Shown: positions 1 through 64,000 of the stretch, one piece after another
How positions within the stretch are numbered: position 1 is the stretch's first letter
Layout: every line of letters starts with the position of its first letter
Source: a virus
Reading direction: 5' to 3' (one strand)
Virus record (IMG/VR): IMGVR_UViG_3300021335_000004
Length of the DNA stretch: 64,000 nt
Program-made: the position numbers and the translations under genes
The notes under the pieces: model-generated
The model's input: the letters and a program-made list of their open reading frames with translations, nothing else
What the model was told of the DNA's origin: nothing
Database searches by the model: none

Positions 1-2466
1 AGAAGCTCCTGCAAACCTATCAATATCATTATAATTAGTATTTCCGGCATCACTAGGATATTTAGAAGCACCTGCTATTTGATAACCATAATCCATACTA
101 GCGCCTGAAGCTTGTTCCATTCTAGAAGTAGTTAGAGTACTAGATTCAGCAGCATTAGTTTCAGAAGGAAAGACAAACTGTTCCATAGTACTAACTGCTG
201 CTTTTGGACCTGTGATATTACCTGTCCAACCACCTGCTACATAACCTCTATTACTAATACCTAAAGAAAATCCTCCGTGCATTGCTCTACCAGTAGTTAG
301 TGTGTCTACTGAAGATGCTATTGTAGTACTAGGAAAAGTAAAAGAAGCAATATCGGTAGTCATCCCTTCGTTAGTAGGAGAGTTATAGTGCCCATATCCT
401 CCTGCTGAATAAGCTTTATTAGTACTATCTGGAGATATTAACACAGCATGATTAGTAAAAGTATGAGAACTAGTAAGAGTTCCCGGATCTACAGCGACCC
501 CACTCCCAGAGGTAAGTGGAAAGTAAGTTACCTTTCTTAAAGAAGTGTTCGAAGGCTCGTTAATACCGCCGCCGCCTATAGAACCTCCATATGCTTTATT
601 TGATCCAGCAGAGTGATTAGGATAATAGTAACCAGGTTCTCCACTATAAGGACCTACAGGTGGGTAGCTAATCATTCTATTAAAGTAAACATCTCCAGCA
701 CTTGGAACAGAAGCAGCATTAGCAGTGTGCTGAGTAGGTGTTGAGGTTGGTACGTATTGTGAATAAGAATAAGCTGACACAGAGGGAACATTAGTATTAA
801 ATCTGAGATAAGCAAAACCTGGTTGAGCTTGATCTGCATAAGAACTATTTCCCATTATAGCAGCAGGGGTGTCACTAAACCCCTCATGACCTGGAAAACT
901 TACAGGTCCTTGTCTACTACCGCTTGTATAAATTTTACCATAAGTAGCTGGAAAAACAGGAGCTTTCCAATTTCCTCCCGAACCTTTATTAACGGTTAAA
1001 GAGCCTGATCCAGGATATGCCGGTCCTGTGATAGGTACATTTCCTGGAAATCCGGATACTGTCATAGTATTAGGAAAAGTAAGAGTATATCCTACACCTC
1101 CAGCTCCTTGCATCTGTCCGAAAGTTCCGGGCCATGCTGATATAGGTCTATTATGTTCTAAATTGACACCTGCATATCCAGTACCGTCATTAGTGTGTGT
1201 AGGGGTTTTTGCATTTGTACCTGCAGGAAGTGTTCCTACATCACCACCATCTCCGGCTTGTCCTAGTTTAAGTGCTAACATAGACCTATCAGTAACTGAC
1301 ATAGCATAAGGACTTTCTGTAGGCGCAGGAGAAGCTAACTCTGGCTGAGTATCCCATCCATGACGTCTATAACCTTTTTGTAAAAAAGAAAGTTGAGACC
1401 TAGGACCGTTTGTTGCATTTGTATAAGGAGTAGAAGGTATAAATCCTACAGCATAGGGCATACCTGCATCAGCAGCATCAGCGTTTCCCTCTAGCATACC
1501 ACCTCGTTTACCTTGAAGACCTCCACCGGCTACTACGTAGTTAGTACCATTAATATTAACAGAAGTAGTACCTCCACTACCGTCTGCAGGAGCTGATCCT
1601 ATGCTAACCGAAATTGGAGTAGCAGGTGTAACAGGTATAGAGACAGGATAATAACCATGAGCGCCTGCTCCTCCCCCTCCAGCCCCTGCCATGTCTGTTT
1701 GATAAGTATAATGAGGTACCCACCACAACCCTCCATCATAACTAGTCGGGGCTTCAGTAGCTCCAGGACCATCTCCACCAGTATAAAGATAAGGGCCTGT
1801 GCTACCCCCAGCACCGATTGCAGTCCAAATTTGTACTGTAGATACTCCTTCTCCTACTAAATCACCTACTGTAGACCCTAAAGGAGCAGAAGGAGCGTCA
1901 AAAGCCATATCAACAACACCTGCTTTTTTATAAGCAGTAGAAGTATTTTCACTAGGAGACCCTGTTCCAGCATTATTAATGCCACGAATAACAAACTCAT
2001 GAAGAAGTCCTTGGGGTGTTGTAGCATTAGGAATTTTTAGAGTAATAGGAGAGGATGTAATAGGAGTTCCGTTTTCATCAGTACTAACATACGTATATGC
2101 TCCTCCTGCGGGAGCAGGTCTATATCCTATTTCCCAACTATTAGCAGTTTCTCCATTAGTGCTTTCTGTCCACGAAACATCAAACCCAAAAAAAGTATCT
2201 TCAGAAGTAGTAGCCGTAATAGTGGGAGCAGGATGAACAGTAGCTTGAATATTATGAAGTTCATCTAAAGAAATAGCAGTTCCTGGAGTAGAAGGTATCG
2301 AAGATGTTACAAAGGGATCGCTAGAAGTGCCATACCCATACTTCTCCCCCGGTGCAAGAACATTTCCAACACGATAGTCGTCTAACGATCCAGGGGCTGT
2401 TCTAAGGGGAGAGTATAAATCCTTAAGGTTTTGAAGGGAGATTGGTCCTGAAGTTGGAGTTCCCAT
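1..2466 (-). CDS. Large virion/tail adhesin (Gly/Pro/Thr-rich, C-terminal propeller-like repeats); runs off the left edge
   Basis: Missing from the ORF track because it has no stop in the window. ATG at 2466 overlaps the upstream TAA (TAATG). Begins MGTPTSGPISLQNL and the same frame reads ...NYNDIDRFAGAS at position 1. Repeats resemble the IDKFPFxSD repeats at 23273-25372. Confidence 0.75.
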   Translation of the reverse strand, partial: MGTPTSGPISLQNLKDLYSPLRTAPGSLDDYRVGNVLAPGEKYGYGTSSDPFVTSSIPSTPGTAISLDELHNIQATVHPAPTITATTSEDTFFGFDVSWTESTNGETANSWEIGYRPAPAGGAYTYVSTDENGTPITSSPITLKIPNATTPQGLLHEFVIRGINNAGTGSPSENTSTAYKKAGVVDMAFDAPSAPLGSTVGDLVGEGVSTVQIWTAIGAGGSTGPYLYTGGDGPGATEAPTSYDGGLWWVPHYTYQTDMAGAGGGGAGAHGYYPVSIPVTPATPISVSIGSAPADGSGGTTSVNINGTNYVVAGGGLQGKRGGMLEGNADAADAGMPYAVGFIPSTPYTNATNGPRSQLSFLQKGYRRHGWDTQPELASPAPTESPYAMSVTDRSMLALKLGQAGDGGDVGTLPAGTNAKTPTHTNDGTGYAGVNLEHNRPISAWPGTFGQMQGAGGVGYTLTFPNTMTVSGFPGNVPITGPAYPGSGSLTVNKGSGGNWKAPVFPATYGKIYTSGSRQGPVSFPGHEGFSDTPAAIMGNSSYADQAQPGFAYLRFNTNVPSVSAYSYSQYVPTSTPTQHTANAASVPSAGDVYFNRMISYPPVGPYSGEPGYYYPNHSAGSNKAYGGSIGGGGINEPSNTSLRKVTYFPLTSGSGVAVDPGTLTSSHTFTNHAVLISPDSTNKAYSAGGYGHYNSPTNEGMTTDIASFTFPSTTIASSVDTLTTGRAMHGGFSLGISNRGYVAGGWTGNITGPKAAVSTMEQFVFPSETNAAESSTLTTSRMEQASGASMDYGYQIAGASKYPSDAGNTNYNDIDRFAGAS

Positions 2467-4904
2467 TATTTTTCCTCAATTTTTGCTTTTAATTCTTTAA
2501 TAGCTTGAATGAGAAGAGGTACAACTCTACTATAATCAACAGCTAAATAACCATCTTCTCTAGTTTTTACTGCTTCTGGTAGTATTTCTTGAAGACTTTG
2601 TGCAATTACTCCCACATCGTGACCCTCTAAATGCTTGTAATTAAGGCCGGCCTCCCTTGCGTTCCAATCAAACTCAACTCCGGTAATAGAATCTACTTTA
2701 TCTAATGCGGAAACAATTGGGGTTATATTTTTCTTTAAACGAGAATCAGAAGTATTAAATGCTTCGACATCTCCACCTGCGTGAATAGCTCCTTCGACTC
2801 CTAAACCACCTGCTGTAATGATAAGAGCACCTGTATCTTTTGAAGTTGATGCGGTAGCATTTGTTACAGAAAGTGAGTCGGACTCGAGAGTAGTAAAGTT
2901 ACCTGTACCGGGTGTTGTAGCTCCTACATTAGTTCCATCAATAGCGCCTCCATCAATATTTACTGTATTTATAGTAACTGTTGTACCATTAAAGGTAAAG
3001 GTAGAGGCGTCTTGCAATTCTCCACTAGCACCAGCATAAATAACTCTGCCAGAAGTTAAATCAGCCACATTAGCAGAAGCTACTTTTAGCTGTGTTCCTT
3101 GTTTAAGATGAACATTACCAGAACCGTTAGGAGATAAAATTATATCACCATTAGTGTCAGTAGAACTTATAGTTCTTCCATTAAGTTGTAACTGATCAAC
3201 TAAAATATTAGTAGCAACTGAGTTCGTACCAATAGTGACGTCATCTATAGATCCACCATTAATATCAACAGACTGAGCGGTAAGAGTAGTACCATTAAAT
3301 GTCAAGTCTGCATCAGTAACTATTTGACCACTTGTTCCTGTGTATAAAACTCGATTTATAGTTTGTCCTGTTACATAAACATTTGGAGATATTAAATCTC
3401 TTTGAGGACGAACATCTCTTGCGTATACGTCTTGATAACCAGTAACTGTAAGAGAACCTGCTGTTGTACCGTCATCAGTAGTACTAAAAGCAGACCAACC
3501 ATCGTTTGCTTCATCCCAAACCCAAGCCATATTGTCCACAGAAGGACGGTACACTAATAGTCCAGCATCATAAGAAGCAGGAGCAGCCTGATTATTAGCA
3601 ACAACAATTAAAGGATCTTGTACTAAAAGGTTAGTAGCATCAGAAGTAAATGTTGAGCCTTGAACTACAAAATTACCTTCTACAAGCACATCTTGTTCAA
3701 AAGTTTTATCAACAGTAAACTTTTGAGAACCAGAATGGATAGCAGTTACATTATCTTGTACTGTATTAATATTAGAAGTTAAATCGGCGTGTAATCCCTG
3801 TACCGCTGTGTTAGTTGTTGTAGCAAAATAATGAAGGTTGCCTTGTACCAAATTAACATTACTAGAAATACTAGTATGAACAGAGCTAAATCTAGTATTA
3901 GAGTAAGCACCTAATGCATGAACATTTCCTTGAACAGTATCAATACGAGAATTAGAATAAGAACCTGTTATATGTAAATTACTTTGAACAGTATTTATGT
4001 CAGTATTAGCGCTATCAACCCCAAATATTAAAGAATTTATTGAAGTATTTGTAGTAGAGGCATAGTGATGTAAATTCGTTTGTACACGACCGGCGGCAAT
4101 ATCTTGTGTAAGAGTGGCACCGATAATAACTAGATTACCGTTAATTCTTAAATTACCGTTAATCTGCATCTGTGTATCAGGTACAATACCGCCTTCACCG
4201 ACAATTATTTGATCACCTATCTCATCGTTAGCGACATATCTAAATCCATTATCTCCAAAGGTTACTGATTCATATATTGATAAAGTATTGGCTCCTCTAA
4301 TAGCTCCATACATTGTAATATTTCTAATTTGATGATGAGTACCACCTACATCCATAAAACTTCTTAATACTAGATCACCACCAGCTACATCATTATCAAC
4401 TTCATAAATACCAAAATTACGACTAGGAAGAATGGAAGAATTAGCAGTCAATAACTCATTATATTTATAACCATCACTAAAAAATGCCTTACTATGAGCG
4501 TGATCTACTGCAAAGTATCCATTGTAAGTTATAGGAGAAGGAAATTTAACATTACTTTCATAAGCAGTTTTAAAAATAACTCTTGCAGTAGTAACAAAAG
4601 CATTACCATTTTCTGTTGTGAATGTTAGTCCTCCTGATTCAATAGAAGCATTGTTTAAGACAGCATTATCTATTACAGGAAATCCATTAATACGAGTACC
4701 TTGTGACATATGTAAATTAGAATTTACTACAGAAGGCGTGCCTGGGCTATCATTCAAGGTTAACCCTTGCATGGTTACAGTAGTAATATTAACATTATCT
4801 AAGGAAGTTTGTACTGTAGAATCACTAATACCTAAATTATCAATTGCTCCACTTATATTATTGGAGCCAGTACCGCCAAGGGAGACTGGGACTATAGTTG
4901 CCAT
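2466..4904 (-). CDS. Tail fibre protein with C-terminal intramolecular chaperone (peptidase S74)
   Basis: C-terminal SDSRLKKNI...GVIAQ...VDY...LIQAIKEL motif; TVQxNLH coiled-coil repeats; duplicated TFNGTT...GGxID segments. Confidence 0.85.
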   Translation of the reverse strand: MATIVPVSLGGTGSNNISGAIDNLGISDSTVQTSLDNVNITTVTMQGLTLNDSPGTPSVVNSNLHMSQGTRINGFPVIDNAVLNNASIESGGLTFTTENGNAFVTTARVIFKTAYESNVKFPSPITYNGYFAVDHAHSKAFFSDGYKYNELLTANSSILPSRNFGIYEVDNDVAGGDLVLRSFMDVGGTHHQIRNITMYGAIRGANTLSIYESVTFGDNGFRYVANDEIGDQIIVGEGGIVPDTQMQINGNLRINGNLVIIGATLTQDIAAGRVQTNLHHYASTTNTSINSLIFGVDSANTDINTVQSNLHITGSYSNSRIDTVQGNVHALGAYSNTRFSSVHTSISSNVNLVQGNLHYFATTTNTAVQGLHADLTSNINTVQDNVTAIHSGSQKFTVDKTFEQDVLVEGNFVVQGSTFTSDATNLLVQDPLIVVANNQAAPASYDAGLLVYRPSVDNMAWVWDEANDGWSAFSTTDDGTTAGSLTVTGYQDVYARDVRPQRDLISPNVYVTGQTINRVLYTGTSGQIVTDADLTFNGTTLTAQSVDINGGSIDDVTIGTNSVATNILVDQLQLNGRTISSTDTNGDIILSPNGSGNVHLKQGTQLKVASANVADLTSGRVIYAGASGELQDASTFTFNGTTVTINTVNIDGGAIDGTNVGATTPGTGNFTTLESDSLSVTNATASTSKDTGALIITAGGLGVEGAIHAGGDVEAFNTSDSRLKKNITPIVSALDKVDSITGVEFDWNAREAGLNYKHLEGHDVGVIAQSLQEILPEAVKTREDGYLAVDYSRVVPLLIQAIKELKAKIEEK

Positions 4905-4915
4905 TTATACCTCTC

Positions 4916-4967
4916 AAAAAAAATTCTTGTATGTTGATATGATACAAGAATTAATTTAGTTTGGCAA
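4916..4967 (-). promoter_or_regulatory. Sigma70-type promoter overlapped by a terminator-like hairpin
   Basis: TTGCCA(4967-4962)-N17-TATCAT(4944-4939); 11-bp inverted repeat 4922-4932/4942-4952 followed by a T-run on the - strand. Confidence 0.6.
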
Positions 4968-4994
4968 TTGGTATTTTTGTTACTTTAGCTTTTA

Positions 4995-5510
4995 CTACCG
5001 ATAAAACAAATGGTCTCCAATAATCGTAGTTAATTTTTTTTCGTCTGCCCATTCAGGAGATACATAGTAAGCATGATAATGAATAGACCCTTCTGTAAAG
5101 TCGTATCTTTCGGTATCTAAAAATTCTTCTATATGTATCTTTATATCTAGCCAAATTTCTCGATTGTTAATAACGTCTTTTACTCCATCACAATACCAAG
5201 AAAACTGACAACGATTTTTCACGGGATAAAAAATACGTTCATCATCTGTTAGTGTTTTGTCCTTGCGTGTTTTCCAGCTTTCCCTTACAGGTCCTTCTAA
5301 TACTACTTCGCAAATTGTGTTAGGGTATTTTTCGCTTTTTACTCTATTTAATACAACTAAAACTATAGCAATTTGTCCTGCCAAAGATTGAGTATTAGCC
5401 TCAAAATAAGCATTAGTTGTTAAACAGTCTAAGTCATTACTTAGTAATTCCATCCCTTTTGCTTCTCCAATCGTAAGTAGGAGAAGAAGCGCGCTCAATA
5501 TCTTCTTCAA
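4995..5510 (-). CDS. SleB-like cell wall hydrolase (Hydrolase_2)
   Basis: CL..N.YFEA, V.NRV, CQFSW, YHAYYVSPEW and IGDHLFY motifs; N-terminal signal-like segment. Confidence 0.88.
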   Translation of the reverse strand: MKKILSALLLLLTIGEAKGMELLSNDLDCLTTNAYFEANTQSLAGQIAIVLVVLNRVKSEKYPNTICEVVLEGPVRESWKTRKDKTLTDDERIFYPVKNRCQFSWYCDGVKDVINNREIWLDIKIHIEEFLDTERYDFTEGSIHYHAYYVSPEWADEKKLTTIIGDHLFYR

Positions 5511-6243
5511 TACATTTGTCTCCTTGCTGAACTTCTAGTATAAATAATGGCTCAGTAGTAGAGTAATTACATAATTGATGCCAACTTCCTTGATCAATAT
5601 CAATTGTTTCATGTTGTTTTACTATTTGACCAGGTACTACTCGTGTATTATACACATACGCAGTTCCTTTAACTACATACCAATGTTCAGACCTATGCTC
5701 ATGTTTCTGAAAAGATAATTCTTTATCTGGTAAAACATGAAGTTCTTTTACTTTAACAGACCCGTAATCTTTTAACACAGTCCATGTTCCCCACTCACGA
5801 ACACAATGCTCGCCTGCCCAATTAGACAATAAATGAGATGAAGAAGAGGTTTTTTGTCCTCCTACGTTCCATAGTAGCTCGATATCATTAACTAAACAAT
5901 AATCAACTTCTGGAACATTAGTATTAGACCTATCCCCACCGTTAGCAAAATATAAAAGATTATCCTCTATACCATATATTTCTTTAAACTCTTTTAGCCC
6001 ACTTAGAGCAGTACCATCACTGTCACTCATCACAATAACTTCACAAACTCCTTTGATAGAGTTCATAATATATTGTCTTTGATCCTCATCCATAAAAGGT
6101 TTGCCCTTTTTGTTAGCAAGCCAACTATCAGAATTAAGTAAAATAACTACATTACCTAATTCTGCTGCTTCCTCAATCATCTCTAAATGACCTTTGTGAA
6201 CAGGGTCAAAACCCCCGCTTACTGCTACATACTTATTTGTCAT
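5437..6243 (-). CDS. Cytidylyltransferase-like (RfaE-II/HldC-like) domain fused to a mannose-6-phosphate isomerase type II cupin
   Basis: SGGFDPVHKGH (HxGH) and FANGGDR; C-terminal REWG...LSFQKHEHRSEHW cupin. Confidence 0.8.
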   Translation of the reverse strand: MTNKYVAVSGGFDPVHKGHLEMIEEAAELGNVVILLNSDSWLANKKGKPFMDEDQRQYIMNSIKGVCEVIVMSDSDGTALSGLKEFKEIYGIEDNLLYFANGGDRSNTNVPEVDYCLVNDIELLWNVGGQKTSSSSHLLSNWAGEHCVREWGTWTVLKDYGSVKVKELHVLPDKELSFQKHEHRSEHWYVVKGTAYVYNTRVVPGQIVKQHETIDIDQGSWHQLCNYSTTEPLFILEVQQGDKCIEEDIERASSPTYDWRSKRDGITK

Positions 6244-6261
6244 ATTTAATTTCTCACAAAT

Positions 6262-6335
6262 TGGAGCGGCATAGGAGAATCGAACTCCTCTACATAGCTT
6301 GGAAGGCTAGTGCATTACCACTATGCTAATGCCGC
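6262..6335 (-). tRNA. tRNA-Gly(TCC)
   Basis: Cloverleaf GCGGCAT/ATGCCGC, anticodon loop CT-TCC-AA, GTTCGATTC T-loop, encoded CCA. Confidence 0.95.
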
Positions 6336-6337
6336 AT

Positions 6338-6414
6338 TGGTGACTTCGGAAGGATTCGAACCCTCGACCCACAGCTTAGAAGGCTGTTGCTCTATCCAGC
6401 TGAGCTACGAAGCC
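6338..6414 (-). tRNA. tRNA-Arg(TCT)
   Basis: GGCTTCG/CGAAGTC acceptor, ACAGC-CT-TCT-AA-GCTGT anticodon arm, GTTCGAATC T-loop, encoded CCA. Confidence 0.95.
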
Positions 6415-6586
6415 CTAATCTAAATCGATTATCTCCTCGATTTCTTGGAATATTTCTTTAATATTAGCCATTTGATCCGGTAAATGAACTATTTCTGCAG
6501 TATCTTCTAATATTTCTTTTATTGCTAATAATTTTTCACAGATCTCATCTGACTGATGTGGCATAATCATTTAGGTGTACCCATAA

Positions 6587-6817
6587 CTATTCTTCGATAT
6601 AGTTTTCTAAAGTATGAATCATATCTTCATATTTAGAAGCCTGCTCTAGTTCAAGTTCAATTGCTTCCATAATATCAGAGTGTTCACCGATTCCTGCAGG
6701 ATTAGCTAGATATACTTCTATATTAGCAAGATGTTTATCAAGATGCCCTTCTAAATGTTTTCTAGTAGCTCGTACTAAAGTTTCTCTAAGATTATACATT
6801 TTTACTCCTTTGACCAA
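6587..6817 (-). CDS. Conserved small phage protein
   Basis: ORF with NPAGIGEHSD motif; likely start is the ATG after GGAG (MYNLRE). Confidence 0.6.
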   Translation of the reverse strand: MVKGVKMYNLRETLVRATRKHLEGHLDKHLANIEVYLANPAGIGEHSDIMEAIELELEQASKYEDMIHTLENYIEE

Positions 6818-6874
6818 TCATAAAGTTTTTTTGTGACGCTATATGTGTAGTCATAAATAGCGATTATGTGTATA

Positions 6875-6903
6875 AGTATAACAAAAATAAGTAGAATAAG
6901 CAA
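6875..6903 (-). promoter_or_regulatory. Sigma70-type promoter upstream of small ORFs and tRNAs
   Basis: TTGCTT-N17-TATACT. Confidence 0.55.
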
Positions 6904-6934
6904 GAACGTTTTCATTATTTTTCCTTTTTTGATA

Positions 6935-7483
6935 CTAAACTCTACTAGCAGCCACCATATTTGTTAATTCACTAGTGATAGCCATATTCTTATGCTTTTT
7001 ATACTTTGTTTCCATTAACTCTTGGTTTGGTAAAAAGGGATTAAGAAATACCTGTCTCAGTTCAGAATAAAACATCTTAAACTCTTTTCCATGAGGCTTA
7101 AGTCTGCTCATTTTATGAAAATATTTATGATTATATTGAGCCGCGTGAGCCATCTCATGAGTTATATGATGTAATAGTTTGTGTTCTAGATTGTTAGTAA
7201 AAAAACCACCAATAACTTTATCAGAGTCAAAAGACGCATACTCATAAACACGTCGAGGAGCATCGTAGTTTTCATCAGGAATAGCAACACTCATGGCTAT
7301 GGAAACAATTGGTCCTCCATTACGCCAACCACCCCTAGAACAACGACGACGTTTAGACCAATCAAGTTTTGCCTCTATTAAAGCAAATTTCTTTGCACTA
7401 GATATTTTACAATGAGTATGTAACCATTTTTCGATATCATTAATATAATCATCTGCTAATTCATTCCAATATCTACGATTCAT
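6935..7483 (-). CDS. SprT-like zinc metalloprotease-domain protein
   Basis: HEMAH followed by PHGKEF. Confidence 0.6.
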   Translation of the reverse strand: MNRRYWNELADDYINDIEKWLHTHCKISSAKKFALIEAKLDWSKRRRCSRGGWRNGGPIVSIAMSVAIPDENYDAPRRVYEYASFDSDKVIGGFFTNNLEHKLLHHITHEMAHAAQYNHKYFHKMSRLKPHGKEFKMFYSELRQVFLNPFLPNQELMETKYKKHKNMAITSELTNMVAASRV

Positions 7484-7698
7484 TTACCTATATCCTTTAT
7501 GTTGCTCATGGTTACAATAGTATAAGCTCCTTTATTAAACGCAGGAGCAGTAGGAAAAATACGCTTTTCTTCACCACAATCTAGACACGTATTGTAGCCT
7601 AATTGTTTTCTCTTTATAGAGAAGTCGTCTCCGCAGTCTTCACAAATTGCAGCAAAATTTTTCTTGCTAAAATTCTTATTTAGTGTTATCATAGTCAT
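7480..7698 (-). CDS. DksA/TraR-type C4 zinc-finger small protein
   Basis: CEDCG...R...CLDC; start uncertain. Confidence 0.55.
   Translation of the reverse strand: MTMITLNKNFSKKNFAAICEDCGDDFSIKRKQLGYNTCLDCGEEKRIFPTAPAFNKGAYTIVTMSNIKDIGK
7664..7692 (+). promoter_or_regulatory. Sigma70-type promoter of the radical SAM operon (predicted leaderless)
   Basis: TTGCTA(7664-7669)-N17-TATCAT(7687-7692) with TGn extension; ATG 7699 lies 7 nt downstream. Confidence 0.6.
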
Positions 7699-8292
7699 AT
7701 GAAATTATCCGAACATATACAAAAGTTTTCACAACAGTTATACGAAAAATATAAAAAAGTAAACCCAATAGAAATTATTACTAATTATCATTTTATAAGA
7801 GATGGTAAAGTATTTTACATTGAAAATGCTGAAGAAAATATGGTGTTTCCAAACTCTTATAAAAATACTATATCAAAAATAAAAGCAAAGAGCAAGAACA
7901 CATTTAAAGTAGAAGCCTTTGAAAAGTATGATGAGTTTATATCAGATATATGTAATTATCAAAATAAAAAAGAATATATAGACTGTCATCTGTATTGGGG
8001 AAAAGTAGGAAAATCTAGTTTTATAAGTCATGTAGATCCTTATGATGTAGTAATTTTATTACTATCGGGAAATAAAAAAATGATATTTCCTGATACTAAC
8101 GAAGAAATCATACTAAATCCAGGAGAGATTGTGTATATACCAGGTAATAAAGCACATTATGCAGACAATTTAACAGAAAATATTTCTTTAAGCTTTGGTA
8201 TTAGAAGATATTATAAAGAAATAGATTTAAAGTTACAAACATTACAGATGGAAAAAGATGAAGAATATAACAGTATATCTGAAAACAACTGA
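7699..8292 (+). CDS. JmjC/cupin Fe(II)/2OG oxygenase
   Basis: HVDPYDV...GNKK...LNPGEIVYIPGNKAH; HxD...H facial triad. Confidence 0.8.
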   Translation: MKLSEHIQKFSQQLYEKYKKVNPIEIITNYHFIRDGKVFYIENAEENMVFPNSYKNTISKIKAKSKNTFKVEAFEKYDEFISDICNYQNKKEYIDCHLYWGKVGKSSFISHVDPYDVVILLLSGNKKMIFPDTNEEIILNPGEIVYIPGNKAHYADNLTENISLSFGIRRYYKEIDLKLQTLQMEKDEEYNSISENN

Positions 8293-9295
8293 AACTTGTC
8301 AATTAAATTGTAAACATTGTTTTACCAATGGTATAAATGGTAAAAAAATATTTTTTAATTCAGAAAAAACTCTTAGTTGGATGAAAAAATTAAGAGAGTT
8401 CTATAAAGATAGTCATATTCATTTTGAGTTTCACGGTGGAGAACCTTTTTTAGCTCCTCTATCTGATATGAGGTATATAGTTAATCAAACAAGAGACTGG
8501 GAGAATATTTCTTTTGGTATTACTAGTAATCTTACTTTTAAACTAACTGAAGACAAAATAAATTTTATTATGGAAGATTTAAAAGGTGTCATAGGAACAT
8601 CTTGGGACATGAGTATTAGATTTTCTAACGAAAAACAAAAAGCATTATGGGAAGAAAATGTACTAAGATTAAAAAATTTGGGAGCTTACATAACACTATT
8701 TGTCAGCGTTACAAAAGAGCTTTGTAACACAGATACTCAAGAAATTATAGAGTATATAAACACTCTCAATGTTGATATTGTAGATTTTGAAAGATTAACG
8801 GGACACGGTAACGCACAACTGCACCCAGAAATATTCCCAACTAATAAAGAACAAAGTGATTGGTTTCTAAAATTATATAAAAACAATAGTAAAAAAAATT
8901 GGGAAGATTCTTTTATTAAATCAATGGTTAATACTAGAGTTAATGGTAATCAAACCGCAACTTTTTGCAGAGATTGTGAACAAAAACTATTTACCATTAA
9001 TGCAGATGGTAGTATTAGTGGTTGTCCTAACTCAGCACCTGAAGAAGTATATGGAACAATAGAAGAAGAAATTTGGGAACTTATAGTTAACCCAAAACGA
9101 ATGAAAATAATTGCTTGTGAAGCAGCACGAGATCCTAGATGTTATGAATGTGATGTTTTTGATATTTGCGGAAGTGGTTGTCATCAGCTTGAGTGGGACG
9201 AAACACATTGTCCATCGCCAAAAGAGCTATTTAGATTATTAAAAAACACCCCTATAAAGGAGTTAAAACAAGGAGAGTATTATGTCAGCAATTAA
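8258..9295 (+). CDS. Radical SAM/SPASM enzyme 1
   Basis: CQLNCKHC, FHGGEP, SPASM cysteines CRDC...GCP...CYECDVFDICGSGC...C. Confidence 0.92.
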   Translation: MKNITVYLKTTETCQLNCKHCFTNGINGKKIFFNSEKTLSWMKKLREFYKDSHIHFEFHGGEPFLAPLSDMRYIVNQTRDWENISFGITSNLTFKLTEDKINFIMEDLKGVIGTSWDMSIRFSNEKQKALWEENVLRLKNLGAYITLFVSVTKELCNTDTQEIIEYINTLNVDIVDFERLTGHGNAQLHPEIFPTNKEQSDWFLKLYKNNSKKNWEDSFIKSMVNTRVNGNQTATFCRDCEQKLFTINADGSISGCPNSAPEEVYGTIEEEIWELIVNPKRMKIIACEAARDPRCYECDVFDICGSGCHQLEWDETHCPSPKELFRLLKNTPIKELKQGEYYVSN

Positions 9296-9881
9296 TACAG
9301 GAGATGAGGTAAGTAAAACCGCTGTAGTAAATAGATTTAATGAAGTTATGAGAAGTCAGATTAATCCAATAATTAATGTAGGAACTTCAACATCTTTTAG
9401 TAGTGGTAATTATAATCAATTTACTAACGTGCCTAGTGGAGGAGTTCCTTTTTCAAGAATCGGAACCCCTACAGTAGCACCCGCTGTTACTAGTGGATTA
9501 GGCAGTATTGTAGATGCAGCAGATTTAGCTACATATTTAAGAAATTTAACTCGTGATTATAGTGGAGTTAGAATAACAACATACAGATATAGGTTTAATA
9601 GAACAGGCTATCCTAGCGGTAACGGAAACAAAGTTATATCTTATAGAACTACTGATTATGTACATTATGATGGAGATGTTTATAAACAAACAGTTACAGA
9701 CAATAGTGCTACGTATGACATTGAAGAAGGTGACTTAATAGATGCATCAGATTTTGAAAGTTATATAGCAGATTTATATAATCAGTGGAATTCATTAAAA
9801 AATAATAGAGTAACAGTATTTGTAGATGCTTGTCACTCAAGTTGCCATAGTAATTGTCACGGTTCAAGGGGAAGACGATGA
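9282..9881 (+). CDS. Virion-like protein with C-terminal (CHxx)3-RGRR tail; putative substrate of the operon
   Basis: Ends ACHSSCHSNCHGSRGRR; the only Cys residues are in the tail; internal G-x-I/L-V/I-DA-x-D repeats; T/S/G/N-rich. Confidence 0.7.
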   Translation: MSAINTGDEVSKTAVVNRFNEVMRSQINPIINVGTSTSFSSGNYNQFTNVPSGGVPFSRIGTPTVAPAVTSGLGSIVDAADLATYLRNLTRDYSGVRITTYRYRFNRTGYPSGNGNKVISYRTTDYVHYDGDVYKQTVTDNSATYDIEEGDLIDASDFESYIADLYNQWNSLKNNRVTVFVDACHSSCHSNCHGSRGRR

Positions 9882-10576
9882 GAATAATTAGAACTAAAGC
9901 GCCTATTGATGTAGAGTACTTACAAGAATATTTTTCTTCTGAAGAAGAGATTATTTTTGATATAATGTATTACGACTCTGATATAAAAGGAAAAACACTA
10001 CTTAATTATGTATCTAATTTAGATATTAATTTTGAAATAAATCTATATAAAACCTCACAAGAAGAGAGGTATGATTTATTGAGTAACTATTTTACTACTA
10101 ATTTATTAGTAAATTGTAAACAACTTGAACTAGCTTTGACATATATCGTATTAAAATACAATAATCGTTCAGTCGATGACCTATACTCTTTTACGCTGTT
10201 AAAAGAAGAATATGTAGATAAATTTATTGAAGAACATAGAATACAGTTACTAAATACCACAGATTTTTTAGAATCATTACCAATTACAACACTGTCTTTT
10301 GTAGACTCTTTAAAAGATTTTGTTAATCAAGAATTAAAAAATTATGAAATAATAGATGATCCTGAAATTTTAGGTAAAAACGTAATTAATCTAATTAACA
10401 ATCCTTTTATCTTTAAAATATACGAAACTTCTGGTAGTAGAAAAAGATACTTTAAACACTACGCTGAAGAATATATCTATGACGAATCTAACTTATATGG
10501 TTGGATGGAAAAATATAATGTACCATTACTAGTTTTTGTTTCGGGGATTGCTTCTGGTGTTTTGCCTAGTAAATAA
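9878..10576 (+). CDS. Hypothetical protein in radical SAM operon
   Basis: ATG 9878 overlaps the TGA of the previous gene (ATGA); no recognised motif. Confidence 0.7.
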   Translation: MRIIRTKAPIDVEYLQEYFSSEEEIIFDIMYYDSDIKGKTLLNYVSNLDINFEINLYKTSQEERYDLLSNYFTTNLLVNCKQLELALTYIVLKYNNRSVDDLYSFTLLKEEYVDKFIEEHRIQLLNTTDFLESLPITTLSFVDSLKDFVNQELKNYEIIDDPEILGKNVINLINNPFIFKIYETSGSRKRYFKHYAEEYIYDESNLYGWMEKYNVPLLVFVSGIASGVLPSK

Positions 10577-11693
10577 AATATATTTAGATTATAATTTTTG
10601 TTATGATGCGGAAACACCTAAAATATTAGTAGGGTATAATGATCCTATACCTAATACTTGGAATTATTTTTCGGATGCTGATAAATTATTTGCTAGTAAT
10701 ACTTTAAAGAATATAAATAAAGATACTGAAATAGTAATTCTTGCTAAACAAAATGAGTATGTAAAAGTACTCACTACCTATTTAAAATCTATACTACCTA
10801 ACCACTCAGTCGAGTCTTTGTATCATTTCTATAAATTATTATTACAAAAACATATTTATCTTCATGGTAAATCATGTTTAGCACACGACAACGGCTCTGT
10901 AAATCTAAACTCGCCTTGGAACTCATTATCTTTATTAAATGTTGAAGAATTTAAAAATATATATAATCAATGTAATAAACATCATTTAGATGATTTTTAT
11001 ATAAAAGGTGCAGGAATAGAGTTACAATTAGTTAGTTATTTAGCTAATACTAAATATACACATAAAGACATTTTATATAGTAAATTATATACAATAATCG
11101 CTGATACTGTTTTAAACGAAATTACCTATTGGAAAATGAATGTCATGTGTCAGCTCTTTGAATTAGGAGATTTGATAGAAGGAATTGATTATGGGTCAAA
11201 ATTGTATGAATCTGCAACATATAAAGATTTAAACTTACCAGAAGAATATAGCTGGCTTATGGATGAAAAAATAAAAGCTTATCCAGAACTAGAGTATATG
11301 TTAAAAAACTATGATTTAAAAAATATCTTTAAACTTTATCGTAAATCAGTAATGAAATACGGGCATAATGGGTTTTTTGATAGTGAACAGCTAATGGAGC
11401 TTTTTGTAAGTGGAGATATTAGTTTAAGAAAAATAGTTGATATAGATATTAATACTATATATGCTGGGGGTAATATAGGAGAATATCAACACCAAGATAA
11501 AACTACACATTATTTATTGAGATACTTTTACTTATTATGTAAAGAAAAACGCTATGATAAGTTGTCTGAGTATTCTTTAGAAGAAAAAACTACAAAATTT
11601 AAACCTTTTATAAACTTAAAAAAGAGAAACACTAAAAAAGTAAAAGAATGGGCTCTAAAAGATCACCACAGTTTTAGAGAAGATTATGTATAA
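10536..11693 (+). CDS. Hypothetical protein in radical SAM operon (probable start GTG 10557)
   Basis: 385-aa ORF overlapping both neighbours. Confidence 0.7.
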   Translation: MFRGLLLVFCLVNKIYLDYNFCYDAETPKILVGYNDPIPNTWNYFSDADKLFASNTLKNINKDTEIVILAKQNEYVKVLTTYLKSILPNHSVESLYHFYKLLLQKHIYLHGKSCLAHDNGSVNLNSPWNSLSLLNVEEFKNIYNQCNKHHLDDFYIKGAGIELQLVSYLANTKYTHKDILYSKLYTIIADTVLNEITYWKMNVMCQLFELGDLIEGIDYGSKLYESATYKDLNLPEEYSWLMDEKIKAYPELEYMLKNYDLKNIFKLYRKSVMKYGHNGFFDSEQLMELFVSGDISLRKIVDIDINTIYAGGNIGEYQHQDKTTHYLLRYFYLLCKEKRYDKLSEYSLEEKTTKFKPFINLKKRNTKKVKEWALKDHHSFREDYV

Positions 11694-12675
11694 CACAGTT
11701 ATAGATAAAAAAGCATCTACTCTAGGAGAGGTTATTGTAACACTCTTTGAACACTGTAATCTTGCGTGTAGTTTTTGTTCTCAAAATCATAGTTCATTTA
11801 AGGGTGTGGAATCTATCCCAGAAAAATACTTTGCGATAAAAAGCGTCTACGAAGACTTACGCTCACAAAATAAAGAACAATTTTCATTTCATTTTATGGG
11901 CGGAGAGATTTTGAGTGATCAGATTTCAAATCAAATTTTGAATAAAATTGAAGATTTAATTCTTAGATGTCAGCAATCATTTGAAAACAGTGAATTTCTA
12001 ATAACCTCCAATATGGTATGGAGTAACAGAGATAGAGTAAAACAAATACTAGATAGATTGAATATCAAACTAGCAGTTAGTTACGACCCTGCAGGCCGCT
12101 TTAATACTAAGCAATTTGAACAGTTTATGGGTAATGTTAAATACTTCAAAGAGTATATCACTACGGTAAATATAATATTAACTGCTCCTAACATTTATAA
12201 ATTCTTATCTGATGAAATAATAGGTTTTGATTATCTGTACGAACATTTTAATGTATACTTTGACTATTATACTCCTGAAAAAAACGCTAGTATAAACTGT
12301 CCTACAGACGTAGAACTATTAAACATATTTAAGTATCTGTCTATTAATTATCCTAAAGTAGCACCAATAAACAAGTATTTATCTGGAGAAACTAAGAAAA
12401 ATTTAACTTGTCAAAGAACAAAAGTAATAGCTGCTGATGGAGAAATAGGTCACTGTAATTTACTAGTTGGAGGCAATTATAGAGCATTAGCCCATGATAG
12501 TAGAGATAAAATGGAAGCTAAATGGATAGAGGGCTTTAACTGCTTAATGTGTGACCATTTTAGTAGGTGTGGATTAGGTTGCTTTCAAGAAAACCATATT
12601 TTACCGGAAAAAAGTACTATGGAACATTGCTGGATTAAAGATTATTGGGAGTGGTTAGATGGAACTTATAATTAA
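11686..12675 (+). CDS. Radical SAM/SPASM-like enzyme 2
   Basis: CNLACSFC, FMGGE, C-terminal CQ...HC...CLMCDHFSRCGLGC...HC. Confidence 0.9.
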   Translation: MYNTVIDKKASTLGEVIVTLFEHCNLACSFCSQNHSSFKGVESIPEKYFAIKSVYEDLRSQNKEQFSFHFMGGEILSDQISNQILNKIEDLILRCQQSFENSEFLITSNMVWSNRDRVKQILDRLNIKLAVSYDPAGRFNTKQFEQFMGNVKYFKEYITTVNIILTAPNIYKFLSDEIIGFDYLYEHFNVYFDYYTPEKNASINCPTDVELLNIFKYLSINYPKVAPINKYLSGETKKNLTCQRTKVIAADGEIGHCNLLVGGNYRALAHDSRDKMEAKWIEGFNCLMCDHFSRCGLGCFQENHILPEKSTMEHCWIKDYWEWLDGTYN

Positions 12676-13732
12676 ACCAACAGAGCGTTGTAATTTTAAG
12701 TGTACTTTCTGTTCTAGTACAAAAATTGCAGATTCTAAATCTGTTGAATTGGAACACGAAAAAATATTTACTTTTTTAAAAAGGTTTCCACACACTAATA
12801 CTATTATTGTGAATGGTGGGGATCCTTTGATGATGAAACCTAGTTATTATTGGAAAATAATTAAATATTTAGAAGATAATAATTTGGATACTACAATATC
12901 TTTGACTACTAACTTGTGGCCTTTTTACACTAAACCATCTAAATGGTTATCTCTTTTTCAGCATCCTAGAGTAGGAGTTTGTACTTCTTTTCAATATGGA
13001 GGAGGTAGATTAAAAGGAGATTTTACAGAATTTAGTGAAAAAGATTTTTGGAAAGTATCTGATAAAATGTTAGATCTTGTAGGTTATAGACCTGATTTTA
13101 TTTCTGTAATCACAAAAGAAAATGAAGACAGAGCAATAGATAACGTACTCTTAGCTAAAGAAATGGGAGTAGTGTGTAAACTAAATTATGCTGTCGCAAG
13201 CGGTCCAGAAATTAAATTTCTTAATGGAATTAAAATGGGATTAGAAAACTATACTTATCTTTTAGCAGATATATATGAAATCTATCTTAAAATATATAAA
13301 CAAGGATTAGCCGATTGGGAGTATAATACTACTCAGTTATTAAAAAGATTTTCTTCTAATACTACTTGTCCACAAAACCGAAATTGTGATTCAAATATCA
13401 GAAACTTAAATCCAGGAGGTGACTATTATTCTTGTGGAGCTTTTGGAGATGATAAAGAATATGAAATAGATTTTGATAAAGAAATGAATCAGAGGAAAAT
13501 AGAAACTCCTCTACAAAACTCTATTGAATTATTATCACTAAAGCAAGCGTGTTTTACTTGTCCTATGTTTAAAATTTGCAATGGTTGTAAAAAAACTATC
13601 AGCGATATAAAAAGACTAAACTTAGTAGAGACGCACTGTAAAAAAATGAAGAAACTAGCACCTGAAATAATAGAAATATGTAACCTAGAAGATAAACTAA
13701 CGGAGTATATAGATGAATCAGTATACGCATAG
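12659..13732 (+). CDS. Radical SAM/SPASM enzyme 3
   Basis: CNFKCTFC, NGGDP, CPQNRNC...YSC...CFTCPMFKICNGC...HC. Confidence 0.92.
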   Translation: MELIIKPTERCNFKCTFCSSTKIADSKSVELEHEKIFTFLKRFPHTNTIIVNGGDPLMMKPSYYWKIIKYLEDNNLDTTISLTTNLWPFYTKPSKWLSLFQHPRVGVCTSFQYGGGRLKGDFTEFSEKDFWKVSDKMLDLVGYRPDFISVITKENEDRAIDNVLLAKEMGVVCKLNYAVASGPEIKFLNGIKMGLENYTYLLADIYEIYLKIYKQGLADWEYNTTQLLKRFSSNTTCPQNRNCDSNIRNLNPGGDYYSCGAFGDDKEYEIDFDKEMNQRKIETPLQNSIELLSLKQACFTCPMFKICNGCKKTISDIKRLNLVETHCKKMKKLAPEIIEICNLEDKLTEYIDESVYA

Positions 13733-14510
13733 AAAACTATGGCCTACACCTGTTCTACTAGGAACAGTAGATAAACAATTAGCCAAGGATTTATTTAATT
13801 ATATACTGAGCAAGTACCATAATCCTGATGAAAAAACAGAAGTATTTAACCTGTTTTCTATCGGTGAACCTCTTTTGGATAATTTATACAAAAATTATAT
13901 TGTTCCTGCTACAAAAGAATATATTAAAAATAATTTATTTCAGTCTAACCATTATGAAATAAAATCCTATGCTTGGGCCCATGTATTACCACAAGGACAA
14001 AATGTGGGTATTCATAATCATCCTAACAATCATATAAGTGGCACTATATGGTTAAGCGATCATGATAGTCATCTTTTAATGGTTGATCCAAAAGGTAATT
14101 CTAACATGATGGATTTTGGATATCTAGATTTAGAAATGCTAACTAAAAAAGGTATGACTGTTGGAAATGATGAAATAAGACATAATCATACTTCTAGATA
14201 TAATGAGTATGGTAGACAGATGAATAATAGTACTCTAGATTTTTCTGGATTATTTGGTGACTATGTTGATACATTTGATAAACCAACTCATTCTGTAAAC
14301 CCAACCAACATCACTATTAAACCAGAACTTGGTAAATTTATACTATTTCCCTCATGGGTTTGGCACGAAGTAGAACCTAATCAATCTAAACTGCCTAGGA
14401 TAAGTATATCTTGGGATACTAGAATTACTCCAAAGATAAAAAAAGAGCACAATATTCATTATGAACAAGACATTAGAGTATTAGGAGATGTTCTTGATGT
14501 ACAAAGTTGA
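13713..14510 (+). CDS. 2OG-Fe(II) oxygenase (phage TIGR02466-like)
   Basis: HNHPNNHISG...FPSWVWHEV...RISISW. Confidence 0.82.
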   Translation: MNQYTHRKLWPTPVLLGTVDKQLAKDLFNYILSKYHNPDEKTEVFNLFSIGEPLLDNLYKNYIVPATKEYIKNNLFQSNHYEIKSYAWAHVLPQGQNVGIHNHPNNHISGTIWLSDHDSHLLMVDPKGNSNMMDFGYLDLEMLTKKGMTVGNDEIRHNHTSRYNEYGRQMNNSTLDFSGLFGDYVDTFDKPTHSVNPTNITIKPELGKFILFPSWVWHEVEPNQSKLPRISISWDTRITPKIKKEHNIHYEQDIRVLGDVLDVQS

Positions 14511-14913
14511 AAAAGGTGAACTACACCACTTACCAATACTAATAGCTTTATCCTATAATATGACAGAAGAAGAACGTGATGAAAAAGATGATTTTATCGA
14601 GTTAATAAAAGAACAAAGAGTACATCTACTATATTTAAAAGATAAACCTATTGGATATTATACAGTAGTATCTATTGAGAGAGGAGAGTATCTTGAAACT
14701 ATCTTAATAGATAAAAAGTATCAAGGTAAGGGTGCTATTAATAAATTAGGCGAATATGCAGTAAAGTCAAAAAATGGAAAGCCTCTTTGGGGGTTGAGCC
14801 GTCACAGAAGAGTAGATATGTTATTAAAAAAATTTGGATTTGAACCAAAAGAGTATGAAATTATTAAAGGAGTTAGTTATAGATGGTGGATAAACCGTTT
14901 TCAGTCTCAATAA
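14488..14913 (+). CDS. GNAT family acetyltransferase
   Basis: IDKKYQGKG motif A; KKFGF near the C-terminus. Confidence 0.7.
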   Translation: MFLMYKVEKGELHHLPILIALSYNMTEEERDEKDDFIELIKEQRVHLLYLKDKPIGYYTVVSIERGEYLETILIDKKYQGKGAINKLGEYAVKSKNGKPLWGLSRHRRVDMLLKKFGFEPKEYEIIKGVSYRWWINRFQSQ

Positions 14914-15797
14914 ATCCTAGTTACTTTTGTAATTTTAGGTGTAATTTTTGTTATTTAACTCCTGAACAACTTGGAGATCAGAAAAAAATTGACCCTAAAA
15001 AATTAGATAAGTTGTTATCAAACATACCTAAAATAGATCATATAGACTTATATGGAGGAGAAATTGGAGCGCTCAAGAAAGACTATTACTATGAAATCAA
15101 GTCTGTTATACGTAAACACTATAATGATTACATCAATATTAATACTAATTTTTCTATGCTTGACGACAGATTCTTCGAGGATGATATCACTCTTTCCGTC
15201 TCATATGATTTTTCCGCAAGAGAAAAATCAAAGTTAGTATTTCAAAATATGCTGATGAGTCCAAAACCTATTTCCGTATTAATTCTTGCTTCTGAAGAAG
15301 TATTAAAATTAGATATTAATTCTATGATAAAACAATTAAATATGTGTAAATCAATTATATCTGTAGAAATAAAACCTTATAGTACTAATCAAGCTAATAA
15401 ACACGTTGTTACCCATAAAGATTTTGAAAACTTTGTTATCAAATGGATTGAGAGTCCAGTAAAAAAACGCTTTGAATTTCAAAACCTAAACAGAATAAAG
15501 AGAAGTGTAAGAAAAGAATATAATGCTTTTTCTGACGACCACATCTACATTACTCCAAATGGTAAATATGCTGTATTAGCTTTTGACAAAGAAGATAGTG
15601 AGTATTTTTTAGAATTTACTAACTACTCTAGTTTTGAACAATGGGCTTGGACAGAAAAGAAAACTCTTTCTACTATCTGTAGCGGTTGTTATTGGAAAGG
15701 ACATTGTTTAACTGAACATTATAGACATGTAAAAGATTTAAGAAATAGTTGTAATGGTTATATAAATTTATTAAGTAGATATAGTAATGCGTTTTAG
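14883..15797 (+). CDS. Radical SAM enzyme 4 (reduced auxiliary domain)
   Basis: CNFRCNFC, LYGGE, C-terminal CSGCYWKGHCLTEH...C. Confidence 0.9.
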   Translation: MVDKPFSVSINPSYFCNFRCNFCYLTPEQLGDQKKIDPKKLDKLLSNIPKIDHIDLYGGEIGALKKDYYYEIKSVIRKHYNDYININTNFSMLDDRFFEDDITLSVSYDFSAREKSKLVFQNMLMSPKPISVLILASEEVLKLDINSMIKQLNMCKSIISVEIKPYSTNQANKHVVTHKDFENFVIKWIESPVKKRFEFQNLNRIKRSVRKEYNAFSDDHIYITPNGKYAVLAFDKEDSEYFLEFTNYSSFEQWAWTEKKTLSTICSGCYWKGHCLTEHYRHVKDLRNSCNGYINLLSRYSNAF

Positions 15798-16443
15798 TTT
15801 TTCAGATCATAGCGATAACTTTGATGAGCATATTAATAAAAGTATTATTTCGTATAATAACTTAGTAGATATGATTATTACTGTATCTGGATTTTTTATA
15901 CAAGATAATACAACAGTATATGATTTAGGATGTTCTACTGGTAAAATTTTAAGGAAAATAAAAAAAGCGTCACACGCTAATAATGTTTCGTATATCGGAA
16001 TAGATAATGAAACAGCTTTTTCCCCATACTGGAAAGAAAAAGACATAGAGTTTAAAATTGAAGATGTGAGAAAACTAAAGTTTGATAGTGATGTTTCTTT
16101 AGCTATCTCTACCTTCACTCTTCAATTTTTACCTACTATTGATAGAGTAAAATTATTAAAAAACATATATGATTCTTTAATACCAAACGGAGCATTAATA
16201 CTTTGTGAAAAAACATATTCTAATGATTCTATGTTACAAGAAGTATTTACTTTTGCTAACTATGATTATAAAGCTAAATTTTTTAGATACGATGATATAA
16301 TGTTTAAAGAAAAGGAGTTAAGAGCCTCTATGAATATTAGATCTTGGGACGCTATTTTACAAGAAGTAGAAAAAATAGGATTTAAAAAGTATGAAGTATT
16401 CTGGAAGGCGTATAATTTTGTAGGAGTCATATTGGTAAAATGA
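15787..16443 (+). CDS. CmoA-like class I SAM-dependent methyltransferase
   Basis: FDEHINKSI..Y, VYDLGCSTG and FTLQFL match CmoA-family motifs. Confidence 0.75.
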   Translation: MRFSFSDHSDNFDEHINKSIISYNNLVDMIITVSGFFIQDNTTVYDLGCSTGKILRKIKKASHANNVSYIGIDNETAFSPYWKEKDIEFKIEDVRKLKFDSDVSLAISTFTLQFLPTIDRVKLLKNIYDSLIPNGALILCEKTYSNDSMLQEVFTFANYDYKAKFFRYDDIMFKEKELRASMNIRSWDAILQEVEKIGFKKYEVFWKAYNFVGVILVK

Positions 16444-16952
16444 TTACTTATAAACAAGTAATAAAAAAAGGTTTTGCTTTTGAGAGTATTATAATACCTA
16501 AAAATATAAAAACAGAACTAAAAGCATTAACTTTTTATCCAAATGAGGACAAAGATTTAGGGAAAGAAGTAGGATGGTCTACACTAGGTATGCCTACTAA
16601 TCTTAATGAGTTCTTTATCGAACAATTATATGCAAAAGTAGACCCATACTTACAGAAACTTTTAGATAAGCTAGAAACTTTTGAAGCGTATAAAACAGAT
16701 AAAAATGAGTATGTAGAATTACATACAGATAATGCTTTTGGTGGGTTAGTTCAAATTATGATTTACTATATTGAAAAAGATATGAAAGGTAGGGACTTTT
16801 TATATGGAACAAAAAATGATATTAAAAAAATAACTCCCTACACAGGATTAGTAATTATATGTGATCAAATAAATAAAGAATGGTTGCACGGAACAACTCC
16901 TTTATTGAGTGACACTTTTAATTTATGTATTACAGGAATCACACCTAGATGA
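16440..16952 (+). CDS. 2OG-Fe(II) oxygenase-like protein
   Basis: LHTD...WLHG facial triad in a DSBH-like pattern. Confidence 0.6.
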   Translation: MITYKQVIKKGFAFESIIIPKNIKTELKALTFYPNEDKDLGKEVGWSTLGMPTNLNEFFIEQLYAKVDPYLQKLLDKLETFEAYKTDKNEYVELHTDNAFGGLVQIMIYYIEKDMKGRDFLYGTKNDIKKITPYTGLVIICDQINKEWLHGTTPLLSDTFNLCITGITPR

Positions 16953-17632
16953 ATAAAAAAGAATTTTACAGAAAAGAACATTATGAAAAAAAGAACTGGC
17001 TTCATAAAAACGGAAGAGTTAATGCCACGGTTGCAGGTAATAACTGGGTTGGTGTATCTGTCTCTCCTTATATGAAAGATTTTAAATATCAAGTAGATCC
17101 TGGTATTTGGCCTCTAGTAGAAATACTTAATAAAAAAGGGTATTTAACTTGTTCTTCTTGCGAAGGGCATGATTGGATGGAAGAATCATTTGTTGTTGTT
17201 TGCTTTGGTTCTAAAGAATCGAGAGATGCTTTTGCTGAACAAGTTGTTAAAGCAAAGCTGCCGCAGTATAGAATTTTTTATCAAGAATCACAGACTAACA
17301 TTAACCTATACGATCCTTTTAATGATTATCATGAAATAATGGATGACCCAACTATGGATGAAACTCAAAACTGGTTTAAGATTGAAGATAAATTATACTT
17401 CACAAAAATAGAAGAAGAGATACCAGAAGAAATTATTGAAAAAGAAACAGAAAATTGGAATTACTGTTTTGGTAGAAAGTATAAAAGATGGTACTATTGC
17501 AGACTACTAATAGGAGGAGCTGTGTTGAACGGTAAAAACCCAGTAAGCATAGTAGTTCATTGGACTCGATATTTCTGGATTAATAGGCTAGCAAAGTTTA
17601 TAAAAGAAAACGTGGAGCAAGGATATGACTGA
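16949..17632 (+). CDS. TYW3-like-fold protein
   Basis: VDPGIWPLVEILNKKGYLTCSSCEGH resembles the TYW3 N-terminal D..I..L...N....T.SSC.G motif. Confidence 0.5.
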   Translation: MNKKEFYRKEHYEKKNWLHKNGRVNATVAGNNWVGVSVSPYMKDFKYQVDPGIWPLVEILNKKGYLTCSSCEGHDWMEESFVVVCFGSKESRDAFAEQVVKAKLPQYRIFYQESQTNINLYDPFNDYHEIMDDPTMDETQNWFKIEDKLYFTKIEEEIPEEIIEKETENWNYCFGRKYKRWYYCRLLIGGAVLNGKNPVSIVVHWTRYFWINRLAKFIKENVEQGYD

Positions 17633-18269
17633 TAAGTTTGTAGAAATTCAATATGACTCTGACAATATCGTTGAATATGTGTATAAAAGCAATTCAAATG
17701 AAAAAGATATACTAGAACTAAAAAATAAATTGTTTATAAATTTTAGTGAAGAAATAACTAAAGATTTAACTTTTTCTCACGATATGATTAGTTATCATCC
17801 AAAAAATAATACTACATATAAAGAAGATTCAATAATTATAGTATTCAGTGAAAAATGTCCTTATTACTTAAGAGAAGAGTTTAACATTCCTTTTTTTAAT
17901 TCATTAGATTTTTATGCAATAAAATATTATTTAACTAGTAAAAAAAGAATACTAAAAACTTACGATGCCGATATGTATAAATATGAAATACCTCAACTTC
18001 CCCATATGTCTGCTATAGGTAATCAATTTGGGGTTGGAAGAACACACGCATTAGACAAAGAATATAGAGATGTATACTTTTTTAACTCAAATGATATGAT
18101 GGTTAATTATTTTTATGGAGACTTAGTTCCTAAAATTGGTGAACCATATAAAAATCCCGCAACTAAATGTTACGGGATTACTTATGAAGAAGGAGAAAAA
18201 GATATTCTTAAAGTAAAAAGATATTTATTTCCCTTTCATTTAGAAATGACAGATTTATCTTGTTTATAA
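17625..18269 (+). CDS. Hypothetical protein, last gene of the operon
   Basis: 214-aa ORF; overlaps the end of convergent thyX by 6 bp (TTATAA). Confidence 0.65.
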   Translation: MTDKFVEIQYDSDNIVEYVYKSNSNEKDILELKNKLFINFSEEITKDLTFSHDMISYHPKNNTTYKEDSIIIVFSEKCPYYLREEFNIPFFNSLDFYAIKYYLTSKKRILKTYDADMYKYEIPQLPHMSAIGNQFGVGRTHALDKEYRDVYFFNSNDMMVNYFYGDLVPKIGEPYKNPATKCYGITYEEGEKDILKVKRYLFPFHLEMTDLSCL

Positions 18270-18920
18270 AAATTCAGCTAGAGGAAACACTTCTACAATA
18301 ACTTTAGAACAAGCATGTGCAATTTCCATATGTTCTTTTTGTGTACCATTTGCACCACGTAAATCAATATAATGAATCCAACTACGAAGCGTACCATTCA
18401 TATACAAACGTGTTTTAGTAAGACCTTCAGGTAATACAACACGGGCTTGTTCTTTAGCTATACCGTTTTCAATAGCCCACTGATAAGCTTTATTAGCTGC
18501 TACGATAACATGATCTTGTTGGATTAACCACTGATTCTTTAAAGTTTCATCATCTGTTTCTATTGAATTTTGTCTGTTTTTACTATCTTGAAGTCTGGCT
18601 TCACGTCTTACAAACTGCTCTCCCATTTCTTTAGGCTCTGCATAACGCTGTGAAAATTCTTGAAAAGAAAAAGAGCGGTGACGCACAATTTGATGAGCAA
18701 TATCACGAGTAGTATTAATTTCTAAACACACATTTACCATTTCAAGGGGCGACCAGTGTTGATTATTAATTAAATATTTAATTAATTTAGAACTAGTCTC
18801 ACTATTCATTTGATTATTAGGATTACTTACTCTAGCACAATATGCTACTAATTCTTGCATATCTTCGCCCACATATAAGTCTTTTGGAGGTTGACTATAA
18901 CTAATTAGTCTTACATTCAT
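18264..18920 (-). CDS. thyX: Flavin-dependent thymidylate synthase
   Basis: HWSPLE and RHRSFSFQEFSQRY ThyX signature. Confidence 0.95.
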   Translation of the reverse strand: MNVRLISYSQPPKDLYVGEDMQELVAYCARVSNPNNQMNSETSSKLIKYLINNQHWSPLEMVNVCLEINTTRDIAHQIVRHRSFSFQEFSQRYAEPKEMGEQFVRREARLQDSKNRQNSIETDDETLKNQWLIQQDHVIVAANKAYQWAIENGIAKEQARVVLPEGLTKTRLYMNGTLRSWIHYIDLRGANGTQKEHMEIAHACSKVIVEVFPLAEFL

Positions 18921-19243
18921 TACCTATTCTCCTTATCTAATACATCGTGATTATGCAACGCTAATATACCATAATGAATAATTTTTAATAAATCCGCTCT
19001 ATTTTTACCTGCCTTTTTACCATAACGTTGAGAGTATTTCATAACATTACCTAGAGTAAAGCCTTCTCCCATACCAGAATCAATAATAAATTCTGTAGCT
19101 TGAAAATTATTCATCGAATAGTGTTGATTATACGTATTGTCAATATAATCACTAATCTCTTCTAATAAAGCGGGTTCATTATATTTATAATTTATTTTCA
19201 CGATAATCTCATTTTTAATTGGGCTGGTTTTGGATAACCCCAA
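18920..19243 (-). CDS. DUF3310-like phage protein
   Basis: HY...GEGFTLGNVMKY..R.GKK...DLLK..HY pattern. Confidence 0.6.
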   Translation of the reverse strand: MGLSKTSPIKNEIIVKINYKYNEPALLEEISDYIDNTYNQHYSMNNFQATEFIIDSGMGEGFTLGNVMKYSQRYGKKAGKNRADLLKIIHYGILALHNHDVLDKENR

Positions 19244-19464
19244 TAATCATTAGTACGAATACGGATCGTACGTTTATTAGTCTCTTCTTTATTAGGATTA
19301 TTAACTGTAATCCAAGGATTTAATCCTTTAGACCAGCTTTTTATTAGGTTTTCCATCTTCCATTCCAAAGAACGAGCATTTTTTATAGCTAAAGTTGTTT
19401 TTCTAGCTGTTGACTTACGCTCACCTTTTGACACTTGATGCGCTCTTGATTTTTTCTTAGCCAT
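19198..19464 (-). CDS. Small basic phage protein
   Basis: AAGGAG RBS; upstream promoter TTGCTT-N17-TATAAT at 19519-19491. Confidence 0.6.
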   Translation of the reverse strand: MAKKKSRAHQVSKGERKSTARKTTLAIKNARSLEWKMENLIKSWSKGLNPWITVNNPNKEETNKRTIRIRTNDYWGYPKPAQLKMRLS

Positions 19465-19508
19465 TTGGTTCTCCTTTTAGTTTATAAGAAATTATAACAA
19501 ATCAAAGA

Positions 19509-19703
19509 CTAAGAAGCAAGATGATTATTACTTTTATTAAATACAGAACGATAAGGAATATTATAAAGCTGTGATCGTTGTTCAAATAAGTTAGAACACA
19601 TTTCACAATTTAAAATATTTGTAGGGAAGAATGACCCCTTCCCTACAATAGTATTTTGATTGGTGCCGCAATGCGGGCATTTAACTAGAGCTACGTAATA
19701 CAT
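19509..19703 (-). CDS. Small zinc-ribbon protein
   Basis: CPHC...CEMC. Confidence 0.45.
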   Translation of the reverse strand: MYYVALVKCPHCGTNQNTIVGKGSFFPTNILNCEMCSNLFEQRSQLYNIPYRSVFNKSNNHLAS

Positions 19704-20427
19704 TTTCTATCTTGCTGTGGTAAAGACTAATATTATGGTCAAAAATACCGTCAAACCATTGCATTTTTTGTAAAGCACGATATCTTCCTCTCCACTGGTC
19801 TTTAACTCTTTGCCAGTAAGTTAATTTTCTTATATTTCCATAATAATTTATATAATGTAGATTACCATAATGTTTATATCCTAGCAAGAAAAAAGGTACT
19901 TTAGTAACAACATCGTTATTGTTTACAAACCTATGGTGTTCAAATGTTTGTGCTTTACACCAAGACCAACTACCTACACGAGGTGATCCAAACGTATAAA
20001 CAATACTATGTTTTATTCTAGAACCTGCGAGAGTAGCTAAACCTCCTCCCAAAGAATGTCCACACACATAAATATGTCCTTGTGTTGGAAGTTTTTTTAA
20101 CCATCCTTCAATGTTTTTCCATACTAGGTCTAAAGCATCTTTAAAACCTGCGTGAACTCTACCTGTTGTTTCAGAACGTCTTTTATATGCTTTTAAATCT
20201 GCCTTAATATCCTTAAACTGGGTAGGTTCCGTACCTCTGAAAACAATATATTTATTACCTCTTTGAGTAAAGCAAACAGCTTGGGTTCCTTCTTTGGAAA
20301 TAAAAACAAAGTTATTGATATCTTCAACAGATCCCAAAAACCTGCTTCTAATTTTAGATTCATTTGTATATACTATGTCAGAAAGTTTTGAGCAAAACTC
20401 TGCTTGTTCTATAATTTGATTCCTCAT
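19681..20427 (-). CDS. Lipase class 3 family protein
   Basis: VFRGT, VHAGF, GHSLGG, TFGSPRVG, DVVTKVP. Confidence 0.9.
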   Translation of the reverse strand: MRNQIIEQAEFCSKLSDIVYTNESKIRSRFLGSVEDINNFVFISKEGTQAVCFTQRGNKYIVFRGTEPTQFKDIKADLKAYKRRSETTGRVHAGFKDALDLVWKNIEGWLKKLPTQGHIYVCGHSLGGGLATLAGSRIKHSIVYTFGSPRVGSWSWCKAQTFEHHRFVNNNDVVTKVPFFLLGYKHYGNLHYINYYGNIRKLTYWQRVKDQWRGRYRALQKMQWFDGIFDHNISLYHSKIENVLRSSS

Positions 20428-20434
20428 ATGTCAC

Positions 20435-20758
20435 CTATTTCTTCTTTAGTGCGTCAGCACCAAAAAATGCTGCGACTAATGCAGAAATTGCCACAAAATA
20501 AGTAGGTGCAATATCTCCGATAATATTAGCAGCCTTATCATAGCCTAAAAAAGAAGTTCCTAAAATAACAGCTGGGTATAATAACATACCTGCTAAAGCA
20601 AACCAAGTCATTTTTCTCATAGCATCTCTTTGAGCATCGGCATCTTCCATTTCTTTTCTTTTAAATTCTAAGTACATTGCGTGTTCTTCGTTACTTACAG
20701 TGCCATCACCATTAGAATCTGCAGGGTGAAATCCTGCTTCTTTAATATCTTCTGCCAT
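20435..20758 (-). CDS. Two-TM membrane protein with EF-hand-like N-terminus (holin-like)
   Basis: DSNGDGTVSNEE; two hydrophobic helices; basic C-terminus. Confidence 0.55.
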   Translation of the reverse strand: MAEDIKEAGFHPADSNGDGTVSNEEHAMYLEFKRKEMEDADAQRDAMRKMTWFALAGMLLYPAVILGTSFLGYDKAANIIGDIAPTYFVAISALVAAFFGADALKKK

Positions 20759-20772
20759 TTTTTAATCCTTTC

Positions 20773-21087
20773 TTATATTGAATCTTGATAACTATTTTCT
20801 GAGGGTTTGTTATCTAATTTTTGATTCTCTAGTATTCTAATTCTAGTTTCTAACTCATCAATTTTTTTAGTTACATGAGGATACTTTTTTCTCCAAGCAT
20901 CTTTAGGTTGTTTTAACCAATTCCAACTATAGCGCTCTACTAAATAATCAAGAAATATATCAAGTTTAGCGTAACACCACAAACCAGCTTTTGTATCTTT
21001 AAAATAAGCTAAAAAAGCCGCACCTAAAAGAGAGCCTGCTATAGCAGTATAAATCCATAAAGTATCTTCAAACATTTTTGCAATCAT
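20773..21087 (-). CDS. Membrane-anchored phage protein
   Basis: N-terminal TM helix, C-terminal coiled coil. Confidence 0.55.
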   Translation of the reverse strand: MIAKMFEDTLWIYTAIAGSLLGAAFLAYFKDTKAGLWCYAKLDIFLDYLVERYSWNWLKQPKDAWRKKYPHVTKKIDELETRIRILENQKLDNKPSENSYQDSI

Positions 21088-21512
21088 TATTTACACCATT
21101 CTTCTTTAGTCCCACCGTCATAAGGCCTAGCTAATCCAGCATTAATAATTTCGTCTTTGTATAACTTACCATCAAGATAAACATCGACTAGTACTCGACC
21201 ACCATATTTATCCCATTTTAAGTTAGCAAATTCAATATCTTTTGCTTCTCTAAATAGTTTATTAGCTAAAGCTCTGGCTTCAAGTGCTAACTTCTTTTCT
21301 TCATCACATTTGGCTCTAATTTCTGGAGTATCAATTCCTAAAATCCTGACACTCATTTTTTGAAGCGGTTCTGGAAGTGTAGGGGCAATTACATAACAAG
21401 TATCGCCGTCATAACAAAGGTTATTTCTAAATTCTCTCATTTGTAAAAAATCATCTGCAACCGCTTGTGACATTACAAAAAGCGTTGCAAACATAGCTAA
21501 ACTATATTTCAT
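21087..21512 (-). CDS. Thermonuclease (SNase-like) with signal peptide
   Basis: DGDT, RILGIDTPE, DKYGGRVL and GLARPY motifs. Confidence 0.88.
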   Translation of the reverse strand: MKYSLAMFATLFVMSQAVADDFLQMREFRNNLCYDGDTCYVIAPTLPEPLQKMSVRILGIDTPEIRAKCDEEKKLALEARALANKLFREAKDIEFANLKWDKYGGRVLVDVYLDGKLYKDEIINAGLARPYDGGTKEEWCK

Positions 21513-21514
21513 TT

Positions 21515-21898
21515 TTAATCCTTTTCAGTTACAGCTTTCTCATAGTATAAGATTATCTGTTTTTGTTGTTCCAAGTATCTTTTAATATCTGATATATTTA
21601 GTGCCAGGTTTTCATAATCTTTCATACTGAGAGCCACAAAAGCAAGATCACCATATGTTTCAGTGAACTCTTTTACGAATTCATCATAATTATCTTTTGT
21701 AACTACAAAAACTCTAGTATCACTGAGAGCTAGTGGCTTCGGTGCTGCTACTGTTGGTATCTGAGTTCTCTCCACTTTGGTTACTACTTTGACTTCCGGC
21801 TCCGGCTGGAACCGGCTGCAACCAGTTAGGAAGAGGACGCTTAGCATTACCGCCAGTATCGCCCATGAAGTCACGCCACAAATTTGCTGTCGCACCAT
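21515..21898 (-). CDS. o-spanin-like lipoprotein
   Basis: Lipobox LTGC; overlaps the 3' end of the i-spanin-like gene in another frame. Confidence 0.65.
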   Translation of the reverse strand: MVRQQICGVTSWAILAVMLSVLFLTGCSRFQPEPEVKVVTKVERTQIPTVAAPKPLALSDTRVFVVTKDNYDEFVKEFTETYGDLAFVALSMKDYENLALNISDIKRYLEQQKQIILYYEKAVTEKD

Positions 21899-22223
21899 TC
21901 ATCTTTCCTTCTAAACTTTTTGAACCTTTAAGAGCTTCTACCACCAGATCTAACTTCGATAGTTTTGCTCTGAGTTCGTCTCCATATTGTTCAGCTTTTT
22001 GTAAATCTTGTTGTAAAGATTTATTTAGCTTACCTAATTTAACTATATCGCCTTGTAATGTTTCTACACTGGTTTGTGCAGTATCAACAGCAACTTCTAG
22101 TTTTGCATTATTATCTCTTAATGTGGCTATAGTGTTTTGGGTGGTATCGTAATAGTACTTTGCACTATAACCAACACCACCCAGTATCGCTACAATAAAA
22201 ATTAGCACATATAGTCTAAACAT
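21720..22223 (-). CDS. i-spanin-like protein
   Basis: N-terminal TM helix plus long coiled coil; near the endolysin. Confidence 0.65.
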   Translation of the reverse strand: MFRLYVLIFIVAILGGVGYSAKYYYDTTQNTIATLRDNNAKLEVAVDTAQTSVETLQGDIVKLGKLNKSLQQDLQKAEQYGDELRAKLSKLDLVVEALKGSKSLEGKMNGATANLWRDFMGDTGGNAKRPLPNWLQPVPAGAGSQSSNQSGENSDTNSSSTEATSSQ

Positions 22224-22375
22224 TACTCACTCTTCCAGATAGTCCATGCGCCATAAGCAATCATTCCATAAGCGATAAGAGTTACAGGAGTTATAACCAT
22301 TGCTATTCCTGTAACAATAAGAACTATTCCGTCCCAAGAAGTTCTTTCTAATAATCTGTTTTTAATCCACTTCAT
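22223..22375 (-). CDS. Small two-TM protein, holin candidate (50 aa)
   Basis: Hand-translated MKWIKNRLLERTSWDGIVLIVTGIAMVITPVTLIAYGMIAYGAWTIWKSE; GGAGG RBS; between endolysin and spanins. Confidence 0.55.
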   Translation of the reverse strand: MKWIKNRLLERTSWDGIVLIVTGIAMVITPVTLIAYGMIAYGAWTIWKSE

Positions 22376-22444
22376 TTTTACCTCCTAAGTATTTAGGTTG
22401 TTCTTTCATTTTAAATAATCTTATAAAAAAATTTTCTAACCAGA

Positions 22445-22885
22445 TCATACCAACCTCATACGTTTAACTAAGCGTTCAGCACGATTTGTTACTTGACGAT
22501 ACCATCGCGAGTCAACCATTTCATCTGCTGCTGCGTTCCAATCACGAGCGTCTACACCACGTTTCATTCCCTTAAATTTAGATAAACGAGGGCGACCCAT
22601 GTTGAACATCATGTTAGCGATTATTCTTTTAGCTTCTTCTGGCAAATCGTCAAAGTCTGGGTATAGTTTGTAGCAGTCAGACACGACTGTTTTGATATCT
22701 TCATTGAAGGCTTCAACACATCTATCATTACTGACGGCTGTGCCGACTTCCCATCCATGTTCTGGATCGTCGTCCCTAACCAGATGACCAATGCCAAAAG
22801 TAGGAAGGCCGAGATGATCGAGATATATTTCATGTACTTCACCTTCATCTGCTGCAATTTCCTCTCTTAATTTATCAATATTCAT
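22445..22885 (-). CDS. Endolysin, T4-lysozyme-like (GH24)
   Basis: DEG...YLDHLGLPTFGIGH, NMMFNMG, SRWYRQV..RA. Confidence 0.9.
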   Translation of the reverse strand: MNIDKLREEIAADEGEVHEIYLDHLGLPTFGIGHLVRDDDPEHGWEVGTAVSNDRCVEAFNEDIKTVVSDCYKLYPDFDDLPEEAKRIIANMMFNMGRPRLSKFKGMKRGVDARDWNAAADEMVDSRWYRQVTNRAERLVKRMRLV

Positions 22886-22898
22886 TTTTACTCCTTTA

Positions 22899-23114
22899 CT
22901 AAAAGTTATTCATACTTGATCTAATAGCGTCTGAAGAAATATTTTCTTCTATATAACAATTATGATGTTGATTTTTAACCCAATTTAATTCTTGTATAAG
23001 TCTATTATACCAGTTTTTATCATGATCATCATGTGCTTTATTCATATCATCTTTTAGTTGAGATACTCTAATTTCGATATATTCTTCAATTTTTTTTGGT
23101 TGATTTCTACGCAT
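22899..23114 (-). CDS. Hypothetical protein
   Basis: GGAGG RBS; 71 aa. Confidence 0.55.
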   Translation of the reverse strand: MRRNQPKKIEEYIEIRVSQLKDDMNKAHDDHDKNWYNRLIQELNWVKNQHHNCYIEENISSDAIRSSMNNF

Positions 23115-23122
23115 GATTCCTC

Positions 23123-23251
23123 CTAATCTTCTTGTAATTCGCTTGGATAATTATCTTCAGTAATTGTACGACCACAATGACACACATCACACCCACAATC
23201 ACACGCATCCCAATTACAGTGACAATCGTGCTCACATTTTTTACATTTCAT
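23123..23251 (-). CDS. Metallothionein-like Cys/His-rich peptide (42 aa)
   Basis: Hand-translated MKCKKCEHDCHCNWDACDCGCDVCHCGRTITEDNYPSELQED; AGGAG upstream. Confidence 0.6.
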   Translation of the reverse strand: MKCKKCEHDCHCNWDACDCGCDVCHCGRTITEDNYPSELQED

Positions 23252-23272
23252 TTTTGCTTATACTCCTGCCGT

Positions 23273-24277
23273 TTATACTTGTTGAGAAGCTGCGTATTGG
23301 GTTCCAGTTCCCAAATTTCCTACTGTACTAGCAGGAGAATCTGAAGCAAAGGGGAATTTATCTATTCTATTTGAAGCACCAGGCGTAAAACCGCCAGCCG
23401 TATACCCATTGGTTGTAGAAGAAGTACCTGTTGCTCGAGAACGTGCTTGCGTTAATGCTGCGACATTTGAAACAGCATTTGTATCTGAGGCAAAAGGAAA
23501 TTTACTAATATAATTATTATATGTAGCAGGAGGAGTTAAAAATCCTGAAGCATATCCATTTGTATCAGAATTTTGTCCGGCCGTACCATGTGTTCTTGTT
23601 GTAGGAGCAGCCATACTTCCAATATTAGTTGAATTAGTATCAGAAGAAAAAGGAAATTTATCCATTACTAAAGCATGAACTGAGTAACCATCTGTTGCGC
23701 TTGAGACACCTGCTCTATTAGGGTAAAAAGGAGAAGATGGTGTTAAAAATCCTATGCCTGTAGAAGGAGTATCTGAAGAAAATGGAAATTTATCAATACC
23801 GATAGAAGGGTGGCCACCAGGCCCAGTTATATAGCCATTGCTAGTAGAAGCATGCCCTGTTCCATAAATTCTAGCTGATGTTAATTCAAACACATCTACA
23901 GCGTTTGAGTCTGAAGTAAAAGAAAACTTATCTACCGTATCTAGCGTACCAGGTGCTGGAGCAGTACCTCCTGCTGTATAGCCATGTGTTGCACCAGATG
24001 TTCCAATTGATCCATATACAGCAACTGTTCTATTTCCTATATTAGTACTACCTGTATCAGAAGTAAAAGAGTATTTTTGAATGAGTGCTGTGGCTGGATT
24101 ATTACCATTAGTATTATAACCGGCTATCTCTCCTTGAAAGGGCTCAGAAGAGGGAGCGATCGTATACGTACCCGAAACCCATTCAAAAGCAGCATTAGAT
24201 GCTACATAGGTTAAATTAGCTCCGTACTGAGCTCCTGAAGTATCTAAACTAGCAATATCTAAATTTCTAACTGACAT
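23273..24277 (-). CDS. Virion/adhesin protein with beta-propeller-like IDKFPFxSD repeats
   Basis: About six repeats of GY..GG...IDKFPFSSD...G.L. Confidence 0.7.
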   Translation of the reverse strand: MSVRNLDIASLDTSGAQYGANLTYVASNAAFEWVSGTYTIAPSSEPFQGEIAGYNTNGNNPATALIQKYSFTSDTGSTNIGNRTVAVYGSIGTSGATHGYTAGGTAPAPGTLDTVDKFSFTSDSNAVDVFELTSARIYGTGHASTSNGYITGPGGHPSIGIDKFPFSSDTPSTGIGFLTPSSPFYPNRAGVSSATDGYSVHALVMDKFPFSSDTNSTNIGSMAAPTTRTHGTAGQNSDTNGYASGFLTPPATYNNYISKFPFASDTNAVSNVAALTQARSRATGTSSTTNGYTAGGFTPGASNRIDKFPFASDSPASTVGNLGTGTQYAASQQV

Positions 24278-24286
24278 AATATTCTC

Positions 24287-25372
24287 CTATACAGAAGTTC
24301 CTGATCCTACTCGCTTAACTGCTATTAGCTGTCCTATATCAACCCCGTTTGAGTCTGATGAGAAAGAAAACTTTATAATATCTCCATATATTGTAGTAGC
24401 GGCACGGTTAGATCCTCCACAAGAATAACCATGAGTAGCACTGCCCACAGCACCGACAGATAAGTACGCATGTTGATCAGAGGGAGATAGTTCTGCTATA
24501 TCTATACCATTTGTATCTGAACTAAAAGGAAATTTATCTATTGCAGATTGTGTGTTTGTAGGAGTATATCCTCCATAACTATACCCGTGTGTGTCCGATT
24601 GTGTTCCACTACCTGTATAATGGGTGACAGTTAAATCCCCTACACTAGCAAGACTGCCTCCAGTTGAAAAAGGAAATTTATCTATTCCTGTTCCACCACT
24701 TCCTCCAGGACTACCAGAATGAAGATATCCGTGGGTAGGACTAGAGGAAGTATTAACCCAAAATTGATACTCACCGTTTTGTGTTACCCAACCTGGATTA
24801 GACATAGAATCAGAAGAATAATTAAACTTAGATGAATTGCCTCCTGCAGGACTTCTACCAAACCAAATACCATGAGATGGATCGGCGTTAATTCCGTACG
24901 AGTATCCGTGTAAAGGATTTGAGTATCCAGTAGTACTAGCACTAACAGAACCAGAAGTAGATGCAAAAGATTTTTTAAAATAAGTCCAACTACTTGTAGA
25001 TGGGTTATAGGCTGGGCCGCCGCCATAGTAACCGTCTGTTTCAGAAGACATACTTCCTGTAGCAAACGGATCACTTGGAGCGTTAAGTTCTCCAACATCA
25101 GTTGAATTAGAATCTGAAGAAATTGGAAGTCTCTCGATATTGAGTTGAACAGCGTTACCAGTGGTTCTTCCACCGACTATATCTATAGAAGTTTGTCCTA
25201 ATAATACAACAGGAGCGCTTGGGGCACCCCCACCGCCACCGCCGGCAACAGCAACATAATCAGCGGCTACAAACTCAAAACGAGAATTTGCAGCAATGTA
25301 AACTGCTTGCTGACCTGCAGAAACACCTGTAGTATCAATATTAGAAAAATCTACTCGTTTAATTCCGGCCAC
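24287..25372 (-). CDS. Virion/adhesin protein with beta-propeller-like repeats (paralog of the previous gene)
   Basis: THGY..GG...IDKFPFSSD repeats; GTG start. Confidence 0.7.
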   Translation of the reverse strand: MAGIKRVDFSNIDTTGVSAGQQAVYIAANSRFEFVAADYVAVAGGGGGGAPSAPVVLLGQTSIDIVGGRTTGNAVQLNIERLPISSDSNSTDVGELNAPSDPFATGSMSSETDGYYGGGPAYNPSTSSWTYFKKSFASTSGSVSASTTGYSNPLHGYSYGINADPSHGIWFGRSPAGGNSSKFNYSSDSMSNPGWVTQNGEYQFWVNTSSSPTHGYLHSGSPGGSGGTGIDKFPFSTGGSLASVGDLTVTHYTGSGTQSDTHGYSYGGYTPTNTQSAIDKFPFSSDTNGIDIAELSPSDQHAYLSVGAVGSATHGYSCGGSNRAATTIYGDIIKFSFSSDSNGVDIGQLIAVKRVGSGTSV

Positions 25373-25719
25373 TAGTCTCTCCTTTTAATGCCTCTTGTAT
25401 ATTTTTGTGATTTTGGCGGTGATTTTTTAGAACCGCTCGGACCTGCCCAGTATACTTTATCTGCCCAATAAGCTGCACTCATTTTACCTTTTGCAATGTT
25501 TTTTGCATGACGAGCCTTAAAAGACTTGCGAGCTTCGGGAGAATAATTGTGACCCATAGACGAATCACCAAAATGAATTAGTTTAATTTTTTCACCTTCT
25601 TTTGCAAGAACCATACCTTTTTTACCGTCTCTATCACTACGACGAGGCTTATTAAAGCCGTCGAAAGTACGTCCAGAATATTTTATCTTGCCAGAAGAAG
25701 TTCTTTCATATTTTGCCAT
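25372..25719 (-). CDS. Small basic conserved phage protein
   Basis: KLIHFGD...ARKSFKARH...SAAYWA motif. Confidence 0.65.
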   Translation of the reverse strand: MAKYERTSSGKIKYSGRTFDGFNKPRRSDRDGKKGMVLAKEGEKIKLIHFGDSSMGHNYSPEARKSFKARHAKNIAKGKMSAAYWADKVYWAGPSGSKKSPPKSQKYTRGIKRRD

Positions 25720-25732
25720 GATATATCCTTTA

Positions 25733-27913
25733 TTATCCGTTAAATTCTGATGTCGGAGCTGTGAAGGCAGCAGTATATCTTGCTAGACCGTTTGTAATTC
25801 TAATATTTTGTAAGTATCCAAGAGGCGCATAAGATGCTATACCTACTCTGATACCGTTAGAACCGTTAAATTTTATTGTTGTAGAGTCTGACCACGATGC
25901 TGAAGAGAATGTTGATGGGTTTGCTCCTGTTGCAACATTATACTGTGTACCATCAACAAAGATTCTATTTACACCACCTTCTCTTGTCCACGCAATGTGC
26001 CTAAAATCAGTAGTAAAATCTGATTGAACCAGACTAATACTGTAAACCTTACTTGTACCACCAGCATTGTCAATAATAAATTGTAAATGATAACCATAAC
26101 CCGAATCTCCAAATCTTATAATAGCATTATCTGTGTTACCACTATCATCTTGTAATCTAAGGACAAAAGCGTATGCCATAGTAGAAGAAGTCAATTTACA
26201 TTCTAGTTCTAGTGTAAAATCGCCAGGAAGTTGGGCAAATTCTATCTCTCTTCCATCAAATAGTAAATAATCTGATCTTCCGGCAATATATAGTGAGGTA
26301 CCAGTGTATGCAACTTCTGAAGTGCTGGTGGTAATATTATTATATGCTGTTAACACTGGCGTAGAACCACTTGCATCATAGAACTTATTCTTATTTGTAC
26401 AGGTAAGTAGTGTTGTATTAGTTATTGGAGTTAACGGGGCAGTTGGCGGAGTAAATGCGGATGTATAAACTGCGGTTCCTTTTACAATTCTTACATCAGA
26501 CATGTATCCTTGAAAAAATATGGTGTCTTGACTGTATCTTGCTCCGATTGTGGTTTCAGTTGAAGAAGTGCTATAGTTAACAGAGTCAGTTTGTGTATTT
26601 AATAATTTACCGTTAATAAAGAAGTAACCTGTAGTACCTGATCTGCAGTATACTATATGCAGCCACCGGTTTTCAGCAGACCATTTATCAGTACCTGTTG
26701 AATAAGTATTACTTGATCCGTTATACCATTGTATTCTTCCGCCATTAGAAACATCTCTAAATAAACCCCAATTTGCAGTTCCACCACCTCTTGTGTCTAA
26801 TATTGCTATAGCACCTAGAGTAGTTGTGTGATAAACCCACATTTCCACTGTGAAATCACCAGTCCCAAATGCAATATCTGCACCTGGATTAAAATCTAGC
26901 CAATCAGTTGTTCCATCAAAGTATACAGAACCGCCATGTTCTGCTTTTGTATAAGGATAGTAGTTATAAGGTCCAACCCTTGTAGTACTAACATTAGAAG
27001 TAACAGTAGGAGCCCCATAAACACTTGCTTTGTCTGCAATGTAAGGTTCTCCATTAAAGTACAATAATTTAGTGGTAGCAAGAACAGTTAAAGGCTCTGT
27101 AGGAGCAGTAAAATCACTTGTATAAACAGCCTCTTCTGAATATCTAAAATCTCTCAGAAAACCTACAAATTCTCTATTATCAGAATTATAAGAGCTATTA
27201 CCTCCGCCTATATAACCAACAACTTGTTTATTAACACTACTACCAGACCACGTAGCTTGATTTTGTTGAGTGCCATCAAGATATGTTGTAAAGTTATTTG
27301 AACCGCTACCATTTCTTACTATTGCTACGTGGTGCCAAGTATCAGCAGTTATAGTACCACAAGATATTTGTACTTCCCATACGTTAATGTCAGCATCTCC
27401 TTGATAGAAAGTCATAACACCGTTAGTAGCTATAGATACTATAGTACCTTGTGCCGCCTGTGCATTTCTTTGAAGATATACAATCTGCGCTTGGGAAAAA
27501 TCAATTGAATTTACCCAAAACTCTAAAGTCCAACCCGTATTTGGTCCTAGTCTATATTCACTACCTGTTGCTGCAGGAATCGCAACTGAAGCATCTGCAG
27601 AGTTAAATTCAGCGCTATACCCACCTGGATGATATGGTGAAAATGCGGTTGAAGTTACATTACCATTTTCTGTAATAGTATGTGCGCTGGTAGAGGCATC
27701 AACTTGATTATCTGTTCCAGCTGGGTCTGCCTGTAATAAAAAATTTGTATATCTACTATCAGTAACAACAGAAGAATCTGGAATACTAAAAACAGGGTCG
27801 GTAGTAGGAACAAGCTCAATAGCATTATTTGCTGCAACATAAGTAAGCCTATGACCGTCTTTATCAGCCGTTTGTGCTCCTAACATTGTTAATGGTATAT
27901 TTGTAATCGTCAC
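25733..27913 (-). CDS. Virion protein with three LamG/concanavalin A-like domains
   Basis: Repeated FTxExW...WxHxAxVR...GYxxxxRI...AVYTSAFTxPT blocks. Confidence 0.85.
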   Translation of the reverse strand: MTITNIPLTMLGAQTADKDGHRLTYVAANNAIELVPTTDPVFSIPDSSVVTDSRYTNFLLQADPAGTDNQVDASTSAHTITENGNVTSTAFSPYHPGGYSAEFNSADASVAIPAATGSEYRLGPNTGWTLEFWVNSIDFSQAQIVYLQRNAQAAQGTIVSIATNGVMTFYQGDADINVWEVQISCGTITADTWHHVAIVRNGSGSNNFTTYLDGTQQNQATWSGSSVNKQVVGYIGGGNSSYNSDNREFVGFLRDFRYSEEAVYTSDFTAPTEPLTVLATTKLLYFNGEPYIADKASVYGAPTVTSNVSTTRVGPYNYYPYTKAEHGGSVYFDGTTDWLDFNPGADIAFGTGDFTVEMWVYHTTTLGAIAILDTRGGGTANWGLFRDVSNGGRIQWYNGSSNTYSTGTDKWSAENRWLHIVYCRSGTTGYFFINGKLLNTQTDSVNYSTSSTETTIGARYSQDTIFFQGYMSDVRIVKGTAVYTSAFTPPTAPLTPITNTTLLTCTNKNKFYDASGSTPVLTAYNNITTSTSEVAYTGTSLYIAGRSDYLLFDGREIEFAQLPGDFTLELECKLTSSTMAYAFVLRLQDDSGNTDNAIIRFGDSGYGYHLQFIIDNAGGTSKVYSISLVQSDFTTDFRHIAWTREGGVNRIFVDGTQYNVATGANPSTFSSASWSDSTTIKFNGSNGIRVGIASYAPLGYLQNIRITNGLARYTAAFTAPTSEFNG

Positions 27914-28263
27914 ACTGCAAAACTTTCACCACAACCACACGATGCTGTAGCGTTAGGATTGACCACTTTTAAGTATGATCCTCCTAATTCCTTTACGTAA
28001 TCTATTGTACATCCTAAAACAAACATTTCAGCCATATCATCAATAACTAAAACATTGTCTACAAGAATTCCCAAACCTTTTATATCAGAAAAATCCCATT
28101 TATACTGAAAGCCACTACAACCACCCCCAGTAACAGATAAAAAGACATAACGCTGCTTATGATAGTCAGCCATCTCTTTCATATATGTTTTTGCGCTATC
28201 AGTTAAAATAACGCTAGGCGGTGTTATTTTATGCTCTTGTAATTGGTCTAATATGTTACCCAT
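27910..28263 (-). CDS. HesB/IscA/ErpA-type Fe-S cluster carrier
   Basis: GGGCSG and NPNATASCGCGESF; likely start 28263 (track start 28290). Confidence 0.92.
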   Translation of the reverse strand: MGNILDQLQEHKITPPSVILTDSAKTYMKEMADYHKQRYVFLSVTGGGCSGFQYKWDFSDIKGLGILVDNVLVIDDMAEMFVLGCTIDYVKELGGSYLKVVNPNATASCGCGESFAV

Positions 28264-28552
28264 ATCTTCCTTTTTCTTGATATTGGTCATATAGTTTTTT
28301 TACTAAATTCCACTTATTAGTAGTTAGTTTGCCATACTTCATTTGATCTCTAATTAGACTACGTATTAAACGAGCGTCTGCATCTGTTAAATTTGGACGA
28401 CTCATAAAATAAGTTTCTAATTTTCTATCTATATAATTTTTACCCTTTTTCCACATATTTGTCAACCTGTTTTATTTTAAAATTACATTATTAGTCAACT
28501 CTTTTTATTACTCGAAGACCGTTATAATTTTTTATTTCTTAGTCCAAGTCAT

Positions 28553-29233
28553 TTAAATTACTCCTTCTTTTTTCATTTTATGATATTGTTTAATTCTATT
28601 TTGTAAGTCAGAAAAATGATGTACTGCACTAGTTTCAAATATTTGTGGTTCTCCGTTTTCAACAGTAATAACAATAGCTAAATTTCTAATATCAGTTCCA
28701 TACATTTCGTTGTGCGCAAAAGCATACGCTGTTCCTTGTAAAAAATAATCTTTAATTTGTTTTACATATTTTTTACGGCGAGAAGTTTTAAAATCAATGA
28801 TAGCAGGTTTGCCTTTCCAAATACCGATCATATCTGAGCGTCCTGCATATTTTAATTTTTTACTCCATAATACAGCTTCTTGTCCCCATATTTCTTCTAC
28901 ACCTGTTGATACCGCTTTAATTAAGTTACGAGTCATCTGTGCGGTAACAAGTTCTTGTTTCGCTATTTCTTCTGTGACATCTTCGCCATTAAAATAATTT
29001 TCTGCTATTTCGTGAACAAGAGTTCCTCTATCGGTTGCTTCTTTTGATACACGTCTAGCCTCTTCTTCGCCTACCTTATCAATCCATGCCTGTAACCACG
29101 CTTTGTCTGCTGTTTTACCTAAAAGAGTAGTAATACTAGCATAATCCCCATCAGGAGTAAAGTAGGTTCTGCCTGTAGTAAGAGTTTCGGTTTTTACAGT
29201 TGTTGTATAATCGTATTTATCTAAGTTTTCCAT
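28553..29233 (-). CDS. PD-(D/E)XK phage exonuclease
   Basis: SITT.L, RGT.VH, AGRSD...IIDFKTS, Q..AYA. Confidence 0.85.
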   Translation of the reverse strand: MENLDKYDYTTTVKTETLTTGRTYFTPDGDYASITTLLGKTADKAWLQAWIDKVGEEEARRVSKEATDRGTLVHEIAENYFNGEDVTEEIAKQELVTAQMTRNLIKAVSTGVEEIWGQEAVLWSKKLKYAGRSDMIGIWKGKPAIIDFKTSRRKKYVKQIKDYFLQGTAYAFAHNEMYGTDIRNLAIVITVENGEPQIFETSAVHHFSDLQNRIKQYHKMKKEGVI

Positions 29234-29375
29234 TATTTAAAATCCATGTTTTACTACAGTAATAACAAACTGCAATAGGTTTTTCTTCTGTTATATTAAT
29301 GGTAAATAAAGGGTGTGATTTATCTGGACAAGATAAAACTATGGGATCATTAACATAAATTATTTCTTTTTTCAT
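29217..29375 (-). CDS. zf-CHCC zinc-finger protein (predicted leaderless)
   Basis: C...HP....C.YC; ATG 29375 follows TTGCTA-N17-TATAAT (29411-29383) by 7 nt. Confidence 0.65.
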   Translation of the reverse strand: MKKEIIYVNDPIVLSCPDKSHPLFTINITEEKPIAVCYYCSKTWILNNGKLR

Positions 29376-29420
29376 AACTATTATTATACTATAATTATGA
29401 ATTTTTAGCAAGTATTTTAT

Positions 29421-29449
29421 GAAAGAAAGGGCGTCTAACTTAGACGCCC
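29421..29449 (-). terminator. Rho-independent terminator
   Basis: GGGCGTCTAA/TTAGACGCCC inverted repeat followed by TTTCTTTC on the - strand. Confidence 0.75.
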
Positions 29450-29486
29450 AATAACTAACCGTTTTCTTATCTAGTGTAAAAATACT

Positions 29487-29657
29487 CTATCGCTGTGTAA
29501 ATCCGTTTACTTCAGCATTTAAACGCTTTTCAAGTTCTGCTACTGTATAAACTGCTTCACGATACTTTAATGGTTGTCCCATAGGGGTGCCCGGCCATCC
29601 ACCAGTTTTTGCATCTGTAAAGTTCATTTTAAATATATTCTTTAATAATTTAGTCAT
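29487..29657 (-). CDS. Small protein (56 aa)
   Basis: Hand-translated MTKLLKNIFKMNFTDAKTGGWPGTPMGQPLKYREAVYTVAELEKRLNAEVNGFTQR; GGAG RBS. Confidence 0.55.
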   Translation of the reverse strand: MTKLLKNIFKMNFTDAKTGGWPGTPMGQPLKYREAVYTVAELEKRLNAEVNGFTQR

Positions 29658-29826
29658 TTTTGTTCTCCATCATTAATTTTTTTGCTTGTTCGTAATAACC
29701 CATCTGTGCAAGCGCACTTGCTGCTCTTGCTTTGCCGATGCTTTCGGTTATGCTCATCATTTTATTTAGTGTGTTTGTTACTGCATCACAGAATGTGCAG
29801 TATGTTTGTGTCATTATCGCTTGCAT
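29650..29826 (-). CDS. Small protein (58 aa)
   Basis: Hand-translated MQAIMTQTYCTFCDAV...SIGKARAASALAQMGYYEQAKKLMMENKND; TAATG coupling. Confidence 0.55.
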   Translation of the reverse strand: MQAIMTQTYCTFCDAVTNTLNKMMSITESIGKARAASALAQMGYYEQAKKLMMENKND

Positions 29827-29984
29827 TAGTTTTTTACTCCTGTAATTGGTGCTTTACCTGTTAGTTTCATTTGACTGTACGCATATTGCCAGTCGTTTCC
29901 GTACTCTGTTTGTGCCCAACGTAATAAATCAGCATCTCCTGATTTATTATTAAATTTTCTTAACAAATTAATAAGATTTTTCAT
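29826..29984 (-). CDS. Small protein (52 aa)
   Basis: Hand-translated MKNLINLLRK...LLRWAQTEYGNDWQYAY...; AGGAG RBS. Confidence 0.55.
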   Translation of the reverse strand: MKNLINLLRKFNNKSGDADLLRWAQTEYGNDWQYAYSQMKLTGKAPITGVKN

Positions 29985-29999
29985 TTTTATCTCCTAAAC

Positions 30000-30135
30000 T
30001 AGCACGTAGACGTGCTAATAGGCGCCGTGACAAGTTGTCGCAGAGCCTATATTTAATTTTAAAAATTTGCTTGAGGTTAGCAATACCTCGGGTCTTTCCC
30101 CGACGCTACCACTTTTAAGGCATGGGTTATGCCAA
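30000..30135 (-). ncRNA. Unidentified structured RNA leader or sRNA
   Basis: Five GC-rich hairpins in an AT-rich intergenic region (see findings). Confidence 0.4.
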
Positions 30136-30142
30136 GATATAA

Positions 30143-30391
30143 TTAGTCAAATAAATGTACTAATTCTAGAACAGCTTGATTTTTCTCTTCTAGTTCTTCT
30201 TTATTTCTTTTATGAATAGCTGAAGCAGCTGCTCTAACTACAGACGGTGCTAAACCATAGTCTGCTTTAAGTTTTTTAACAACTTCATTAACTGTTTCTC
30301 TAGCTGCTTCAATCTCATACATCACATCAACAATAGAGTTAATTGCGGTTTTTACTTCATTTTTATCTAGTTGCACTATTGATTCAGACAT
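30143..30391 (-). CDS. T4 DsbA-like/GapR-like dsDNA-binding protein
   Basis: Helical pattern IEAARE.VNEVVKKLKADYGL. Confidence 0.5.
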   Translation of the reverse strand: MSESIVQLDKNEVKTAINSIVDVMYEIEAARETVNEVVKKLKADYGLAPSVVRAAASAIHKRNKEELEEKNQAVLELVHLFD

Positions 30392-30821
30392 CTGTTCCCC
30401 CTACTATTTTAAAACTTTGTCTTATAAATTCTGGTTTTTTTCTAATAATTTTTTCGTTTTCTAAATCTGACATTATGAGGTCAAACAACTCATCAGTAGA
30501 TTCTTTTGTTTCAAATAATGTATTATTAGCAGATACTCTTTGTAGTTCCTTAAAAATATCTACGTTCTGAGATAATACTTTTTTTAAAAGAGTATTGGCT
30601 ACTATTAAATTAGCAGATCCAACAGCTTTTGCATCCCATTCTTTTAATAAATCTTCGTACTCTTTATCATTAGTATCCTCGGTATATTCTGGAAGATCTC
30701 TATCATTTACTAATTCCCAAGTATCTGTTTCAAATAATAACCCCTTATCATCATCAAACAAATCAGCAGGATGGTCTAATAAAATAGTAGCTATTTTATC
30801 TTTTAAACTTTCATAATTCAT
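30384..30821 (-). CDS. Hypothetical acidic protein
   Basis: 145-aa ORF coupled to its neighbours. Confidence 0.55.
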   Translation of the reverse strand: MNYESLKDKIATILLDHPADLFDDDKGLLFETDTWELVNDRDLPEYTEDTNDKEYEDLLKEWDAKAVGSANLIVANTLLKKVLSQNVDIFKELQRVSANNTLFETKESTDELFDLIMSDLENEKIIRKKPEFIRQSFKIVGGTDV

Positions 30822-31678
30822 TTTTGTATACTGGGTGAAAAATATGTTGTTCTAGCATCATCAAGACGTAGTTTAACTACATCATTGCCATAAATATCTT
30901 GTTTTCTTCCATAAATCATTACTCTATTATCCCAACGTGATTCTAACATTTCTTTTGGTTGAGAAGGAAATGCTGTATATTTACCATGATTATTATACAA
31001 ATCACTATAGTTCCTTATAGTAGAACCCCCAGATTCATAACTACTCTTTAACACTTCTTTAACAGCAGTATATAATTTACTTAGTTCTTCATCAGAACAA
31101 GACTCAATAGTACGTCTTGGGTCAATACCAGCTAGGAATAGTGCTTCGCTTTTATATATATTTCCAACACCAGAAATATTTTTTTGATTCATTAAGAATT
31201 TTACCATAGAATTTGTATTCCGTCTACGACAAATTTTTAACCAATCTGACCATTGGCATGGATCATTTAGCATATCCGGGCCAATTTCTTTTAATTTTTT
31301 CTGTAAAGCAATATCTACATCGTCTCCTGTAAAAAACTTTAATGTTCCAAAATTTCTCATATCAGAATAGAAAAGTTCTGATTTGTCATTAAAAGAAAAT
31401 TTTACACGCGCATATTTATTAATTTCTGTTTTAAAAGTACCTGACATACCTAAAGTAATAAAAATTACTCCTTTAGGCTCGGTAGTCATATAAATAAATT
31501 TACCTTTATTAGAAACACTTGATATTTTTTTAGGCAGAGTTGAAGTAAAATCTACAAATCCTGCAGGTAAATTTCTTGTATATCTACCAGTAAGGGTATC
31601 AATACTCTCTAAAGTTTTATTAACGCTAAAATCATGTAATTGATTAGCTACAATAGTACATTCAGGGCCTTCAGGCAT
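30818..31678 (-). CDS. Fpg/Nei DNA glycosylase, zincless-finger type
   Basis: N-terminal MPEGPE, LGMSG, D.RNFG, H2TH motif SGVGNIYKSEALF; C-terminal R.TYF.P.IQ without zinc-binding Cys. Confidence 0.9.
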   Translation of the reverse strand: MPEGPECTIVANQLHDFSVNKTLESIDTLTGRYTRNLPAGFVDFTSTLPKKISSVSNKGKFIYMTTEPKGVIFITLGMSGTFKTEINKYARVKFSFNDKSELFYSDMRNFGTLKFFTGDDVDIALQKKLKEIGPDMLNDPCQWSDWLKICRRRNTNSMVKFLMNQKNISGVGNIYKSEALFLAGIDPRRTIESCSDEELSKLYTAVKEVLKSSYESGGSTIRNYSDLYNNHGKYTAFPSQPKEMLESRWDNRVMIYGRKQDIYGNDVVKLRLDDARTTYFSPSIQK

Positions 31679-31925
31679 TATCTAATTTCCTTAAAATCTC
31701 ATAATAACATTTTGTTAATTCGGCATTATCTGTTTTTAAGATTTCTACCTCTTGAGTAAGAGACGCTATTTTTGCTCTAAGCTGTGGTATTTCATAATTT
31801 AGTAAATCTTCTTGTTTACCTCTAGAGTTTGTTCCAAAAAGAATTCTATCTTTTTCTTCTTTATCCCACGCTTCTCTAAGTTTTCTTTTCATATAGTTAT
31901 GATAAGATTCTCTTTTTTCGGACAT
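31671..31925 (-). CDS. Hypothetical coiled-coil protein
   Basis: Overlapping ORF run. Confidence 0.5.
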   Translation of the reverse strand: MSEKRESYHNYMKRKLREAWDKEEKDRILFGTNSRGKQEDLLNYEIPQLRAKIASLTQEVEILKTDNAELTKCYYEILRKLDNA

Positions 31926-32256
31926 TTTCTACAATCCAATCTCTATAGTTAGTTGAATTTTCTAAGAACCAAATTTCTTTTACTACTTCTTTTAGTGAAG
32001 TAACTGATAGTAATGATACATAAAATAAATGCCAAGGATTATTAAGATTTATTTTATTACTAGTTTTTTCAGTACCATAGTCTGAATAAAATCTATCATT
32101 AAAAGACGGATGGTTATAAAACCAGTTTTTATCTTTTACTTTAGTACTTAGTATAACTAAGGTTTTATCTAAAGCCTCAAGCTTTTCTTCTTCAGTTGCG
32201 TCATAGTTTACAATTTTTTTAATACGTTTTAATGCGAATTCATAAGGATTAATCAT
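31897..32256 (-). CDS. Hypothetical protein
   Basis: Overlapping ORF run with GGAG RBS. Confidence 0.5.
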   Translation of the reverse strand: MINPYEFALKRIKKIVNYDATEEEKLEALDKTLVILSTKVKDKNWFYNHPSFNDRFYSDYGTEKTSNKINLNNPWHLFYVSLLSVTSLKEVVKEIWFLENSTNYRDWIVENVRKKRILS

Positions 32257-32258
32257 AA

Positions 32259-32552
32259 TTAATAATCTCCGTTAATTTCAAAAGCGTAAGAAGCTCGCTC
32301 TTCTGAAAAAGCTCCCCAAACTTCTTTCTTATCATAATAAGGTTTTTTTTCAAACTGGTCAAGAAAATAATTAACTTGTTCTACTACCTTGTTATATCTC
32401 TCTAATCGAATTTCAGAATTAATTAAACTTCTTGCTTCATCTAACCAAGACATGGCTTCTTTAGGATTCCATTTAGCTAGATAATAAACATTTTCAATTA
32501 AAGAATTGAAAGAATAGTAACCTTTAAACATGCTTGTTTTACTTTTAACCAT
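32259..32552 (-). CDS. Hypothetical protein
   Basis: Overlapping ORF run. Confidence 0.5.
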   Translation of the reverse strand: MVKSKTSMFKGYYSFNSLIENVYYLAKWNPKEAMSWLDEARSLINSEIRLERYNKVVEQVNYFLDQFEKKPYYDKKEVWGAFSEERASYAFEINGDY

Positions 32553-32748
32553 TAATACTACCTTTTTGAATATTTGGAATTTGAACTGTAAATAGATCTT
32601 CGTAACAATTAATTATGAATCTAGCATAAGCAATATCTCCTAGATATGATCTAACATTTTCTGCTTCTTCAAATAGTTCATCTGCTTGAACTACCCCTTT
32701 ATCAGACAAGTCTGTAAAGTATGTTTTTGCTTCTAAGTATTTTGTCAT
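32545..32748 (-). CDS. Hypothetical protein
   Basis: First gene after the leftward promoter. Confidence 0.5.
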   Translation of the reverse strand: MTKYLEAKTYFTDLSDKGVVQADELFEEAENVRSYLGDIAYARFIINCYEDLFTVQIPNIQKGSING

Positions 32749-32764
32749 TTTATTTTATAATCCT

Positions 32765-32940
32765 ATTATAAGTAATTTTTAAGCTTTTAGCAAATGCAAA
32801 AGCTGTTTTTTATGTTTGATTTAAGAAAAATATTGACAGATAATCAACATTTTTGTATACTAATTAAAATAATGAGTCAAAAATAATACTTAAAAACTCA
32901 TTAGATATATAATAACAAAAACTTATCATATAGGCAAGAA
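32765..32940. promoter_or_regulatory. Divergent promoter region
   Basis: + strand TTGACA(32833)-N17-TATACT(32856); - strand TTGCTA-N17-TATAAT near 32793-32765; coding strand switches here. Confidence 0.7.
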
Positions 32941-32945
32941 CGAAT

Positions 32946-33197
32946 ATGAATTATAAACTAGTTGGATTCTATAAAAATGAACATAATCGTACATACATTA
33001 GTGCATTATTTGATTTAATTAAAAAACGTCACCCCTCTATTACACAATCAGAAATATATGACTATCAGTCACAAAAAGCAATGGACTTAAGTATTAAACT
33101 TTTTCCTTGCGTACTGGTATTTAAAAATGATACTCTACATAAGAAGTTAGAGTCTAAACTAACATTAAAAGAATCATTACAAAAGTTGGGATTATAA
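32946..33197 (+). CDS. Thioredoxin-fold-like small protein lacking CxxC
   Basis: LSIKLFPCVLVFKND resembles the Trx cis-Pro region. Confidence 0.4.
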   Translation: MNYKLVGFYKNEHNRTYISALFDLIKKRHPSITQSEIYDYQSQKAMDLSIKLFPCVLVFKNDTLHKKLESKLTLKESLQKLGL

Positions 33198-33394
33198 TGT
33201 ACATAAAAGTAAGAAATAATGATGTAAGCAAAGCTTATAAAGCATTAAGTAGAAAACTTAATACTGAAGGTATTTTTAAAAAATTAAAAGAAAAACGATT
33301 TCATCAGACTAAAGGTGAAAAAAGAAGATTAAAACATAAAGAAGCTGTAGCAAGAATAAGAAGAATGGAACGTAAAAAAGAAGAAGAAAATTAA
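33197..33394 (+). CDS. rpsU: Ribosomal protein bS21
   Basis: VRNNDVSKA...L.RKL..EGIF..LK.KRF...KGEKRRLK..EA..R. Confidence 0.85.
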   Translation: MYIKVRNNDVSKAYKALSRKLNTEGIFKKLKEKRFHQTKGEKRRLKHKEAVARIRRMERKKEEEN

Positions 33395-33395
33395 T

Positions 33396-33716
33396 GTGAC
33401 AGATACTTTAAAAAGCAGTATACAAAAAGATTCTGAAGGATTTCATATACTGGTTGAAACAGAGGACATAAATTTTTCTGAATTTAAGAAAGCTAAAATA
33501 TTGTATTATATAGTAGAAATACACAGCATGAAATCAAGTGATATAGGAATCATGGCTGACGAAATAGATGGTGTTCAACACCCTATTAAATTTGATTCTT
33601 ATTCAAAAGCTAAAGTGTCTGCTTCTAAACTACAAGAACAATTAGGAGAAGAATCTCACTGGTTTACTAAGATTATTTCAAAAGAAAAAGATATTGTTTC
33701 GTCTGAGGAGCAGTAG
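33396..33716 (+). CDS. Hypothetical protein
   Basis: 106-aa ORF between bS21 and tmRNA. Confidence 0.5.
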   Translation: MTDTLKSSIQKDSEGFHILVETEDINFSEFKKAKILYYIVEIHSMKSSDIGIMADEIDGVQHPIKFDSYSKAKVSASKLQEQLGEESHWFTKIISKEKDIVSSEEQ

Positions 33717-34132
33717 AATAAACGGACTGGACGCGGGGGCAGTACCCGCCGCCTCCACCATAAGGACACTAAATGGAAATTATTTGGCATATACTATTAA
33801 CAGCTTGTATGAATTCTGAGTGTAGAACTCAAGATGTTCAGTGGTTTGATAATAAAAACACGTGTGAAGCAACAAAAAAACTTTACGAAGAGATTCCTCT
33901 AGATGGAAATTGGACAAGTGTTAAGTATATTTGTAAACCAAAAGGCTCAGTGTCTTTATGATGGGGGCGAAATAGGATCGACAGACGTAGTAAAAACTAA
34001 ACCGAGAAACAGGTGCGCAAGCGACCTTAACCGCAAGAAAACAACAATTGCAAATGATAATTTCGCAATCGAGGATTACCGCTTAGCGGCATAATCTCAC
34101 GGGGCGGCCACTGCCTAGCAACAGAAAGTGGC
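33695..34132 (+). ncRNA. ssrA: Permuted two-piece tmRNA: acceptor piece ends with CCA at 33760; coding piece 33963 to ~34132; tag ANDNFAIEDYRLAA at 34050-34094
   Basis: T arm GCGGG-GGCAGTA-CCCGC. CGCCTCC-A-CCA pairs with downstream GGGGGCG giving a G3:U70 pair. GAAATAGGATCGAC D-region and alphaproteobacterial-type tag. 5' end approximate. Confidence 0.92.
33773..33961 (+). CDS. 62-aa Cys-containing protein encoded inside the tmRNA intervening segment
   Basis: AAGGA RBS at 33762, ATG 33773, TGA 33961; four Cys; fills the intervening segment. Confidence 0.7.
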   Translation: MEIIWHILLTACMNSECRTQDVQWFDNKNTCEATKKLYEEIPLDGNWTSVKYICKPKGSVSL

Positions 34133-34151
34133 ATTTTTAAAGGAGGTACAA

Positions 34152-35228
34152 ATGGCGCCAAGAAATCATAAGTCCTGGTTAACAAAACCAAAAGTAGAAG
34201 CTATTAGTAGTGAAATTTATAATAGTTTTGATATTTACAAGCAAGAACAAGAAGATATTTTTTCAAAAGTTTGGGTTCCTGTTTGTCATATGTCAGAGAT
34301 GCCAAATGAAGGCAACTTCAGAACATCATCCATTGCTGGAGTTTCCATTATTGTTTATAATTTCAAGGATGAAGAAGTTAGAGCGTATAAGAACTATGAT
34401 ATTAAACAGGTATCTGGTACTTTTGCTGCTCCTATAGTAACTTCAGAACCTAGGTTACATTGTGAAGTAAAACATGGCGGTATGGTATGGGTAACACTAG
34501 ATCCTAATCCTACACAGAGTGTTGAAGAATGGACAGCAGGAGCTTTTGATTGTATTGCTGATGCTATTGACACAGAAGAAATGGAAGTATTCCATTATCA
34601 CAAAGCTGTGATTGATACAAACTATAAACTGTGGCATGATACTAACTCAGAGTTCTACCACGATTTTATGCATTATTTTAATAGAGTGTCAGGATTTAAT
34701 GATGAATATTTCGCTAGAAAGAATATTCCTTTTGATAATGGTCACGTTAATGTGTCTAGCTTTACTGTTAACTATGAAGAGTATGACGGATTTGAAGATC
34801 GCGGGGAACTATCTTTTCCCAATCTGCCGCCCAACCAGTGGTACATGGTCGATCTCTTCCCAGGATATAACTTCAACCTTCGTGGTTCCGCCTATCGTTC
34901 AGACTCAGTAACGCCTCTTGGACCTAATAAGGTGCTTATTGAATTTAGAGGATATGGATTAAAGAAAGATACACCAGAAGAAAGACAAACAAGAATCAAA
35001 CACCACAACTCTATTTGGGGACCCTTCGGTCGCAACCTACATGAAGACCTTATTGGTGTTGCTGGTCAAGGTACTACAATGAGAGAGGGTACCGAATCTA
35101 GGAACATTCTACACGGACGTCATGAAAACAGTACAATTCATGACGAAGTTGGCATGCGTCATTATTATGCAGAATGGAGCAAGTGGATGGGGTTAGATGC
35201 GAGTAGGCCATGTCAATTAGCGGCATAG
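34152..35228 (+). CDS. Rieske non-heme oxygenase alpha-subunit homolog lacking the Rieske cluster ligands
   Basis: AGGAGG RBS before ATG 34152; E.E.IFSKVWV, NYKLW..TNSEFYHDFMH, LFP, EDL; no CxH/CxxH ligand pair. Confidence 0.85.
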   Translation: MAPRNHKSWLTKPKVEAISSEIYNSFDIYKQEQEDIFSKVWVPVCHMSEMPNEGNFRTSSIAGVSIIVYNFKDEEVRAYKNYDIKQVSGTFAAPIVTSEPRLHCEVKHGGMVWVTLDPNPTQSVEEWTAGAFDCIADAIDTEEMEVFHYHKAVIDTNYKLWHDTNSEFYHDFMHYFNRVSGFNDEYFARKNIPFDNGHVNVSSFTVNYEEYDGFEDRGELSFPNLPPNQWYMVDLFPGYNFNLRGSAYRSDSVTPLGPNKVLIEFRGYGLKKDTPEERQTRIKHHNSIWGPFGRNLHEDLIGVAGQGTTMREGTESRNILHGRHENSTIHDEVGMRHYYAEWSKWMGLDASRPCQLAA

Positions 35229-35265
35229 TCTCACGGGGCGGGTACTGCCTAGCAACAGAAGTACC
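35217..35265 (+). repeat. Direct repeat of the tmRNA tag end and 3' pseudoknot (copy of 34083-34132)
   Basis: ttagcggcata[a/g]tctcacggggcgg[cc/gt]actgcctagcaacagaa[a/-]gt[gg/ac]c. Confidence 0.9.
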
Positions 35266-35329
35266 ACTAACCTTAAGTCCCGCTAACTAGCTGGACTTTT
35301 TATATGAAATACAAGAGAGAATCAAAACA

Positions 35330-35662
35330 ATGAAAAAACTATTAATTGCAGCGATAGTTGCAACACCCTTATCTGCGTTTGCAGAAGATAACATTACAAA
35401 AACTATTGGAATTGAAAAAGCATTAGAATCAGAAATTACTACAGGATATTTTGATACAACTGGTACTTGGGGTTCTATCAGTAGTACTATAGGACTAAAC
35501 TGGGAAGACACAGCCGCTGATCAACTTAACATGAATTTTTCTAGTGTAGAATTAGATATAGATTATTCTTTTGATGGAGCAATTACTATTTATGCCGACA
35601 ATGATTGGGATGATGATTTTAAACACACAGAAACTACTGTTGGAGCAAAATTTAAGTTTTAA
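35330..35662 (+). CDS. Small outer-membrane beta-barrel/porin-like protein
   Basis: Signal peptide MKKLLIAAIVATPLSAFA, alternating beta-strands, terminal VGAKFKF. Confidence 0.65.
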   Translation: MKKLLIAAIVATPLSAFAEDNITKTIGIEKALESEITTGYFDTTGTWGSISSTIGLNWEDTAADQLNMNFSSVELDIDYSFDGAITIYADNDWDDDFKHTETTVGAKFKF

Positions 35663-35689
35663 GCACAAATTCTAAAAACAACGTAAAAA

Positions 35690-35715
35690 GGGAGGGTTAC
35701 ACCTCCCTTTTTTTT
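35690..35715 (+). terminator. Rho-independent terminator
   Basis: GGGAGG-GTTACA-CCTCCC plus T8. Confidence 0.85.
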
Positions 35716-35794
35716 AATTTTATAGTTTGCCCATCAAACTAGCAACTTGAAAATTTTAAAAATTTGTGTATAATACTATATAAAGAGGTATAAA

Positions 35795-36535
35795 ATGATT
35801 AAACAAAAAGACACAAAAGAATATTCCGAAGTTACTTTACCTATAATTTCTCAATTAAATAATTTTTTTTCCGCGTGGGAAAAAGAAACAGAAGAGTTTA
35901 ACAAAATTTGGGATGATTGGTTTTTAGAACAATCTATTAAGGCACATGCAGATTATGATGGAGAATGGGCGGGATCTGGTACTTTAGACTATAATGAGGC
36001 CAGAATTATATACACGTTACTTAAAAAACTAAAACCACAAAGAGTATTAGAAATAGGGGTAGCTCAAGGTGTTAGTGGAAGCTTAATTAGAGAATCTCTT
36101 CCTATAGATTCTCACTTTGATGGAATAGATATGAAATTACCTCATAATATATGTGACAAGTATAAAGAATATCTAGAAAGCGATCAGATAAATTTTTATA
36201 AAGGTGACGCCATAGAGTTTGTTAAAGAGACTATGGAGAACTATGATTTAATCTTTGTTGATGCAGACCATAGAGAAACTTTTTGTACTGAGATTGCTAA
36301 AATAATCAAACAAAAACACCCAAAAGCTACTATAGTATATCATGAATGGTCTTTTTCCGTAAACGCGGAGGAAGAAGAACTAAAATATATTTCTAGACCA
36401 GAATGGATAAAACAATTTTGGGAAAGAAAAGCTTTTGAAGATGAATATATAGAAAATAATTATAAACACTTTGGCTTTTATGGAAGCTGTGGACTAGGAG
36501 TAGTAATAAATGAAAATTTACTTTCGATGCTGTGA
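35795..36535 (+). CDS. Class I SAM methyltransferase (Methyltransf_24-like)
   Basis: VLEIGVAQGVSG, DLIFVDADH. Confidence 0.8.
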   Translation: MIKQKDTKEYSEVTLPIISQLNNFFSAWEKETEEFNKIWDDWFLEQSIKAHADYDGEWAGSGTLDYNEARIIYTLLKKLKPQRVLEIGVAQGVSGSLIRESLPIDSHFDGIDMKLPHNICDKYKEYLESDQINFYKGDAIEFVKETMENYDLIFVDADHRETFCTEIAKIIKQKHPKATIVYHEWSFSVNAEEEELKYISRPEWIKQFWERKAFEDEYIENNYKHFGFYGSCGLGVVINENLLSML

Positions 36536-37217
36536 AAAACAAGAAACAGTAAGCGGTGTTAATCGTTGGGAAGAAATTCCTAAATGGAAAACTGTTCGTA
36601 AATGTTGGAAATCAATTTATGAAGGTATTGACGAATCTGATGAGGTATTTATTTTACATGATGAAGTAACACAAGAAACATTAGATTTTATTGAAGAACA
36701 TTCTTACGAAAATACTACTTTTTTAGAAATTCCTAAACACCATATACAAGACAGATTGCATACATTTAAAATGCTAGAATTTTTAAAAACCCAACTAGAT
36801 ACGAGCAATCCTGAAGAAGTTCATTATATCGTAGAAGATGATTATCTACATACCCCAGACGCTATTTCAGCAATGAAACTTATTTTTACAAAGTGGAATA
36901 ACTTTGTTACTACATACGACTATCCTGATAGATATACTATGGATAAAACTCCATGTTTTTTAATGGTTGATACAGATAGACATTGGAGAACTAACCCTTC
37001 AGGTACTTATACTTTTGCAGCCAAAACAAAAACCTGGTTAGAATGTTGGGATATAATTAACAACACTGCTCCTCATAACCCTACAAAAGAAATGTTTCAA
37101 ACTCATCCGTGTATTTCTCCTGTACCAGGGTGTTCTTCTCATTTAACCCCTCATCATTTAAGTCCTGTAATAGATTGGGACGCTTTATGGAATAATATTA
37201 ATATCAATGCATCTTAA
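36510..37217 (+). CDS. GT-A fold glycosyltransferase-like protein
   Basis: YIVEDDYLH, YDYPDRY. Confidence 0.65.
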   Translation: MKIYFRCCEKQETVSGVNRWEEIPKWKTVRKCWKSIYEGIDESDEVFILHDEVTQETLDFIEEHSYENTTFLEIPKHHIQDRLHTFKMLEFLKTQLDTSNPEEVHYIVEDDYLHTPDAISAMKLIFTKWNNFVTTYDYPDRYTMDKTPCFLMVDTDRHWRTNPSGTYTFAAKTKTWLECWDIINNTAPHNPTKEMFQTHPCISPVPGCSSHLTPHHLSPVIDWDALWNNININAS

Positions 37218-38079
37218 CCAGCAAGATCTTCACAATAATATAGAGAAAGTTGAACACGTTATTTATGGACCTTGGGTAGGAGAATTAGGCTGGGAGTTAT
37301 TCGGCTGTCAGGGTTATTTAAGAAAATTAAGAGAAGATTATACACATATAAAATCATTTCACATAATTAGCAGAACGGGAAGAAGTTTTTTATACGAGGA
37401 TTTCTGCGATTCATATATCGAATACGATTGTCCAGGTCATAACATTACAGGAGCACTTTGTCTAGATTGGAAGCCGGATAAACAAATAATTCCTTCTGTA
37501 ACTAAATCTTTAGGCTTAGATAATTATTTATATATACCTACTCAACACTTCTTAGTTGATTATCATGCTGCAGGACCTGGAAGAGAAGAAAGACTAGAAA
37601 AGTTTCTAGGATCTCAAAAGTTTATTAAATATGAAAATAATAATATTGAAGATAAACCTTTTGATATATTAATTCATGCTAGACACAGCTTTCACCACAA
37701 CACAGGAGAAAAGAATTGGCCTATAGAAAAATGGAATACTGTGTGTAACTATCTAAAGAATAAAGGATACAGTTTAGCTGCTATAGGAAGTAAAGAAGGA
37801 GCCCATTTACCAGAAGAGTGTGAAGACCTTAGAAATATTGATTTAGAAAATGTGGTCTCATACTTAAACTATAGCAAAATGTTAGTATCTTGTTGCAGTG
37901 GGCCCGCACACCTAGCTTCTTTATGTGGTACACCTTTAGTTGTATTAACTAATAAAGCTAATATTGATAGATATAAAACAGACTGGAATCCTTTTAATAC
38001 TCCTAGAGAGATTATTTATGAAGAAGGATATAACCCAAAAACAGAAACAGTATTAAATAGAATAGAAAATCTATTATGA
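37207..38079 (+). CDS. GT9 (heptosyltransferase-like) glycosyltransferase
   Basis: KNWPIEKW...SGPAHLASLCGTPLVVL. Confidence 0.7.
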   Translation: MHLNQQDLHNNIEKVEHVIYGPWVGELGWELFGCQGYLRKLREDYTHIKSFHIISRTGRSFLYEDFCDSYIEYDCPGHNITGALCLDWKPDKQIIPSVTKSLGLDNYLYIPTQHFLVDYHAAGPGREERLEKFLGSQKFIKYENNNIEDKPFDILIHARHSFHHNTGEKNWPIEKWNTVCNYLKNKGYSLAAIGSKEGAHLPEECEDLRNIDLENVVSYLNYSKMLVSCCSGPAHLASLCGTPLVVLTNKANIDRYKTDWNPFNTPREIIYEEGYNPKTETVLNRIENLL

Positions 38080-38924
38080 AAAAAGTTTTATATGTTGGGG
38101 TTTTTAGCGAACACTCAACAAATGTTTGGCAGGCAGAAGCTCTTGATAAAATATGTGACCTAACTACCTTTGATATGCGAGATATAGGAAATTATACATA
38201 CACACAAAGAGATAATGCTATTATAAACATCATTAAAAAAGACACTCCTGATTTACTATTAATTAGTAAAGGAAACACAATAAATATAGATGTTATTAAA
38301 AAAGCAAAAGAATATTGTAAAGTTGCTTGTTGGTATATGGATCCTTTAGTAAATGCAGATAGTGAATGGATGGAAAAAGTTAAACACAGTGATTATATTT
38401 TTTCAGCTTATGAACACTTAGCAAATATATTTAGAGAAACTAATAAAAATAGTTTTTATATTCAAGAAGGTTTTCATAAACCAATTCATAGACTTATGAA
38501 GATAGAAAAACAATATGATGTAAGTTTTTTAGGATGGTTAAAAGATCAAAGACAAGGTTATTGGAAAGAATTAAAATTTTCTAATTTTAATGATAAATAT
38601 AGTTTTGAACACACAAAAATAGTAGCACAGAGTAAAATAAATTTAGGATTTACTACAAATAATGAAGGTACTTCTGATAGGACATATAAAATTTTAGCAG
38701 CAGGAGGATTTTTATTAACAGAGCCTTGGAAATATATGGAAAACGATTGGGATGTAGGAAAAGATTTCGTTTGTTTTAGTTCTATTAGTGATTTAAAAGA
38801 CAAGATAGGTTATTATTTAAAAAATCAAAAAGAAAGACACGAAATAGCAGAACAAGGAAGAAAAAAAGTACAAAGATTTAGTACTGATAATTGGGCAAAA
38901 AACATAGTAAAGTCAATAATATGA
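38076..38924 (+). CDS. CgeB-like GT-B glycosyltransferase
   Basis: SKINLG...SDRTYKILAAGGFLLTE...ERHEIAEQG. Confidence 0.75.
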   Translation: MKKVLYVGVFSEHSTNVWQAEALDKICDLTTFDMRDIGNYTYTQRDNAIINIIKKDTPDLLLISKGNTINIDVIKKAKEYCKVACWYMDPLVNADSEWMEKVKHSDYIFSAYEHLANIFRETNKNSFYIQEGFHKPIHRLMKIEKQYDVSFLGWLKDQRQGYWKELKFSNFNDKYSFEHTKIVAQSKINLGFTTNNEGTSDRTYKILAAGGFLLTEPWKYMENDWDVGKDFVCFSSISDLKDKIGYYLKNQKERHEIAEQGRKKVQRFSTDNWAKNIVKSII

Positions 38925-39739
38925 AGATATTAATTACAGGACATAAAGGTTTTATAGGACAAAACTTATATAAAACTTTAGAAAAAGACCACGATCTTTA
39001 TACCTATGAATGGTATCCTTATGAGTATCCCGAAGTACATGGATACGACTGGGTTATTCATTTAGGTGCTATTTCTAGTACTACTGAAAAAGATGTAAAT
39101 AAAGTAATGTTACAAAACTATGAATTTTCTCAGTGGTTATTTGATGAGTGCAATAAAAAGAATGTAAATCTTCAATATTCTTCTAGTGCTAGTGTATACG
39201 GTACTAATACTAATTTTAAAGAAGACGCCCCTAAACAACCACAATCCCCATATGCTTGGAGTAAATATTTATTTGATAGGTGGGTTACAAAACAACCAAA
39301 AAATATTATTGTTCAAGGTTTTAGATATTTTAATGTATACGGACCTAATGAAGATCATAAAGGAAATCAAGCGAGTCCTTATACAAAATTTATAGAACAA
39401 GCTAAAACAGAAAAAAGCGTAACTATATTTAAAAATTCGGATAAATATAAAAGAGATTTTGTATGTGTTGAAGATGTTTGCAAGGTACACAAGCAAATGC
39501 TAAAAGTAAAAGAGAATGATATATATAATGTAGGTACAGGAACCGCTACTAGTTTTTATGAAGTAGCAAGTGCAATTGCTGAAAAGTATAAAGTCAAAAT
39601 TTACGAAATCGAGATGCCTAATAATTTAAAAGGACAATATCAAGAATTTACTAAAGCAAACTTAGATAAACTTAACAAACACCTAAATATTGAGTGGGTA
39701 AATATTCTAGACTATATAAAGAAAGATTATAATGAGTAA
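38921..39739 (+). CDS. hldD: ADP-L-glycero-D-manno-heptose 6-epimerase-like
   Basis: ITGHKGFIG, HLGAISSTTE, SSASVYG, YAWSK, FRYFNVYGPNE.HKG..AS. Confidence 0.85.
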   Translation: MKILITGHKGFIGQNLYKTLEKDHDLYTYEWYPYEYPEVHGYDWVIHLGAISSTTEKDVNKVMLQNYEFSQWLFDECNKKNVNLQYSSSASVYGTNTNFKEDAPKQPQSPYAWSKYLFDRWVTKQPKNIIVQGFRYFNVYGPNEDHKGNQASPYTKFIEQAKTEKSVTIFKNSDKYKRDFVCVEDVCKVHKQMLKVKENDIYNVGTGTATSFYEVASAIAEKYKVKIYEIEMPNNLKGQYQEFTKANLDKLNKHLNIEWVNILDYIKKDYNE

Positions 39740-40466
39740 AGTTTTATTAATAGGAGATAGTTGTACAGATATTTATCACTATGGTACTATAGATAGAATT
39801 AGTCCAGAAGCACCCATACCGGTTTTATTAACAAAAAACTTATTAACATGCCCTGGGATGGCTGCAAATGTAAATAATAATCTTAAAGCTTTTAACATAG
39901 ACACTGATTTTATTACTAATGAAGAACCTATAACAAAAACTAGATTTTTAGATATTAAAACTGGACAACATCTGCTAAGAGTTGATAAAGAAAAGACGTT
40001 AAAAGAAATTAATGAATTACCAAAACTAGATAAATATACTGCAATAGTTATTAGTGATTATAATAAAGGTTTCTTATCTTATAATCATATAGAGCAAATT
40101 ATTAATACTTCTAAAGTACCGGTATTTATTGATACTAAAAAGCGAGATTTAAAAAGGTTTAAGAACGCAATAGTAAAGATTAATGAACGAGAATTTAAAA
40201 ATAGAACAAGTGATTGTGATGATATCATTGTTACTTTAGGGTCTAATGGGGTTTTATATAAAGATAATATTATACCAGCACCTAAAGTAGAAGTATTTGA
40301 TGTTTGTGGGGCTGGAGATACCTTCTTATCTGCTTTAGTATGTAAATACATAAATTCAAAAGATATGATAGCATCAATAAATTTTGCAAATAAAGCAGCA
40401 GCAATTACTGTACAGCACAGCGGTGTTTATAGTTTAACAAAAAAGGATTTAATCAATATATCATGA
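39732..40466 (+). CDS. Heptose-7-phosphate kinase (RfaE domain I/HldA-like, PfkB family)
   Basis: RISPEAPIPV, SDYNKG, DVCGAGDTF. Confidence 0.85.
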   Translation: MSKVLLIGDSCTDIYHYGTIDRISPEAPIPVLLTKNLLTCPGMAANVNNNLKAFNIDTDFITNEEPITKTRFLDIKTGQHLLRVDKEKTLKEINELPKLDKYTAIVISDYNKGFLSYNHIEQIINTSKVPVFIDTKKRDLKRFKNAIVKINEREFKNRTSDCDDIIVTLGSNGVLYKDNIIPAPKVEVFDVCGAGDTFLSALVCKYINSKDMIASINFANKAAAITVQHSGVYSLTKKDLINIS

Positions 40467-41227
40467 GTAAAACATTGTTTTTATTTTGGCACGGACTTGG
40501 GGATAACATTCTAGCAACACCTGCTATTAAAAAATACAAAGAATCTACAGGAAACTATGTAGGGTGGATGATGCTTGATCGTTTTAAACCTGCAAAGCTT
40601 TTTGATAATAATCCTTATGTCGATCAAATTCATTGGAGTGTAGATGCTTGGCATGTAGCAGGTTTTGATAGAATACAAGAGGGGTCTGTGATAGCGATTA
40701 ATAATGCTAAAAAAGAAGCTTTAGAGCATGGTTATGATGAATTAATTGTGGTAGACCACTCAAGTAGTAGAAAACATAAAATATATAGAACAGCGGATGA
40801 AATGGAAGTTACTTTAGAAAAAAACGAAATTCATACAGAGTGTTACTTTGAAGAAGATGTTTCTCAATGGTATGAAGAAACAGGTATTAAGTTACCCAAC
40901 GAGTTTATTTTCTTTTCTGGAAATACCGGACTAGAAAGAAAAAATTTAAATAAATCGTATATTCAAAAGTGGGAACAAGAAAATAATTTAGATCTTCCAG
41001 TTATATCCCCTGATTGGACGTGGGATATTAAAAAAATCCCTATGTCATTTGCTGCTGATATAATGAAAAAAGCAACATATAGAATATTGGCTGATTCTGC
41101 GTTATACCACGTAGCTCACGCTTTAGATCTTGATGTTGATATAGCTTATTTTCAAAGAGGACAAGAAGTCTGGGATGTAGTAAAACCATTACACTTTAAT
41201 TATGAAAAGGTTATTTATAATGCTTGA
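40463..41227 (+). CDS. GT9-like glycosyltransferase
   Basis: GLGDNILATPAI, NPYVD, DSALYHVAHAL. Confidence 0.7.
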   Translation: MSKTLFLFWHGLGDNILATPAIKKYKESTGNYVGWMMLDRFKPAKLFDNNPYVDQIHWSVDAWHVAGFDRIQEGSVIAINNAKKEALEHGYDELIVVDHSSSRKHKIYRTADEMEVTLEKNEIHTECYFEEDVSQWYEETGIKLPNEFIFFSGNTGLERKNLNKSYIQKWEQENNLDLPVISPDWTWDIKKIPMSFAADIMKKATYRILADSALYHVAHALDLDVDIAYFQRGQEVWDVVKPLHFNYEKVIYNA

Positions 41228-41840
41228 AAAACCACCGTTTGTCAACGATCATTGGTTAGATATACGTCATGTCTCTATAGTAGATGCATTACCTGTATAT
41301 GAAACAAAAAAAGAAGTTCTTAATGTTGGTTGCGGAGTACCGCAGTTAGATCAATATTTAGCAGATATAGGTTGGGATGTTACTCCAACTGATTATATTC
41401 CAGAACGTAGTAAATACCCAGAGTTCGAAGAGAGAATGAAAGCTCGTGGAATTACATTGAAAGTAGTAAATACAAACATATTTGATCTTTCAACTTTTCC
41501 AAAAAATTCTTATGAGTGTGTGATATGCTCTGAAGTATTAGAACATTTAGTAGATTATAAAAAAGCTTTTGAAAATTTACTACAACTAACTGAACGAAGA
41601 CTAATTTTAACATTTCCTTGGGCGCGTTCTTTTATGGATGCTGCACCCCCGCCAAAAGGACATTGTAACTTTTGGAATGATGACGGAACAGCGGGCTATA
41701 AAAATGTACACGAACTAGTAGAAATGGCAAGACCATATGCGACTTCTGTGCAAAAAATTAGAACAAAACCAAAAGATGTAGAATTAAATCAACTAGATTA
41801 TTTAATTATAGTTGATAAACAACAAGCATGGAATGTGTAG
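41220..41840 (+). CDS. Class I SAM methyltransferase
   Basis: VLNVGCG, CSEVLEHL. Confidence 0.8.
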   Translation: MLEKPPFVNDHWLDIRHVSIVDALPVYETKKEVLNVGCGVPQLDQYLADIGWDVTPTDYIPERSKYPEFEERMKARGITLKVVNTNIFDLSTFPKNSYECVICSEVLEHLVDYKKAFENLLQLTERRLILTFPWARSFMDAAPPPKGHCNFWNDDGTAGYKNVHELVEMARPYATSVQKIRTKPKDVELNQLDYLIIVDKQQAWNV

Positions 41841-41857
41841 TATAAGGAAAAATAAAA

Positions 41858-42577
41858 ATGGAAATTATTCAACATCAATTATTAGGTAAATTACATTTTC
41901 CAAAGTCAGCTGTTGGCGATATGAGGTATATTAGCTCTTTCAAAGAAACACCGCCATACTATGAAACTTTTAATTTATTTAAAGATTATATTACACAAGA
42001 TAGTGTCTTTTTTGATATTGGTGCCCATTTTGGTTGTATATCACTTCAATATTTAAAATTATTAGAGGAAAAAAAGATAACAGCTGAAGTATGCGCTTTT
42101 GAAGTTAATCCAGTGGTTTATGATTGCTTATCTAAAAATTTGTTAGCAAACCACGGAAACTATAACAACAAAGTTAAGTGTTATAATAAAGCTGTGTCTT
42201 ATTCAGATAATGAAAAAATTAGCTATAATATTCCTGCACCCTTAACAGGATTTACATGGGATAGTTATGGTTCTTTTGGAATTGAAAATGGAGGCCCAAG
42301 AACAGATCAATTTATTGATATAGAAACCCTATCTATTGATAATTTAAATAAAAAAGTAGACATTGTTAAAATTGATGTAGAAGGCTATGAAAAAAATGTT
42401 CTTTTAGGGATGAAAAAAACAATTATGAATTATAAACCAGTGATAGTAATCGAACTTAATCACAATTCCGAAAAAGATAAAAGTTTTATTCTAAATTTTT
42501 TTAAGGAATTAGGTTATTCTATTAAAAAAGAAAATGGAAAAGATGATTATCTTTTTACATATGATACAGAAGGGTAA
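41858..42577 (+). CDS. FkbM family methyltransferase
   Basis: FDIGAHFG, AFEVNP, KIDVEGYE. Confidence 0.88.
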   Translation: MEIIQHQLLGKLHFPKSAVGDMRYISSFKETPPYYETFNLFKDYITQDSVFFDIGAHFGCISLQYLKLLEEKKITAEVCAFEVNPVVYDCLSKNLLANHGNYNNKVKCYNKAVSYSDNEKISYNIPAPLTGFTWDSYGSFGIENGGPRTDQFIDIETLSIDNLNKKVDIVKIDVEGYEKNVLLGMKKTIMNYKPVIVIELNHNSEKDKSFILNFFKELGYSIKKENGKDDYLFTYDTEG

Positions 42578-42582
42578 TAAAA

Positions 42583-43194
42583 ATGGAAGAGTATTTAAAA
42601 AGCGGTACAGAAAAATTTCTACAACTAGTAGGTGATATAGATGTATTCATAGACTGTGGAGTAGGCATAAAAGGAAGCGAAGCGTGGACAATAAACAGGC
42701 TTCGTCCTGATTGTGAAATTATCGGATTTGAACCAGAGCATAGAAGGTTTGATGAATTATCTAAAATTTTTCCAGGAGAGCTTATAAAACTAGCTATCGC
42801 AGAAAATGATGGTACAATAGAAGGATTTATGGGGCACGAAAAAGGTAAAGCTGATTTTTGGTTAATTGCGGGAGAAAATGCTCCGGCAGGTTCCTATATA
42901 AAAGAAGAAGTTAAATGTACTAGACTAGATACTTTTATAAATGATAGAGGGCTACAAGATAAAAAAATTGCAGTATGGGCAGACATAGAAGGAAGCGAAC
43001 TCATAATGCTAAGAAGTTGCGGAATATTTTTAGATTCTATCGTAGGGTTTAATTTAGAGATGCACCCTGATCATATTCAAGAACAGAAATCATATACCCG
43101 TCAAGAAGTAACTGACTACTTAGAACAGAAAAACTATATAAAATATCATAACTATGGTAGTGACTTTGCCTTTATAAATAGGAAATACCAATGA
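42583..43194 (+). CDS. FkbM-like methyltransferase
   Basis: IDCGVG, GFEP, RLD, ADIEGSE. Confidence 0.75.
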   Translation: MEEYLKSGTEKFLQLVGDIDVFIDCGVGIKGSEAWTINRLRPDCEIIGFEPEHRRFDELSKIFPGELIKLAIAENDGTIEGFMGHEKGKADFWLIAGENAPAGSYIKEEVKCTRLDTFINDRGLQDKKIAVWADIEGSELIMLRSCGIFLDSIVGFNLEMHPDHIQEQKSYTRQEVTDYLEQKNYIKYHNYGSDFAFINRKYQ

Positions 43195-44195
43195 AAGTTT
43201 TTGTTACAGGGGTCGGAGGATTCTTAGGACACCATATCGCAGTTCGTATGCACGAATTAGGATGGAAAGTAGCAGGTAATGATACTTTTATAGGAGGAGA
43301 AGAAGATAATGTTCCTTCTTTTGTAGATTTTACTCTAAGTGATTGTTGTGATTTTAAAGCGATGAAAAATGCAATGGAAGGTTGTGATTTAGTTTATCAC
43401 TGTGCTGCAACAGCACACGAAGGATTATCTGTATTTTCTCCTTCATTTATTACTCGTAATATATTTGAAGCCTCTGTCACTACTTTTTCTGCAGCAATTG
43501 CTGCAAAAGTAAATCGTATAGTGTTTTGCACATCAATGGCGAGATATGGAGAGCAGAAACCTCCTTTTACCGAAAATATGAAACCGTCACCAGTAGATCC
43601 TTATGGGATAGCTAAGGTAGCCGCAGAAGATGTTTTAAAAGTATTAGGAAAAGTTCATAACATAGAGTGGAATATAGCAGTACCTCATAATATAGTAGGA
43701 GAATATCAAAAATATGATGATCCCTTTAGAAATGTAATGAGTATTATGTTAAATAGAAATCTTCAAGGTAAGCCTTCTATTATTTATGGTGATGGAGAGC
43801 AAACACGTTGTTTTTCTTATGTAGATGATTGTGTACAGTGTTTAGAAAAAATGGGCACACAAGAAAATATTGTATATGAAACTATAAATATCGGTCCGGA
43901 CGAAGAATCAATCACTATTAAAGAACTAGCCGAATTTTGTGCAAACGAAACAGGATTAAATCAAGACCCAATTTATTATACGCAAGGAAGACCACAAGAA
44001 GTAAAACACGCTACTTGTTCTTCTGATAAAGCAAGAAAACTATTAGGGTATAAAACAACTACTACGGTTGAAGAATCGGTAACAAAGACAGCAAATTGGA
44101 TTAGAGAAAAAGGTACAAAACCTTTTAAGTATCATTTACCTTTAGAAATTGTAAATGAAAAAACTCCTAAAACTTGGACAGAAAAGAGATTTTAA
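43191..44195 (+). CDS. NAD-dependent sugar epimerase/dehydratase
   Basis: VTGVGGFLG, YGIAK, GDGEQTRCFSYVDD. Confidence 0.9.
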   Translation: MKVFVTGVGGFLGHHIAVRMHELGWKVAGNDTFIGGEEDNVPSFVDFTLSDCCDFKAMKNAMEGCDLVYHCAATAHEGLSVFSPSFITRNIFEASVTTFSAAIAAKVNRIVFCTSMARYGEQKPPFTENMKPSPVDPYGIAKVAAEDVLKVLGKVHNIEWNIAVPHNIVGEYQKYDDPFRNVMSIMLNRNLQGKPSIIYGDGEQTRCFSYVDDCVQCLEKMGTQENIVYETINIGPDEESITIKELAEFCANETGLNQDPIYYTQGRPQEVKHATCSSDKARKLLGYKTTTTVEESVTKTANWIREKGTKPFKYHLPLEIVNEKTPKTWTEKRF

Positions 44196-44346
44196 TGTTA
44201 TCTAGTAGTGAGTGGTCATCATTAATGGTTCTTAGATCTGAATTAGAAGATTTAAAAATACGAAATATACACCCAAACAAAGAAACTAAAATTGTTATTA
44301 ACTGGTTAGAAAACAAAGTTACAGAACTAGAAAAGAGAAAGCCTTA

Positions 44347-45081
44347 ATGTTTACTATTATTACTCCATATGTGTTTGATGAAGAGATTGCAGAATTTAAA
44401 AATAAGCTACCGTGGGGAGTTCCTGCACTTTTAGAAAAAGATACAAACAAAATAGGCCCAGATTTAATGTATCAAAAGTTATGGAATTCGTGCGATACAG
44501 ATATTTTTATTATGCATGCAGATATGGCTCCTCACGAAGACGCAGAGGATTGGGATGAAAAACTATTAGAATATGTAGAAAAATACCCAGAAGCAGGAAT
44601 ACTAGGATTAAAATTGATATATCCTGGATCTCATAATAATAAGCAAGTTATTGAGTGTGCTGGCGGTAAATTTACAGATAATAAACCGGACCACTATGGG
44701 TCTGGGTTAGAATTATTTAGTGGTCATAAATGGAAAGAACTGGAATATGATGAAGGCCAGTATGATAAAGTACGAGAAGTTGCTTGGTATACTTTTGGAG
44801 GTATTTATATTAGAAGAGAGTTACTAAATAGAGTAGGAGACTTTGATCCTAGATATATTTGGAGTTATAACAGAGATGTTGATTACTGTTTAGAAGCTAG
44901 AAAAGCTGGTTGGAGAATATATCAATTACCTATTCCAATGTATCATTTTCAAAGTAAGGATGTAAAAAGAATTAAAACACAAGAAAATGCTGACGCAGAG
45001 TTGCATAATCTTAATGTTTTACAAAATAAATGGGCAAACAGTCCTTTTTATAGTACTGTAGATAGGGTAGCAAAAAAATGA
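44347..45081 (+). CDS. GT2 family glycosyltransferase
   Basis: MHAD, VGDFD..Y....DVDYCL.ARKAGW. Confidence 0.78.
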   Translation: MFTIITPYVFDEEIAEFKNKLPWGVPALLEKDTNKIGPDLMYQKLWNSCDTDIFIMHADMAPHEDAEDWDEKLLEYVEKYPEAGILGLKLIYPGSHNNKQVIECAGGKFTDNKPDHYGSGLELFSGHKWKELEYDEGQYDKVREVAWYTFGGIYIRRELLNRVGDFDPRYIWSYNRDVDYCLEARKAGWRIYQLPIPMYHFQSKDVKRIKTQENADAELHNLNVLQNKWANSPFYSTVDRVAKK

Positions 45082-45323
45082 AGTCTAAATTAGTAAACTA
45101 TGAACAACTTGAAGAAATGTTTAAAAAGCACGATGTAGACAATAAGATGTCTAGCACAATATCATCCCAAGTTTTTGAAAAACTATTTGTAGTAGTAACA
45201 ACTATTCTTATAGTCTTAGTAGGAATATCTTTGTTTATAATTATGTTTCCCTTTTTTATAGTAGAAGCACTTTTAATAGGAATTTATAGAGGAATAAAAA
45301 ATGCAAAAAAAATCAGCGATTAG
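45078..45323 (+). CDS. Small membrane protein
   Basis: Long hydrophobic stretch; coupled to neighbours. Confidence 0.5.
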   Translation: MKSKLVNYEQLEEMFKKHDVDNKMSSTISSQVFEKLFVVVTTILIVLVGISLFIIMFPFFIVEALLIGIYRGIKNAKKISD

Positions 45324-46137
45324 TTTAATTAGTTACGACGCAGAGTATTTACCTGCAAGTATTATGTCATATTATGCTTATGTAGACGAGATTGTGTTAG
45401 GATTAGATAAAAATAGAAAAACTTGGGCAGGCAATAGTTTTAGCTTCGATGAACAAGATTTGTTTAAAAAACTATCTGTAATTGATGGAGATAATAAAAT
45501 TACTGTTGTTGAAGAAGATTTTTATAAGTCTGATGTCTTTATTAATAACGATAATTATGAAAGAAATTATTTAAAAAGTCATTGTTCACATGATTGGTTA
45601 TTTAGTTTTGACGCAGATGAAGAATTATTAAACGCTAATCATTTTTTTGAAAGCTATTTACCTCTTGTAGAGCCTTACTATAAAGATTATGATTTAGCTT
45701 TTAATTGGTTTTTACCTTATAAAGAGTTTGAAGATAGTTATTTAGTAATTACAGATGAGAGAGGTAATTGGAATTTACAAGAAACTCAAGGATTTGCTAA
45801 TTGGAAAAACTATGAATTTGTTTATGCTCGTTGGACTAATAATGCTCAAGGAGCAAAAAGAGTACTTGCAACCCCTCTAGCTATTTTACATTGGAGTATT
45901 TGTAGAAAAGAGAAAGAGTTAAATCAAAAAATTCATAATATAGGTCATGCAGATATTGTTGATGAAGATCCATTCTATGATATTTGGAGAAATATCAATC
46001 TGGGTAACTTTAATGAATTACGTAATTTTAAAACTTCAGGATTCGGTGATCCATCTCAGTGGTCGAGACTTACACAGATTTCAAAAGAAGAATTTAGAAA
46101 AAAAGCAGTAGAACAAGCAAATATGATTGGAATTTAA
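45301..46137 (+). CDS. GT2-like glycosyltransferase
   Basis: YVDEIV, ERN, DWLFSFDADE. Confidence 0.75.
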   Translation: MQKKSAISLISYDAEYLPASIMSYYAYVDEIVLGLDKNRKTWAGNSFSFDEQDLFKKLSVIDGDNKITVVEEDFYKSDVFINNDNYERNYLKSHCSHDWLFSFDADEELLNANHFFESYLPLVEPYYKDYDLAFNWFLPYKEFEDSYLVITDERGNWNLQETQGFANWKNYEFVYARWTNNAQGAKRVLATPLAILHWSICRKEKELNQKIHNIGHADIVDEDPFYDIWRNINLGNFNELRNFKTSGFGDPSQWSRLTQISKEEFRKKAVEQANMIGI

Positions 46138-46139
46138 AG

Positions 46140-47288
46140 ATGAGAAAAGTAGAAATAATTGGTAAATTTTTTGATAACCACAGTCTTGCTATCATTAATA
46201 GAAAACTTGCAATTGGTTTATCAGAAGTAGATAATATAGAGGTATTTATTAATCCTCTAGACCAGTATGATCCACAATACAATGTGTCTAGCACTGATTT
46301 AAAGGCACTAAAAAAGTTAATGAAAAATATAGATGAAGAACCAGATATTCAAATTAGACATACTTATCCTCCAATATGGAAATGGCCTGTTTCTGATAAA
46401 ACAAAAGTATTTCAAATTCAGCCTTGGGAATATAGAAAACTGCCTTTTGAATGGCAATATAAGTTTGAGACTTTTGTAGATAAAGTTATTACCCCTTCTA
46501 ATTGGACTGCAAACATATATAAAGATGCAGGACTAAGACCTAATAAGGTAGAAGTAATTCCAAACGGTTATGATACAAAACATTTTAATACTAAAAATAA
46601 AAATTTAAATGATAAATACACATTTGTCTTTGTTGGAAATGCTCAGTGGAGAAAAGGTTTAGATATTTTACTACAGATATGGAGTCAAGTGTTTAAAAAA
46701 GAAGATAATGCAAAATTAATTATTAAAGACAACCCTGCTGTTTATGGTGATTATAAAATTGTACCTCAAATTCTTAAATTACAGTACGATACTGGTTGTG
46801 CTGAGATTGAATATAATGACAAACAAATGAGCGAGATTGATATGAGTCGCATGTTTAAATCTAGTCATACAGTAGTACATCCTTATAGAGGAGAAGGTTT
46901 TGGTATGCATATTCAAGAAGCTATGGCTTGTGGTTGTTTCCCTTTAGTAACAGGAGACGGTCCTACAGATGAATTTGTTAAAGATGATCTTTGTAGAATT
47001 CCTCCTAAATATGTAACTGTAAAAGCAGATGATCCTAAAGTTATGATGATGAAACCAGGGGATGCTTTAACAACAATGGGAGGGCACGCTATTGCTACAG
47101 AACCTGATATTCAAGATTTAGCAGGTAAAATGAGAGCGTGTTATGATAGAAATATAACAGGTAGAGATTATTCAAAAGATTTATTTACTTGGGAAGATAT
47201 AGTAGAACGCTACGCCGCGTTAATCAACTCCGTTGATATGGACGAACCTACTGCCAGAATTTTGGCGCAAGGGTGGCGTACTACTTGA
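46140..47288 (+). CDS. GT4 family glycosyltransferase
   Basis: VIPNG, RKGLD, EGFGMHIQEAMACG. Confidence 0.88.
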   Translation: MRKVEIIGKFFDNHSLAIINRKLAIGLSEVDNIEVFINPLDQYDPQYNVSSTDLKALKKLMKNIDEEPDIQIRHTYPPIWKWPVSDKTKVFQIQPWEYRKLPFEWQYKFETFVDKVITPSNWTANIYKDAGLRPNKVEVIPNGYDTKHFNTKNKNLNDKYTFVFVGNAQWRKGLDILLQIWSQVFKKEDNAKLIIKDNPAVYGDYKIVPQILKLQYDTGCAEIEYNDKQMSEIDMSRMFKSSHTVVHPYRGEGFGMHIQEAMACGCFPLVTGDGPTDEFVKDDLCRIPPKYVTVKADDPKVMMMKPGDALTTMGGHAIATEPDIQDLAGKMRACYDRNITGRDYSKDLFTWEDIVERYAALINSVDMDEPTARILAQGWRTT

Positions 47289-47487
47289 ATGCACTCCGTG
47301 CATATACAAATAACGCATGATAATTTAGGGAAAGCCATGTGACATCTAGATTAAATTGCGTCAAATCTACGATTCAATTAATTTAAGTACGCTGTTAAAT
47401 ACGAGTATAAAGTAACATAAATTTTGACAAAGCGCAAATATAAAATTTTTACTCTTGATATTAAGCTGTACTAAAAGAAAGGAAAAC

Positions 47488-47766
47488 ATGGAAAACGAAA
47501 CAGAACGTAGTTTTGGAACTGCGTACAAGAAAGCAAACGGAAATGAGATTCGTGTAACCTATAATGAATTTCGAGGAGTCGCCTATGTTCACATTCGTGA
47601 ATATAATATGGACGGCGACTCGGGAAATTGGTATCCTACGTCTAAAGGCTACGCCTTACTCGCAGACGAAACTACATCCGTGGCTAAACTACTAGATGAA
47701 GCTGCAGAACACGCAGCTCGCAGACATAGAAAAGGAGGTTCGCATGAGCGTGAAAGCGTGGAGTGA
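47488..47766 (+). CDS. PC4/YdbC-like ssDNA-binding protein
   Basis: EIRVTYNEFRG..YVHIREY...WYPTSKG; AAGGA RBS. Confidence 0.8.
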   Translation: MENETERSFGTAYKKANGNEIRVTYNEFRGVAYVHIREYNMDGDSGNWYPTSKGYALLADETTSVAKLLDEAAEHAARRHRKGGSHERESVE

Positions 47767-48064
47767 TGAACAAGAGGCAGAATTAATTCGCCTCTACACA
47801 GAAAATAATACAAAAGACGTAAACGAGCTTGGAGAGCATTTTGGTAAAGGATATCGAAGTGTGATTTCTAAACTTGTACAACTACGTATTTATGAAAAGC
47901 CTTCAGACGAAGATAGTGAAGGATCGCGAACAGTAAAAACAATGCTGCGCGATTTAGAAACAATGCTTGATATTGAGATTGAGGGAACTAATCTTAATAA
48001 AAAGTCTAATTTAACCAATCTAGTTATTGCGCTTGAGCGTAAGCTAGTAGAAAAAGACGTTTAG
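47744..48064 (+). CDS. T5 D3-like DNA-binding protein
   Basis: AWSDEQE..L...GKGYRSVISKL...YEK; upstream of the ligase as in T5-like phages. Confidence 0.5.
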   Translation: MSVKAWSDEQEAELIRLYTENNTKDVNELGEHFGKGYRSVISKLVQLRIYEKPSDEDSEGSRTVKTMLRDLETMLDIEIEGTNLNKKSNLTNLVIALERKLVEKDV

Positions 48065-48120
48065 ACATTGCTTATTCCTCTTTCTTATGATATTATATAT
48101 TCAAGATTGAAGGAGAAACT

Positions 48121-49863
48121 ATGGATTATTCGGAACTCAAAAATTTAGTCAAGAAGCTGTCGCATGAATACTATGACCTGGCTCACCCATCAGTTTCTGA
48201 TGAAGAGTGGGACGCTCTATATGATCAGTTGCATACTATCGAATCTCGTCAAGGCTGGAAAGATAGTGACTCTCCTACTCTACGTGTTGGAGGAGAAGCC
48301 GGTAAAGTGCGTCATCCTTTTAAGCTATACTCACTTCAGAAAAGTTATGATTCTACAGAGATTGGTTCTGAATTTAATGTTAGAGTTCCTAAGCTTGATG
48401 GAACTAATCTTTCACTTATCTATCGAGAAGGCAAACTCGATCTAGCTCTTACTCGCGGTAATGGCGAGTATGGAGAAAATGTTACTCACCTAATGAAACA
48501 CTGTGCAGGTGTTCCTCAAAAAATATCAATTGATTCTGCGGTAATTGTTGGTGAATGTGTCACCGATAATACAGTAGACAACTTTCGTAACTATGTTTCT
48601 GGCGCACTCGGATTGAAGAGCGCTGATGAGTTTTCTGAAAGATCGATTCGTTTTATTGCCCACGATTATCTCGGAGTTCGTACAGACTATCGTGCAAGAA
48701 TGTCAATAGTAAAAAATGCGGGCTTCAATATTATTTTTGAAGAAGATTTGTGTGGACAATATCCGCAAGATGGTGTAGTATATAGAATAGATTCATGGAG
48801 CGAGTGTGATCGTTTAGGATATACTTCAAAATATCCACGATTTGCAATTGCTCTTAAAGAGAGGGGAGCATTACTTGCCGTTACTCGTCTACAGTCAGTA
48901 GATTGGGTGGTTGGCCGTACTGGTGCAGTTAATCCTGTAGGACATGTTGATCCTGTAGAAATTGATGGAGCACTAATCTCACGTGTTACTCTACACAATA
49001 TAGAATTCATTGAATCACATAAACTAGGCGTTGGAGACTTAATTCAGATCGAACGCTCTGGAGGAGTTATCCCTAAATTTATCAGTGTTTTAGAAGCTCA
49101 TCCTAGCTCTCAGACTATTGATAAACTTCATGCAGAACAAGCTATTGGGTGTACACTTCGTCGTCAAGGACCAAAACTATTTTGTGATGATGATTCAAAA
49201 CTTTCTACAGTAAAATTACTTGAACACTATATTAGAATAATGGAAATTAAAGGTGTTGGGCCTGCTTCCATTAAGAAGATGGGGTTAACTCATCCAGTAG
49301 ACTTGTATACTCCCCAACCTTGGCATATTCTTGGAGCAAACGGTTCTAAAATACAAGACGAACTTGATCGTTCTAAGACAAAGCCTTATTCTCAAGTGTT
49401 AGCTTCTTTAGGTATTCCTGGAGTAGGTCGATCAATGTCGAGAGATATTGTAGCTATTTTACCTCAGTTCTCACAATTACGGGAGATTGAATACCAGACA
49501 ATAGCAGGCGTCGGTCCTAAAACAGTTGAGAATATACTAACTTGGCTAGAAGTAAACGAAGAATGGGTAGAAACACTTCCTGTTCAACTAAAACAAGATT
49601 TAAGTATTGAACGAGTTTTAGATACTTCTAGTAATAAAAAAGTTTGTGTTACAGGCAAACTTGATATGACACGTAATCAGATATCAGAGCATCTAGCTCA
49701 GTTTGGATATCAAGTTACTAATACTGTAACAAAAGACTGCGTAGCTTTAATCAGTGGTGATGATAATACTGCTAGTTCAAAAGCAAAACGTGCGGAATCG
49801 CTAGGCATAAAAATTATTAATTATTGGAATAATCGTGCAGAGATTCTTAAAGGAATTGTTTAA
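48121..49863 (+). CDS. ligA: NAD-dependent DNA ligase (single chain, BRCT)
   Basis: YY....VSDEEWD, KLDG, TRGNG..GE, DGVV, VGRTG, TLHN, BRCT VTGKL; promoter TTGCTT-N17-TATTAT at 48068-48096. Confidence 0.93.
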   Translation: MDYSELKNLVKKLSHEYYDLAHPSVSDEEWDALYDQLHTIESRQGWKDSDSPTLRVGGEAGKVRHPFKLYSLQKSYDSTEIGSEFNVRVPKLDGTNLSLIYREGKLDLALTRGNGEYGENVTHLMKHCAGVPQKISIDSAVIVGECVTDNTVDNFRNYVSGALGLKSADEFSERSIRFIAHDYLGVRTDYRARMSIVKNAGFNIIFEEDLCGQYPQDGVVYRIDSWSECDRLGYTSKYPRFAIALKERGALLAVTRLQSVDWVVGRTGAVNPVGHVDPVEIDGALISRVTLHNIEFIESHKLGVGDLIQIERSGGVIPKFISVLEAHPSSQTIDKLHAEQAIGCTLRRQGPKLFCDDDSKLSTVKLLEHYIRIMEIKGVGPASIKKMGLTHPVDLYTPQPWHILGANGSKIQDELDRSKTKPYSQVLASLGIPGVGRSMSRDIVAILPQFSQLREIEYQTIAGVGPKTVENILTWLEVNEEWVETLPVQLKQDLSIERVLDTSSNKKVCVTGKLDMTRNQISEHLAQFGYQVTNTVTKDCVALISGDDNTASSKAKRAESLGIKIINYWNNRAEILKGIV

Positions 49864-50003
49864 CAACAAGCAATTACTTTAACTTTTTACTTGGTTATAG
49901 CTGAATTTCTCTGATATAATCAATTCATAAAGTTGAGAAAAGAGTTTTTCAACTTCAAATAAAAAAACTAAAACCAACCAACCAACAAAAAAGGAAAATT
50001 AAA

Positions 50004-50687
50004 ATGAGTAAATTTGAATATACTGATGAAATGGTAGCTCGTATGGAATCAGCTTGTGCTGGCGGAGTAACTGAAGATATTATCGAGAATCTTTGTGGAG
50101 AGTTTGAATTCCCACGTCGTTCTGTAACTGCTAAACTTCGCAAGCTTGGATTTGACGTTCCTAAAAAGCCAGGTGCAGCTCCAGTATTCTCTGCTGAAGA
50201 GACTGATGCTCTTGCATCTTTCTTGGGAGAAAACTCAGGTGTCCATACAGCTGAAGAAATTGCTGACGTATTTGCTAACGGTAAGTTCACCGCTCGTCAA
50301 ATTAATGGTAAAGCTCTTTCACTTGAAATGACTTCTCATATCAAGCCAGCTGAAAAGAAAATCACTCCAAAGACTTTCACTGCAGAGCAAGAAGCTGATA
50401 TTGAGTCTATGGTTAATGCAGGTAAATACCTTGAAGAAATTGCTGACTCACTTGGACGTCCTGTTAACTCAGTACGCGGTAAGCTTCTTTCAATGGGTTT
50501 GAAAGCTGAGCAGCGCGATAAGAAAGCTTCTAAGAGCGATCCATATGAAGGCATCGAAGATATGCTTGATCAAAGTGTAGAAGATATTGCTGAATCATTT
50601 GGCAAAACTGTACGTGGTGTAAAAACTGTGCTTACCCGTCGTGGTCTTTCATGCACAGACTATACTCCTAAAGCTAACGAAGGTTAA
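50004..50687 (+). CDS. T5 D5-like DNA-binding protein
   Basis: Repeated HTH-like units (RSVTAKLRK, NSVRGKLL, RGVKTVLTRRG); follows the ligase as in T5. Confidence 0.7.
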   Translation: MSKFEYTDEMVARMESACAGGVTEDIIENLCGEFEFPRRSVTAKLRKLGFDVPKKPGAAPVFSAEETDALASFLGENSGVHTAEEIADVFANGKFTARQINGKALSLEMTSHIKPAEKKITPKTFTAEQEADIESMVNAGKYLEEIADSLGRPVNSVRGKLLSMGLKAEQRDKKASKSDPYEGIEDMLDQSVEDIAESFGKTVRGVKTVLTRRGLSCTDYTPKANEG

Positions 50688-50715
50688 TAATAACTGTTAG
50701 TCAAATAAAAAGAAC

Positions 50716-50744
50716 AGGCAGAGGTGAAACCCCTCTGCCTATTT
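50716..50744 (+). terminator. Terminator hairpin
   Basis: AGGCAGAGG/CCTCTGCCT followed by ATTT. Confidence 0.65.
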
Positions 50745-50751
50745 GTGCATA

Positions 50752-51048
50752 ATGAAATTATATACTTTACCCGAAACTTCGATAGATTATATTCTATCTC
50801 TTAGCCCACAGCAGCGTTATCTATATCTTAAACAAGTAGCTTTAAGTAATTTTAGAGTTATTGAAACTGATAAAGAGATGTTAGAATCATTAATAAAAGG
50901 ACTAGAAGTTAGTATTCTCTTTGAAAAACTATACCGAAACAATGAATTTTTAAGAAAAAACTTTACAATAGTTTATTCTGATGGCGGGCTTGTAAGAAAT
51001 GTCATACATGATATCTATTACTCAGATGACGAATTAAGTACGCACTAG
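50752..51048 (+). CDS. Hypothetical protein
   Basis: 98-aa ORF. Confidence 0.45.
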   Translation: MKLYTLPETSIDYILSLSPQQRYLYLKQVALSNFRVIETDKEMLESLIKGLEVSILFEKLYRNNEFLRKNFTIVYSDGGLVRNVIHDIYYSDDELSTH

Positions 51049-51167
51049 AATAATTAATTTTGAATATTTCACAAAATTGTAATATTTATATGTTATAATA
51101 ATAAATAGTAGTTAGGGTTTATAAACTCTGCTATTTTTTTTTATTTATATATAATTGGAGATAATAA

Positions 51168-52127
51168 ATGGACGCACTCACCCTATGGATGACTGTAGGT
51201 TTCCTGTTCGCAGGTTACGCAGTTATCGCAAATGATTCCGTACAAACATTAGGTACATGGATCGCAAGTAATAACGAAAAATTTAATTGGAAAGTTATGT
51301 GGGGAGCAGCGTCAGCAGTTCTCCTTTATACGTTGTGGTATGGTTGGTATACCAACGGTGGAGATATTAGTTATGGACGACTAAACAAAATACCGTTCCA
51401 AGAGATACAATGGTATCACGCAATGGCACCAGGACTATTATTAATACTTACACGAATAGGAGTACCAGTTAGTACTTCTTTTTTAGTATTAAGTGCCTTT
51501 GCAAGTACGTTTGTACTAGAGAAAATGCTTATGAAAAGCATGATGGGCTATGCTGTCGCGGCAGTCGCAGCATATATCATTTGGATAGGAGTTACTAAAC
51601 TACTAGATGAAGCAAAGCCTGTCAAAGAAGAACATAAAAACTATTGGCGAATAGCACAATGGGTAACAACTGGTTTCCTATGGTTTACTTGGCTAAGTCA
51701 TGACATGGCTAACATTGCTGTGTTCCTTCCAAGACAAGTTCCATGGGATCTAATGATCCTAGTGAGTCTTGTGTTTGTTGTAGGACTTGCATTTATGTTT
51801 AAAGAGGGTGGTGGTAAGATCCAAAAGATTGTACTAGAAAAACACAACACAAGATATGTGCGTTCAGCAACGATCATTGATGGAGTGTACTGGTTGATCT
51901 TATTCTTCTTTAAAGAGCTCAACGATATACCTATGTCAACTACTTGGGTGTTCGTAGGACTACTGTGTGGACGTGAACTTGCTATGGCAACAATGACTGG
52001 CAAGGAAAAGTTTAAGACAGTGTTTCCTCTTGTAACTAAAGACTTCTTCAAGATGATGATTGGCTTAGGCGCATCAGTTGGAGTAGTATTAATGATACAT
52101 TATGTTATAGTACCAAACGGACTATAA
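51168..52127 (+). CDS. Multi-pass membrane protein, PiT (phosphate/sulfate permease)-like
   Basis: ANDSVQTLG, PVSTS, HDMAN and PMSTT motifs; about 9-10 TM segments. Confidence 0.6.
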   Translation: MDALTLWMTVGFLFAGYAVIANDSVQTLGTWIASNNEKFNWKVMWGAASAVLLYTLWYGWYTNGGDISYGRLNKIPFQEIQWYHAMAPGLLLILTRIGVPVSTSFLVLSAFASTFVLEKMLMKSMMGYAVAAVAAYIIWIGVTKLLDEAKPVKEEHKNYWRIAQWVTTGFLWFTWLSHDMANIAVFLPRQVPWDLMILVSLVFVVGLAFMFKEGGGKIQKIVLEKHNTRYVRSATIIDGVYWLILFFFKELNDIPMSTTWVFVGLLCGRELAMATMTGKEKFKTVFPLVTKDFFKMMIGLGASVGVVLMIHYVIVPNGL

Positions 52128-52139
52128 TCAAATTACATA

Positions 52140-52194
52140 TTGACAGATGCTCCTGATTAGCGTATTATTAATACATAACTAATCAGGAGTTTTT
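52140..52194 (+). promoter_or_regulatory. Promoter embedded in a terminator hairpin that also contains the RBS
   Basis: TTGACA-N17-TATTAT; inverted repeat CTCCTGATTAG/CTAATCAGGAG plus T5. Confidence 0.7.
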
Positions 52195-52196
52195 AT

Positions 52197-53267
52197 ATGT
52201 ACTTTAACAAAACGCAAACCGATTGGCGACTCTCTCAGTGTTGTCAGTGGCATGATAAAACTTTAGCAAAAAGGTACAATTTTGGTACTACTACCAAAAC
52301 TTACGCCCTCAAAGAAGGTGGTAAAGAAAAAGTACAACAAAAAGCTATAGCAAATACTAAAAAATTACTCGATATACTGACAACATATTTTCCTAAGCAA
52401 CCACAAAATTTGCGTGCGTTTAGAATTTCTAGTGAGCTATTTCCTTGCTACACTCTAGAGTTTACGCAACCGTGGTATGAAGAAATTTGGGAAGAACTAT
52501 CAGAAATTCTTAAACTTGCAGGTAATGCCGCTAAAAAACATGGTATTCGTTTGTCTACTCATCCTGCTCAATACACAGTACTCGCATCTAATAATCCAGA
52601 TGTTGTAACTAAGTCTATCGAAGATCTTGAGTATCATGCTTTGTATGGCTCAATGATGGGATTGCCCGCTCAAGATTTTTCTATGAATATTCACTTACAA
52701 GGACTTTATGGAGGAAAACACGAAGATGGTATTAAACGCTTTGCCACACACTTCCCCTACCTATCCGACTATGCCCAAGGATGCTTATCTGTCGAAAATG
52801 AAGATAAACCCAACGGATACGACATTAAACACACACTTGAACTTGCCCAACGGATCCCTATCCGCTGTACCCTCGACACACACCACTATGCCTGTCATCG
52901 AATGGTTGAGACTGAGAGAGTTAAAGTTGGCGAGAAAACGATCAATAGGAAAGTGCGAGACGTGGATCATATCTCCCACACAGACGACTATTTCCGTGAA
53001 GCTGTCAAGTCATGGAGAGGTGTACGCCCGTTGTTCCACAAATCACAATCCTTTCACCCCGACAATTCAGCTTATTGGATGAAACCTAATGCACACTCAG
53101 AAACATATTGGGACGAAGAACTAATGGCAAGACATGTGCCAATGCTTGAATATGCAGACTTTGATATTGAGGCAAAACACAAAGAAGTTGCCGTACAAGG
53201 TTTCTATGACTTTATCAAACAAGAAGAAGAGTTTGCAGGAGAAGAACTAAAAACAAAAACAATTTAA
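52197..53267 (+). CDS. uvsE: UV-damage endonuclease
   Basis: FRISSELFP, RLSTHPAQYTVLAS, VENED, LDTHH, AHS, IEAKHKE. Confidence 0.88.
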   Translation: MYFNKTQTDWRLSQCCQWHDKTLAKRYNFGTTTKTYALKEGGKEKVQQKAIANTKKLLDILTTYFPKQPQNLRAFRISSELFPCYTLEFTQPWYEEIWEELSEILKLAGNAAKKHGIRLSTHPAQYTVLASNNPDVVTKSIEDLEYHALYGSMMGLPAQDFSMNIHLQGLYGGKHEDGIKRFATHFPYLSDYAQGCLSVENEDKPNGYDIKHTLELAQRIPIRCTLDTHHYACHRMVETERVKVGEKTINRKVRDVDHISHTDDYFREAVKSWRGVRPLFHKSQSFHPDNSAYWMKPNAHSETYWDEELMARHVPMLEYADFDIEAKHKEVAVQGFYDFIKQEEEFAGEELKTKTI

Positions 53268-53276
53268 GGAGGCGCA

Positions 53277-54131
53277 ATGATATTAGTCTGGATAACCTTC
53301 CTAACTGCTATTGCAATTTCTGCAGTAGCTGCATGGTTTAGTGTTATTGGATTGACGCAAATATTTGCGGCAGCTTTTTTGCCTGTCGCAATTATGGGTG
53401 GAGTATTAGAATTAGGTAAAGTGGTTGCAGCAGTATGGACACACCAGCACTGGAGCGATTTACAACATATATCTAAAATAATATTAGTTCCAATTGTAGG
53501 CTTGTTAATGATAGTTACAAGTTTAGGTATTTTTGGCTTACTGTCCAAAGGGCATAGTGCTCAAGAAATGCCTATTATTATAGTAGAGCAAAAAGTAGCA
53601 GTTATTGACACTCAAATTGATTTTTCCACACAAAAAGTAGACAGACTTACACAAAGACTAGAAACTTTAAATAAAGCTATGGGAAAATATATAGAACTTG
53701 GAGCAGTATCAAAAGGACTAGATAAAACCCAAAATGATATTTCTGACATTCAATCACAGATACAACAAGAATTAAACATAATTGCAAAGTTAGAACAAGA
53801 AAAACTAACAGAAAAATTATCAATTAGCAGTATTGAGGCAGAATTAGGGCCGATAAAATATGTTGCTAATTTAATTGGTGAATCAGATAATTTACAAAAC
53901 GCTGTTACAATCGTAATATTTATTATTATTTTCTGTTTTGATCCATTAGCCCTAATGTTACTAATTTTATCAGTAGATAAGATTTTTAATAAACAAAAGC
54001 TGTTTAATGCAGAAAATCTTACAAAACTTAAAGCTATAGAACTTGCAAAGAAAAGATTAGGACTAACTAGGACACAAGCAGAAAAAATGTCAAAAGAAGC
54101 GTTAGTTCAGTTACTAAATAATGCAAGATAA
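53277..54131 (+). CDS. Membrane protein with coiled-coil domain
   Basis: Three N-terminal TMs, coiled coil, GPIKYVA, FDPLA TM. Confidence 0.6.
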   Translation: MILVWITFLTAIAISAVAAWFSVIGLTQIFAAAFLPVAIMGGVLELGKVVAAVWTHQHWSDLQHISKIILVPIVGLLMIVTSLGIFGLLSKGHSAQEMPIIIVEQKVAVIDTQIDFSTQKVDRLTQRLETLNKAMGKYIELGAVSKGLDKTQNDISDIQSQIQQELNIIAKLEQEKLTEKLSISSIEAELGPIKYVANLIGESDNLQNAVTIVIFIIIFCFDPLALMLLILSVDKIFNKQKLFNAENLTKLKAIELAKKRLGLTRTQAEKMSKEALVQLLNNAR

Positions 54132-54144
54132 AGATATATTGTAT

Positions 54145-54194
54145 TTGACATCTACCCTCTATTTTGTTATAATATACAAAATGGAGGGTTTTTT
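54145..54194 (+). promoter_or_regulatory. Promoter embedded in a terminator hairpin that also contains the RBS
   Basis: TTGACA-N17-TATAAT; inverted repeat ACCCTCTATTTTGT/ACAAAATGGAGGGT plus T-run. Confidence 0.7.
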
Positions 54195-54196
54195 AA

Positions 54197-54976
54197 ATGG
54201 CAAGAGCGAGAATAAATACAAACGAAATTCCTGAAGCAAAAATCAGACAAGTAATATGGATGATTAAATCAAACAAGACAAAAAAGGCTTGTTGTGATCA
54301 CTTAGGTATTGCCTACAATACTAAACGATTAGATGCAATCATAGAAGACTTTAGACAAAAAGAAGAAAGACAAAAAGAACTAAAGAAAAAAGCTAGAGCA
54401 AAAACTCTTTCTGCAGGTGAAATTAAACAAATAGTTGGAGACTATCTTGATGGAGAAAATCAAAGCGCTATAGCAAAAAGACTTTACATTAGCCCCCAGC
54501 GTGTTAAAAAAGTTCTTATGGAAAACAATGTGCCTATTCGTGCAAGAGGTAAAAATAAACCCGCACAAGTTAGTCATGTAGTGCAGAATTTAGATGCTTT
54601 GTTTAAAGCAGGAGATAGAGTGTTTGTACCCGAAAAAAATACATTTGCTAAAGTGTATGAAGTTTATGATGAAGAATGGGTAGAGTATTACCGCTCTCCG
54701 ATTAGAAGAAAATATGTAGAACTTCACGCTATGAAATCAGCAAAACAAAAACATGGTATTGATTTTGAAGGGTATCCTGATATTCATTATCAAATTTATT
54801 GGGAATATGATAACGGATCTTCCTGGAAAGAAGACGCTATTATTAGATTAATTAAAAAAGTAGAAACATACATAGAAGAAACCGGTAGAGAAACTTACTT
54901 AGCATATATGGAAAGTGATCACGGTGGGTACTTTTCTGGAACTAGAGACAAATTTTATCCTGTAGCGAGCAAATAA
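54197..54976 (+). CDS. HTH-containing T5-like protein upstream of the helicase
   Basis: TKKACCDHLGIAYNTKRL; YLDGENQSAIAKRLYIS HTH. Confidence 0.6.
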   Translation: MARARINTNEIPEAKIRQVIWMIKSNKTKKACCDHLGIAYNTKRLDAIIEDFRQKEERQKELKKKARAKTLSAGEIKQIVGDYLDGENQSAIAKRLYISPQRVKKVLMENNVPIRARGKNKPAQVSHVVQNLDALFKAGDRVFVPEKNTFAKVYEVYDEEWVEYYRSPIRRKYVELHAMKSAKQKHGIDFEGYPDIHYQIYWEYDNGSSWKEDAIIRLIKKVETYIEETGRETYLAYMESDHGGYFSGTRDKFYPVASK

Positions 54977-54979
54977 TAT

Positions 54980-56380
54980 ATGAACATTGATCTTCAAAAA
55001 CTGACAATAAAAAGATTATTGTCTGGACAAAATCATGATTTTTTTACAAAACTAAGTCCTTACTTTTTTTCGGGGGCTAACTCTTCTATCTATAATAAAA
55101 TTGAATCATATTATAAAGCTAACCTTAAAATACCTTCTGAAGAAGAGTTTTATCTAATAAATAAAGACGTTAATTCTCAAGAATATTTTGAGAACCAAAT
55201 TGTGGCATCTGGTAAATATACTGATATTGATAATGATTTTATTATTGCCCAGCTTCAAGACCATTTTGTAAGAGAAGAGACTATATCGTTTTTAGATGGT
55301 TATATAGACCAGCTAGAAGATTTGGAAAAGATTGAGATTGTAGATAAAATACAAAACCACTTATTAAAACTTAACAGTGCTTTACCTACTTCAGATGAAT
55401 TATTTGACGTAGCAGATTTAGATTTCTTTCCTAGTGCAGACGATTTTAAACTTTATCCTTCTGGATTAAGTGCTGAATATGATTCTGTTAATGGCGGTTT
55501 TGGTTCTCAAGAACTAGTGCTTCTTGGAGGTAGAAGAGGCTCGGGTAAATCTATTATTTCTCTAAATTGTTCTATTAATAGATTCTTACAAGGATCAACC
55601 GTAGCTTTCTTTAGTATTGAGATGCGATATAAAGAAGTACATGACCGTCTTTTAAGTATAATCAGTGAAGTTCCGTTTCTTGATATTTATAAAAATAAAC
55701 TAAATGAAGAACAAAAACTAAGATTAGCGAAATCAAAGCTAAACTATTTTTTTGATAATACAGATCAAAAAGCTATAGATTATTATAATGAACTAGAAAA
55801 AACAAAAGACTTTAAGGCTTTTGAACAAAAAATGAAGTTCGATAAGCCTGAATATAAAGAAAATCGTTTTTTTATTATAGATGATGCAGGTTTAACTCTT
55901 AATCGTATTGATCATTATTGTAATATGTTTCAAGCCAAATACCCAAGGTACACTATGGCTTGTGTAGATTATATTAATATTATTAGACATGAAGATCAAA
56001 AAGATTGGAAAAGTCAGATTACTATAGCAGAAAATCTAAAATTAATGAGCCGTAAATATGACTTAACAATGTTTTCTCCTTATCAAATTGATGCGGGAGG
56101 AGAAGCACGTTTTGCTAAAGGTATTCTTGATTCTGCTGATCGTAGTTTTAACTTTTTTCCACCAGATGAGAATGGAGACAACAATCGAGTAGCTGTCCAT
56201 ACCACAAAAATACGTAACGGTAGAACTATGAATTTTGATATTGGTATGAATTGGGAGTGTACAAAAGTTGTAGCTTCAGACTCAAATCTTATCAATGAAA
56301 AACCTTTTGCGGCCGCAAAATATGGAAGTGAAGAAGATAAACAACCAAAACGTAAAAGAGAAATTGAACGTGATTTGTAA
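54980..56380 (+). CDS. DnaB-like replicative helicase (T5 D6-like)
   Basis: Walker A GRRGSGKS, FSIEM, VDYIN, PYQ...ARFAKGILD.AD. Confidence 0.9.
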   Translation: MNIDLQKLTIKRLLSGQNHDFFTKLSPYFFSGANSSIYNKIESYYKANLKIPSEEEFYLINKDVNSQEYFENQIVASGKYTDIDNDFIIAQLQDHFVREETISFLDGYIDQLEDLEKIEIVDKIQNHLLKLNSALPTSDELFDVADLDFFPSADDFKLYPSGLSAEYDSVNGGFGSQELVLLGGRRGSGKSIISLNCSINRFLQGSTVAFFSIEMRYKEVHDRLLSIISEVPFLDIYKNKLNEEQKLRLAKSKLNYFFDNTDQKAIDYYNELEKTKDFKAFEQKMKFDKPEYKENRFFIIDDAGLTLNRIDHYCNMFQAKYPRYTMACVDYINIIRHEDQKDWKSQITIAENLKLMSRKYDLTMFSPYQIDAGGEARFAKGILDSADRSFNFFPPDENGDNNRVAVHTTKIRNGRTMNFDIGMNWECTKVVASDSNLINEKPFAAAKYGSEEDKQPKRKREIERDL

Positions 56381-56753
56381 TAAAAAAATAGTTATAATAT
56401 TATGTTTGTTTTCTACAAGTGTATATGCTGAAGGCCGTACATATACAGGTAATGAAGATAAATCACACTGTACATTATGGAACAGAGAAGTATTACGCTG
56501 GCCTCAAAAAATATTAGGACTAGAATCAATGGAGTGTAGACGTAAGGCAGTGCCTCCAACTGTTACTAATACTATAACTTGCAGACTTAAAAGACAATAT
56601 GTAGACCCAGAAACTGATGAACGTATGTGTATATACGAGCGGGGTGCTACAGGACACGCAGATTTAACTGTTGCTATGGACAAATATTTTCAATGTCCAA
56701 GAACACAACAGTGTACACAAAGCCCAGGTGGTGGACATAACACACTAGATTAG
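56295..56753 (+). CDS. Cys-rich secreted-type protein (true start probably ~56370)
   Basis: Signal-like IVIILCLFSTSVYA; six downstream Cys. Confidence 0.5.
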   Translation: MKNLLRPQNMEVKKINNQNVKEKLNVICNKKIVIILCLFSTSVYAEGRTYTGNEDKSHCTLWNREVLRWPQKILGLESMECRRKAVPPTVTNTITCRLKRQYVDPETDERMCIYERGATGHADLTVAMDKYFQCPRTQQCTQSPGGGHNTLD

Positions 56754-56762
56754 GAGAATTAT

Positions 56763-57053
56763 ATGAGTATTATGTGTAGAATATTTGGACACAACTATGC
56801 AATAACTAGTGCGCTTGGTAACTATACTTTTTGTACTAAGTGTGGAAGTACGTTAACAATCAAAGAGCCGTATACCCTAACACCAGGTGAAAGACGTTAC
56901 GTACACGGTATATTAATGGAAATGACTGAATTTGGATTAGAGGAAGTGAAACATGCTGAAGAATCTATTAAAAAAGTTTACAAAGAAAAAACCAATGAAG
57001 ACTTCGAAGAAGGAAACTACGCCGTTCAATCCAAGGACCCGCATGAACAGTGA
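56763..57053 (+). CDS. Small zinc-ribbon protein
   Basis: CRIFGH...CTKCG; AGGAG RBS. Confidence 0.55.
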   Translation: MSIMCRIFGHNYAITSALGNYTFCTKCGSTLTIKEPYTLTPGERRYVHGILMEMTEFGLEEVKHAEESIKKVYKEKTNEDFEEGNYAVQSKDPHEQ

Positions 57054-57248
57054 AAATATGACTGATGAAGATAAGCTAAAACAAGGCTTTAATGGTAGTA
57101 CTTATAGTATAAATGGAAGAGATGTTGACTTCTGATCGTACAGTTTGGATTATATGGATGATAATTGTACTAATCACGGTTGCAATACTGCCGTTTGTAG
57201 TACGTATACAAGGTGTATCAGAATTTTTAGCAAGGTGTTTGGGATAAA

Positions 57249-58112
57249 ATGGACTTAATTGATTTATTAAACGAAAAAAATGTATATTATAAAAAATCTA
57301 ATAACCCAAGCGAGATACTTATTACGTGTACTTCTGGTGAGCATGTAGATAAAGATCCTAGCTTGAGTTATAATTTAGAAAAAGATATGTTCCATTGTTG
57401 GAGTTGTGGTTTTAAAGGAGGTAAAAGACGCTTTCTAGAAAGTATAGGTGTCAGTAGTGCAATAACTTTTGAGACTAAGCAGTCTTTTAAAATTCAAAAA
57501 CTTAAAAATAAAATTCAAAGGTTGATGGAATTAAATGAGTGTACTATGCCTATAGAATACAGAGCATGGACACAGACGTATAAAGGAATAAAAATAGAAA
57601 CCTTGAAAGAGTTTAATTTTTTTACTACAGCAGAAATGGGTTTTGAAGATTATATCTGTTTACCTATTTATCAATTTGGTAAATTAAAATTTATTGAAGG
57701 AAGATATAGATTTAATTCTAAAAATAAACCAAAATACAATCGTAAACCAAACGGTGTAAATGTTAATAATATAGCCTTCCCACTAGATAAATTAGAAGAT
57801 AAATCTAAAGTTATTATCGTAGAGGGTATATTTGATATGTTAAACTTATGGCAACACGGAATTAAAAATGTTTTATGCGTTTTTGGTACTCAAAACTTTG
57901 GAGAATCGAAAGTAAAATTGTTTGACGATGTAGGTATTAGAAATGTACAAATAATGTTTGATGGAGACGCCGCAGGGCAAAGTGCGGCAGTAAAAATAAG
58001 AAATTTATTAACTAAAAATAATATATCATCAAATATTATTAAACTACCTCTAGGAAAAGATCCTGGTCTATTAGTAGCAGATGAAATAAAATCTCTATTG
58101 TATAATGGATAA
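57249..58112 (+). CDS. DNA primase (CHC2 zinc finger plus TOPRIM)
   Basis: C...H.D..PS...HCWSCG; VEGIFD; FDGDAAG; KDPG. Confidence 0.9.
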   Translation: MDLIDLLNEKNVYYKKSNNPSEILITCTSGEHVDKDPSLSYNLEKDMFHCWSCGFKGGKRRFLESIGVSSAITFETKQSFKIQKLKNKIQRLMELNECTMPIEYRAWTQTYKGIKIETLKEFNFFTTAEMGFEDYICLPIYQFGKLKFIEGRYRFNSKNKPKYNRKPNGVNVNNIAFPLDKLEDKSKVIIVEGIFDMLNLWQHGIKNVLCVFGTQNFGESKVKLFDDVGIRNVQIMFDGDAAGQSAAVKIRNLLTKNNISSNIIKLPLGKDPGLLVADEIKSLLYNG

Positions 58113-58126
58113 AAAATTGCTATAAT
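58098..58126 (+). promoter_or_regulatory. Sigma70-type promoter for the polymerase
   Basis: TTGTAT-N17-TATAAT with TGn extension. Confidence 0.55.
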
Positions 58127-58149
58127 AATGTATAAATTAAAAATGAGGA

Positions 58150-60405
58150 ATGATAATGAGTAAAAGAATTGCATTTGTTTATCCGGCAAAGATAAACAAT
58201 CCAGAAAAAACACTAGCTAAATTTATGGATAAACATATCAGCGATGAAGTTGACTATGTATTTCTTTGTTCTCAAGAAAAAGAAAAAATCCTAAAAAAAG
58301 ACATAGATTGTGATATTGAAAAATTAAAACAAGACTATGAGATAGTAGTACCTATTGGCGCAGAAGCTCTAAAATATGTCTGTGGCCTTACAGGTATTAC
58401 AAAATACAATGGGGTGTTTATTGAAAAAAAATTCTTACCACTGATTAACCCTTCTATGATTGTATTTAAGCCACAATATGAAGAAGACATTATTAAAGCT
58501 TTTAATATGCTAAATAAAATTTTACTTGGCGAAGTAGACAATACTTCTCATAAAAAAGACTATAGATTTATTGATACTCGTTCAGAATTTGAAGAATATC
58601 TTAAAGCATTACAACAAGCAGATCCTATCGTTGTAGATATTGAAACTTCTGGTCTCAATCCAAGAAGTTCTAATATTCTTGGTATTGCTCTAAGTACTAA
58701 ACCACACGAAGGCATATACGCCTCTGCAGAAGTATGTCATGCCTATAAAGAACAACTACATGATTTGTTTAAAACTAGAAGATGTATTTTTCATAATGGC
58801 AAGTTTGATATGGGATTTTTAATTTATGAATTTGGGTTTGAATTTCCTAAATTTGATGACACAATGCTCATGCACTATTGTCTAGAAGAAGCTGTAGGTA
58901 CTCACGGCCTCAAACCTTTAGCATTAAGATTTACAGATCTTGGGGATTACGAAAAAGAATTAGACGACTATAAAAAAGTATTTTGTCGCAAAAATAAAAT
59001 CAAATTAGATCAATTTAATTATGGTATGATTCCTATTGATATTCTAGCCCCTTATGCGGAAAAAGATGCAGACGCTACTTTTCAGTTATATAACAAATTT
59101 TGGCCTTTAATCGACCGTAGTGAAGGTTTTTCAAGTTTATATAGAGATATTATGTTACCCGCGACATCTGCTCTTATGCGTCTTGAAAAAAACGGAGGTT
59201 ATATTGACACTTCTATGTTAGAAAAAGTAAAAGAAGGATATGAAATTGATATTGAAGAGTGTATCGAAGAAATATCAATGCATGAAGCAGTACAAAGATA
59301 TGAAAAATTAAATGAAAAGACTTTTAACCCAAATAGCACTATGCAGTTAAGAGAAGTATTTTTCAAAATACTTAGACTAAAATCTACTAAAAAGACATCG
59401 ACAGGGGCAGAATCTACAGATAAAGAAGTACTACAAGAATTAAACCACCCACTAGCAGAAGCAATTCTTGACTTACGTGAAAAAACTAAATTGACAAATA
59501 CTTATTTATCTAATATTCAAAACGGCACTGATCAAGATAGTCGTCTGCGTTCTGGGTTTAATATTCACGGAACTACATCTGGGCGCTTATCGTCAAGCGG
59601 CAATCTTAATTATCAAAATATTCCTCGTGATAATAAAGATATTAAAAAAATGTTTAAAGCTAGACCAGGTTTTAGAATAATGCAATGTGATTTACAAACA
59701 GCTGAAGTTTATTATGCAGCAGCATTGAGTGGTGATAAGTTTTTACAAAAAGCTTTTATTGAAAAGTTAGATTTCCATTCTTATATCGCTAAACAAATAT
59801 TTAATCTTCCTTGTGAAGTTGCGCAAGTAAAAAACACTTTTGCGGATAAACGTCAACACGCTAAAGCTATTACTTTTGGTATTATGTATCAAGCAGGCCC
59901 TGCTAAAGTTGCTGAAACAGCTGGGGTTGGGTTTCAAGAAGCAAAATCTTTCATTAACAAATATTTTAATGAAGCTTATAACCTTAAACGCTGGATTGAT
60001 TCTGCAAACAGACAAATTGAGAATAATGCTTATATCTATTCTTACTTTGGTCGTAAACGTAGATTACCCGAATCTCGTTCTCCAAACCAAGGTGTTGCTA
60101 AACATGCAGTACGTTCTGGGGTAAACTTTCTAGTTCAGTCTGTCGCATCAGATATTAATGTATTAGGATTAATTGATGCTATGAAATGGATTGATAACAA
60201 TAACTATCAAGACGATATTCTTCCGTTTACAGTAGTTCACGATTCAATTGTTGCCGAGGTTAGAGAAGATCTTTGCCATGATTGGGCTGTAAATTGTGTT
60301 AAAGCTTTACAAACTCCTAGAGGAGTAGAAATTGATGGGTGTCCTATTGGAGTAGATTTTGAAATCGGGGACAGTTGGGGAGAATTAGAAGGATTCACAG
60401 TATGA
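58150..60405 (+). CDS. Family A DNA polymerase with 3'-5' exonuclease and N-terminal UDG-like domain
   Basis: DIETSGL, HNGKFD, YA..DA, TSGRLSS...QNIP, motif A DLQTAE, motif B RQHAKAITFGIMY, motif C VHDS. Confidence 0.95.
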   Translation: MIMSKRIAFVYPAKINNPEKTLAKFMDKHISDEVDYVFLCSQEKEKILKKDIDCDIEKLKQDYEIVVPIGAEALKYVCGLTGITKYNGVFIEKKFLPLINPSMIVFKPQYEEDIIKAFNMLNKILLGEVDNTSHKKDYRFIDTRSEFEEYLKALQQADPIVVDIETSGLNPRSSNILGIALSTKPHEGIYASAEVCHAYKEQLHDLFKTRRCIFHNGKFDMGFLIYEFGFEFPKFDDTMLMHYCLEEAVGTHGLKPLALRFTDLGDYEKELDDYKKVFCRKNKIKLDQFNYGMIPIDILAPYAEKDADATFQLYNKFWPLIDRSEGFSSLYRDIMLPATSALMRLEKNGGYIDTSMLEKVKEGYEIDIEECIEEISMHEAVQRYEKLNEKTFNPNSTMQLREVFFKILRLKSTKKTSTGAESTDKEVLQELNHPLAEAILDLREKTKLTNTYLSNIQNGTDQDSRLRSGFNIHGTTSGRLSSSGNLNYQNIPRDNKDIKKMFKARPGFRIMQCDLQTAEVYYAAALSGDKFLQKAFIEKLDFHSYIAKQIFNLPCEVAQVKNTFADKRQHAKAITFGIMYQAGPAKVAETAGVGFQEAKSFINKYFNEAYNLKRWIDSANRQIENNAYIYSYFGRKRRLPESRSPNQGVAKHAVRSGVNFLVQSVASDINVLGLIDAMKWIDNNNYQDDILPFTVVHDSIVAEVREDLCHDWAVNCVKALQTPRGVEIDGCPIGVDFEIGDSWGELEGFTV

Positions 60406-60923
60406 TTAGTAAAATGATAGATACAATAAAATATCCAGCGTTTGCTTTAAAAGACGTACCTTATAAAGTATACTATAATGATACTAGTATAGTAATTACA
60501 AAACAACCCGGTGGTAAAGAGTATATGTTTGATATTATGGTTGATAATGTAAATTCTTATGTCGAAAGACTATTTTATATGGAAGAAGAAGTTGAAAACA
60601 GAATACAATTTGACTATACTATTCTAAATAGGGAACAATTAGTGTTTAGCTATGAAAATATAGAATGGTGTGTAGATTCAGATGGGAAAATTTTTAATCT
60701 TGGACACAAACAAAACCTACCAGTAGAGTGTAGAAAAGTTAAAACAGTAAAAGAAGATAAAATATGGTTAGAGAAAGTTCTACACTCATTTGAATTAAAA
60801 GTTCCTTTAGAAGAAAGTAATATTGATGAACTATGGGCTACTATAGTAATGATTAATAATGAATGGTTTATAAAAAACTTTTCATATGAATATAAAAAGT
60901 ATAGTAATTATTTAATTATATGA
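60402..60923 (+). CDS. Hypothetical protein (T5-like, between pol and D10)
   Basis: ATGA coupling with pol; synteny. Confidence 0.6.
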   Translation: MISKMIDTIKYPAFALKDVPYKVYYNDTSIVITKQPGGKEYMFDIMVDNVNSYVERLFYMEEEVENRIQFDYTILNREQLVFSYENIEWCVDSDGKIFNLGHKQNLPVECRKVKTVKEDKIWLEKVLHSFELKVPLEESNIDELWATIVMINNEWFIKNFSYEYKKYSNYLII

Positions 60924-62218
60924 TAGATAAAATAAAAATAAAATATGCGGAACTGTCAGATAAAATATATATTAACGGTACTCATATCAAAGACATAGAA
61001 AAGTTTGAAAGAGCATATAGTTACATACTAGATGATGTAACTTTTTATACCTATGAATATGATGAAGAAGAGGATATATATTCTGTTCCCTCAAACTCTT
61101 ATTATAAATTAGATATTGAAGATTATATTGATAATAGAAACTTTTTTCTTAACGAGAAAGATAAGCATTTTACTTTTGCAGGAGATCTTCGTCAGGAGCA
61201 ACAAGACGTAGTTGATTCATTCTTTAAAATAGGCAGAGTACGTAGTGGGCTATTTCAAGCACCTTGTGGGTGGGGAAAAACCTATGCTGCTTGTTCATTA
61301 ATATCGCAAGCAGATATGCCTACATTAATTATTGTTCATACTAAGTTGCTTTTTAAACAATGGCAACAAGAGTTAGAAAAATTAATTCCAAATTCTGTTA
61401 TAGGATCTATAGGAGATGGGGAATTTAAAGTAACTAATCTTACAGTCGGTATATATAAAAGTGTTCATAATAATATGGAACAAATTAAAAATAAGTTTAG
61501 TTTAATATTTGTAGACGAAGCGCACCTGTGTCCTGCTGATTTATTTTCTACTACAGTTAACAATATCAATTGTAAAATTAAGATAGCTGTTACTGCTACA
61601 CCCCGTAGAAAAGATGGTAAGCATATAGTATTAAATGATTTTTTTACTCCGTTTCGTGTTGTAGCTAGAGATGAAAAAGAACATGAAACACCTAGAATAC
61701 AGGTTATCAGTACAGACGTTTCTTTTAATGTTATTGAACCTAAAAGAGACTGGTCTAGACAAATGAATAAAGTAACCCAGAGTAAAGTGCTTCTTTCTCT
61801 TATAGCTAAAGAAGCAACTCAAGACATAGCTAATGGTAGATGTTTATTAATCTTATCAGAACGAGTAGATATGCTAAAAACTCTTCAAAAAATGATAAAT
61901 AAAAGTGTACTACTTATTGGAGAAACAGGAGAAGAAGATAGAAAAGATATATTAAAAACAGCAGGTTCTAAATATAAAGCTATTCTATCTACAAAAATAT
62001 TCGATGAAGGCATCTCTTGTCATAGATTAGATACTTTGTACTTAACTTGCCCTAATAATAATCCAATAAAATTAGAACAAAGAATAGGTAGAATTATTAG
62101 AGAACATCCAGATAAAAAAGTTCCTCTAATAAAAGATTTCTGGTTTAAAGGAGCCATTGTTAATAATCAACAAAGAAAGCGGCTAGCATGGTATCAAAGT
62201 AGGAACTATATATTATGA
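60920..62218 (+). CDS. SF2 helicase (T5 D10/UvsW-like)
   Basis: APCGWGKT, DEAH, TATP.RKDG, QRIGRI.R. Confidence 0.9.
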   Translation: MIDKIKIKYAELSDKIYINGTHIKDIEKFERAYSYILDDVTFYTYEYDEEEDIYSVPSNSYYKLDIEDYIDNRNFFLNEKDKHFTFAGDLRQEQQDVVDSFFKIGRVRSGLFQAPCGWGKTYAACSLISQADMPTLIIVHTKLLFKQWQQELEKLIPNSVIGSIGDGEFKVTNLTVGIYKSVHNNMEQIKNKFSLIFVDEAHLCPADLFSTTVNNINCKIKIAVTATPRRKDGKHIVLNDFFTPFRVVARDEKEHETPRIQVISTDVSFNVIEPKRDWSRQMNKVTQSKVLLSLIAKEATQDIANGRCLLILSERVDMLKTLQKMINKSVLLIGETGEEDRKDILKTAGSKYKAILSTKIFDEGISCHRLDTLYLTCPNNNPIKLEQRIGRIIREHPDKKVPLIKDFWFKGAIVNNQQRKRLAWYQSRNYIL

Positions 62219-62661
62219 AGTATAAGTATAGCTGGTTTGACTTGAGAGTTAAATCCAACTACGAACCAGAAGCTATATTAATCTTGACATATGCCCTAAC
62301 AAAAAGCTATAATTCTATTATAGCCTGGAATTCAAAACACCTAATGAATTCTTTAAAAATTAATAGCATACCTAGTATACTATTTAAAAAAAATTTATTA
62401 ATCAATTCTAAAAAAGGCATCATAGGAAATTATACAATTAAATTTCCCGATGCTTACTTTAAGAATAAGAAATTTTTATTCTTAAATATTCCCTTAGAAT
62501 ATAAGATTAATTACATATATTTATTAGGCCATAGAAAAATGTCTAATAATAATGATTATCTAAATTTAAATACTTTTAGAAACGAAATTGTAGCAAATTT
62601 AGATAATCCACTGTTAAAACACGGAAAAAACAACCTAAAATTCATATACGAAGGAGAATGA
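62215..62661 (+). CDS. Hypothetical protein
   Basis: Coupled ORF between D10-like and D11-like genes. Confidence 0.55.
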   Translation: MKYKYSWFDLRVKSNYEPEAILILTYALTKSYNSIIAWNSKHLMNSLKINSIPSILFKKNLLINSKKGIIGNYTIKFPDAYFKNKKFLFLNIPLEYKINYIYLLGHRKMSNNNDYLNLNTFRNEIVANLDNPLLKHGKNNLKFIYEGE

Positions 62662-62664
62662 TAA

Positions 62665-63318
62665 ATGGTATCATGGGACAAAACACAAGGAATCAAATCA
62701 CAAGGCTCTGGGGAGAGAAAAGAAATTCAAAGAATTACTCTTCAAAACGGAGATAATAAAATTAGACTAGTTGGTGAAGTAATGCCTCGCTATGTTTATT
62801 GGCTTACTACTAAAGACGGAAAACGTATGCCTGTTGAATGTTTAAAATTTGATAGAAACAACGAACAATTTTCAGGGACAGAAGATCCTTTTGACGAAAT
62901 ATCTCAAGATATTTATGCTGATAAACCGCAATTTGCTTATGTATGTAACGTAATTGATCGTAACGACAATCAAGTAAAACTTTTTGATTTAAAAGCAACT
63001 ATTTATCGTCAGATTGTTGATTTTGCAAAAGATTCAGAATATGGAAACCCTGCTGACGACACTAGCGGTTACGACATCACTATTGTGAAGGAGAAAACCG
63101 GACCTCTTCCTCAAAACGTAAAATATACTGTTAGACCAGCTCGCGCCTCTACAGCATTAACTGATTCTGAGAAAGAAGCAGAACTTTTTGAATTAGATAG
63201 AATTTATAAAAGACCAGACTATACAGAACAAAAACGTTGGCTACTAGAAAATACTACTCTATTTGCGGGTGATGATGATAATTCTTTCTCACCAGAAAGC
63301 GTTGAGGATCTAGACTAA
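62665..63318 (+). CDS. T5 D11-like ssDNA-binding protein
   Basis: IRLVG.V.PRYVYW, GYDI...KEKTGPLPQNVKY, acidic tail; synteny. Confidence 0.7.
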   Translation: MVSWDKTQGIKSQGSGERKEIQRITLQNGDNKIRLVGEVMPRYVYWLTTKDGKRMPVECLKFDRNNEQFSGTEDPFDEISQDIYADKPQFAYVCNVIDRNDNQVKLFDLKATIYRQIVDFAKDSEYGNPADDTSGYDITIVKEKTGPLPQNVKYTVRPARASTALTDSEKEAELFELDRIYKRPDYTEQKRWLLENTTLFAGDDDNSFSPESVEDLD

Positions 63319-64000
63319 TGGCAAAAAAATATAAGCTCTCTGATATTTTAGAAGAGAATACAAAATCAAATAGTAAACAAACTCCAAAGAAAAATGACGG
63401 AGATTCGATGTCTTTACCTGCCGCAATTAAACACGTAGAAGGGAATCAAGTAACTATAGATACATCTCTGCTTAGGCAGCATAATATATTTTTCGCTACT
63501 CCTTGTTACGGAGGGCTTATAACTGACCAATTTTTCTTAAGCATGTTTAAAACGACACAAACATTAATACAACACGGTATTAATTTTAGACTTACTACTT
63601 TAAGAAATGAGAGTTTAATTTCTAGAGCAAGAAACATTCTTACAGCTATGTTTTTAGAGAGTAATTGTACTCATTTAATGTTTATTGATGCTGATATTGA
63701 ATGGGAACAAGATGCTATCATTAGAATGTTAGCGATGGATAAAGATCTTATTGCAGGAGCATATCCTAAAAAAACTTTACCAATTGATTATGCTATTAAT
63801 CTAAAATTTGTTGATGAAGCACGTAAACAAGTAAGAGTAGAAAACGGCGCAGTTGAAGTACTAGATGCATCAACAGGGTTTTTCTTGGTTAAAAGAACAG
63901 TTATTGAACAGATGATTGAATCTTACCCAGAATTATTCTATGTAAATGATAGTTCAATTGATCCTAAATATAATAAATATTGTTACTCTTTCTTTGATAC
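63318..64000 (+). CDS. GT-A fold glycosyltransferase-like phage protein; runs off the right edge
   Basis: TAATG start; FATPCYGG, NESLISRARN, FIDADI, GAYPKK, STGFFLVKR. Confidence 0.75.
   Translation, partial: MAKKYKLSDILEENTKSNSKQTPKKNDGDSMSLPAAIKHVEGNQVTIDTSLLRQHNIFFATPCYGGLITDQFFLSMFKTTQTLIQHGINFRLTTLRNESLISRARNILTAMFLESNCTHLMFIDADIEWEQDAIIRMLAMDKDLIAGAYPKKTLPIDYAINLKFVDEARKQVRVENGAVEVLDASTGFFLVKRTVIEQMIESYPELFYVNDSSIDPKYNKYCYSFFD

Follow-up and report, generated by a model that had tools for sequence, protein, structure and literature searches.

A block of 14 overlapping genes in the viral genome IMGVR_UViG_3300021335_000004 probably forms a dedicated maturation system for the disordered C-terminal tail of a virion protein. 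The window analyzed was the whole 64,000-nucleotide stretch of this record; the block comprises 14 plus-strand ORFs at positions 7699 to 18269, with coordinates identical to those in the initial annotation. Neighboring ORFs overlap at every junction, by 4 to 41 nt, and both flanks lie on the minus strand (an ORF at 7480-7698 and thyX at 18264-18920), which bears out the overlapping operon, opposed to both flanks, that had been described. The GC content of the block is 27 to 30%, versus 33 to 42% in the flanks. Two tRNA genes are found at a distance of 1.3 kb, and tail-fiber or baseplate genes surround the cassette in this genome. The source is a large marine phage. A promoter-like site ends 7 nt ahead of the first gene, within the divergent upstream ORF; matches to the promoter consensus are no commoner in the region than in shuffled sequence. 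The features are, in order:

7664..7692, plus strand: promoter-like site, TTGCTA-17-TATCAT with an extended -10 TG, a consensus match only
7699..8292, plus strand: g1, cupin/JmjC-type Fe(II)/2-oxoglutarate oxygenase, core gene (PF08007 JmjC_2, phrog_8014)
8258..9295, plus strand: g2, radical SAM enzyme with a full SPASM domain and no N-terminal RRE, core gene (C14, C18, C21, and 8 conserved C-terminal Cys)
9282..9881, plus strand: g3, TAIL, 199 residues, folded alpha/beta body with a disordered C terminus, presumed substrate and virion protein
9854..10576, plus strand: g4, core protein (phrog_20767), likely start ATG at 9878
10536..11693, plus strand: g5, recurrent accessory gene (phrog_36207), present too in RSF1/RSL2-type jumbo phages
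11686..12675, plus strand: g6, radical SAM enzyme with SPASM, core gene (C24, C28, C31, and 7 conserved C-terminal Cys)
12659..13732, plus strand: g7, radical SAM enzyme with SPASM, core gene (C11, C15, C18, and 8 conserved C-terminal Cys)
13713..14510, plus strand: g8, 2OG-Fe(II) oxygenase of the TIGR02466/PF13759 type, recurrent accessory gene (PF13759, 68.4 bits; phrog_81)
14488..14913, plus strand: g9, probable GNAT acetyltransferase, close relatives only (sub-threshold matches to three GNAT Pfam families)
14883..15797, plus strand: g10, radical SAM enzyme with a reduced auxiliary-cluster domain (4 Cys and a His), core gene (Pfam Radical_SAM, 31 bits)
15787..16443, plus strand: g11, CmoA-like class I SAM-dependent enzyme, close relatives only (TIGR00740, phrog_4752)
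16440..16952, plus strand: g12, 170 residues, candidate oxygenase in the initial annotation only, close relatives only
16949..17632, plus strand: g13, conserved S-C-x-G-H motif and weak TYW3 resemblance, recurrent accessory gene (PF02676, 15 bits, E 0.015)
17625..18269, plus strand: g14, recurrent accessory gene, also in a Halobacteriovoraceae cluster

TAIL lies directly after g2, the first radical SAM gene, and has the Cys-His repeats and RGRR end first noted for it. Its C-terminal sequence is CHSSCHSNCHGSRGRR, of which the last 16 residues (codons 9831-9878) read CHSS-CHSN-CHGS-RGRR, with the general form (C-H-x-S)x3-R-G-R-R. The repeats are encoded by differing codons (TGT CAC TCA AGT, TGC CAT AGT AAT, and TGT CAC GGT TCA), and from amino acid frequencies we estimate the probability that a random protein end would match the motif at ∼1e-16. 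The motif is invariant in homologues as distant as 17 to 27% identity; across 82 aligned homologues, where mean column identity is 14%, the C, H, S, and R positions of the tail do not vary, and the Ser at repeat position 4 and the terminal RGRR are strictly conserved. A search of viromes for the C-terminal Cys/His repeat, suggested at the outset, found the exact motif at the end of proteins of 124 to 364 residues in at least 119 IMG/VR contigs, and in cultured jumbo phages and Bdellovibrionota chromosomes as well. A profile search with TAIL gave 902 clusters; of the 149 best representatives in this family, 123 carry the exact motif, and the others have near variants. Judged from these alignments, the tail is under extreme selection. 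In the AF2 model (mean pLDDT 79.9), the tail emerges from the last strand and its disorder is reflected in a pLDDT of ∼50 for the final 20 residues. Throughout the family the body is conserved as a folded domain; a BFVD fold search matched it to Atu_ph07 gp170 with a probability of 1.00, and the tail is common to both proteins.

TAIL-type proteins occur in the cultured jumbo phages Atu_ph07 (gp170) and RSL2 (ORF068), which keep the same gene order (radical SAM identity of 45% and 43%, respectively) and whose cassettes likewise sit amid tail-fiber or baseplate genes. The description of the system as phage encoded holds for these genomes and the phage contigs, but it is not confined to phages: it is also found in Bdellovibrionota chromosomes, in two of which the cassette adjoins fiber-like Peptidase_S74 genes. 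Of the 50 loci where TAIL is flanked by at least 2.5 kb on each side, 49 have a radical SAM gene within 6 kb, and usually 3 or 4 such genes are present. Thus the proposal that the tailed protein and the radical SAM enzymes form one conserved system, to which TAIL homologues without such neighbors would run counter, stands. The 14-gene assembly line originally envisaged is reduced to a conserved core of seven, g1, g2, TAIL, g4, and the three further radical SAM genes g6, g7, and g10, with g5, g8, g13, and g14 recurring in distant loci. The GNAT gene g9 (5 closely related loci), the CmoA-like gene g11, and g12 are restricted to close relatives and could be cargo unconnected with the system. A short form of the locus consists of two ∼126-residue TAIL genes followed by 3 to 6 radical SAM genes; no g1, g2, or g4 homologues were detectable in short-form loci, and these three genes are therefore not universally required.

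The motifs confirm four CxxxCxxC radical SAM enzymes, three of the SPASM type with 7 or 8 C-terminal Cys (g2, g6, and g7). In all four the CxxxCxxC motif is inside the first 31 residues (span, 11 to 31), so there is no space for an N-terminal RRE. g2 scores 31.6 bits for TIGR04085 (SPASM), where the cut-off is 27, and matches phrog_1802 at 1e-58; in 68 of 87 loci of the long form, it immediately precedes TAIL. g6 (phrog_1802, 1.7e-40) occurs in 68 loci, and g7 matches Pfam Radical_SAM at 38.5 bits and phrog_1802 at 1.9e-55. Conservation across 42 homologues of g10 extends to C16, C20, C23, C266, C269, C275, C290, and H279. HMM classification placed none of the four in a characterized non-peptide family: matches to NCBIfam enzyme families were far under the cut-offs, the closest being the peptide or protein maturases PapB, anSME, DynA, YhhB, and HxsB/C, while matches to viperin and QueE were weak and limited to the radical SAM core.

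Of the oxygenases predicted initially, the JmjC protein g1 was borne out at 43.4 bits against a PF08007 cut-off of 22, with H111, D113, H153, and K126 conserved across 62 homologues; it was found in 67 of 126 loci, a set that includes many truncated ones. g8, found in 19 loci including jumbo phages, was upheld as a 2OG-FeII_Oxy_5 enzyme, whereas the third candidate, g12, gave no match in Pfam, NCBIfam, or PHROGs. The assignment of g9 as a GNAT finds agreement in three Pfam families, none over threshold. g11 (4 loci) is CmoA-like over its full length at 125 bits, under the 193-bit equivalog cut-off, and matches at 1.5e-52 a PHROG family that carries the name tRNA methyltransferase. The TYW3-like assignment of g13 proved weak; S70, C71, G73, and H74 are conserved, and the gene is interleaved with radical SAM genes in 9 diverse loci. 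The three genes left without assignment, g4, g5, and g14, have no Pfam or NCBIfam family, and g4 and g5 match PHROG families without assigned function. The likely start codon of g4 (ATG at 9878) shares bases with the stop codon of TAIL in the sequence ATGA, and g4 immediately follows TAIL in 72 of 90 loci of the long form; its AF2 model (pLDDT 93.5) gave no convincing structural match in the PDB or Atlas.

Among characterized systems, the closest analogue is HXS, which acts against phages (HxsA/B/C/D; TIGR03976-03979; Li et al., Nat Commun 2026). In it, several radical SAM enzymes and a small helper mature a whole protein whose His-x-Ser units are arrayed in tandem within a basic context (modified motif, S-H-R-S-S), the product working outside the cytoplasm at the phage DNA entry step (PMC13128918). 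The TAIL repeats each contain H-x-S and are followed by RGRR. However, the cassette enzymes fall far under the HxsB and HxsC cut-offs, and neither HxsA nor HxsD has a match among the 14 genes; an invariant Cys opens each TAIL repeat, the repeats are at the extreme C terminus, TAIL lacks a peptidoglycan-binding domain and signal peptide, the cassette has at least four radical SAM enzymes and a JmjC oxygenase, and the carriers are phages and predatory bacteria, with the product in the virion. In the Crp system of Methanococcus voltae, the SPASM enzyme CrpC places thioether (ranthionine) cross-links on the product of the adjacent gene, CrpA, a full-size protein rich in Cys (PMC13692751). The comparison is at the generic radical SAM/SPASM level: CrpC carries an RRE and the Cys residues of CrpA are spread over its whole length (PMC13692751), whereas TAIL has only three Cys, all in the fixed 16-residue end, and its cassette encodes several paralogous enzymes. 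When the g2 family profile is compared with solved structures, the anaerobic sulfatase-maturating enzyme anSME (PDB 4k36/4k37; TIGR03942) ranks among the strongest matches over full length (4k37, E 1e-9); it too has an early CxxxCxxC without an N-terminal RRE and acts on a whole, folded protein, as proposed for g2. Its target, C-x-P/A-x-R, loosely resembles the last TAIL unit, C-H-G-S-R, but the Pro/Ala position is not conserved in TAIL, g2 reaches 47 bits where the cut-off is 349, and a sulfatase is absent from the cassette; formylglycine formation on TAIL is offered as a hypothesis. The SPASM maturases XyeB, YhhB, HtkB/HaaB, PapB, and NxxcB cross-link short repeated motifs, through His C2-to-C-beta bonds or Cys thioethers to residues 3 or 4 positions off (PMC11499958), and C-H-x-S is compatible with both geometries. 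Unlike in these systems, a leader peptide, an RRE, a protease, and an exporter are all missing from the cassette, its matches are all far under the family cut-offs, and the proposed substrate is the end of a folded protein of 124 to 364 residues.

Independent support for a virion protein rather than an exported peptide comes from Atu_ph07, whose gp170 was identified in purified virions by 8 peptides (35% coverage), while the neighboring enzymes were not; gp165, gp168, gp169, gp171, and gp172 were absent (PMC6102473 Table S5). Although gp170 is a 31.9-kDa protein, its signal peaks in gel fragment 1, the top fragment (PMC6102473 Table S5). No reducing agent is listed for the loading buffer (PMC6102473), so the high mass could reflect plain disulfide bonding or aggregation; moreover, since the source does not say which peptides were detected, the virion form may lack the tail.

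Disulfides would also suit a reading in which the tail is a metal- or Fe-S-binding structural motif without covalent change, TAIL serving as scaffold, carrier, or metallochaperone while the radical SAM enzymes have some other target, be it a different virion protein, a cofactor, or a small molecule. Three Cys and three His at period 4, on what would be adjacent helix faces, suit metal binding and could equally form such a site with no modification needed. We nevertheless regard this overall reading as unlikely, as it leaves unaccounted for the near-obligate linkage to 3 to 6 maturase-type SPASM enzymes in very different phages, the strict Ser at position 4, and the RGRR end; the presence of TAIL but not the enzymes in virions also speaks more for an enzyme-product relation than for an enzyme-cofactor one.

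Alternatively, TAIL could be a long precursor from which the modified 16-residue end is cleaved, as in a classical RiPP or PQQ/mycofactocin pathway, to free a peptide or small molecule acting on the host. Many RiPP clusters have the core region at the extreme C terminus beside SPASM enzymes, as here, and the accessory GNAT, methyltransferase-like, and oxygenase genes look like tailoring enzymes. Yet, as the initial annotation had said, no transporter, protease, or RRE family was matched in any of the 14 genes, nor in the conserved core; the body of TAIL is a folded domain and not a leader, and gp170 is a virion protein, all of which makes cleavage improbable. The last reading, modification of tRNA or phage DNA in a wybutosine- or cmo5U-like manner with TAIL incidental, draws on the CmoA match of g11 and the name of its PHROG, the TYW3 resemblance of g13, and the nearby tRNA genes. 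We give it very little credence: g11 and g13 are confined to 4 close and 9 loci, respectively, whereas TAIL and the radical SAM genes are the invariant unit; TYW1, TYW2, TYW4, and CmoB had no match, SPASM domains are typical of peptide and protein maturases, and the viperin and QueE similarities do not extend beyond the core.

Under the maturation model that we favor, we infer the modification of the tail, the roles of the individual enzymes, and the function of the product. The substrate would be the exposed 16-residue C terminus. The RRE-less enzymes g2, g6, g7, and g10 would take hydrogen atoms from tail residues and so alter its Cys, His, and Ser units covalently. The chemistry could involve thioether cross-links, His-to-C-beta cyclophanes, an HXS-like bridge, or oxidation of Cys to formylglycine. 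Precedents for radical SAM maturation of whole proteins are HxsA, with its HxS repeats (PMC13128918), and CrpA (PMC13692751). By analogy with ribosomal-oxygenase JmjC enzymes, which act on proteins, g1 would probably hydroxylate tail His or Arg; g4, translationally coupled to TAIL, may be an obligate helper, and g5, g8, g13, and g14 may be optional tailoring or helper genes. That phages infecting aerobic hosts would combine O2-dependent oxygenases and O2-sensitive radical SAM enzymes in a single pathway counts against this model.

Phage radical SAM gene clusters have been mentioned for FLC6 (PMC8066314), S13 (PMC11898562), pelagimyophages (PMC7029224), and marine EVGs (PMC5332604). These papers list the same cupin, "Fe-S oxidoreductase," radical SAM, and 2OG oxygenase genes, or radical SAM-rich cassettes, as annotation only, with no link to a Cys-His-tailed protein and no substrate proposed, and we found no paper that describes the TAIL/radical SAM system. 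The gene set is widespread and unstudied; most likely, the tail would be chemically rebuilt before TAIL joins the virus particle, where the protein would end up, probably in the baseplate or fiber region.

Fourteen ORFs, numbered g1 to g14 in order, occupy 7699-18269 on the plus strand; each stop/next-start junction overlaps by 4-41 nt, and both flanks run on the minus strand, as the initial annotation had described. GC content is 27-30% in the cassette vs 33-42% around it. The neighboring features are as follows.

1-4904 (-): two large tail-fiber-like genes, one of them the ORF at 2466-4904 (-), with matches to many PHROG tail-fiber families
5437-6243 (-): heptose kinase/adenylyltransferase-like gene
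6262-6414 (-): adjacent tRNA-Gly(UCC) and tRNA-Arg(UCU) genes
7480-7698 (-): 72-aa ORF abutting the start codon of g1
7664-7692: promoter-like site TTGCTA-17-TATCAT (consensus match only)
18264-18920 (-): thyX, converging on the operon and overlapping g14 by 6 nt at its stop
19681-20427 (-): esterase/lipase-like gene

The tail-fiber-like genes just upstream place the cassette in the fiber region, as in other carriers; the kinase-like and esterase-like genes lie on either side of it. Within the g14 coding sequence, at 18153-18179, lies a strong hairpin that resembles a minus-strand terminator. The family A DNA polymerase near the cassette is closest to those of T5-like phages and, with the tail-fiber proteins and the tRNAs, marks the source as a large tailed phage. 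The nearest record among those compared is a 64.5-kb IMG/VR contig scored as 32% complete by CheckV, which implies a genome of ∼200 kb.

The presumed substrate of the cassette enzymes is g3 (9282-9881, plus strand), here termed TAIL, a 199-aa protein with the C terminus C-H-S-S C-H-S-N C-H-G-S R-G-R-R. Codons differ between the three repeats, and the end is unchanged in 12 database homologues with identity as low as 27%. Searching with a degenerate DNA pattern that covers the tail and its stop codon found at least 119 IMG/VR contigs, and in 126 of 129 loci the pattern forms the terminus of a 124- to 364-aa ORF. The consensus is (C-H-x-S)x3-R-G-R-R, in which Ser occupies the fourth position of repeats 1 and 2 in 85-88% of sequences, although the pattern left that position free. 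When the TAIL profile was searched against 1.84 billion cluster representatives, 902 clusters matched at E ≤ 1e-3, most aligned across the whole body; among the best 149 of these, the exact tail is present in 123 and the others have near variants. In two rare variants (P0119 and P0141) the CHxS unit occurs four times and GDGPGxGGGV replaces the terminal RGRR. AlphaFold2 predicts a confident α/β body and a tail with pLDDT of ∼50. A Foldseek search of the PDB with the body gave nothing at E ≤ 1e-3, VIA-align matched no solved fold (top Z of 4.0, to generic helical bundles), and a profile search of the PDB gave a single match at E of 0.42. Among BFVD predicted viral structures, the body matched gp170 of the jumbo phage Atu_ph07 with a probability of 1.00.

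Family assignments for the remaining cassette genes are listed below (rSAM, radical SAM enzyme).

g1: JmjC_2 cupin with an H111-x-D113...H153 iron triad
g2, g6, g7: rSAM with CxxxCxxC at residues 11-31 and a SPASM pattern of 7-8 conserved C-terminal Cys
g8: 2OG oxygenase (PF13759 / TIGR02466)
g9: GNAT, with sub-threshold scores
g10: rSAM with only four C-terminal Cys, plus His
g11: CmoA-like, aligned full length
g13: match to a TYW3 motif only

Against the JmjC/ribosomal-oxygenase cupin family (PF08007), g1 scored 43.4 bits (gathering cut-off, 22), and its H111, D113, and H153 are kept in 62 homologues. The initial annotation had counted three SPASM-type enzymes among the four rSAMs, and the cysteines bear this out. 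g2, g6, and g7 conform to the SPASM definition (TIGR04085; PF04055: CxxxCxxC plus a C-terminal auxiliary-cluster domain of 7-8 Cys), with three core and 7-8 C-terminal Cys kept across 30-49 homologues; g2 scored 31.6 bits against TIGR04085 (cut-off, 27). Two further labels fared less well. The CmoA-like g11 is related to CmoA along its full length, but at 125 bits it falls below the 193.3 bits of the carboxy-SAM synthase equivalog TIGR00740, and the match of g13 to PF02676, behind its TYW3-like label, is confined to the motif region at 15.1 bits (E of 0.015; gathering score, 27 bits). No Pfam or NCBIfam family was found for g4, g5, g12, or g14; the PHROG families matched by g4 and g5 have no assigned function, and an ESM Atlas feature search with either gave nothing usable. 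The likely start codon of g4 and the TAIL stop codon overlap in the sequence ATGA. The g4 fold had no PDB match by Foldseek, a top VIA-align Z of 5.2 spanning 54 residues only, and TM values of ≤0.33, to partial β/α barrels, in an Atlas shape search; a profile search of the PDB found nothing. The proposal that g4 is a degenerate rSAM paralogue was rejected, with an hhalign probability of <1% against the g2 and g6 profiles.

We searched all ORFs of the collected loci by phmmer with the 14 window proteins as queries, and the system takes two forms. The long form, seen in 113 loci, runs g1 cupin, g2 rSAM, TAIL, g4, g6, g7, g10, with g8, g13, g5, or g14 interleaved in some loci; a g2-like gene lies directly upstream of TAIL in 68 of 87 long-form loci, and a g4-like gene directly downstream in 72 of 90. 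The short form (36 loci) consists of two tandem ∼126-aa TAIL genes and, after them, 3-6 rSAM genes so divergent that phmmer does not match them to the window enzymes; g1, g2, and g4 homologues were absent by phmmer. Its TAIL paralogues, for example those in loci L011, L033, L041, L070, L081, L089, and L090, have the same (CHxS)3RGRR end. The expected co-occurrence of tail and rSAM genes was borne out: of the 50 loci flanked on both sides by 2.5 kb or more, 49 have an rSAM gene no farther than 6 kb away, and the commonest number of such genes is four. The cassette had been described as a 14-gene assembly line; a seven-gene core and four recurrent accessory genes survive from that description, and the other three, g9, g11, and g12, are confined to close relatives of the window.

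None of the four rSAMs reaches the cut-off of a named NCBIfam family, and the top sub-threshold matches are to peptide or protein maturases: PapB, anSME, CbpB, DynA, YhhB, and HxsB/C. The best for g2 is the ranthipeptide maturase PapB (NF047865), at 52.9 bits vs 340 needed. Against the anaerobic sulfatase maturase family TIGR03942 g2 scored 47.3 bits vs 349, and no sulfatase gene is present; among solved structures, anSME is matched along its full length by the g2 family profile. The anSME substrate motif, C/S-x-P/A-x-R, is only loosely matched by the last repeat of TAIL, C-H-G-S-R. The viperin family pVip (NF038283, at least 180 bits) matched the four enzymes at 17-34 bits in the core only, and PADLOC found nothing beyond such weak viperin-core matches.

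The cassette also departs from a classical RiPP cluster, defined by a short leader-bearing precursor, an RRE/PqqD, and a leader protease and/or exporter, because the candidate substrate is a folded 199-aa protein and family searches of the 14 genes found no RRE, protease, or transporter, in keeping with an earlier remark to that effect. Since the rSAM motifs begin at residues 11-24, there is no room for an N-terminal RRE, as is also true of anSME. SPASM enzymes such as anSME and QhpD act on whole proteins; Crp is another (PMC13692751). The closest characterized analogue, judged by likeness, is the HXS antiphage system, an H-x-S triplet lying within each CHxS unit of TAIL. The family scores make the cassette an analogue of HXS and not a member: against the HxsB equivalog (TIGR03978, at least 370 bits) g2 scored 27.1 and g7 19.5 bits, against HxsC (TIGR03977, at least 267.9 bits) g7 reached 34.4 bits and g10 17.3, both confined to the N-terminal rSAM core, and HxsA (the His-Xaa-Ser repeat protein) and HxsD (TIGR03979, TIGR03976) had no match at E ≤ 0.01 among the 14 proteins. 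Literature searches on the tail and on phage SPASM systems turned up passing annotations only and no paper tying the genes to a tailed protein.

Neither megablast with the operon nor tblastn with the window TAIL found a match among GenBank phages, although the family occurs there; it was reached through the rSAM neighbor and translation of adjacent genes. Homologues of g2 with 40-46% identity are present in Agrobacterium phage Atu_ph07, Sinorhizobium phage Phosso, the Ralstonia/Burkholderia RSL2, RSF1, FLC, S13 group, and Pseudomonas phage pPa_SNUABM_DT01. The gene after the g2-like rSAM encodes the C terminus CHSSCHASCHNSRSRR in Atu_ph07 and CHSSCHTSCHGSRGRR in RSL2, and both clusters adjoin baseplate and virion genes. 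The Atu_ph07 protein, gp170 (L009:10059-10949), was detected in purified particles by ESI-MS/MS (31.89 kDa, 8 peptides, 35% coverage), and the cupin, g4-like, and rSAM proteins (gp165, gp168, gp169, gp171, and gp172) are absent from the same table (PMC6102473 Table S5). This supports a virion location, and with it the earlier idea of a virion protein in preference to an exported peptide. gp170 was present in gel fragments 1-9 and highest in fragment 1; other ∼30-kDa proteins peak in fragments 7-8, and 117- to 137-kDa proteins in 1-2 (PMC6102473). The fragment-1 peak hints at an SDS-stable high-mass form. Covalent cross-linking, disulfide bonding, or aggregation could account for it, and the published loading buffer recipe lists no reductant, which leaves room for the last two (PMC6102473).

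In species-representative genomes the tail DNA pattern occurs in 32 places, ∼20 of them in Bdellovibrionota metagenome-assembled genomes (MAGs), with the same TAIL, g4, and rSAM neighbors. Two clusters have flanks that are chromosomal housekeeping genes, and both include a fiber-like protein with a Peptidase_S74 (endosialidase/intramolecular chaperone) domain.

G002, Halobacteriovoraceae, 1.29-Mb contig: flanked by acyl-CoA dehydrogenase, serine dehydratase, Mrp/NUBPL, SLT, and YchF genes
G004, Pseudobdellovibrio, 299-kb contig: flanked by pilQ, pilM, and carAB
L162:15765-17006 (-): Peptidase_S74 fiber-like protein
L165:8597-9643 (+): Peptidase_S74 fiber-like protein

The Peptidase_S74 proteins suggest a link to surface fibers of the predatory bacteria. 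In one of the two, a weak prepilin N-methylation motif is also present. Some further MAG matches lie on ∼220-kb contigs that may be jumbo phages assigned to MAGs during binning. Contigs L155, L157, L132, and L138 are 219-228 kb long, the size of a jumbo phage.

The simplest account is that the cassette is a protein-maturation system with TAIL as its substrate and its tail as the putative site of modification, because an invariant exposed tail is nearly always accompanied by several SPASM enzymes of the peptide-maturase type and a protein-hydroxylase-type cupin, and because a TAIL homologue is found in virions and the enzymes are not. On ribosomal proteins, JmjC_2 enzymes act as Arg and His hydroxylases, and g1 would find both residues in the tail. 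Candidate reactions at C-H-x-S are a thioether between Cys and a residue 3-4 positions away, an anSME-like oxidation of Cys, a three-residue cyclophane joining His to a Cβ, which is characterized rSAM chemistry (PMC11499958), and the "+C -4H" change of HxsA, located there at S-H-R-S-S (PMC13128918).

Three other explanations would dispense with a matured virion protein. The tail might be a plain metal site, which we consider unlikely; its release as a peptide or cofactor is very unlikely, and an operon for nucleic-acid modification is highly improbable. None of them accounts for all three of the following: the linkage to rSAM genes, a conserved, folded body that is present in virions, and the restriction of the CmoA-like and TYW3-like genes to few loci. 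A bolder extension of protein maturation, tentative and on balance doubtful, is that a fiber- or baseplate-associated TAIL is common to phages and periplasm-invading predators, and that several rSAMs forge its tail into a basic "warhead" that is cross-linked and may bind metal or bear an aldehyde. The warhead would act in the victim envelope, perhaps locking the particle covalently to itself or its target or escorting DNA through the periplasm. If so, it would mirror the HXS defense effector on the offensive side, and would be the first instance in which a virus remodels its own structural protein by radical chemistry.

If the maturation account is right, this would be the first described rSAM battery used by viruses on their own virion protein. 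The TAIL family is large, at 902 clusters (50% identity), and takes in marine, soil, gut, and jumbo phages; its compact, fixed 16-residue motif would offer new rSAM chemistry that is easily assayed. The cultured carriers Atu_ph07, RSL2/RSF1, FLC6/FLC8, S13, and pPa_SNUABM_DT01 open the system to direct testing, and it raises the puzzle of how enzymes sensitive to oxygen can operate in phages whose hosts are aerobic. The presence of the cluster beside fiber-like genes in predators points to attack on Gram-negative envelopes, and the parallel with the HXS defense effector hints at chemistry common to both sides of the phage-host conflict.

Follow-up and report, generated by a model that had tools for sequence, protein, structure and literature searches.

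A cassette of four radical-SAM enzymes tied to a probable phage particle protein with a conserved Cys-His-x-Ser/Asn tail

A phage gene within a radical-SAM operon encodes a repetitive C terminus

In the 64,000-nucleotide viral sequence analyzed here (the window; IMG/VR record IMGVR_UViG_3300021335_000004), a gene at 9282..9881 encodes a 199-amino-acid (aa) protein that ends in CHSS-CHSN-CHGS-RGRR and lies among genes for radical-SAM enzymes. This raises the question of what kind of protein carries such a tail and whether the tail is a substrate of the enzymes encoded around it. All features described below are on the same (+) strand as this gene, referred to as the tailed gene. It is preceded by the SD sequence AAGGAG (9270-9275), its start overlaps the 3' end of the upstream radical-SAM gene (rSAM1) by 14 nt, and its stop shares ATGA with the start of the next gene. 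The tail, C184 to R199 (9831..9878), consists of three C-H-x-S/N units followed by R-G-R-R at the extreme C terminus and is predicted to be disordered. The units are encoded by tgt cac tca agt (9831-9842), tgc cat agt aat (9843-9854), and tgt cac ggt tca (9855-9866), with the R-G-R-R codons and the stop at 9867-9881. An initial annotation made from the sequence had placed all three cysteines in a period-4 repeat at 9831-9866. The reading frame is real, and C184, C188, and C192 are indeed the sole cysteines of the protein.

The tailed protein matched phrog_35144 alone among the PHROGs, a family of unassigned function. Pfam and NCBIfam scans of the protein and 58 relatives returned nothing meaningful, even at E values up to 10, and no signal-like N terminus was visible in the sequence. 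A tblastn search of 50,697 phage records gave no match at 1e-3, and homologs in jumbo phages were reached only via the neighboring gene. A text search of the literature for the tail motif gave only unrelated results among the matches listed.

The tail is conserved more strongly than any other part of the family

The tail signature was found in 557 clusters (50% identity). A terminal (CHxx)n tail was present in 205 of 219 sampled family sequences, 202 of which have exactly three terminal C-H-x-S/N units, usually with RGRR next; the fourth place of units 1, 2, and 3 is S or N in 186, 180, and 184 of 189 tails, respectively. The tail was unchanged in 12 metagenome homologs, with identity as low as 27%, and in 80/80 IMG/VR loci. 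Family bodies diverge to ~20% identity, and in an alignment of 59 tailed-protein sequences (A2) mean column identity is 17%; the Cys and His residues of the tail, together with R196, G197, R198, and R199, are invariant in this alignment, and S187 and S195 are conserved at ≥90%. Judged from these comparisons, the tail pattern is far above chance expectation, and no other part of the family is conserved as strongly as the tail. Across 71 distinct DNA sequences encoding the tail, both Cys codons, both His codons, Ser codons of both boxes, and Arg codons of both boxes are used. As the residues are fixed while synonymous codons vary freely, selection acts at the protein level, in agreement with what had been proposed from the differing codons of the three units in the window.

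Tailed proteins are ~125 to 365 aa long. Variants include proteins with adhesin-type domains (He_PIG, DUF285) C-terminal to six CHxx units and others with a Gly-rich N-terminal extension.

The body is predicted to be folded and contains an internal duplication

An AF2 model of the tailed protein has a pLDDT of 78 overall and of <50 for residues 188 to 198, predicting a folded body with a disordered C-terminal tail, as expected had the body served as a carrier of the tail in the way first suggested. Because the tail is predicted to be disordered beyond the last strand, it would be accessible. Segments of the form G-x-[IL]-[VI]-D-A-x-D are present at aa 74 to 82 and 150 to 158, and both fall inside an internal duplication of aa 70 to 103 and 146 to 179, detected by hhalign of the two subalignments (probability, 85%; E = 5.9e-6). 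The first unit of this duplication (9489..9590) comprises GSIVDAADL, a helix, and a strand, modeled at residues 79 to 93 and 96 to 105, respectively, and the second (9717..9818) comprises GDLIDASDF, a helix (155 to 172), and the last strand (177 to 183), which leads into the tail.

The recurrence of this segment, on which the initial annotation had based a resemblance to phage fiber and collar proteins, was borne out by the duplication, but the resemblance itself found no sequence or fold match. Foldseek comparison of the monomer model with the PDB, proposed at that stage as a check for kinship with virion proteins, returned nothing at E values up to 0.001. The highest Z reached by VIA-align with 48,161 chains was 3.6, comparison with the ESM Atlas gave TM-scores of ≤0.30, and a BFVD search returned uncharacterized homologs only. 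By these searches, the modeled body matches no recognized fold, a result that leaves room for a fiber fold.

Four radical-SAM enzymes accompany the tailed gene

Gene linkage was counted over 82 phage loci holding the tailed gene. The genes usually follow each other as cupin, rSAM1, tailed gene, and phrog_20767 protein, and the reading frames overlap in this window. The first cassette gene (7699..8292; 61/82 loci) encodes a JmjC-like cupin, a putative Fe(II)/2OG oxygenase (PF08007 JmjC_2; E = 2.9e-11), in which H111, D113, and H153 of the H-x-D...H triad are ≥90% conserved in 32 homologs. It is followed by radical SAM/SPASM enzyme 1 (rSAM1; 8258..9295; 76/82 loci), which matches Radical_SAM, Fer4_12, and SPASM TIGR04085 and has C14, C18, and C21 plus eight more invariant Cys. 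Immediately downstream of the tailed gene is a conserved gene for a protein of unassigned function (9878..10576; phrog_20767, E = 1.5e-35; 71/82 loci) with homologs in jumbo phages. This protein had no Pfam match and no NCBIfam match at E values up to 0.01, and an Atlas feature search with it gave no usable match. Radical SAM enzyme 2 (rSAM2; 11686..12675; 75/82 loci) has SPASM-type Cys, with C24, C28, and C31 plus seven conserved Cys, and radical SAM/SPASM enzyme 3 (rSAM3; 12659..13732; 73/82 loci) is the best conserved cassette gene, with a mean identity of 63% over 49 loci. A 2OG-Fe(II) oxygenase (PF13759; 13713..14510) is present in 38/82 loci. Radical SAM enzyme 4 (rSAM4; 14883..15797; 66/82 loci) is twitch-like, conserving C16, C20, and C23 and four C-terminal Cys (C266, C269, C275, and C290). 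Three genes are accessory: one for a phrog_36207 protein (10536..11693), found mainly in close relatives (5/82 loci), and two restricted to close relatives, encoding a GNAT-like acetyltransferase that scores below Pfam cutoffs (14488..14913; 4/82 loci) and a SAM-dependent methyltransferase (15787..16443; Methyltransf_25, E = 2.5e-9; 3/82 loci). The location of the tailed gene within a radical-SAM/SPASM operon is thus upheld by the Pfam and NCBIfam matches and by the 82 loci. ThyX adjoins the operon in this window. A promoter and terminator scan of the operon was uninformative, with promoter-like sites fewer than in shuffled sequence.

The CxxxCxxC motif is kept in 4/4 radical-SAM enzymes, with seven to nine further Cys in three of them and four in the fourth, and it begins within residues 11 to 31 in each. 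So early a motif means that there is no N-terminal leader-binding extension, which fits recognition of a short, fixed tail. The best NCBIfam matches of these enzymes, all weak, were PapB, anSME, DynA, YhhB, DarE, HxsB/C, and XyeB; scores against characterized maturase families were 5- to 20-fold under the cutoffs, and phmmer searches with the four enzymes against PDB sequences found no match. From their sequences, the cassette enzymes look active and directed at a peptide or protein, and their conservation greatly exceeds that of the tailed protein. A prediction of the complex of rSAM1 (alignment A3), the tailed protein (A2), SAM, and three 4Fe-4S clusters gave a score of 0.01 and a mark of 0.32, which is neutral on binding. 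Neither a protease nor an exporter was found in the conserved core (Pfam and NCBIfam, 82 loci), nor was a second conserved candidate substrate found within the core cassette.

The cassette is shared by distant phages and Bdellovibrio-like bacteria

The same gene order was found in RSL2, RSF1, Phosso, Atu_ph07, and pPa_SNUABM_DT01, and the carriers comprise marine myoviruses and jumbo phages of Ralstonia, Burkholderia, Agrobacterium, Sinorhizobium, and Pseudomonas. The tailed gene lies near fiber or baseplate genes in this window, Atu_ph07, and Phosso. In RSF1, whose cassette contains dihydrofolate reductases, the tailed ORF071 is annotated as "hypothetical" and its neighbor ORF067 as a virion structural protein. 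rSAM3 shares 56 to 63% identity with the jumbo-phage copies, and no relative of this phage's DNA polymerase above about 40% identity was found; such identity between very different phages, set against that of the polymerase, suggests strong constraint together with repeated transfer of the cassette. Genome papers found in a literature search on radical SAM and phage structure name the genes without interpreting them.

The cassette was also identified on Bdellovibrio-like chromosomes. It is flanked by transporter genes on a 299-kb contig, a second locus has lipid-metabolism genes in its flanks, and one locus adjoins fiber-like genes. Misbinning of phage contigs was considered as the source of these matches and was ruled out for at least one, as the 299-kb contig holds two EF-G/LepA-type GTPase genes.

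A tailed homolog was detected in purified phage particles

Atu_ph07 gp170, a tailed homolog with the C terminus CHSSCHASCHNSRSRR, was detected in purified particles by 8 unique peptides, with 35% coverage (PMC6102473 Table S5). Although its mass is 31.9 kDa, gp170 peaks in gel slice 1, in the range of 90- to 140-kDa proteins (PMC6102473), and a top-slice peak was found for only 3 of about 52 listed Atu_ph07 proteins of 25 to 45 kDa; none of the cassette enzymes is on the particle list (PMC6102473 Table S5). The data come from one PEG-purified preparation (PMC6102473) that also held SSB, ribonucleotide reductase, and terminase, so that contamination is possible. On this evidence, the 199-aa protein probably forms part of the phage particle, and the initial designation as a structural protein gains support from the detection of its homolog in purified particles. 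That annotation had named two outcomes that would speak against it, a tail not conserved among homologs and a protein both absent from virions and unmodified, and neither was found.

The cassette differs from known radical-SAM systems

In the HXS antiphage system, the effector HxsA, which has His-Xaa-Ser repeats, is accompanied by the radical-SAM enzymes HxsB and HxsC and by HxsD (TIGR03976-03979), and a site-specific +8-Da change in HxsA was mapped to an S-H-R-S-S unit (Li et al. 2026, PMC13128918). As in the cassette, a whole protein bears tandem H-x-S units with basic residues around them and is encoded with several radical-SAM enzymes and a small partner. However, HXS is a periplasmic defense system of bacteria, and its effector HxsA combines a peptidoglycan-binding domain with N-terminal processing, whereas the tailed protein is phage encoded (and also found in Bdellovibrio-like bacteria), lacks a peptidoglycan-binding domain, has an invariant Cys before each His, and carries its repeats at the extreme C terminus, with four radical-SAM enzymes and a cupin alongside. 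The cassette enzymes reached 27.1 bits against HxsB TIGR03978 (cutoff, 370) and 34.4 bits against HxsC TIGR03977 (cutoff, 267.9), in the N-terminal radical-SAM core only. The HxsA models of NCBIfam matched none of the tailed proteins scanned, no Pfam domain was found in the tailed protein of this window, and the phrog_20767 protein had no NCBIfam match to HxsD TIGR03976 at E values up to 0.01.

Triceptide, or three-residue cyclophane, systems (XyeB, YhhB, FxsB, GrrM/OscB, HaaB, and HtkB; e.g., PMC11499958) resemble the cassette in pairing adjacent rSAM/SPASM enzymes with a repeated motif of an aromatic residue or His, any residue, and a small polar residue. The tail contains the triceptide core motif as H-x-S/N three times, and the S or N at the third place of this motif (180 to 186 of 189 tails) fits a beta-carbon acceptor, as in triceptides, where a C-C bond links this carbon to the ring. 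Their substrates, however, are short leader-core peptides whose products are released, whereas the candidate substrate here is a folded protein with an invariant Cys in each unit. The scores were 43 bits for YhhB (E = 2.5e-11; cutoff, 445), 30 for FxsB (370), 27 for XyeB (450), and 17 for GrrM (310). The initial annotation had likened the His-x-Ser/Asn beside each Cys to both kinds of system; the pattern is there, but the enzymes fall far under the cutoffs of the HXS and triceptide maturases.

The thioether-forming systems, which include the ranthipeptide enzyme PapB (Cys-X3-Asp repeats), the sactipeptides, and QhpC, a protein matured by QhpD, resemble the cassette in combining regularly spaced Cys within short repeats and SPASM enzymes that have two auxiliary clusters. 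QhpC shows that proteins can acquire cross-links of the thioether kind. A recently described archaeal case shows the same (PMC13692751). Among NCBIfam models, rSAM1 matches PapB best (E = 3.3e-14; 52.9 bits; cutoff, 340), and the SCIFF maturase TIGR03974 gave 16.8 bits (cutoff, 425). The tail differs from these substrates in having no acidic acceptor after Cys, and its His residues, which a plain thioether would not need, are conserved as strongly as Cys.

The targets of the anaerobic sulfatase-maturating enzyme (anSME) have the motif C/S-x-P/A-x-R, including C-x-P-S-R, which the last tail unit, C-H-[GS]-S-R, resembles. The anSME substrate is a folded protein, as is proposed here, and anSME, like rSAM1 (TIGR03942; E = 1.4e-12; 47.3 bits; cutoff, 349), has no N-terminal leader-binding domain, a CxxxCxxC motif near residue 15, and a Cys-rich SPASM region. 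Unlike anSME targets, the tail has G/S where P/A is expected and Cys rather than Arg after the first two units, and no sulfatase domain was found in the tailed protein (Pfam). CXXX-repeat radical-SAM target systems share with the tail a tandem Cys at every fourth residue and an adjacent radical-SAM maturase. The corresponding maturase model, TIGR04115, gave 20.1 bits (cutoff, 350) with rSAM2 only, and the target-family models matched none of 59 tailed members at E values up to 10. By score, the cassette is outside the HXS, triceptide, and sulfatase-maturase families and appears to be outside the CXXX-repeat family. An Atlas neighbor cluster, in which PF27846 is present on 25% of members (score, 0.83), is a lead only; PF27846 was not returned by the Pfam scan of the 59 members, a scan that may not have covered this family.

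Proposed maturation of the tail and alternative explanations

The known substrates of radical-SAM maturation are small peptides and a few proteins. The cassette described here links four radical-SAM enzymes and an oxygenase, as a constant set, to a single protein that probably belongs to the virus particle. This association persists in hundreds of phage lineages and suggests that such a protein undergoes a chemical finishing step not described before. From the constancy of the tail, the gene linkage, the catalytic residues, and the one homolog found in particles, we infer, with a probability of roughly 60%, that the tail of a particle protein is the substrate of the co-encoded enzymes, in a RiPP-like maturation of a whole folded protein. 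A compact body built on the duplicated helix-strand unit would display the flexible 16-residue tail, on which the JmjC-like Fe(II)/2OG oxygenase, three rSAM/SPASM enzymes, and one twitch-type rSAM enzyme would act posttranslationally, before or during particle assembly, with the phrog_20767 protein as a possible chaperone or recognition partner. The likeliest chemistry would be a radical cross-link in each unit from the His ring and/or the Cys sulfur to the beta- or alpha-carbon of Ser/Asn, of the cyclophane or thioether type. The next candidate would be oxidation of Cys in the last C-H-G/S-S-R unit, as in sulfatase maturation, and hydroxylation of Arg or His by the cupin is a further possibility. 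The product could be a rigid tip, possibly metal binding or covalently stapling, that stabilizes or anchors a fiber or baseplate-module protein.

The tail might instead be an unmodified site for Zn, Fe, Ni, or Cu, formed by three Cys and three His and perhaps shared between subunits, with the radical-SAM enzymes directed at another molecule, such as a different protein of the particle. Both Cys and His commonly serve as metal ligands, and their i/i+4 spacing would align them on one helix face; disorder in the monomer model is expected if a metal or an oligomer orders the tail, and a very stable metal-bridged oligomer could account for the migration of gp170 in the top slice. We nevertheless consider such a site unlikely, given that nonligand positions (the S/N at the fourth place and the terminal R-G-R-R) are equally fixed, that translation of the tailed gene is coupled to that of rSAM1, that this gene and the enzyme set are inherited together in >70/82 loci, and that the core cassette is without another conserved candidate substrate.

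In a further reading, the protein could be a carrier or precursor rather than the end product, either a scaffold for a cofactor-like group or a long leader from which the tail is released as a modified peptide, and here the better conservation of the enzymes than of the body would make sense, as would the number of distinct conserved radical-SAM enzymes, since four exceed the needs of most peptide cross-linking systems and recall the PQQ and mycofactocin pathways. This is quite improbable in view of a conserved core without protease or exporter, the eight gp170 peptides, presumably derived from the body, in Atu_ph07 particles, and the members with folded domains C-terminal to the repeats, which are unlike a released C-terminal core. 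Alternatively, the cassette could modify nucleic acid (tRNA or phage DNA), with the tailed protein as an accessory, such as an Fe-S or metal donor. Wybutosine synthesis also pairs JmjC with radical SAM, the operon in this window includes the SAM methyltransferase and other small genes, and genes for ThyX and, in RSF1, dihydrofolate reductases lie beside or within the cassette. Against this, the methyltransferase, GNAT, and small genes are present in only 3 to 14 of 82 loci, the constant core consisting of the four enzymes together with the tailed gene; the families that the SPASM enzymes match best comprise maturases of peptides and proteins; and the Atu_ph07 particle list has the tailed protein and none of the enzymes, so that we regard a nucleic acid target as very doubtful.

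If the tail is modified by the co-encoded enzymes, it offers a defined 16-residue substrate, four uncharacterized and highly conserved enzymes, and cultured carriers for testing (Atu_ph07, RSL2, S13/FLC6, and pPa_SNUABM_DT01). Such maturation would be a new enzymatic step in particle assembly and would assign a role to genes so far recorded in genome papers only as accessory or of unassigned function. It is conceivable, though on balance we would not expect it, that in phages and Bdellovibrio-like predators the four-radical-SAM pathway makes a new cross-linked (Cys-His-x-Ser)x3 structure, possibly metal binding or intermolecularly stapling, on a particle or fiber protein. In that case, the top-of-gel migration of gp170 would result from its covalent attachment to another copy of itself or to a large partner, and the structure would represent the first radical cross-link known to be installed by enzymes in a virus particle, as well as a new class of RiPP chemistry at the protein scale.

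Radical-SAM genes are also carried by phages RP12 and RP31, in a layout unlike that of this cassette, and by Campylobacter phage CP220 and cyanophage S-SCSM2R.

Conservation of the Cys-His tail

The tailed gene (9282-9881, + strand) is an ORF of 199 residues, and the final 16 residues of its product, C-H-S-S-C-H-S-N-C-H-G-S-R-G-R-R, contain all of its Cys residues. A strong ribosome-binding site, AAGGAG, precedes it at 9270-9275. The last 14 nt of the upstream radical-SAM gene (8258-9295) overlap its start, and at its other end ATGA (9878-9881) combines its TGA with the ATG of the gene that follows.

A first search identified 12 metagenome proteins with an identical tail pattern at identities down to 27%. 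A profile built from these 12 homologues hit 557 clusters (50% identity) in a search of 1.84 billion database representatives; the E value was 1e-10 or lower for 169 of these clusters. A motif-guided scan of IMG/VR yielded 218 stretches, of which 111 were confirmed as relatives. The pattern C-H-x-[SN]-C-H-x-x-C-H-x-[SA]-R-[GS]-R-R, directly before the stop codon, was present in 80/80 IMG/VR loci fetched. A terminal (CHxx)n tail was found in 205 of 219 sequences, with exactly three units in 202; of 189 tails, 186, 180, and 184 had Ser or Asn at position 4 of units 1, 2, and 3, respectively, and the ending was RGRR in 157 and RSRR in 21. Mean column identity in a 59-sequence alignment was 17%, and invariance was confined to the initiator Met and to ten residues of the tail (three Cys, three His, R196, G197, R198, and R199). 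Among 71 distinct tail DNAs, both Cys codons, both His codons, and Ser and Arg codons of both boxes were used, so the constraint lies on the peptide and not on the DNA or RNA. This bears out the initial annotation, which had argued that the tail is kept at the protein level from codons that do match those in the ORF.

Cassette enzymes co-occurring with the tailed gene

To assess co-occurrence, the ORFs of 82 loci carrying the tailed gene were searched with the operon proteins of the window. The radical-SAM enzymes rSAM1 to rSAM4 were found at 76, 75, 73, and 66 loci, with mean identities to the window copies of about 47%, 35%, 63%, and 56%, respectively; the uncharacterized protein phrog_20767 was found at 71 (30%) and the JmjC-like cupin at 61 (28%). 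A 2OG oxygenase occurred at 38 loci, and GNAT, methyltransferase, and other small genes at 3-14. The tailed protein, present at all 82, had a mean identity of about 27%; conservation is much higher in the enzymes. The usual gene order was cupin, rSAM1, tailed gene, phrog_20767. All four rSAM enzymes retain CxxxCxxC, with 7-9 further Cys kept in rSAM1, rSAM2, and rSAM3 (SPASM type) and four in rSAM4 (twitch type), and the cupin keeps H111, D113, and H153. The best curated-family matches of the enzymes were peptide or protein maturases (PapB, anSME, CbpB, DynA, YhhB, DarE, HxsB/C, and XyeB), with scores always 5-15% of the family cut-offs.

Evidence for particle association and a proposed role for the tail

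The homologue of the tailed protein in Agrobacterium phage Atu_ph07 is gp170 (AUZ94952.1; 296 aa), with the C-terminal end CHSSCHASCHNSRSRR; its gp number was derived from that of gp180, whose gene is 13,350 bp long, and the masses of gp176 and gp177 served as a check. The published particle proteome includes gp170 (31.89 kDa, 8 unique peptides, 35% coverage) in gel slices 1-9 with its maximum in slice 1 (PMC6102473, Table S5), which supports particle association of the homologue. Slice 1 is the gel top, where 94-139 kDa proteins peak, and 29-34 kDa proteins have their maximum in slices 7-8 (PMC6102473); only 3 of about 52 listed 25-45 kDa proteins peak in slice 1. The position of gp170 is a hint that the protein exists in a high-mass form that is very stable or covalent. 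None of the cassette enzymes, the cupin, or the phrog_20767 partner is in the Atu_ph07 particle list (Table S5). Two points call for caution about particle association. The preparation was purified by PEG only and also contained replication proteins (PMC6102473). In the record of Ralstonia phage RSF1, ORF067 is annotated as virion structural and the tailed ORF071 is not among such proteins.

The simplest account of the evidence, to which we give a probability of roughly 60%, is that the tail is a substrate of the surrounding enzymes, since its 16 residues are fixed while the body drifts, its gene is translationally coupled to a SPASM enzyme, and it is inherited together with four radical-SAM enzymes that are catalytically intact. 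The fixed residues also include non-ligand positions, which argues for a substrate over an unmodified metal site; that alternative shares the remaining probability with a carrier or released-peptide role and with a nucleic-acid pathway in which the tailed protein is an accessory. If the tail is a substrate, its invariance could be explained by a need to fit several enzymes, and the product would be a particle or fibre-module protein whose tip has been chemically finished.

Several known systems offer parallels. The H-x-S/N of the tail fits the logic of triceptide and HXS systems and its regularly spaced Cys that of thioether systems, and C-H-G/S-S-R, its final unit, is similar to the sulfatase motif C-x-P-S-R; curated scores place the enzymes in none of the triceptide, HXS, thioether, or sulfatase-maturase families. 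For the JmjC-like cupin, hydroxylation of Arg or His is a possible reaction.

Structure and variants of the body

AlphaFold2 with the 59-sequence alignment gave a confident alpha/beta model (pLDDT 78, pTM 0.77) in which residues 188-198 are disordered. The two G-x-I/L-V/I-D-A-x-D segments previously pointed out are present and form part of a helix-strand unit duplicated within the body (aa 70-103 and 146-179; hhalign probability 85%, E 6e-6). The proposed likeness of the body to fibre or collar proteins found no support in sequence or fold, as the model resembled nothing outside the family among the solved or predicted structures searched and no Pfam or NCBIfam model matches the protein.

Some family members carry extra modules of kinds typically seen in surface-exposed adhesins. 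P0090 has a Gly-rich N-terminal extension, and six non-terminal CHxx units precede a He_PIG Ig-like domain in P0122 and a DUF285 repeat domain in P0159, which adjoins a 1,507-aa Big_2/DUF285 protein. P0108 and L095:6233-7501 are likewise listed as six-unit variants whose units are not terminal, and a Cys-rich extension after the repeats also occurs among such variants. Two tandem short copies of the tailed gene (124-140 aa) are found in some phages (L064:6118-6935, L076:9788-10623, and L080:9854-10611), with a full tail on both copies and the radical-SAM genes several kilobases away.

Distribution of the cassette

The cassette was identified in Ralstonia phages RSL2, RSF1, RsoM3USA, and FLC4 isolates; Burkholderia phages FLC6, FLC8, and SURPRISE13; Agrobacterium phage Atu_ph07; Sinorhizobium phage Phosso; and Pseudomonas phage pPa_SNUABM_DT01, whose genome papers give the enzymes as accessory or unknown-function genes. 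The rSAM3 of the window's marine phage (12659-13732, + strand) shares 56-63% identity with that of jumbo phages (phiKZ-like and Rak2-like), whereas its DNA polymerase had no match above about 40%, suggesting that the cassette moves between unrelated phages.

Outside phages, a search of one genome per species (185,579 species) found only 11 relatives, five of them in Bdellovibrio-like assemblies, all five of which carry the cassette. One copy lies on a 299-kb contig with two EF-G/LepA-type GTPase genes, flanked by an ABC transporter, a phosphonate-binding protein, and two proteins (L091:17708-18754, + strand; L091:19363-20109, - strand) that share a domain characteristic of trimeric fibres, the endosialidase chaperone (Peptidase_S74); one of the two has a prepilin-type N-terminal methylation motif. 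The GTPase and flanking genes rule out a mis-binned phage contig, which makes at least this copy a chromosomal one; the cassette is again beside fibre-like genes. At another Bdellovibrio-like locus the flanking genes encode FabH and an acyl-CoA synthetase. Bdellovibrio-like cassettes also have an extra radical-SAM enzyme of the B12-binding type and a second gene resembling rSAM1 (L091:7264-8991, + strand; L085:18932-20602, + strand), neither of which is in the window.

The window itself is from a large tailed phage: besides tail-fibre genes and baseplate-like ones, it encodes a DNA polymerase of family A, a DnaB-type helicase, and an NAD-dependent ligase. The C-terminal part of an 812-aa protein (2466-4904, - strand) matches many PHROG tail-fibre families, and the cassette therefore adjoins a host-recognition module. 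The stretch that separates the tail-fibre genes from the cassette encodes a SleB-type cell-wall hydrolase (4995-5510, - strand) and a fusion of a cytidylyltransferase with a mannose-6-phosphate-isomerase-type cupin (5437-6243, - strand). A promoter-like TTGCTA-17-TATCAT with an upstream TG (7664-7692, + strand) directly precedes the first cassette gene; the whole scan gave fewer such sites than shuffled sequence. Convergent with the operon end is a gene for ThyX, a flavin-dependent thymidylate synthase (18264-18920, - strand; PF02511, E 4e-43).

Follow-up and report, generated by a model that had tools for sequence, protein, structure and literature searches.

A small-protein gene nested in the stem-closed intervening sequence of a phage permuted tmRNA

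The intervening sequence (IVS) of a two-piece tmRNA is usually regarded as a disposable spacer. The stretch of viral DNA analyzed here (64,000 nucleotides, IMG/VR record IMGVR_UViG_3300021335_000004; hereafter the window) comes from an uncultured marine T4-like phage of the pelagimyophage/Melnitz-like kind, and it raises the question of what such a spacer does when nearly all of it is taken up by an open reading frame. A first-pass annotation had described a permuted tmRNA whose IVS carries a 62-codon ORF with its ribosome-binding site folded into a closing stem, and had proposed that the phage uses the excised spacer as an mRNA, with synthesis of the small protein perhaps coupled to tmRNA processing. 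Are the tmRNA, the nested gene and the stem each what they seem, and if so, how could one RNA be both translated and cut apart? We hold with high confidence that the anatomy is sound, meaning a real tmRNA, a real nested gene and a stem under selection. To the full statement, in which this anatomy is joined to an order of events where translation comes first, the stem then locks and processing follows, we give a probability of about 0.7.

A two-piece tmRNA with an open reading frame between its halves

Two Rfam covariance models identify positions 33696-34135 of the plus strand as an alpha-type circularly permuted tmRNA. Both align over the full model length and score about twice their thresholds (RF04321, 105.1 bits against a gathering threshold of 47; RF01849, 104.1 bits against 50), bearing out the permuted tmRNA of the first-pass annotation. 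That annotation had named ARAGORN and the Rfam alpha-tmRNA model as checks; the Rfam models found the gene, and ARAGORN, which called permuted tmRNAs in several homologous loci, missed the one in the window. The permuted order is confirmed, with the T-arm, the 3′ acceptor strand and CCA lying upstream of the 5′ acceptor strand and the tag frame, and reading the sequence upheld the coordinates previously assigned to the CCA, G1, the IVS, the ORF and the stem (Table 1).

Table 1. Features of the tmRNA locus and its surroundings in the window
Feature	Position	Strand	Remarks
Sigma-70-like promoter TTGACA-17-TATACT	32833-32861	+	11/12 match
Ribosomal protein S21 gene	33197-33394	+	Pfam PF01165, E 1.7e-13; PHROG 21469
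orf106, family without a name	33396-33716	+	its final codons run into the start of the tmRNA acceptor piece (RF04321 start 33696)
tmRNA acceptor piece	33696-33760	+	T-arm, acceptor 3′ strand, discriminator A, CCA; Rfam alignments
Acceptor 3′ strand CGCCTCC	33750-33756	+	sequence reading
ACCA	33757-33760	+	discriminator A and CCA (CCA, 33758-33760)
Closing stem, 5′ arm CATAAGGACACT	33759-33770	+	contains SD AAGGA
Intervening sequence (IVS)	33761-33962	+	202 nt; insert between model positions in both Rfam alignments; not part of the mature tmRNA
SD AAGGA	33762-33766	+	within the 5′ arm, 6 nt before ATG
62-codon cargo gene	33773-33961	+	small soluble protein (predicted), four invariant cysteines
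Closing stem, 3′ arm AGTGTCTTTATG	33949-33960	+	overlaps the terminal S-V-S-L codons and the TG of TGA
tmRNA coding piece	33963-34135	+	G1 of GGGGGCG is 33963; Rfam and sequence reading
Tag frame ANDNFAIEDYRLAA	34050-34091	+	stop 34092-34094
tmRNA 3′ hairpin	34107-34132	+	U run directly after
MsmA-like Rieske/ring-hydroxylating oxygenase gene	34152-35228	+	between two tmRNA-tail copies; ends in QLAA and a stop

The tag frame resumes at GCA and ends in an (L/I)AA degron and a stop codon, giving ANDNFAIEDYRLAA as the tag in the window. An AN(D/A)N...(L/I)AA tag is kept in 13 of 14 homologues, and the usual motif is lost in the other (L003). The G3-U70 wobble, an alanine identity pair, is invariant in all 14 distinct homologues, while three acceptor pairs near it have undergone double-sided, compensatory changes among the same 14. 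The whole-precursor fold has a z-score of -3.55. By these sequence features, the phage encodes a functional-looking alpha-type two-piece tmRNA. One could suspect a decaying relic, at a locus whose only business is now the protein gene, from the atypical tag of L003 and from ARAGORN's failure in the window. The compensatory acceptor-stem changes, the nearly universal degradation tags and the Rfam scores make decay of the tmRNA extremely unlikely.

The layout of acceptor piece, IVS and coding piece is that of alphaproteobacterial two-piece tmRNAs (RF01849 and RF04321; Caulobacter type) and of Melnitz and pelagimyophage tmRNAs. The window has in common with alpha-type and Melnitz tmRNAs the G3-U70 pair, an ANDN...LAA tag and a stem-closed IVS that ends in UGAU before G1. 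Unlike the bacterial permuted tmRNAs, where the median IVS is 30 nt, its IVS measures 202 nt, holds a selected gene and has an SD inside the stem. The ORF fills 94% of this IVS; CCA is separated from ATG by 12 nt and TGA from G1 by 1 nt, so that the near-complete filling noted at first sight stands. Across homologous IVSs of 202-204 nt, the length of the longest ORF was reached by none of 300 interior shuffles.

A protein gene inside a tmRNA gene has a precedent in the group I introns that interrupt the T-loop of some tmRNAs, some of which carry LAGLIDADG homing endonuclease genes (PMC11915505). There, as predicted here, the gene is removed at the RNA level. The two systems differ in that the introns are self-splicing, sit in the T-loop and have homing endonucleases as cargo, whereas the cargo in the window lies between CCA and G1, is without a Pfam domain and would be removed by tRNA-processing enzymes. 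We therefore rejected a group I intron with a homing endonuclease as an account of the insert: the Rfam model Intron_gpI has no match at its gathering threshold in the window, the insert lies outside the T-loop, and Pfam recognizes no domain in the cargo. The 2025 tmRNA database, which holds only 79 phage tmRNAs, lists two oddities among IVSs, one a tRNA-Ala gene and one a repetitive element (PMC11915505). These cases likewise indicate that large inserts are tolerated, although their cargo is an RNA or a repeat and not a translated gene. The paper on phage Melnitz describes a phage two-piece tmRNA and a glutamine riboswitch, and no gene in the IVS (PMC9004378). Our literature search returned no account of protein genes in a tmRNA IVS; the founding papers on two-piece tmRNAs fall outside its coverage. 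Permuted tmRNAs themselves are known; what is new, on the sequence comparisons below, is the use of their IVS as a slot for a gene that is predicted to be translated.

Downstream, the tmRNA tail (LAA-stop plus 3′ hairpin) occurs twice, at 34083-34126 and 35217-35260, as a 44-nt direct repeat of 93% identity. The close relative L002 lacks the oxygenase and carries the tail only once. Taken together, the duplicated tail in the window and the single tail in the relative make the oxygenase gene look like an insertion into the tmRNA 3′ end with target duplication. Far from the tmRNA locus, genes for tRNA-Gly(TCC) and tRNA-Arg(TCT) lie 2 nt apart on the minus strand (6262-6414).

The 62-residue protein and the homes of its gene

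Searching viral contigs with the peptide turned up homologues encoded at 56 viral loci, with 52-100% identity and every one of them exactly 62 codons long. An alignment of 39 distinct sequences (A2) has 25 invariant columns, four of them cysteines, and the protein of the window conforms to the invariant pattern throughout (M1-L9, C12, C17, Q20-D21, C31, P42, D44-G45, W47, Y52 and C54-K55-P56). The signature of this unnamed 62-aa phage protein family is MEIIWHILLT.C...CKP, and a profile search gathered 397 clusters at 90% identity, all unnamed and none with a Pfam domain. Copies inside tmRNA IVSs have dN/dS values of 0.05-0.43, with dS often saturated, and their third codon positions have roughly double the entropy of the first and second. 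Synonymous changes occur in the codons for the invariant N-terminus MEIIWHILL, which indicates that it is kept at the protein level. From the 39-sequence alignment, AlphaFold2 predicts a fold with a pLDDT of 90.6, composed of a beta-hairpin (residues 5-25), a helix (residues 28-39) and a strand (residues 49-56).

Judged by these patterns of substitution, the ORF is an independent small-protein gene under purifying selection, and the initial reading of it as a protein gene holds on all three counts of distribution, dN/dS and predicted fold. That it could instead be a chance or decaying frame is no more credible than a relic tmRNA, given dN/dS well below 1, an invariant length and a confident fold. 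Searches for relatives outside the family gave little: neither Pfam nor PHROGs has a significant match, Foldseek against the PDB has none at E<=0.001, the BFVD fold search gave weak matches only, to uncharacterised small phage proteins, the best hit in VIA-align wide had a Z of 5.8 with all matches of a generic alpha/beta kind, and the ESM Atlas yielded no relatives beyond the protein's own viral family. A signal peptide or lipoprotein motif (LTAC, residues 9-12) was considered and rejected, as AlphaFold2 puts residues 5-13 in a beta-strand of the compact fold.

The gene is found in several genomic contexts. At 18 loci, the window and 17 others (L001-4, L007, L011, L014, L015, L017, L019-22, L025, L028, L031 and L045), it lies inside the IVS of an alpha-type permuted tmRNA, always with CCA, TAAGGA... 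and ATG on the 5′ side and TGA-T-GGGG on the 3′ side. Elsewhere it sits between tRNA-Thr (or tRNA-Ala) and tRNA-Leu, for example in L010, L013, L016, L033, L036, L037 and L054-56. In a third setting, it adjoins a tmRNA from outside, upstream in L018 and Melnitz and downstream in L008 and L009; in Melnitz, a cultured OM43 phage, the 52%-identical homologue is gene 85, directly upstream of the tmRNA, gene 86. Finally, some copies are free-standing, with no RNA gene nearby. On the protein tree, IVS copies fall on both sides of the deepest well-supported split, and the well-supported branches of this tree, which has only 62 alignment columns, force at least two context changes.

Among the tRNA-flanked copies, the stop codon often has a base in common with tRNA-Leu. 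In L010, L016, L033 and L037, the ORF spans 3001-3189 and tRNA-Leu runs from 3189, so that the G of the TAG stop codon is position 1 of the tRNA; both ARAGORN and Rfam place the tRNA-Leu start at this shared G. Because of it, RNase P cleavage would truncate the stop codon, leaving UA as the last bases of the spacer RNA. Loss of the stop from the spacer argues that the precursor serves as the mRNA, at least for those copies. This arrangement recalls tRNA-linked mRNAs, such as those of the mitochondrial tRNA punctuation model and bacterial co-transcripts like the E. coli thrU-tufB operon. There too, a coding region borders directly on tRNA-like structures and has its ends set by their processing sites, and the copies between tRNA-Thr and tRNA-Leu extend the parallel to a stop codon that touches tRNA position 1. 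The tmRNA copies depart from it in that their flanks are one RNA reassembling around the gene, with the ends of the coding region base-paired together.

Is the window exceptional among permuted tmRNAs? Our survey searched with a single tmRNA motif, GGGGNNGAAATAGGATCGAC, and assigned to each match its acceptor strand further upstream; this pattern of motif and acceptor strand is strict, and the viral contigs may include host fragments. Among 107 distinct IVSs from bacterial genomes, the median length is 30 nt and the longest is 83 nt, with none reaching 100 or 150 nt. Viral contigs gave 106 distinct IVSs, whose median length is 85 nt and whose longest member measures about 294 nt, with 43 of at least 100 nt and 19 of at least 150 nt; one further viral IVS of 499 nt has uncertain pairing. 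The IVS of the window had been called unusually long, and at 202 nt it indeed lies beyond every bacterial example. For 15 of 42 viral IVSs of 100-320 nt, the longest ORF has p<=0.05 against interior shuffles, a level that most viral IVSs of at least 150 nt reach. The survey of length and ORF content proposed in the first-pass annotation thus yields longer IVSs in viral contigs, many of them with small ORFs.

The ORFs come from several unrelated families, namely the 62-aa family, a WSICAD membrane-peptide family, a basic 55-aa protein, 37-45-aa hydrophobic peptides and 63-77-aa proteins, and many end in TGA 1 nt before G1. We conclude that phage permuted tmRNAs repeatedly accommodate small genes in their IVS. 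The WSICAD family is found in five loci (L094, L125, L141, L152 and L160), and a 37-39-aa hydrophobic peptide, MDREIWIIYL..., occupies the IVS of L106 and of L018 (about 2992-3125). Melnitz itself (L057, MZ577097; 2781-2963) has a 142-nt IVS in which GGAG is followed by an ATG at 2800. The candidate frame runs for 54 codons through G1 into the mature coding piece, with its stop at 2963, and has an MFK... start and a PKYL.G motif in common with the IVS peptide of L140.

The closing stem and the buried ribosome-binding site

The two arms, CATAAGGACACT and AGTGTCTTTATG, form 12 base pairs, one of them G-U. Through a further pair, between A73 (A33757) and U33962, the helix continues the 7-bp acceptor stem across a single C-A mismatch. 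Both the MFE and centroid folds, of the isolated IVS and of the whole precursor alike, contain the stem, so that reading and folding agree with the earlier description of a 12-bp helix prolonging the acceptor stem. In an alignment of 14 distinct ORF-bearing precursors (A1), pairing at the 13 stem pairs reaches 98.3%, whereas for slid controls the figure is 35-49%. One pair takes three forms in a compensatory way, C-G in the window, U-G in L003, L017, L025 and L045, and U-A in L011 and L019; further compensatory changes turn C-G into U-A in L031 and U-A into G-C in L007. This covariation rests on few independent events, three within IVS copies. A covariation check on the stem had been suggested, and its outcome is conservation with compensatory change.

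Burial of the ribosome-binding site, the remaining structural claim, also holds up in prediction. AAGGA is part of the 5′ arm. Folding gives the SD a probability of about 0.0-0.03 of being unpaired in 8 of 9 IVS copies, compared with 0.40-0.49 where the same gene lies elsewhere. We considered whether pairing of the ends might be a general property of the cassette, as a 9-bp pairing between the SD and codons 59-61 occurs in the homologous place in L010, L037 and L054. The SD of Thr/Leu-flanked copies is, however, no more occluded than that of free-standing ones (0.49 against 0.40 unpaired), and the general claim was dropped.

The stem as such is not peculiar to ORF-bearing IVSs. The same CAUAA...UUAUGAU/GGGG stem closes phage IVSs that have no ORF (L008, 29 nt; L005, 66 nt), at least eight end-to-end pairs are present in 85 of 103 viral IVSs as opposed to 2 of 103 after shuffling, and TGAT before G1 is the commonest IVS end in viral and bacterial genes alike. 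The IVS of the window is thus the ordinary stem-closed hairpin of permuted tmRNA genes, its loop expanded by a 62-codon cargo gene. What sets the ORF-bearing IVSs apart is the 5′ arm, which reads TAAGGAC or AAAGGAG where ORF-less IVSs have TAAACAC, with pairing kept through a G-U. On this comparison of sequences, their hallmark is an SD built into the 5′ arm, not the stem itself. The 3′ arm, for its part, is coding: the protein always ends in [VM]SL in IVS copies and in TST, RGT, EPA or other tails elsewhere. As this ending is fixed only where the 3′ arm is coding, stem and protein appear to constrain each other. Nonetheless, tmRNA maturation may be the stem's only role, and the SD may be masked simply as a consequence of tight packing.

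The gene might simply be a passenger in a permissive, well-transcribed site, where the stem only joins the tmRNA halves and any effects on translation are incidental. The identical stem of ORF-less IVSs speaks for this, as do the many other contexts of the gene with several changes of context on the protein tree, and the use of the slot by many unrelated ORFs. A mere passenger, on the other hand, would hardly account for a 5′ arm that has been remodelled to hold an SD while its pairing is kept by a G-U partner (TAAACAC against TAAGGAC), nor for [VM]SL codons that are fixed only in IVS copies, where gene and stem constrain each other. We regard the passenger account as rather unlikely. It overlaps, without excluding it, the account that we favor, of translation followed by locking and processing, and it overlaps also the account in which the excised IVS is the messenger.

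In that last account, which was the one first proposed, the message would be the 202-nt excised IVS, translated after excision and guarded against exonucleases by its paired ends. The ORF and SD fit the excised piece exactly, with the stop codon intact and 1 nt to spare; an end-to-end stem is predicted in the isolated IVS; and several unrelated IVS ORFs also end in TGA 1 nt before G1. But the exact fit may be inherited, since TGAT before G1 is commonest in ORF-less and bacterial IVSs as well. Initiation would also be poor, as the probability that the SD is unpaired is about 0 in the excised RNA: after cuts at CCA/U and U/G1, both arms remain on the excised piece, and processing therefore does not unmask the SD. 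The excised spacer of the copies between tRNA-Thr and tRNA-Leu, moreover, would be without a stop codon. On this evidence, translation from the excised piece is an improbable explanation.

One transcript as probable messenger and precursor

The sigma-70-like promoter upstream of the locus is, from its sequence, the likely start of a transcript that passes through orf83, the S21 gene and orf106 into the tmRNA. No plus-strand terminator was called between this promoter and the tmRNA, and the ORF contains neither a terminator nor a conserved promoter. The S21 gene, second upstream of the tmRNA, shares its strand and follows the same promoter-like site; the two form a small translation-related module.

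Could the coding piece instead have its own promoter within the ORF, so that the two pieces are separate transcripts? Promoter-like matches do occur inside or across the ORF, at 33904-33931 in the window (9/12) and at 2994-3023 in L019 (10/12). Over the window, however, such matches are about as frequent as chance would have it (16 found, 12.2 expected), and they are not conserved across homologues. The acceptor piece is not followed by a terminator, only 1 nt separates the stop codon from G1, and the arms covary as a single helix that runs on into the acceptor stem, all of which renders separate transcription very unlikely. The match in L019 reads TTGAAA-18-TATACT (10/12) and lies across the 5′ arm and the first ORF codons, as does its counterpart in L045 (2995-3023); its -35 element is absent in the window and its -10 element varies synonymously.

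In the explanation we favor, a single transcript would contain the gene and both tmRNA halves, and would act first as messenger and next as tmRNA precursor. The SD would emerge some 190 nt ahead of its pairing partner, a distance that would allow ribosomes to load during transcription, or while the 3′ arm is unwound by translation of the last codons. Closure of the stem would then mask the SD and stop translation, the extended acceptor helix would form, and RNase P (at U33962/G33963) together with 3′ processing (after A33760) would release the two pieces. That one transcript serves as both messenger and stable-RNA precursor appears to be the case; the particular order of translating first, then locking and processing, is a model that we put forward tentatively, at somewhat less than even odds.

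A bolder extension would make the stem-closed IVS a timing and feedback device. Each transcript would give a short burst of protein before the SD is locked and the tmRNA matures, and a ribosome translating an excised IVS would stop 1 nt from the 3′ end with an empty mRNA channel, a substrate for the tmRNA made from the same transcript. Output of the cargo would then be set by tmRNA processing and trans-translation, and phage tmRNA and tRNA spacers would make up one exchangeable slot system. We offer this extension as speculation, with the odds well against it.

A selected gene in the IVS, together with the gap in IVS size between viral and bacterial genes, would mean that phages use a stable-RNA precursor as a messenger, and that an order must be kept between translation and RNase P processing on a single molecule. 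The layout offers a compact natural system in which to study how ribosomes and RNA-processing enzymes compete, and the housing of the same small gene in tmRNA spacers and in tRNA-array spacers links the two. Gene callers that mask tmRNAs will overlook a class of small phage proteins.

Follow-up and report, generated by a model that had tools for sequence, protein, structure and literature searches.

A duplicated tmRNA tail behind the oxygenase gene of a marine phage, probably a scar of cassette exchange between sibling phages

Background

Genomic islands integrate into the bacterial ssrA gene, where repeats of the tmRNA 3' end represent their attL and attR sites. Phage genomes are mosaics, produced by microhomology recombination between co-infecting relatives, and cassettes are shuffled within the hyperplastic regions of T4-type phages. 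Two-piece tmRNAs have already been described in marine myophages, namely Melnitz and the pelagimyophages, in a study which also mentions the integration of islands into bacterial ssrA (PMC9004378). As to protein endings, a terminal Ala-Ala-COO- is the key determinant for ClpX (PMC7652416, PMC10862746), and a ClpX degron needs a tail of at least 5 free residues (PMC7652416).

In this work, we describe a locus in which the 3' end of a phage tmRNA gene occurs twice. It lies within the window, i.e. the whole 64,000 nt stretch of viral DNA that was analyzed, and all features discussed below are located on its plus (+) strand. As in bacterial ssrA islands and prophages, tmRNA 3'-end repeats bracket foreign DNA, one being functional and the other an orphan. 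In contrast to those systems, the tmRNA is phage-borne and permuted, no integrase appears to be involved, junctions at two different sites feature microhomology, and one end of the repeat forms an in-frame fusion with a protein gene, which would have supplied the homology through its own ending. The locus resembles T4-type and other phage mosaics in the presence of alternative cassettes between conserved anchors, in sharp junctions of a few bases and in mosaic identities, but it is anchored on the left by a gene for a structured RNA, and its crossover motif reflects a convergence at the coding level. Like Melnitz and the pelagimyophages, the window represents a large marine phage with a permuted ssrA of the alphaproteobacterial type, although the gene described here features a 202 nt, ORF-bearing intervening segment; exchangeable cassettes and a duplicated tail, such as those of the window, are not described in PMC9004378. 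Finally, the oxygenase is similar to native proteins carrying C-motif-1 ClpX degrons (PMC7652416, PMC10862746) in its terminal Ala-Ala, usually preceded by Leu, and possibly in its last 12 or so residues, which are predicted to lack structure; it differs from them in being a phage auxiliary enzyme family, whose degron is predicted from sequence.

Results

Rfam models located a whole permuted tmRNA gene at 33659/33696-34135, scoring 104.1 bits with RF01849 and 105.1 bits with RF04321, above the respective curated thresholds of 50 and 47. An earlier note, compiled from the letters of this DNA, had recognized a tmRNA by its tail: the identification was correct but understated, since Rfam reveals the entire gene. 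Acceptor piece with CCA, intervening segment and coding piece follow each other in this order, and the gene is a complete two-piece (circularly permuted) tmRNA of the alphaproteobacterial type. Both Rfam models place the acceptor piece, made up of the T-arm and the 3' acceptor strand, at 33696-33760, with the CCA ending at 33760; the 3' strand pairs with GGGGGCG at 33963, the first seven bases of the coding piece, giving the G3.U70 pair. The 202 nt intervening segment (33761-33962), which the Rfam models treat as an insertion, contains a 62 aa ORF (33773-33961) matching no Pfam or PHROG family. Other phage tmRNAs from the same runs have intervening segments of only 10-28 nt, and the unusual length is the probable reason why ARAGORN detected no tmRNA in the window. 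The coding piece (33963-34135), delimited by Rfam and by computed stems, includes the tag ANDNFAIEDYRLAA (34050-34091), which closes with RLAA, its stop codon (34092-34094) and the conserved terminal pseudoknot (34102-34132), whose loop is the conserved loop of the tmRNA family. Both stems of this pseudoknot covary widely among phage tmRNAs, including those of other clades. The gene, putatively processed into two RNAs and active in trans-translation, is found in an apparent operon, downstream of a bS21 gene.

The window is part of a large marine phage: the closest contig, nearly identical and 64.5 kb long, is rated 32% complete, so that the genome should measure about 200 kb.

A repeat search of the window aligned 34083-34126 to 35217-35260 without gaps and with 93% identity over 44 nt; the match reaches 34132 and 35265, respectively, once 1 nt is deleted from the loop. 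This similarity is far above chance expectation. Copy 1 (34083-34132), identified by repeat search, Rfam and computed stems, comprises the LAA-stop end of the tag and the pseudoknot, and makes up the functional 3' terminus of the tmRNA. Copy 2 (35217-35265), supported by repeat search, computed stems and the tail profile, is an orphan tail, whose first 12 nt serve as the three final codons and the stop codon of the oxygenase ORF (34152-35228, ending with ...CQLAA*). The stop codon is TAA in copy 1 and TAG in copy 2. Stem 1 (GGGC/GCCT; 34102-34105/34113-34116 in copy 1 and 35236-35239/35247-35250 in copy 2) and the loop AGCAACAGAA are unchanged, while stem 2 (34107-34112/34127-34132 and 35241-35246/35260-35265, respectively) reads GCCACT/AGTGGC in the former and GGTACT/AGTACC in the latter, with two pairs altered on both sides. 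All of this had been proposed in the earlier note, i.e. the repeat with its TAA/TAG change and 1-nt indel, the in-frame position of copy 2, the compensatory changes next to a conserved stem and loop, and the H-type pseudoknot, and each of these points was found again, by alignment, in the ORF and by stem computation; the pseudoknot is the terminal one of the Rfam-detected tmRNA. Single-sequence folding gave ordinary energies for the tail regions (z = -0.2 to -1.3), as expected because pseudoknots lie outside the folding model. When 540 kb of sequence, corresponding to the window and 85 related loci, were scanned with an nhmmer profile of the tail, the element turned out to be confined to tmRNA 3' ends and to two orphan sites, one in the window (35229-35268) and one in the related locus L082 (2887-2927).

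Since both arrangements from which the duplication could have been pieced together, with and without the oxygenase, occur in nature (see below), an artificial joining of co-occurring phages by the assembler had to be considered, as the earlier note had also foreseen. However, the 12 nt motif that they share is too short to mislead an assembler, and all sampled words of a 301 nt stretch across the junction are present in six runs from six studies. Independent Logan contigs of four of these, X2, X3, X4 and X5, each from a different study, cross the junction with zero differences, proceeding from inside the oxygenase through copy 2 to ORF110; their lengths are 12-16 kb for three of the runs and 652 nt for the remaining one, and at most one of the runs could be the source of the window. 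An assembly chimera is thus refuted, and we assign it next to no probability. In run X4 a weak joint from 34038 to 35218 (side 21, depth 4) was also seen, which may come from a co-occurring genome lacking the oxygenase, but is too short to count.

Comparison with siblings, based on five related contigs of the window lineage and leaving the order of events unrooted, highlighted four different arrangements behind a tmRNA body which is 98.6-100% identical to that of the window. In the B form, represented by L002 and L085, the tmRNA with a tail of the copy-1 type, their only one, is followed by the oxygenase (ending with QLAA), a small ORF and a terminator. The A form, found in L084, whose tmRNA is 100% identical to that of the window over 184 nt, has no oxygenase: tmRNA and tail are directly followed by a hairpin with a T-run, ORF110, the terminator and downstream genes. 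The window contains, in this order, tmRNA, oxygenase, tail, hairpin, ORF110 and terminator. In L082, the tmRNA runs straight into a tail of the copy-2 type, with hairpin and ORF110 after it; half a terminator is then fused to the final 22 nt of the tag, behind which come a tail of the copy-1 type and, last, the oxygenase.

Homology of L002 and L085 to the window stops at 35228 and restarts at 35701, a 202 nt segment with the small ORF replacing positions 35229-35700. From 35217 onward, in turn, the window is homologous to the tmRNA-linked cassette of L082 and L084, and copy 2 shares 98.7% identity with the tail and cassette found behind the tmRNA of L082. The cassette includes a hairpin with a T-run at 35276-35301, predicted by folding to act as a terminator (-10.6 kcal/mol, z = -3.8, as stable in 0 of 200 shuffles), which lies directly behind the tmRNA in L084 and L082 and behind the oxygenase here. 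It also includes ORF110 (35330-35662), with an N-terminus resembling a signal peptide in its sequence, which travels with the orphan tail: it is otherwise found only in L082 and L084, in both cases directly behind the tmRNA tail, since searches of IMG/VR and of the JGI metagenomes returned no more than one contig each besides the window. The right boundary of the exchanged segment is a strong terminator (35685-35712) with its stem at 35692-35700, immediately before the point where homology to L002 is restored. Identities are mosaic across the segments of the window and its siblings; the right flank of the window, in particular, is 98.4% identical to the B form and 91.2% to L084.

These comparisons identify which part is foreign. 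The oxygenase had been regarded as the captured part, but with respect to L002 and L085 the differing segment extends from the LAA-stop to the terminator, ending at 35700; it consists of tail, hairpin and ORF110, the same elements which are directly behind the tmRNA in L084 and L082. We therefore reject the oxygenase in that role. Recombination at the 3' end of the phage ssrA, also proposed in the earlier note, does find support, as the siblings show cassette exchange there, but capture of the oxygenase at that site does not.

The explanation we prefer, and regard as quite probable, is that copy 2 is a recombination scar, the tail of a sibling tmRNA allele left by cassette shuffling, and that the LAA end is native to the oxygenase. 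The DNA immediately 3' of the phage tmRNA would be a site of cassette exchange, where siblings carry either the oxygenase and the small ORF (B) or the terminator hairpin and ORF110 (A). The window would be a recombinant holding both, B-like up to the LAA-stop of the oxygenase and A-like from the LAA-stop of the tag onward, the A-form tail with pseudoknot, hairpin and ORF110 having been brought in behind the oxygenase through a shared 12 nt stretch.

This crossover site, located by the limits of homology, is the LAA-stop motif at 35217-35228. The end of the oxygenase and the end of the tag are identical at 10 of its 12 positions, including 8 in a row, for the sole reason that both encode Leu-Ala-Ala-stop. 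In the window, the 12-mer follows the tag at position 9 (A) and the oxygenase at position 12 (G), and this mixed state needs, beyond one clean crossover, an extra point change or patchy repair of a heteroduplex. Similarly, because the right flank is nearer to the B form than to L084, one has to assume either a further exchange close to the terminator or a donor that is missing from the sample. Direction and number of the crossovers are what we infer from these comparisons. In L082 the junction is different: a 9 nt motif, GAGG(G/A)TTAC, is found both in the terminator stem (35692-35700) and in the tag (34071-34079), and represents a second, independent microhomology junction. L082 could also descend from a genome arranged like the window, through a duplication and a deletion.

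A gene bracketed by direct copies of a tmRNA 3' end is reminiscent of attL and attR at bacterial ssrA, and the tail might accordingly be viewed as a site of the att kind, on which an integrase or homing enzyme would act. Against a site-specific enzyme stand, however, two short microhomologies of different sequence, one in the window and one in L082, which point to illegitimate or unequal recombination between relatives infecting the same cell; the mosaic identities and the finding of no recombinase gene in either exchanged cassette point the same way. No match to the integrase family PF00589 was found on the near-identical 64.5 kb contig, which covers 32% of the genome, and in the window and the 85 related loci the tail is not dispersed to other locations. 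Site-specific insertion is, on these grounds, very improbable. Whole-genome searches covered the near relative G001.

The compensatory changes of stem 2 had been taken as a sign that the second element is still under structural selection. This claim is unsupported: in L082, stem 2 of the tail attached to the tmRNA reads GGTACT/AGTGCC, having the same C-G to G-C swap as copy 2, from which it is one T.G wobble step away. With a copy-2-like stem present on a functional tmRNA, the compensatory changes are accounted for and selection on the orphan need not be invoked; the difference between copies 1 and 2 appears to represent the divergence of two functional tmRNA alleles, brought together by recombination. 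Selection on copy 2 is nonetheless possible, given that its stem 2 is fully Watson-Crick. No A-form genome with the exact stem of copy 2 was found, L084 carrying the copy-1 stem and L082 the T.G wobble. An exact search of IMG/VR for the 26-mer of the copy-2 pseudoknot gave no match, a search of the same collection for trailer and tag end returned only the two known contigs, and scans of 185,579 species genomes for tag and tail found no exact match, a result which says little about true absence, as only identical patterns were sought.

The tail could also have been put to use after its arrival. No terminator was found between the tmRNA tail and the oxygenase, which is probably transcribed by read-through from the bS21-tmRNA promoter, and the first good hairpin with a T-run after that promoter region comes after copy 2; copy 2 and hairpin might together serve to end, stabilize or process the oxygenase message. 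The pairing of stem 2 fits this idea, as does the identical arrangement in runs from 2018, 2024 and 2025, which is therefore stable despite the direct repeats. On the other hand, B-form phages express the same oxygenase without copy 2, the arrangement is confined to one lineage, and the hairpin alone would suffice for termination. Co-option of the scar is accordingly unlikely, and we retain the plain scar as the better reading.

The oxygenase gene (34152-35228) encodes 358 aa and is assigned by Pfam, Foldseek and alignment to the alpha subunits of Rieske-type oxygenases. The catalytic domain PF00848 is recognized with E = 1.5e-7, the 2-His-1-carboxylate iron ligands H170, H174 and D331 are conserved, and the top Foldseek matches are TPADO, NagGH and CntA, with E of about 1e-21; on the basis of its catalytic domain the protein is predicted to be an MsmA-like Rieske non-haem iron oxygenase alpha subunit. 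The Rieske CxH...CxxH motif, which binds the [2Fe-2S] cluster, is found in none of 121 representatives of the phage clade, while most distant homologs of about 400 aa keep it, and the phage family appears to have lost its Rieske cluster. PHROGs hold no match for the oxygenase, the 62 aa ORF, ORF110 or two neighboring genes. A search of the "phages" collection found no close relative, the sole match being the oxygenase of HMO-2011; this homolog, annotated as methanesulfonate monooxygenase, is 74% identical, ends with ...VEKAA and has no tmRNA in its vicinity. The family, which is under strong purifying selection, is large: its relatives exceed 1,200 in the protein collection, and IMG/VR has at least 600 of its loci. 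L085 encodes an identical protein, with 35 differences at the DNA level, all of them silent.

The ssrA-like LAA ending of the oxygenase, reported in the earlier note, is confirmed in the window, where this is the only AA-ending ORF among 83 ORFs of at least 80 aa. It is, moreover, a property of the family: when 121 clusters of phage oxygenases (at 90% identity) were compared, 80 were found to end with LAA and 98 with AA, and most of 80 IMG/VR loci end with LAA, IAA, VAA or MAA. Entropy is zero at the last two positions and 1.4-2.3 bits upstream; in the AA-ending sequences Leu predominates as the third-last residue, whereas the eight residues before it vary, as does the length of the tail. The LAA-stop is encoded by 18 distinct 12-mers, in which every Leu, Ala and stop codon is used, and selection must therefore act on the peptide.

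According to the earlier note, the oxygenase had been captured by recombination at ssrA, gaining its LAA degron in the process, and the second tail had been kept by structural selection. Some observations agree with such a scenario: the repeat and its compensated stem are real, the oxygenase adjoins the tmRNA in several phage clades (at least 4, in both gene orders), and the distant Rieske-motif homologs, presumed to be cellular, do not end with LAA, so that this ending arose within the phage clade. Against it, LAA or AA is family-wide, encoded by many codon strings and followed by unrelated DNA; none of the 80 related IMG/VR loci carries a tail-like element after the oxygenase stop; the oxygenases of L002 and L085, 99-100% identical at the protein level, end with QLAA and are followed by the unrelated small ORF, with no tail; and the stem variant of copy 2 sits on the functional tmRNA of L082. 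In the comparison of C-termini and 3' flanks suggested in the earlier note, the distant homologs lack LAA, and the phage homologs have it but not the element. Acquisition of LAA from ssrA is rejected, and recent capture is contradicted by the family-wide LAA, the tail-less siblings and the L082 stem; an ancient capture is possible, but the proposal as a whole is quite improbable. LAA is, instead, the native, selected ending of the phage oxygenase family.

Discussion

As a mosaic junction, the duplicated tail is well documented but ordinary. Its value lies in the fact that both parental forms and two recombinants are available, and document that the 3' end of a phage tmRNA anchors cassette exchange. 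They also indicate that a coding-level convergence, here the LAA-stop of tag and enzyme, can supply a crossover site. For paralogous copies in general, the case suggests caution, as apparent covariation under selection can be explained by recombination of two functional alleles.

A more valuable lead is offered by the enzyme itself, an abundant marine phage protein which appears to have lost its Rieske cluster and carries AA on a variable, probably exposed tail. In the AlphaFold (AF2) monomer prediction, pLDDT is 89, residues 347-358 are modeled as coil and residues 351-358 have a mean pLDDT of 67. The protein ends with Ala-Ala-COO- after a hydrophobic residue, the sequence pattern of the C-motif-1 degrons, and a ClpXP-type degron is plausible. 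If true, this would represent a built-in timer, or a decoy, on a phage auxiliary gene. That the (L/V/I/M)AA ending functionally imitates the ssrA tag, making the enzyme either a substrate of ClpXP or a competitor for it in the infected cell, and that a functional link between oxygenase and tmRNA, beyond their common location in a variable region, lies behind their adjacency, is a tentative proposal, which we consider less probable than its opposite.

In the loci related to the window, tRNA genes are found nearby, and one locus (L054) features a glutamine riboswitch.

Oxygenase and tmRNA genes in related phages

The proximity of a phage tmRNA gene to the Rieske-type oxygenase gene is not confined to the lineage of the window: several separate clades show the two as neighbours, with either gene coming first. 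The tmRNA lies immediately upstream of the oxygenase in loci L003 and L040, about 100 nt downstream of it in L072, L073 and L079, and about 1.7 kb downstream in L060, L063, L065, L076 and L077.

Throughout the phage oxygenase clade, as represented by the window gene (34152-35228) and 121 relatives, the ligands of the Rieske [2Fe-2S] cluster are absent, while the mononuclear iron site is retained. Purifying selection on the phage enzyme is strong: the window and L085 genes differ by 35 silent and no replacement changes.

Directly behind the oxygenase, the phages of the B form (tmRNA, oxygenase, small ORF) carry the small ORF, at 4078-4240 in L002 and 3578-3740 in L085, which likewise follows the oxygenase in many other clades. 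No ATG, GTG or TTG start codon is present for it in either locus; the reading frame is nevertheless conserved. In one related clade (L054), the oxygenase locus is adjoined by tRNA genes and by a glutamine riboswitch aptamer (RF01739, 4478-4526), an arrangement resembling that of phage Melnitz, in which a riboswitch is reported to be paired with a tmRNA.

The tmRNA gene and its surroundings

The intervening segment of the window tmRNA (33761-33962) spans 202 nt, versus just 10-28 nt in other phage tmRNAs of the same sequencing runs, and tmRNA genes range from 305 to 544 nt across related clades: these lengths indicate that the segment is an insertion hotspot. Nearly all of it is taken up by a Cys-rich 62-aa ORF (33773-33961), for which no family match was found in Pfam or PHROGs.

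In the public run X4, a low-depth contig links the tag region (34038) directly to the orphan tail repeat behind the oxygenase (35218), a weak join whose shorter side measures only 21 nt. This pattern, expected of a co-occurring A-form genome, lacking the oxygenase, or of a deletion between the repeats, might hint at either.

Upstream, a near-consensus promoter is predicted at 32833-32861, and from there no terminator is predicted ahead of the hairpin starting at 35276. The promoter is followed, within 32833-33716, by an 83-aa ORF, the bS21 gene (33197-33394) and a 106-aa ORF, which overlaps the tmRNA start.
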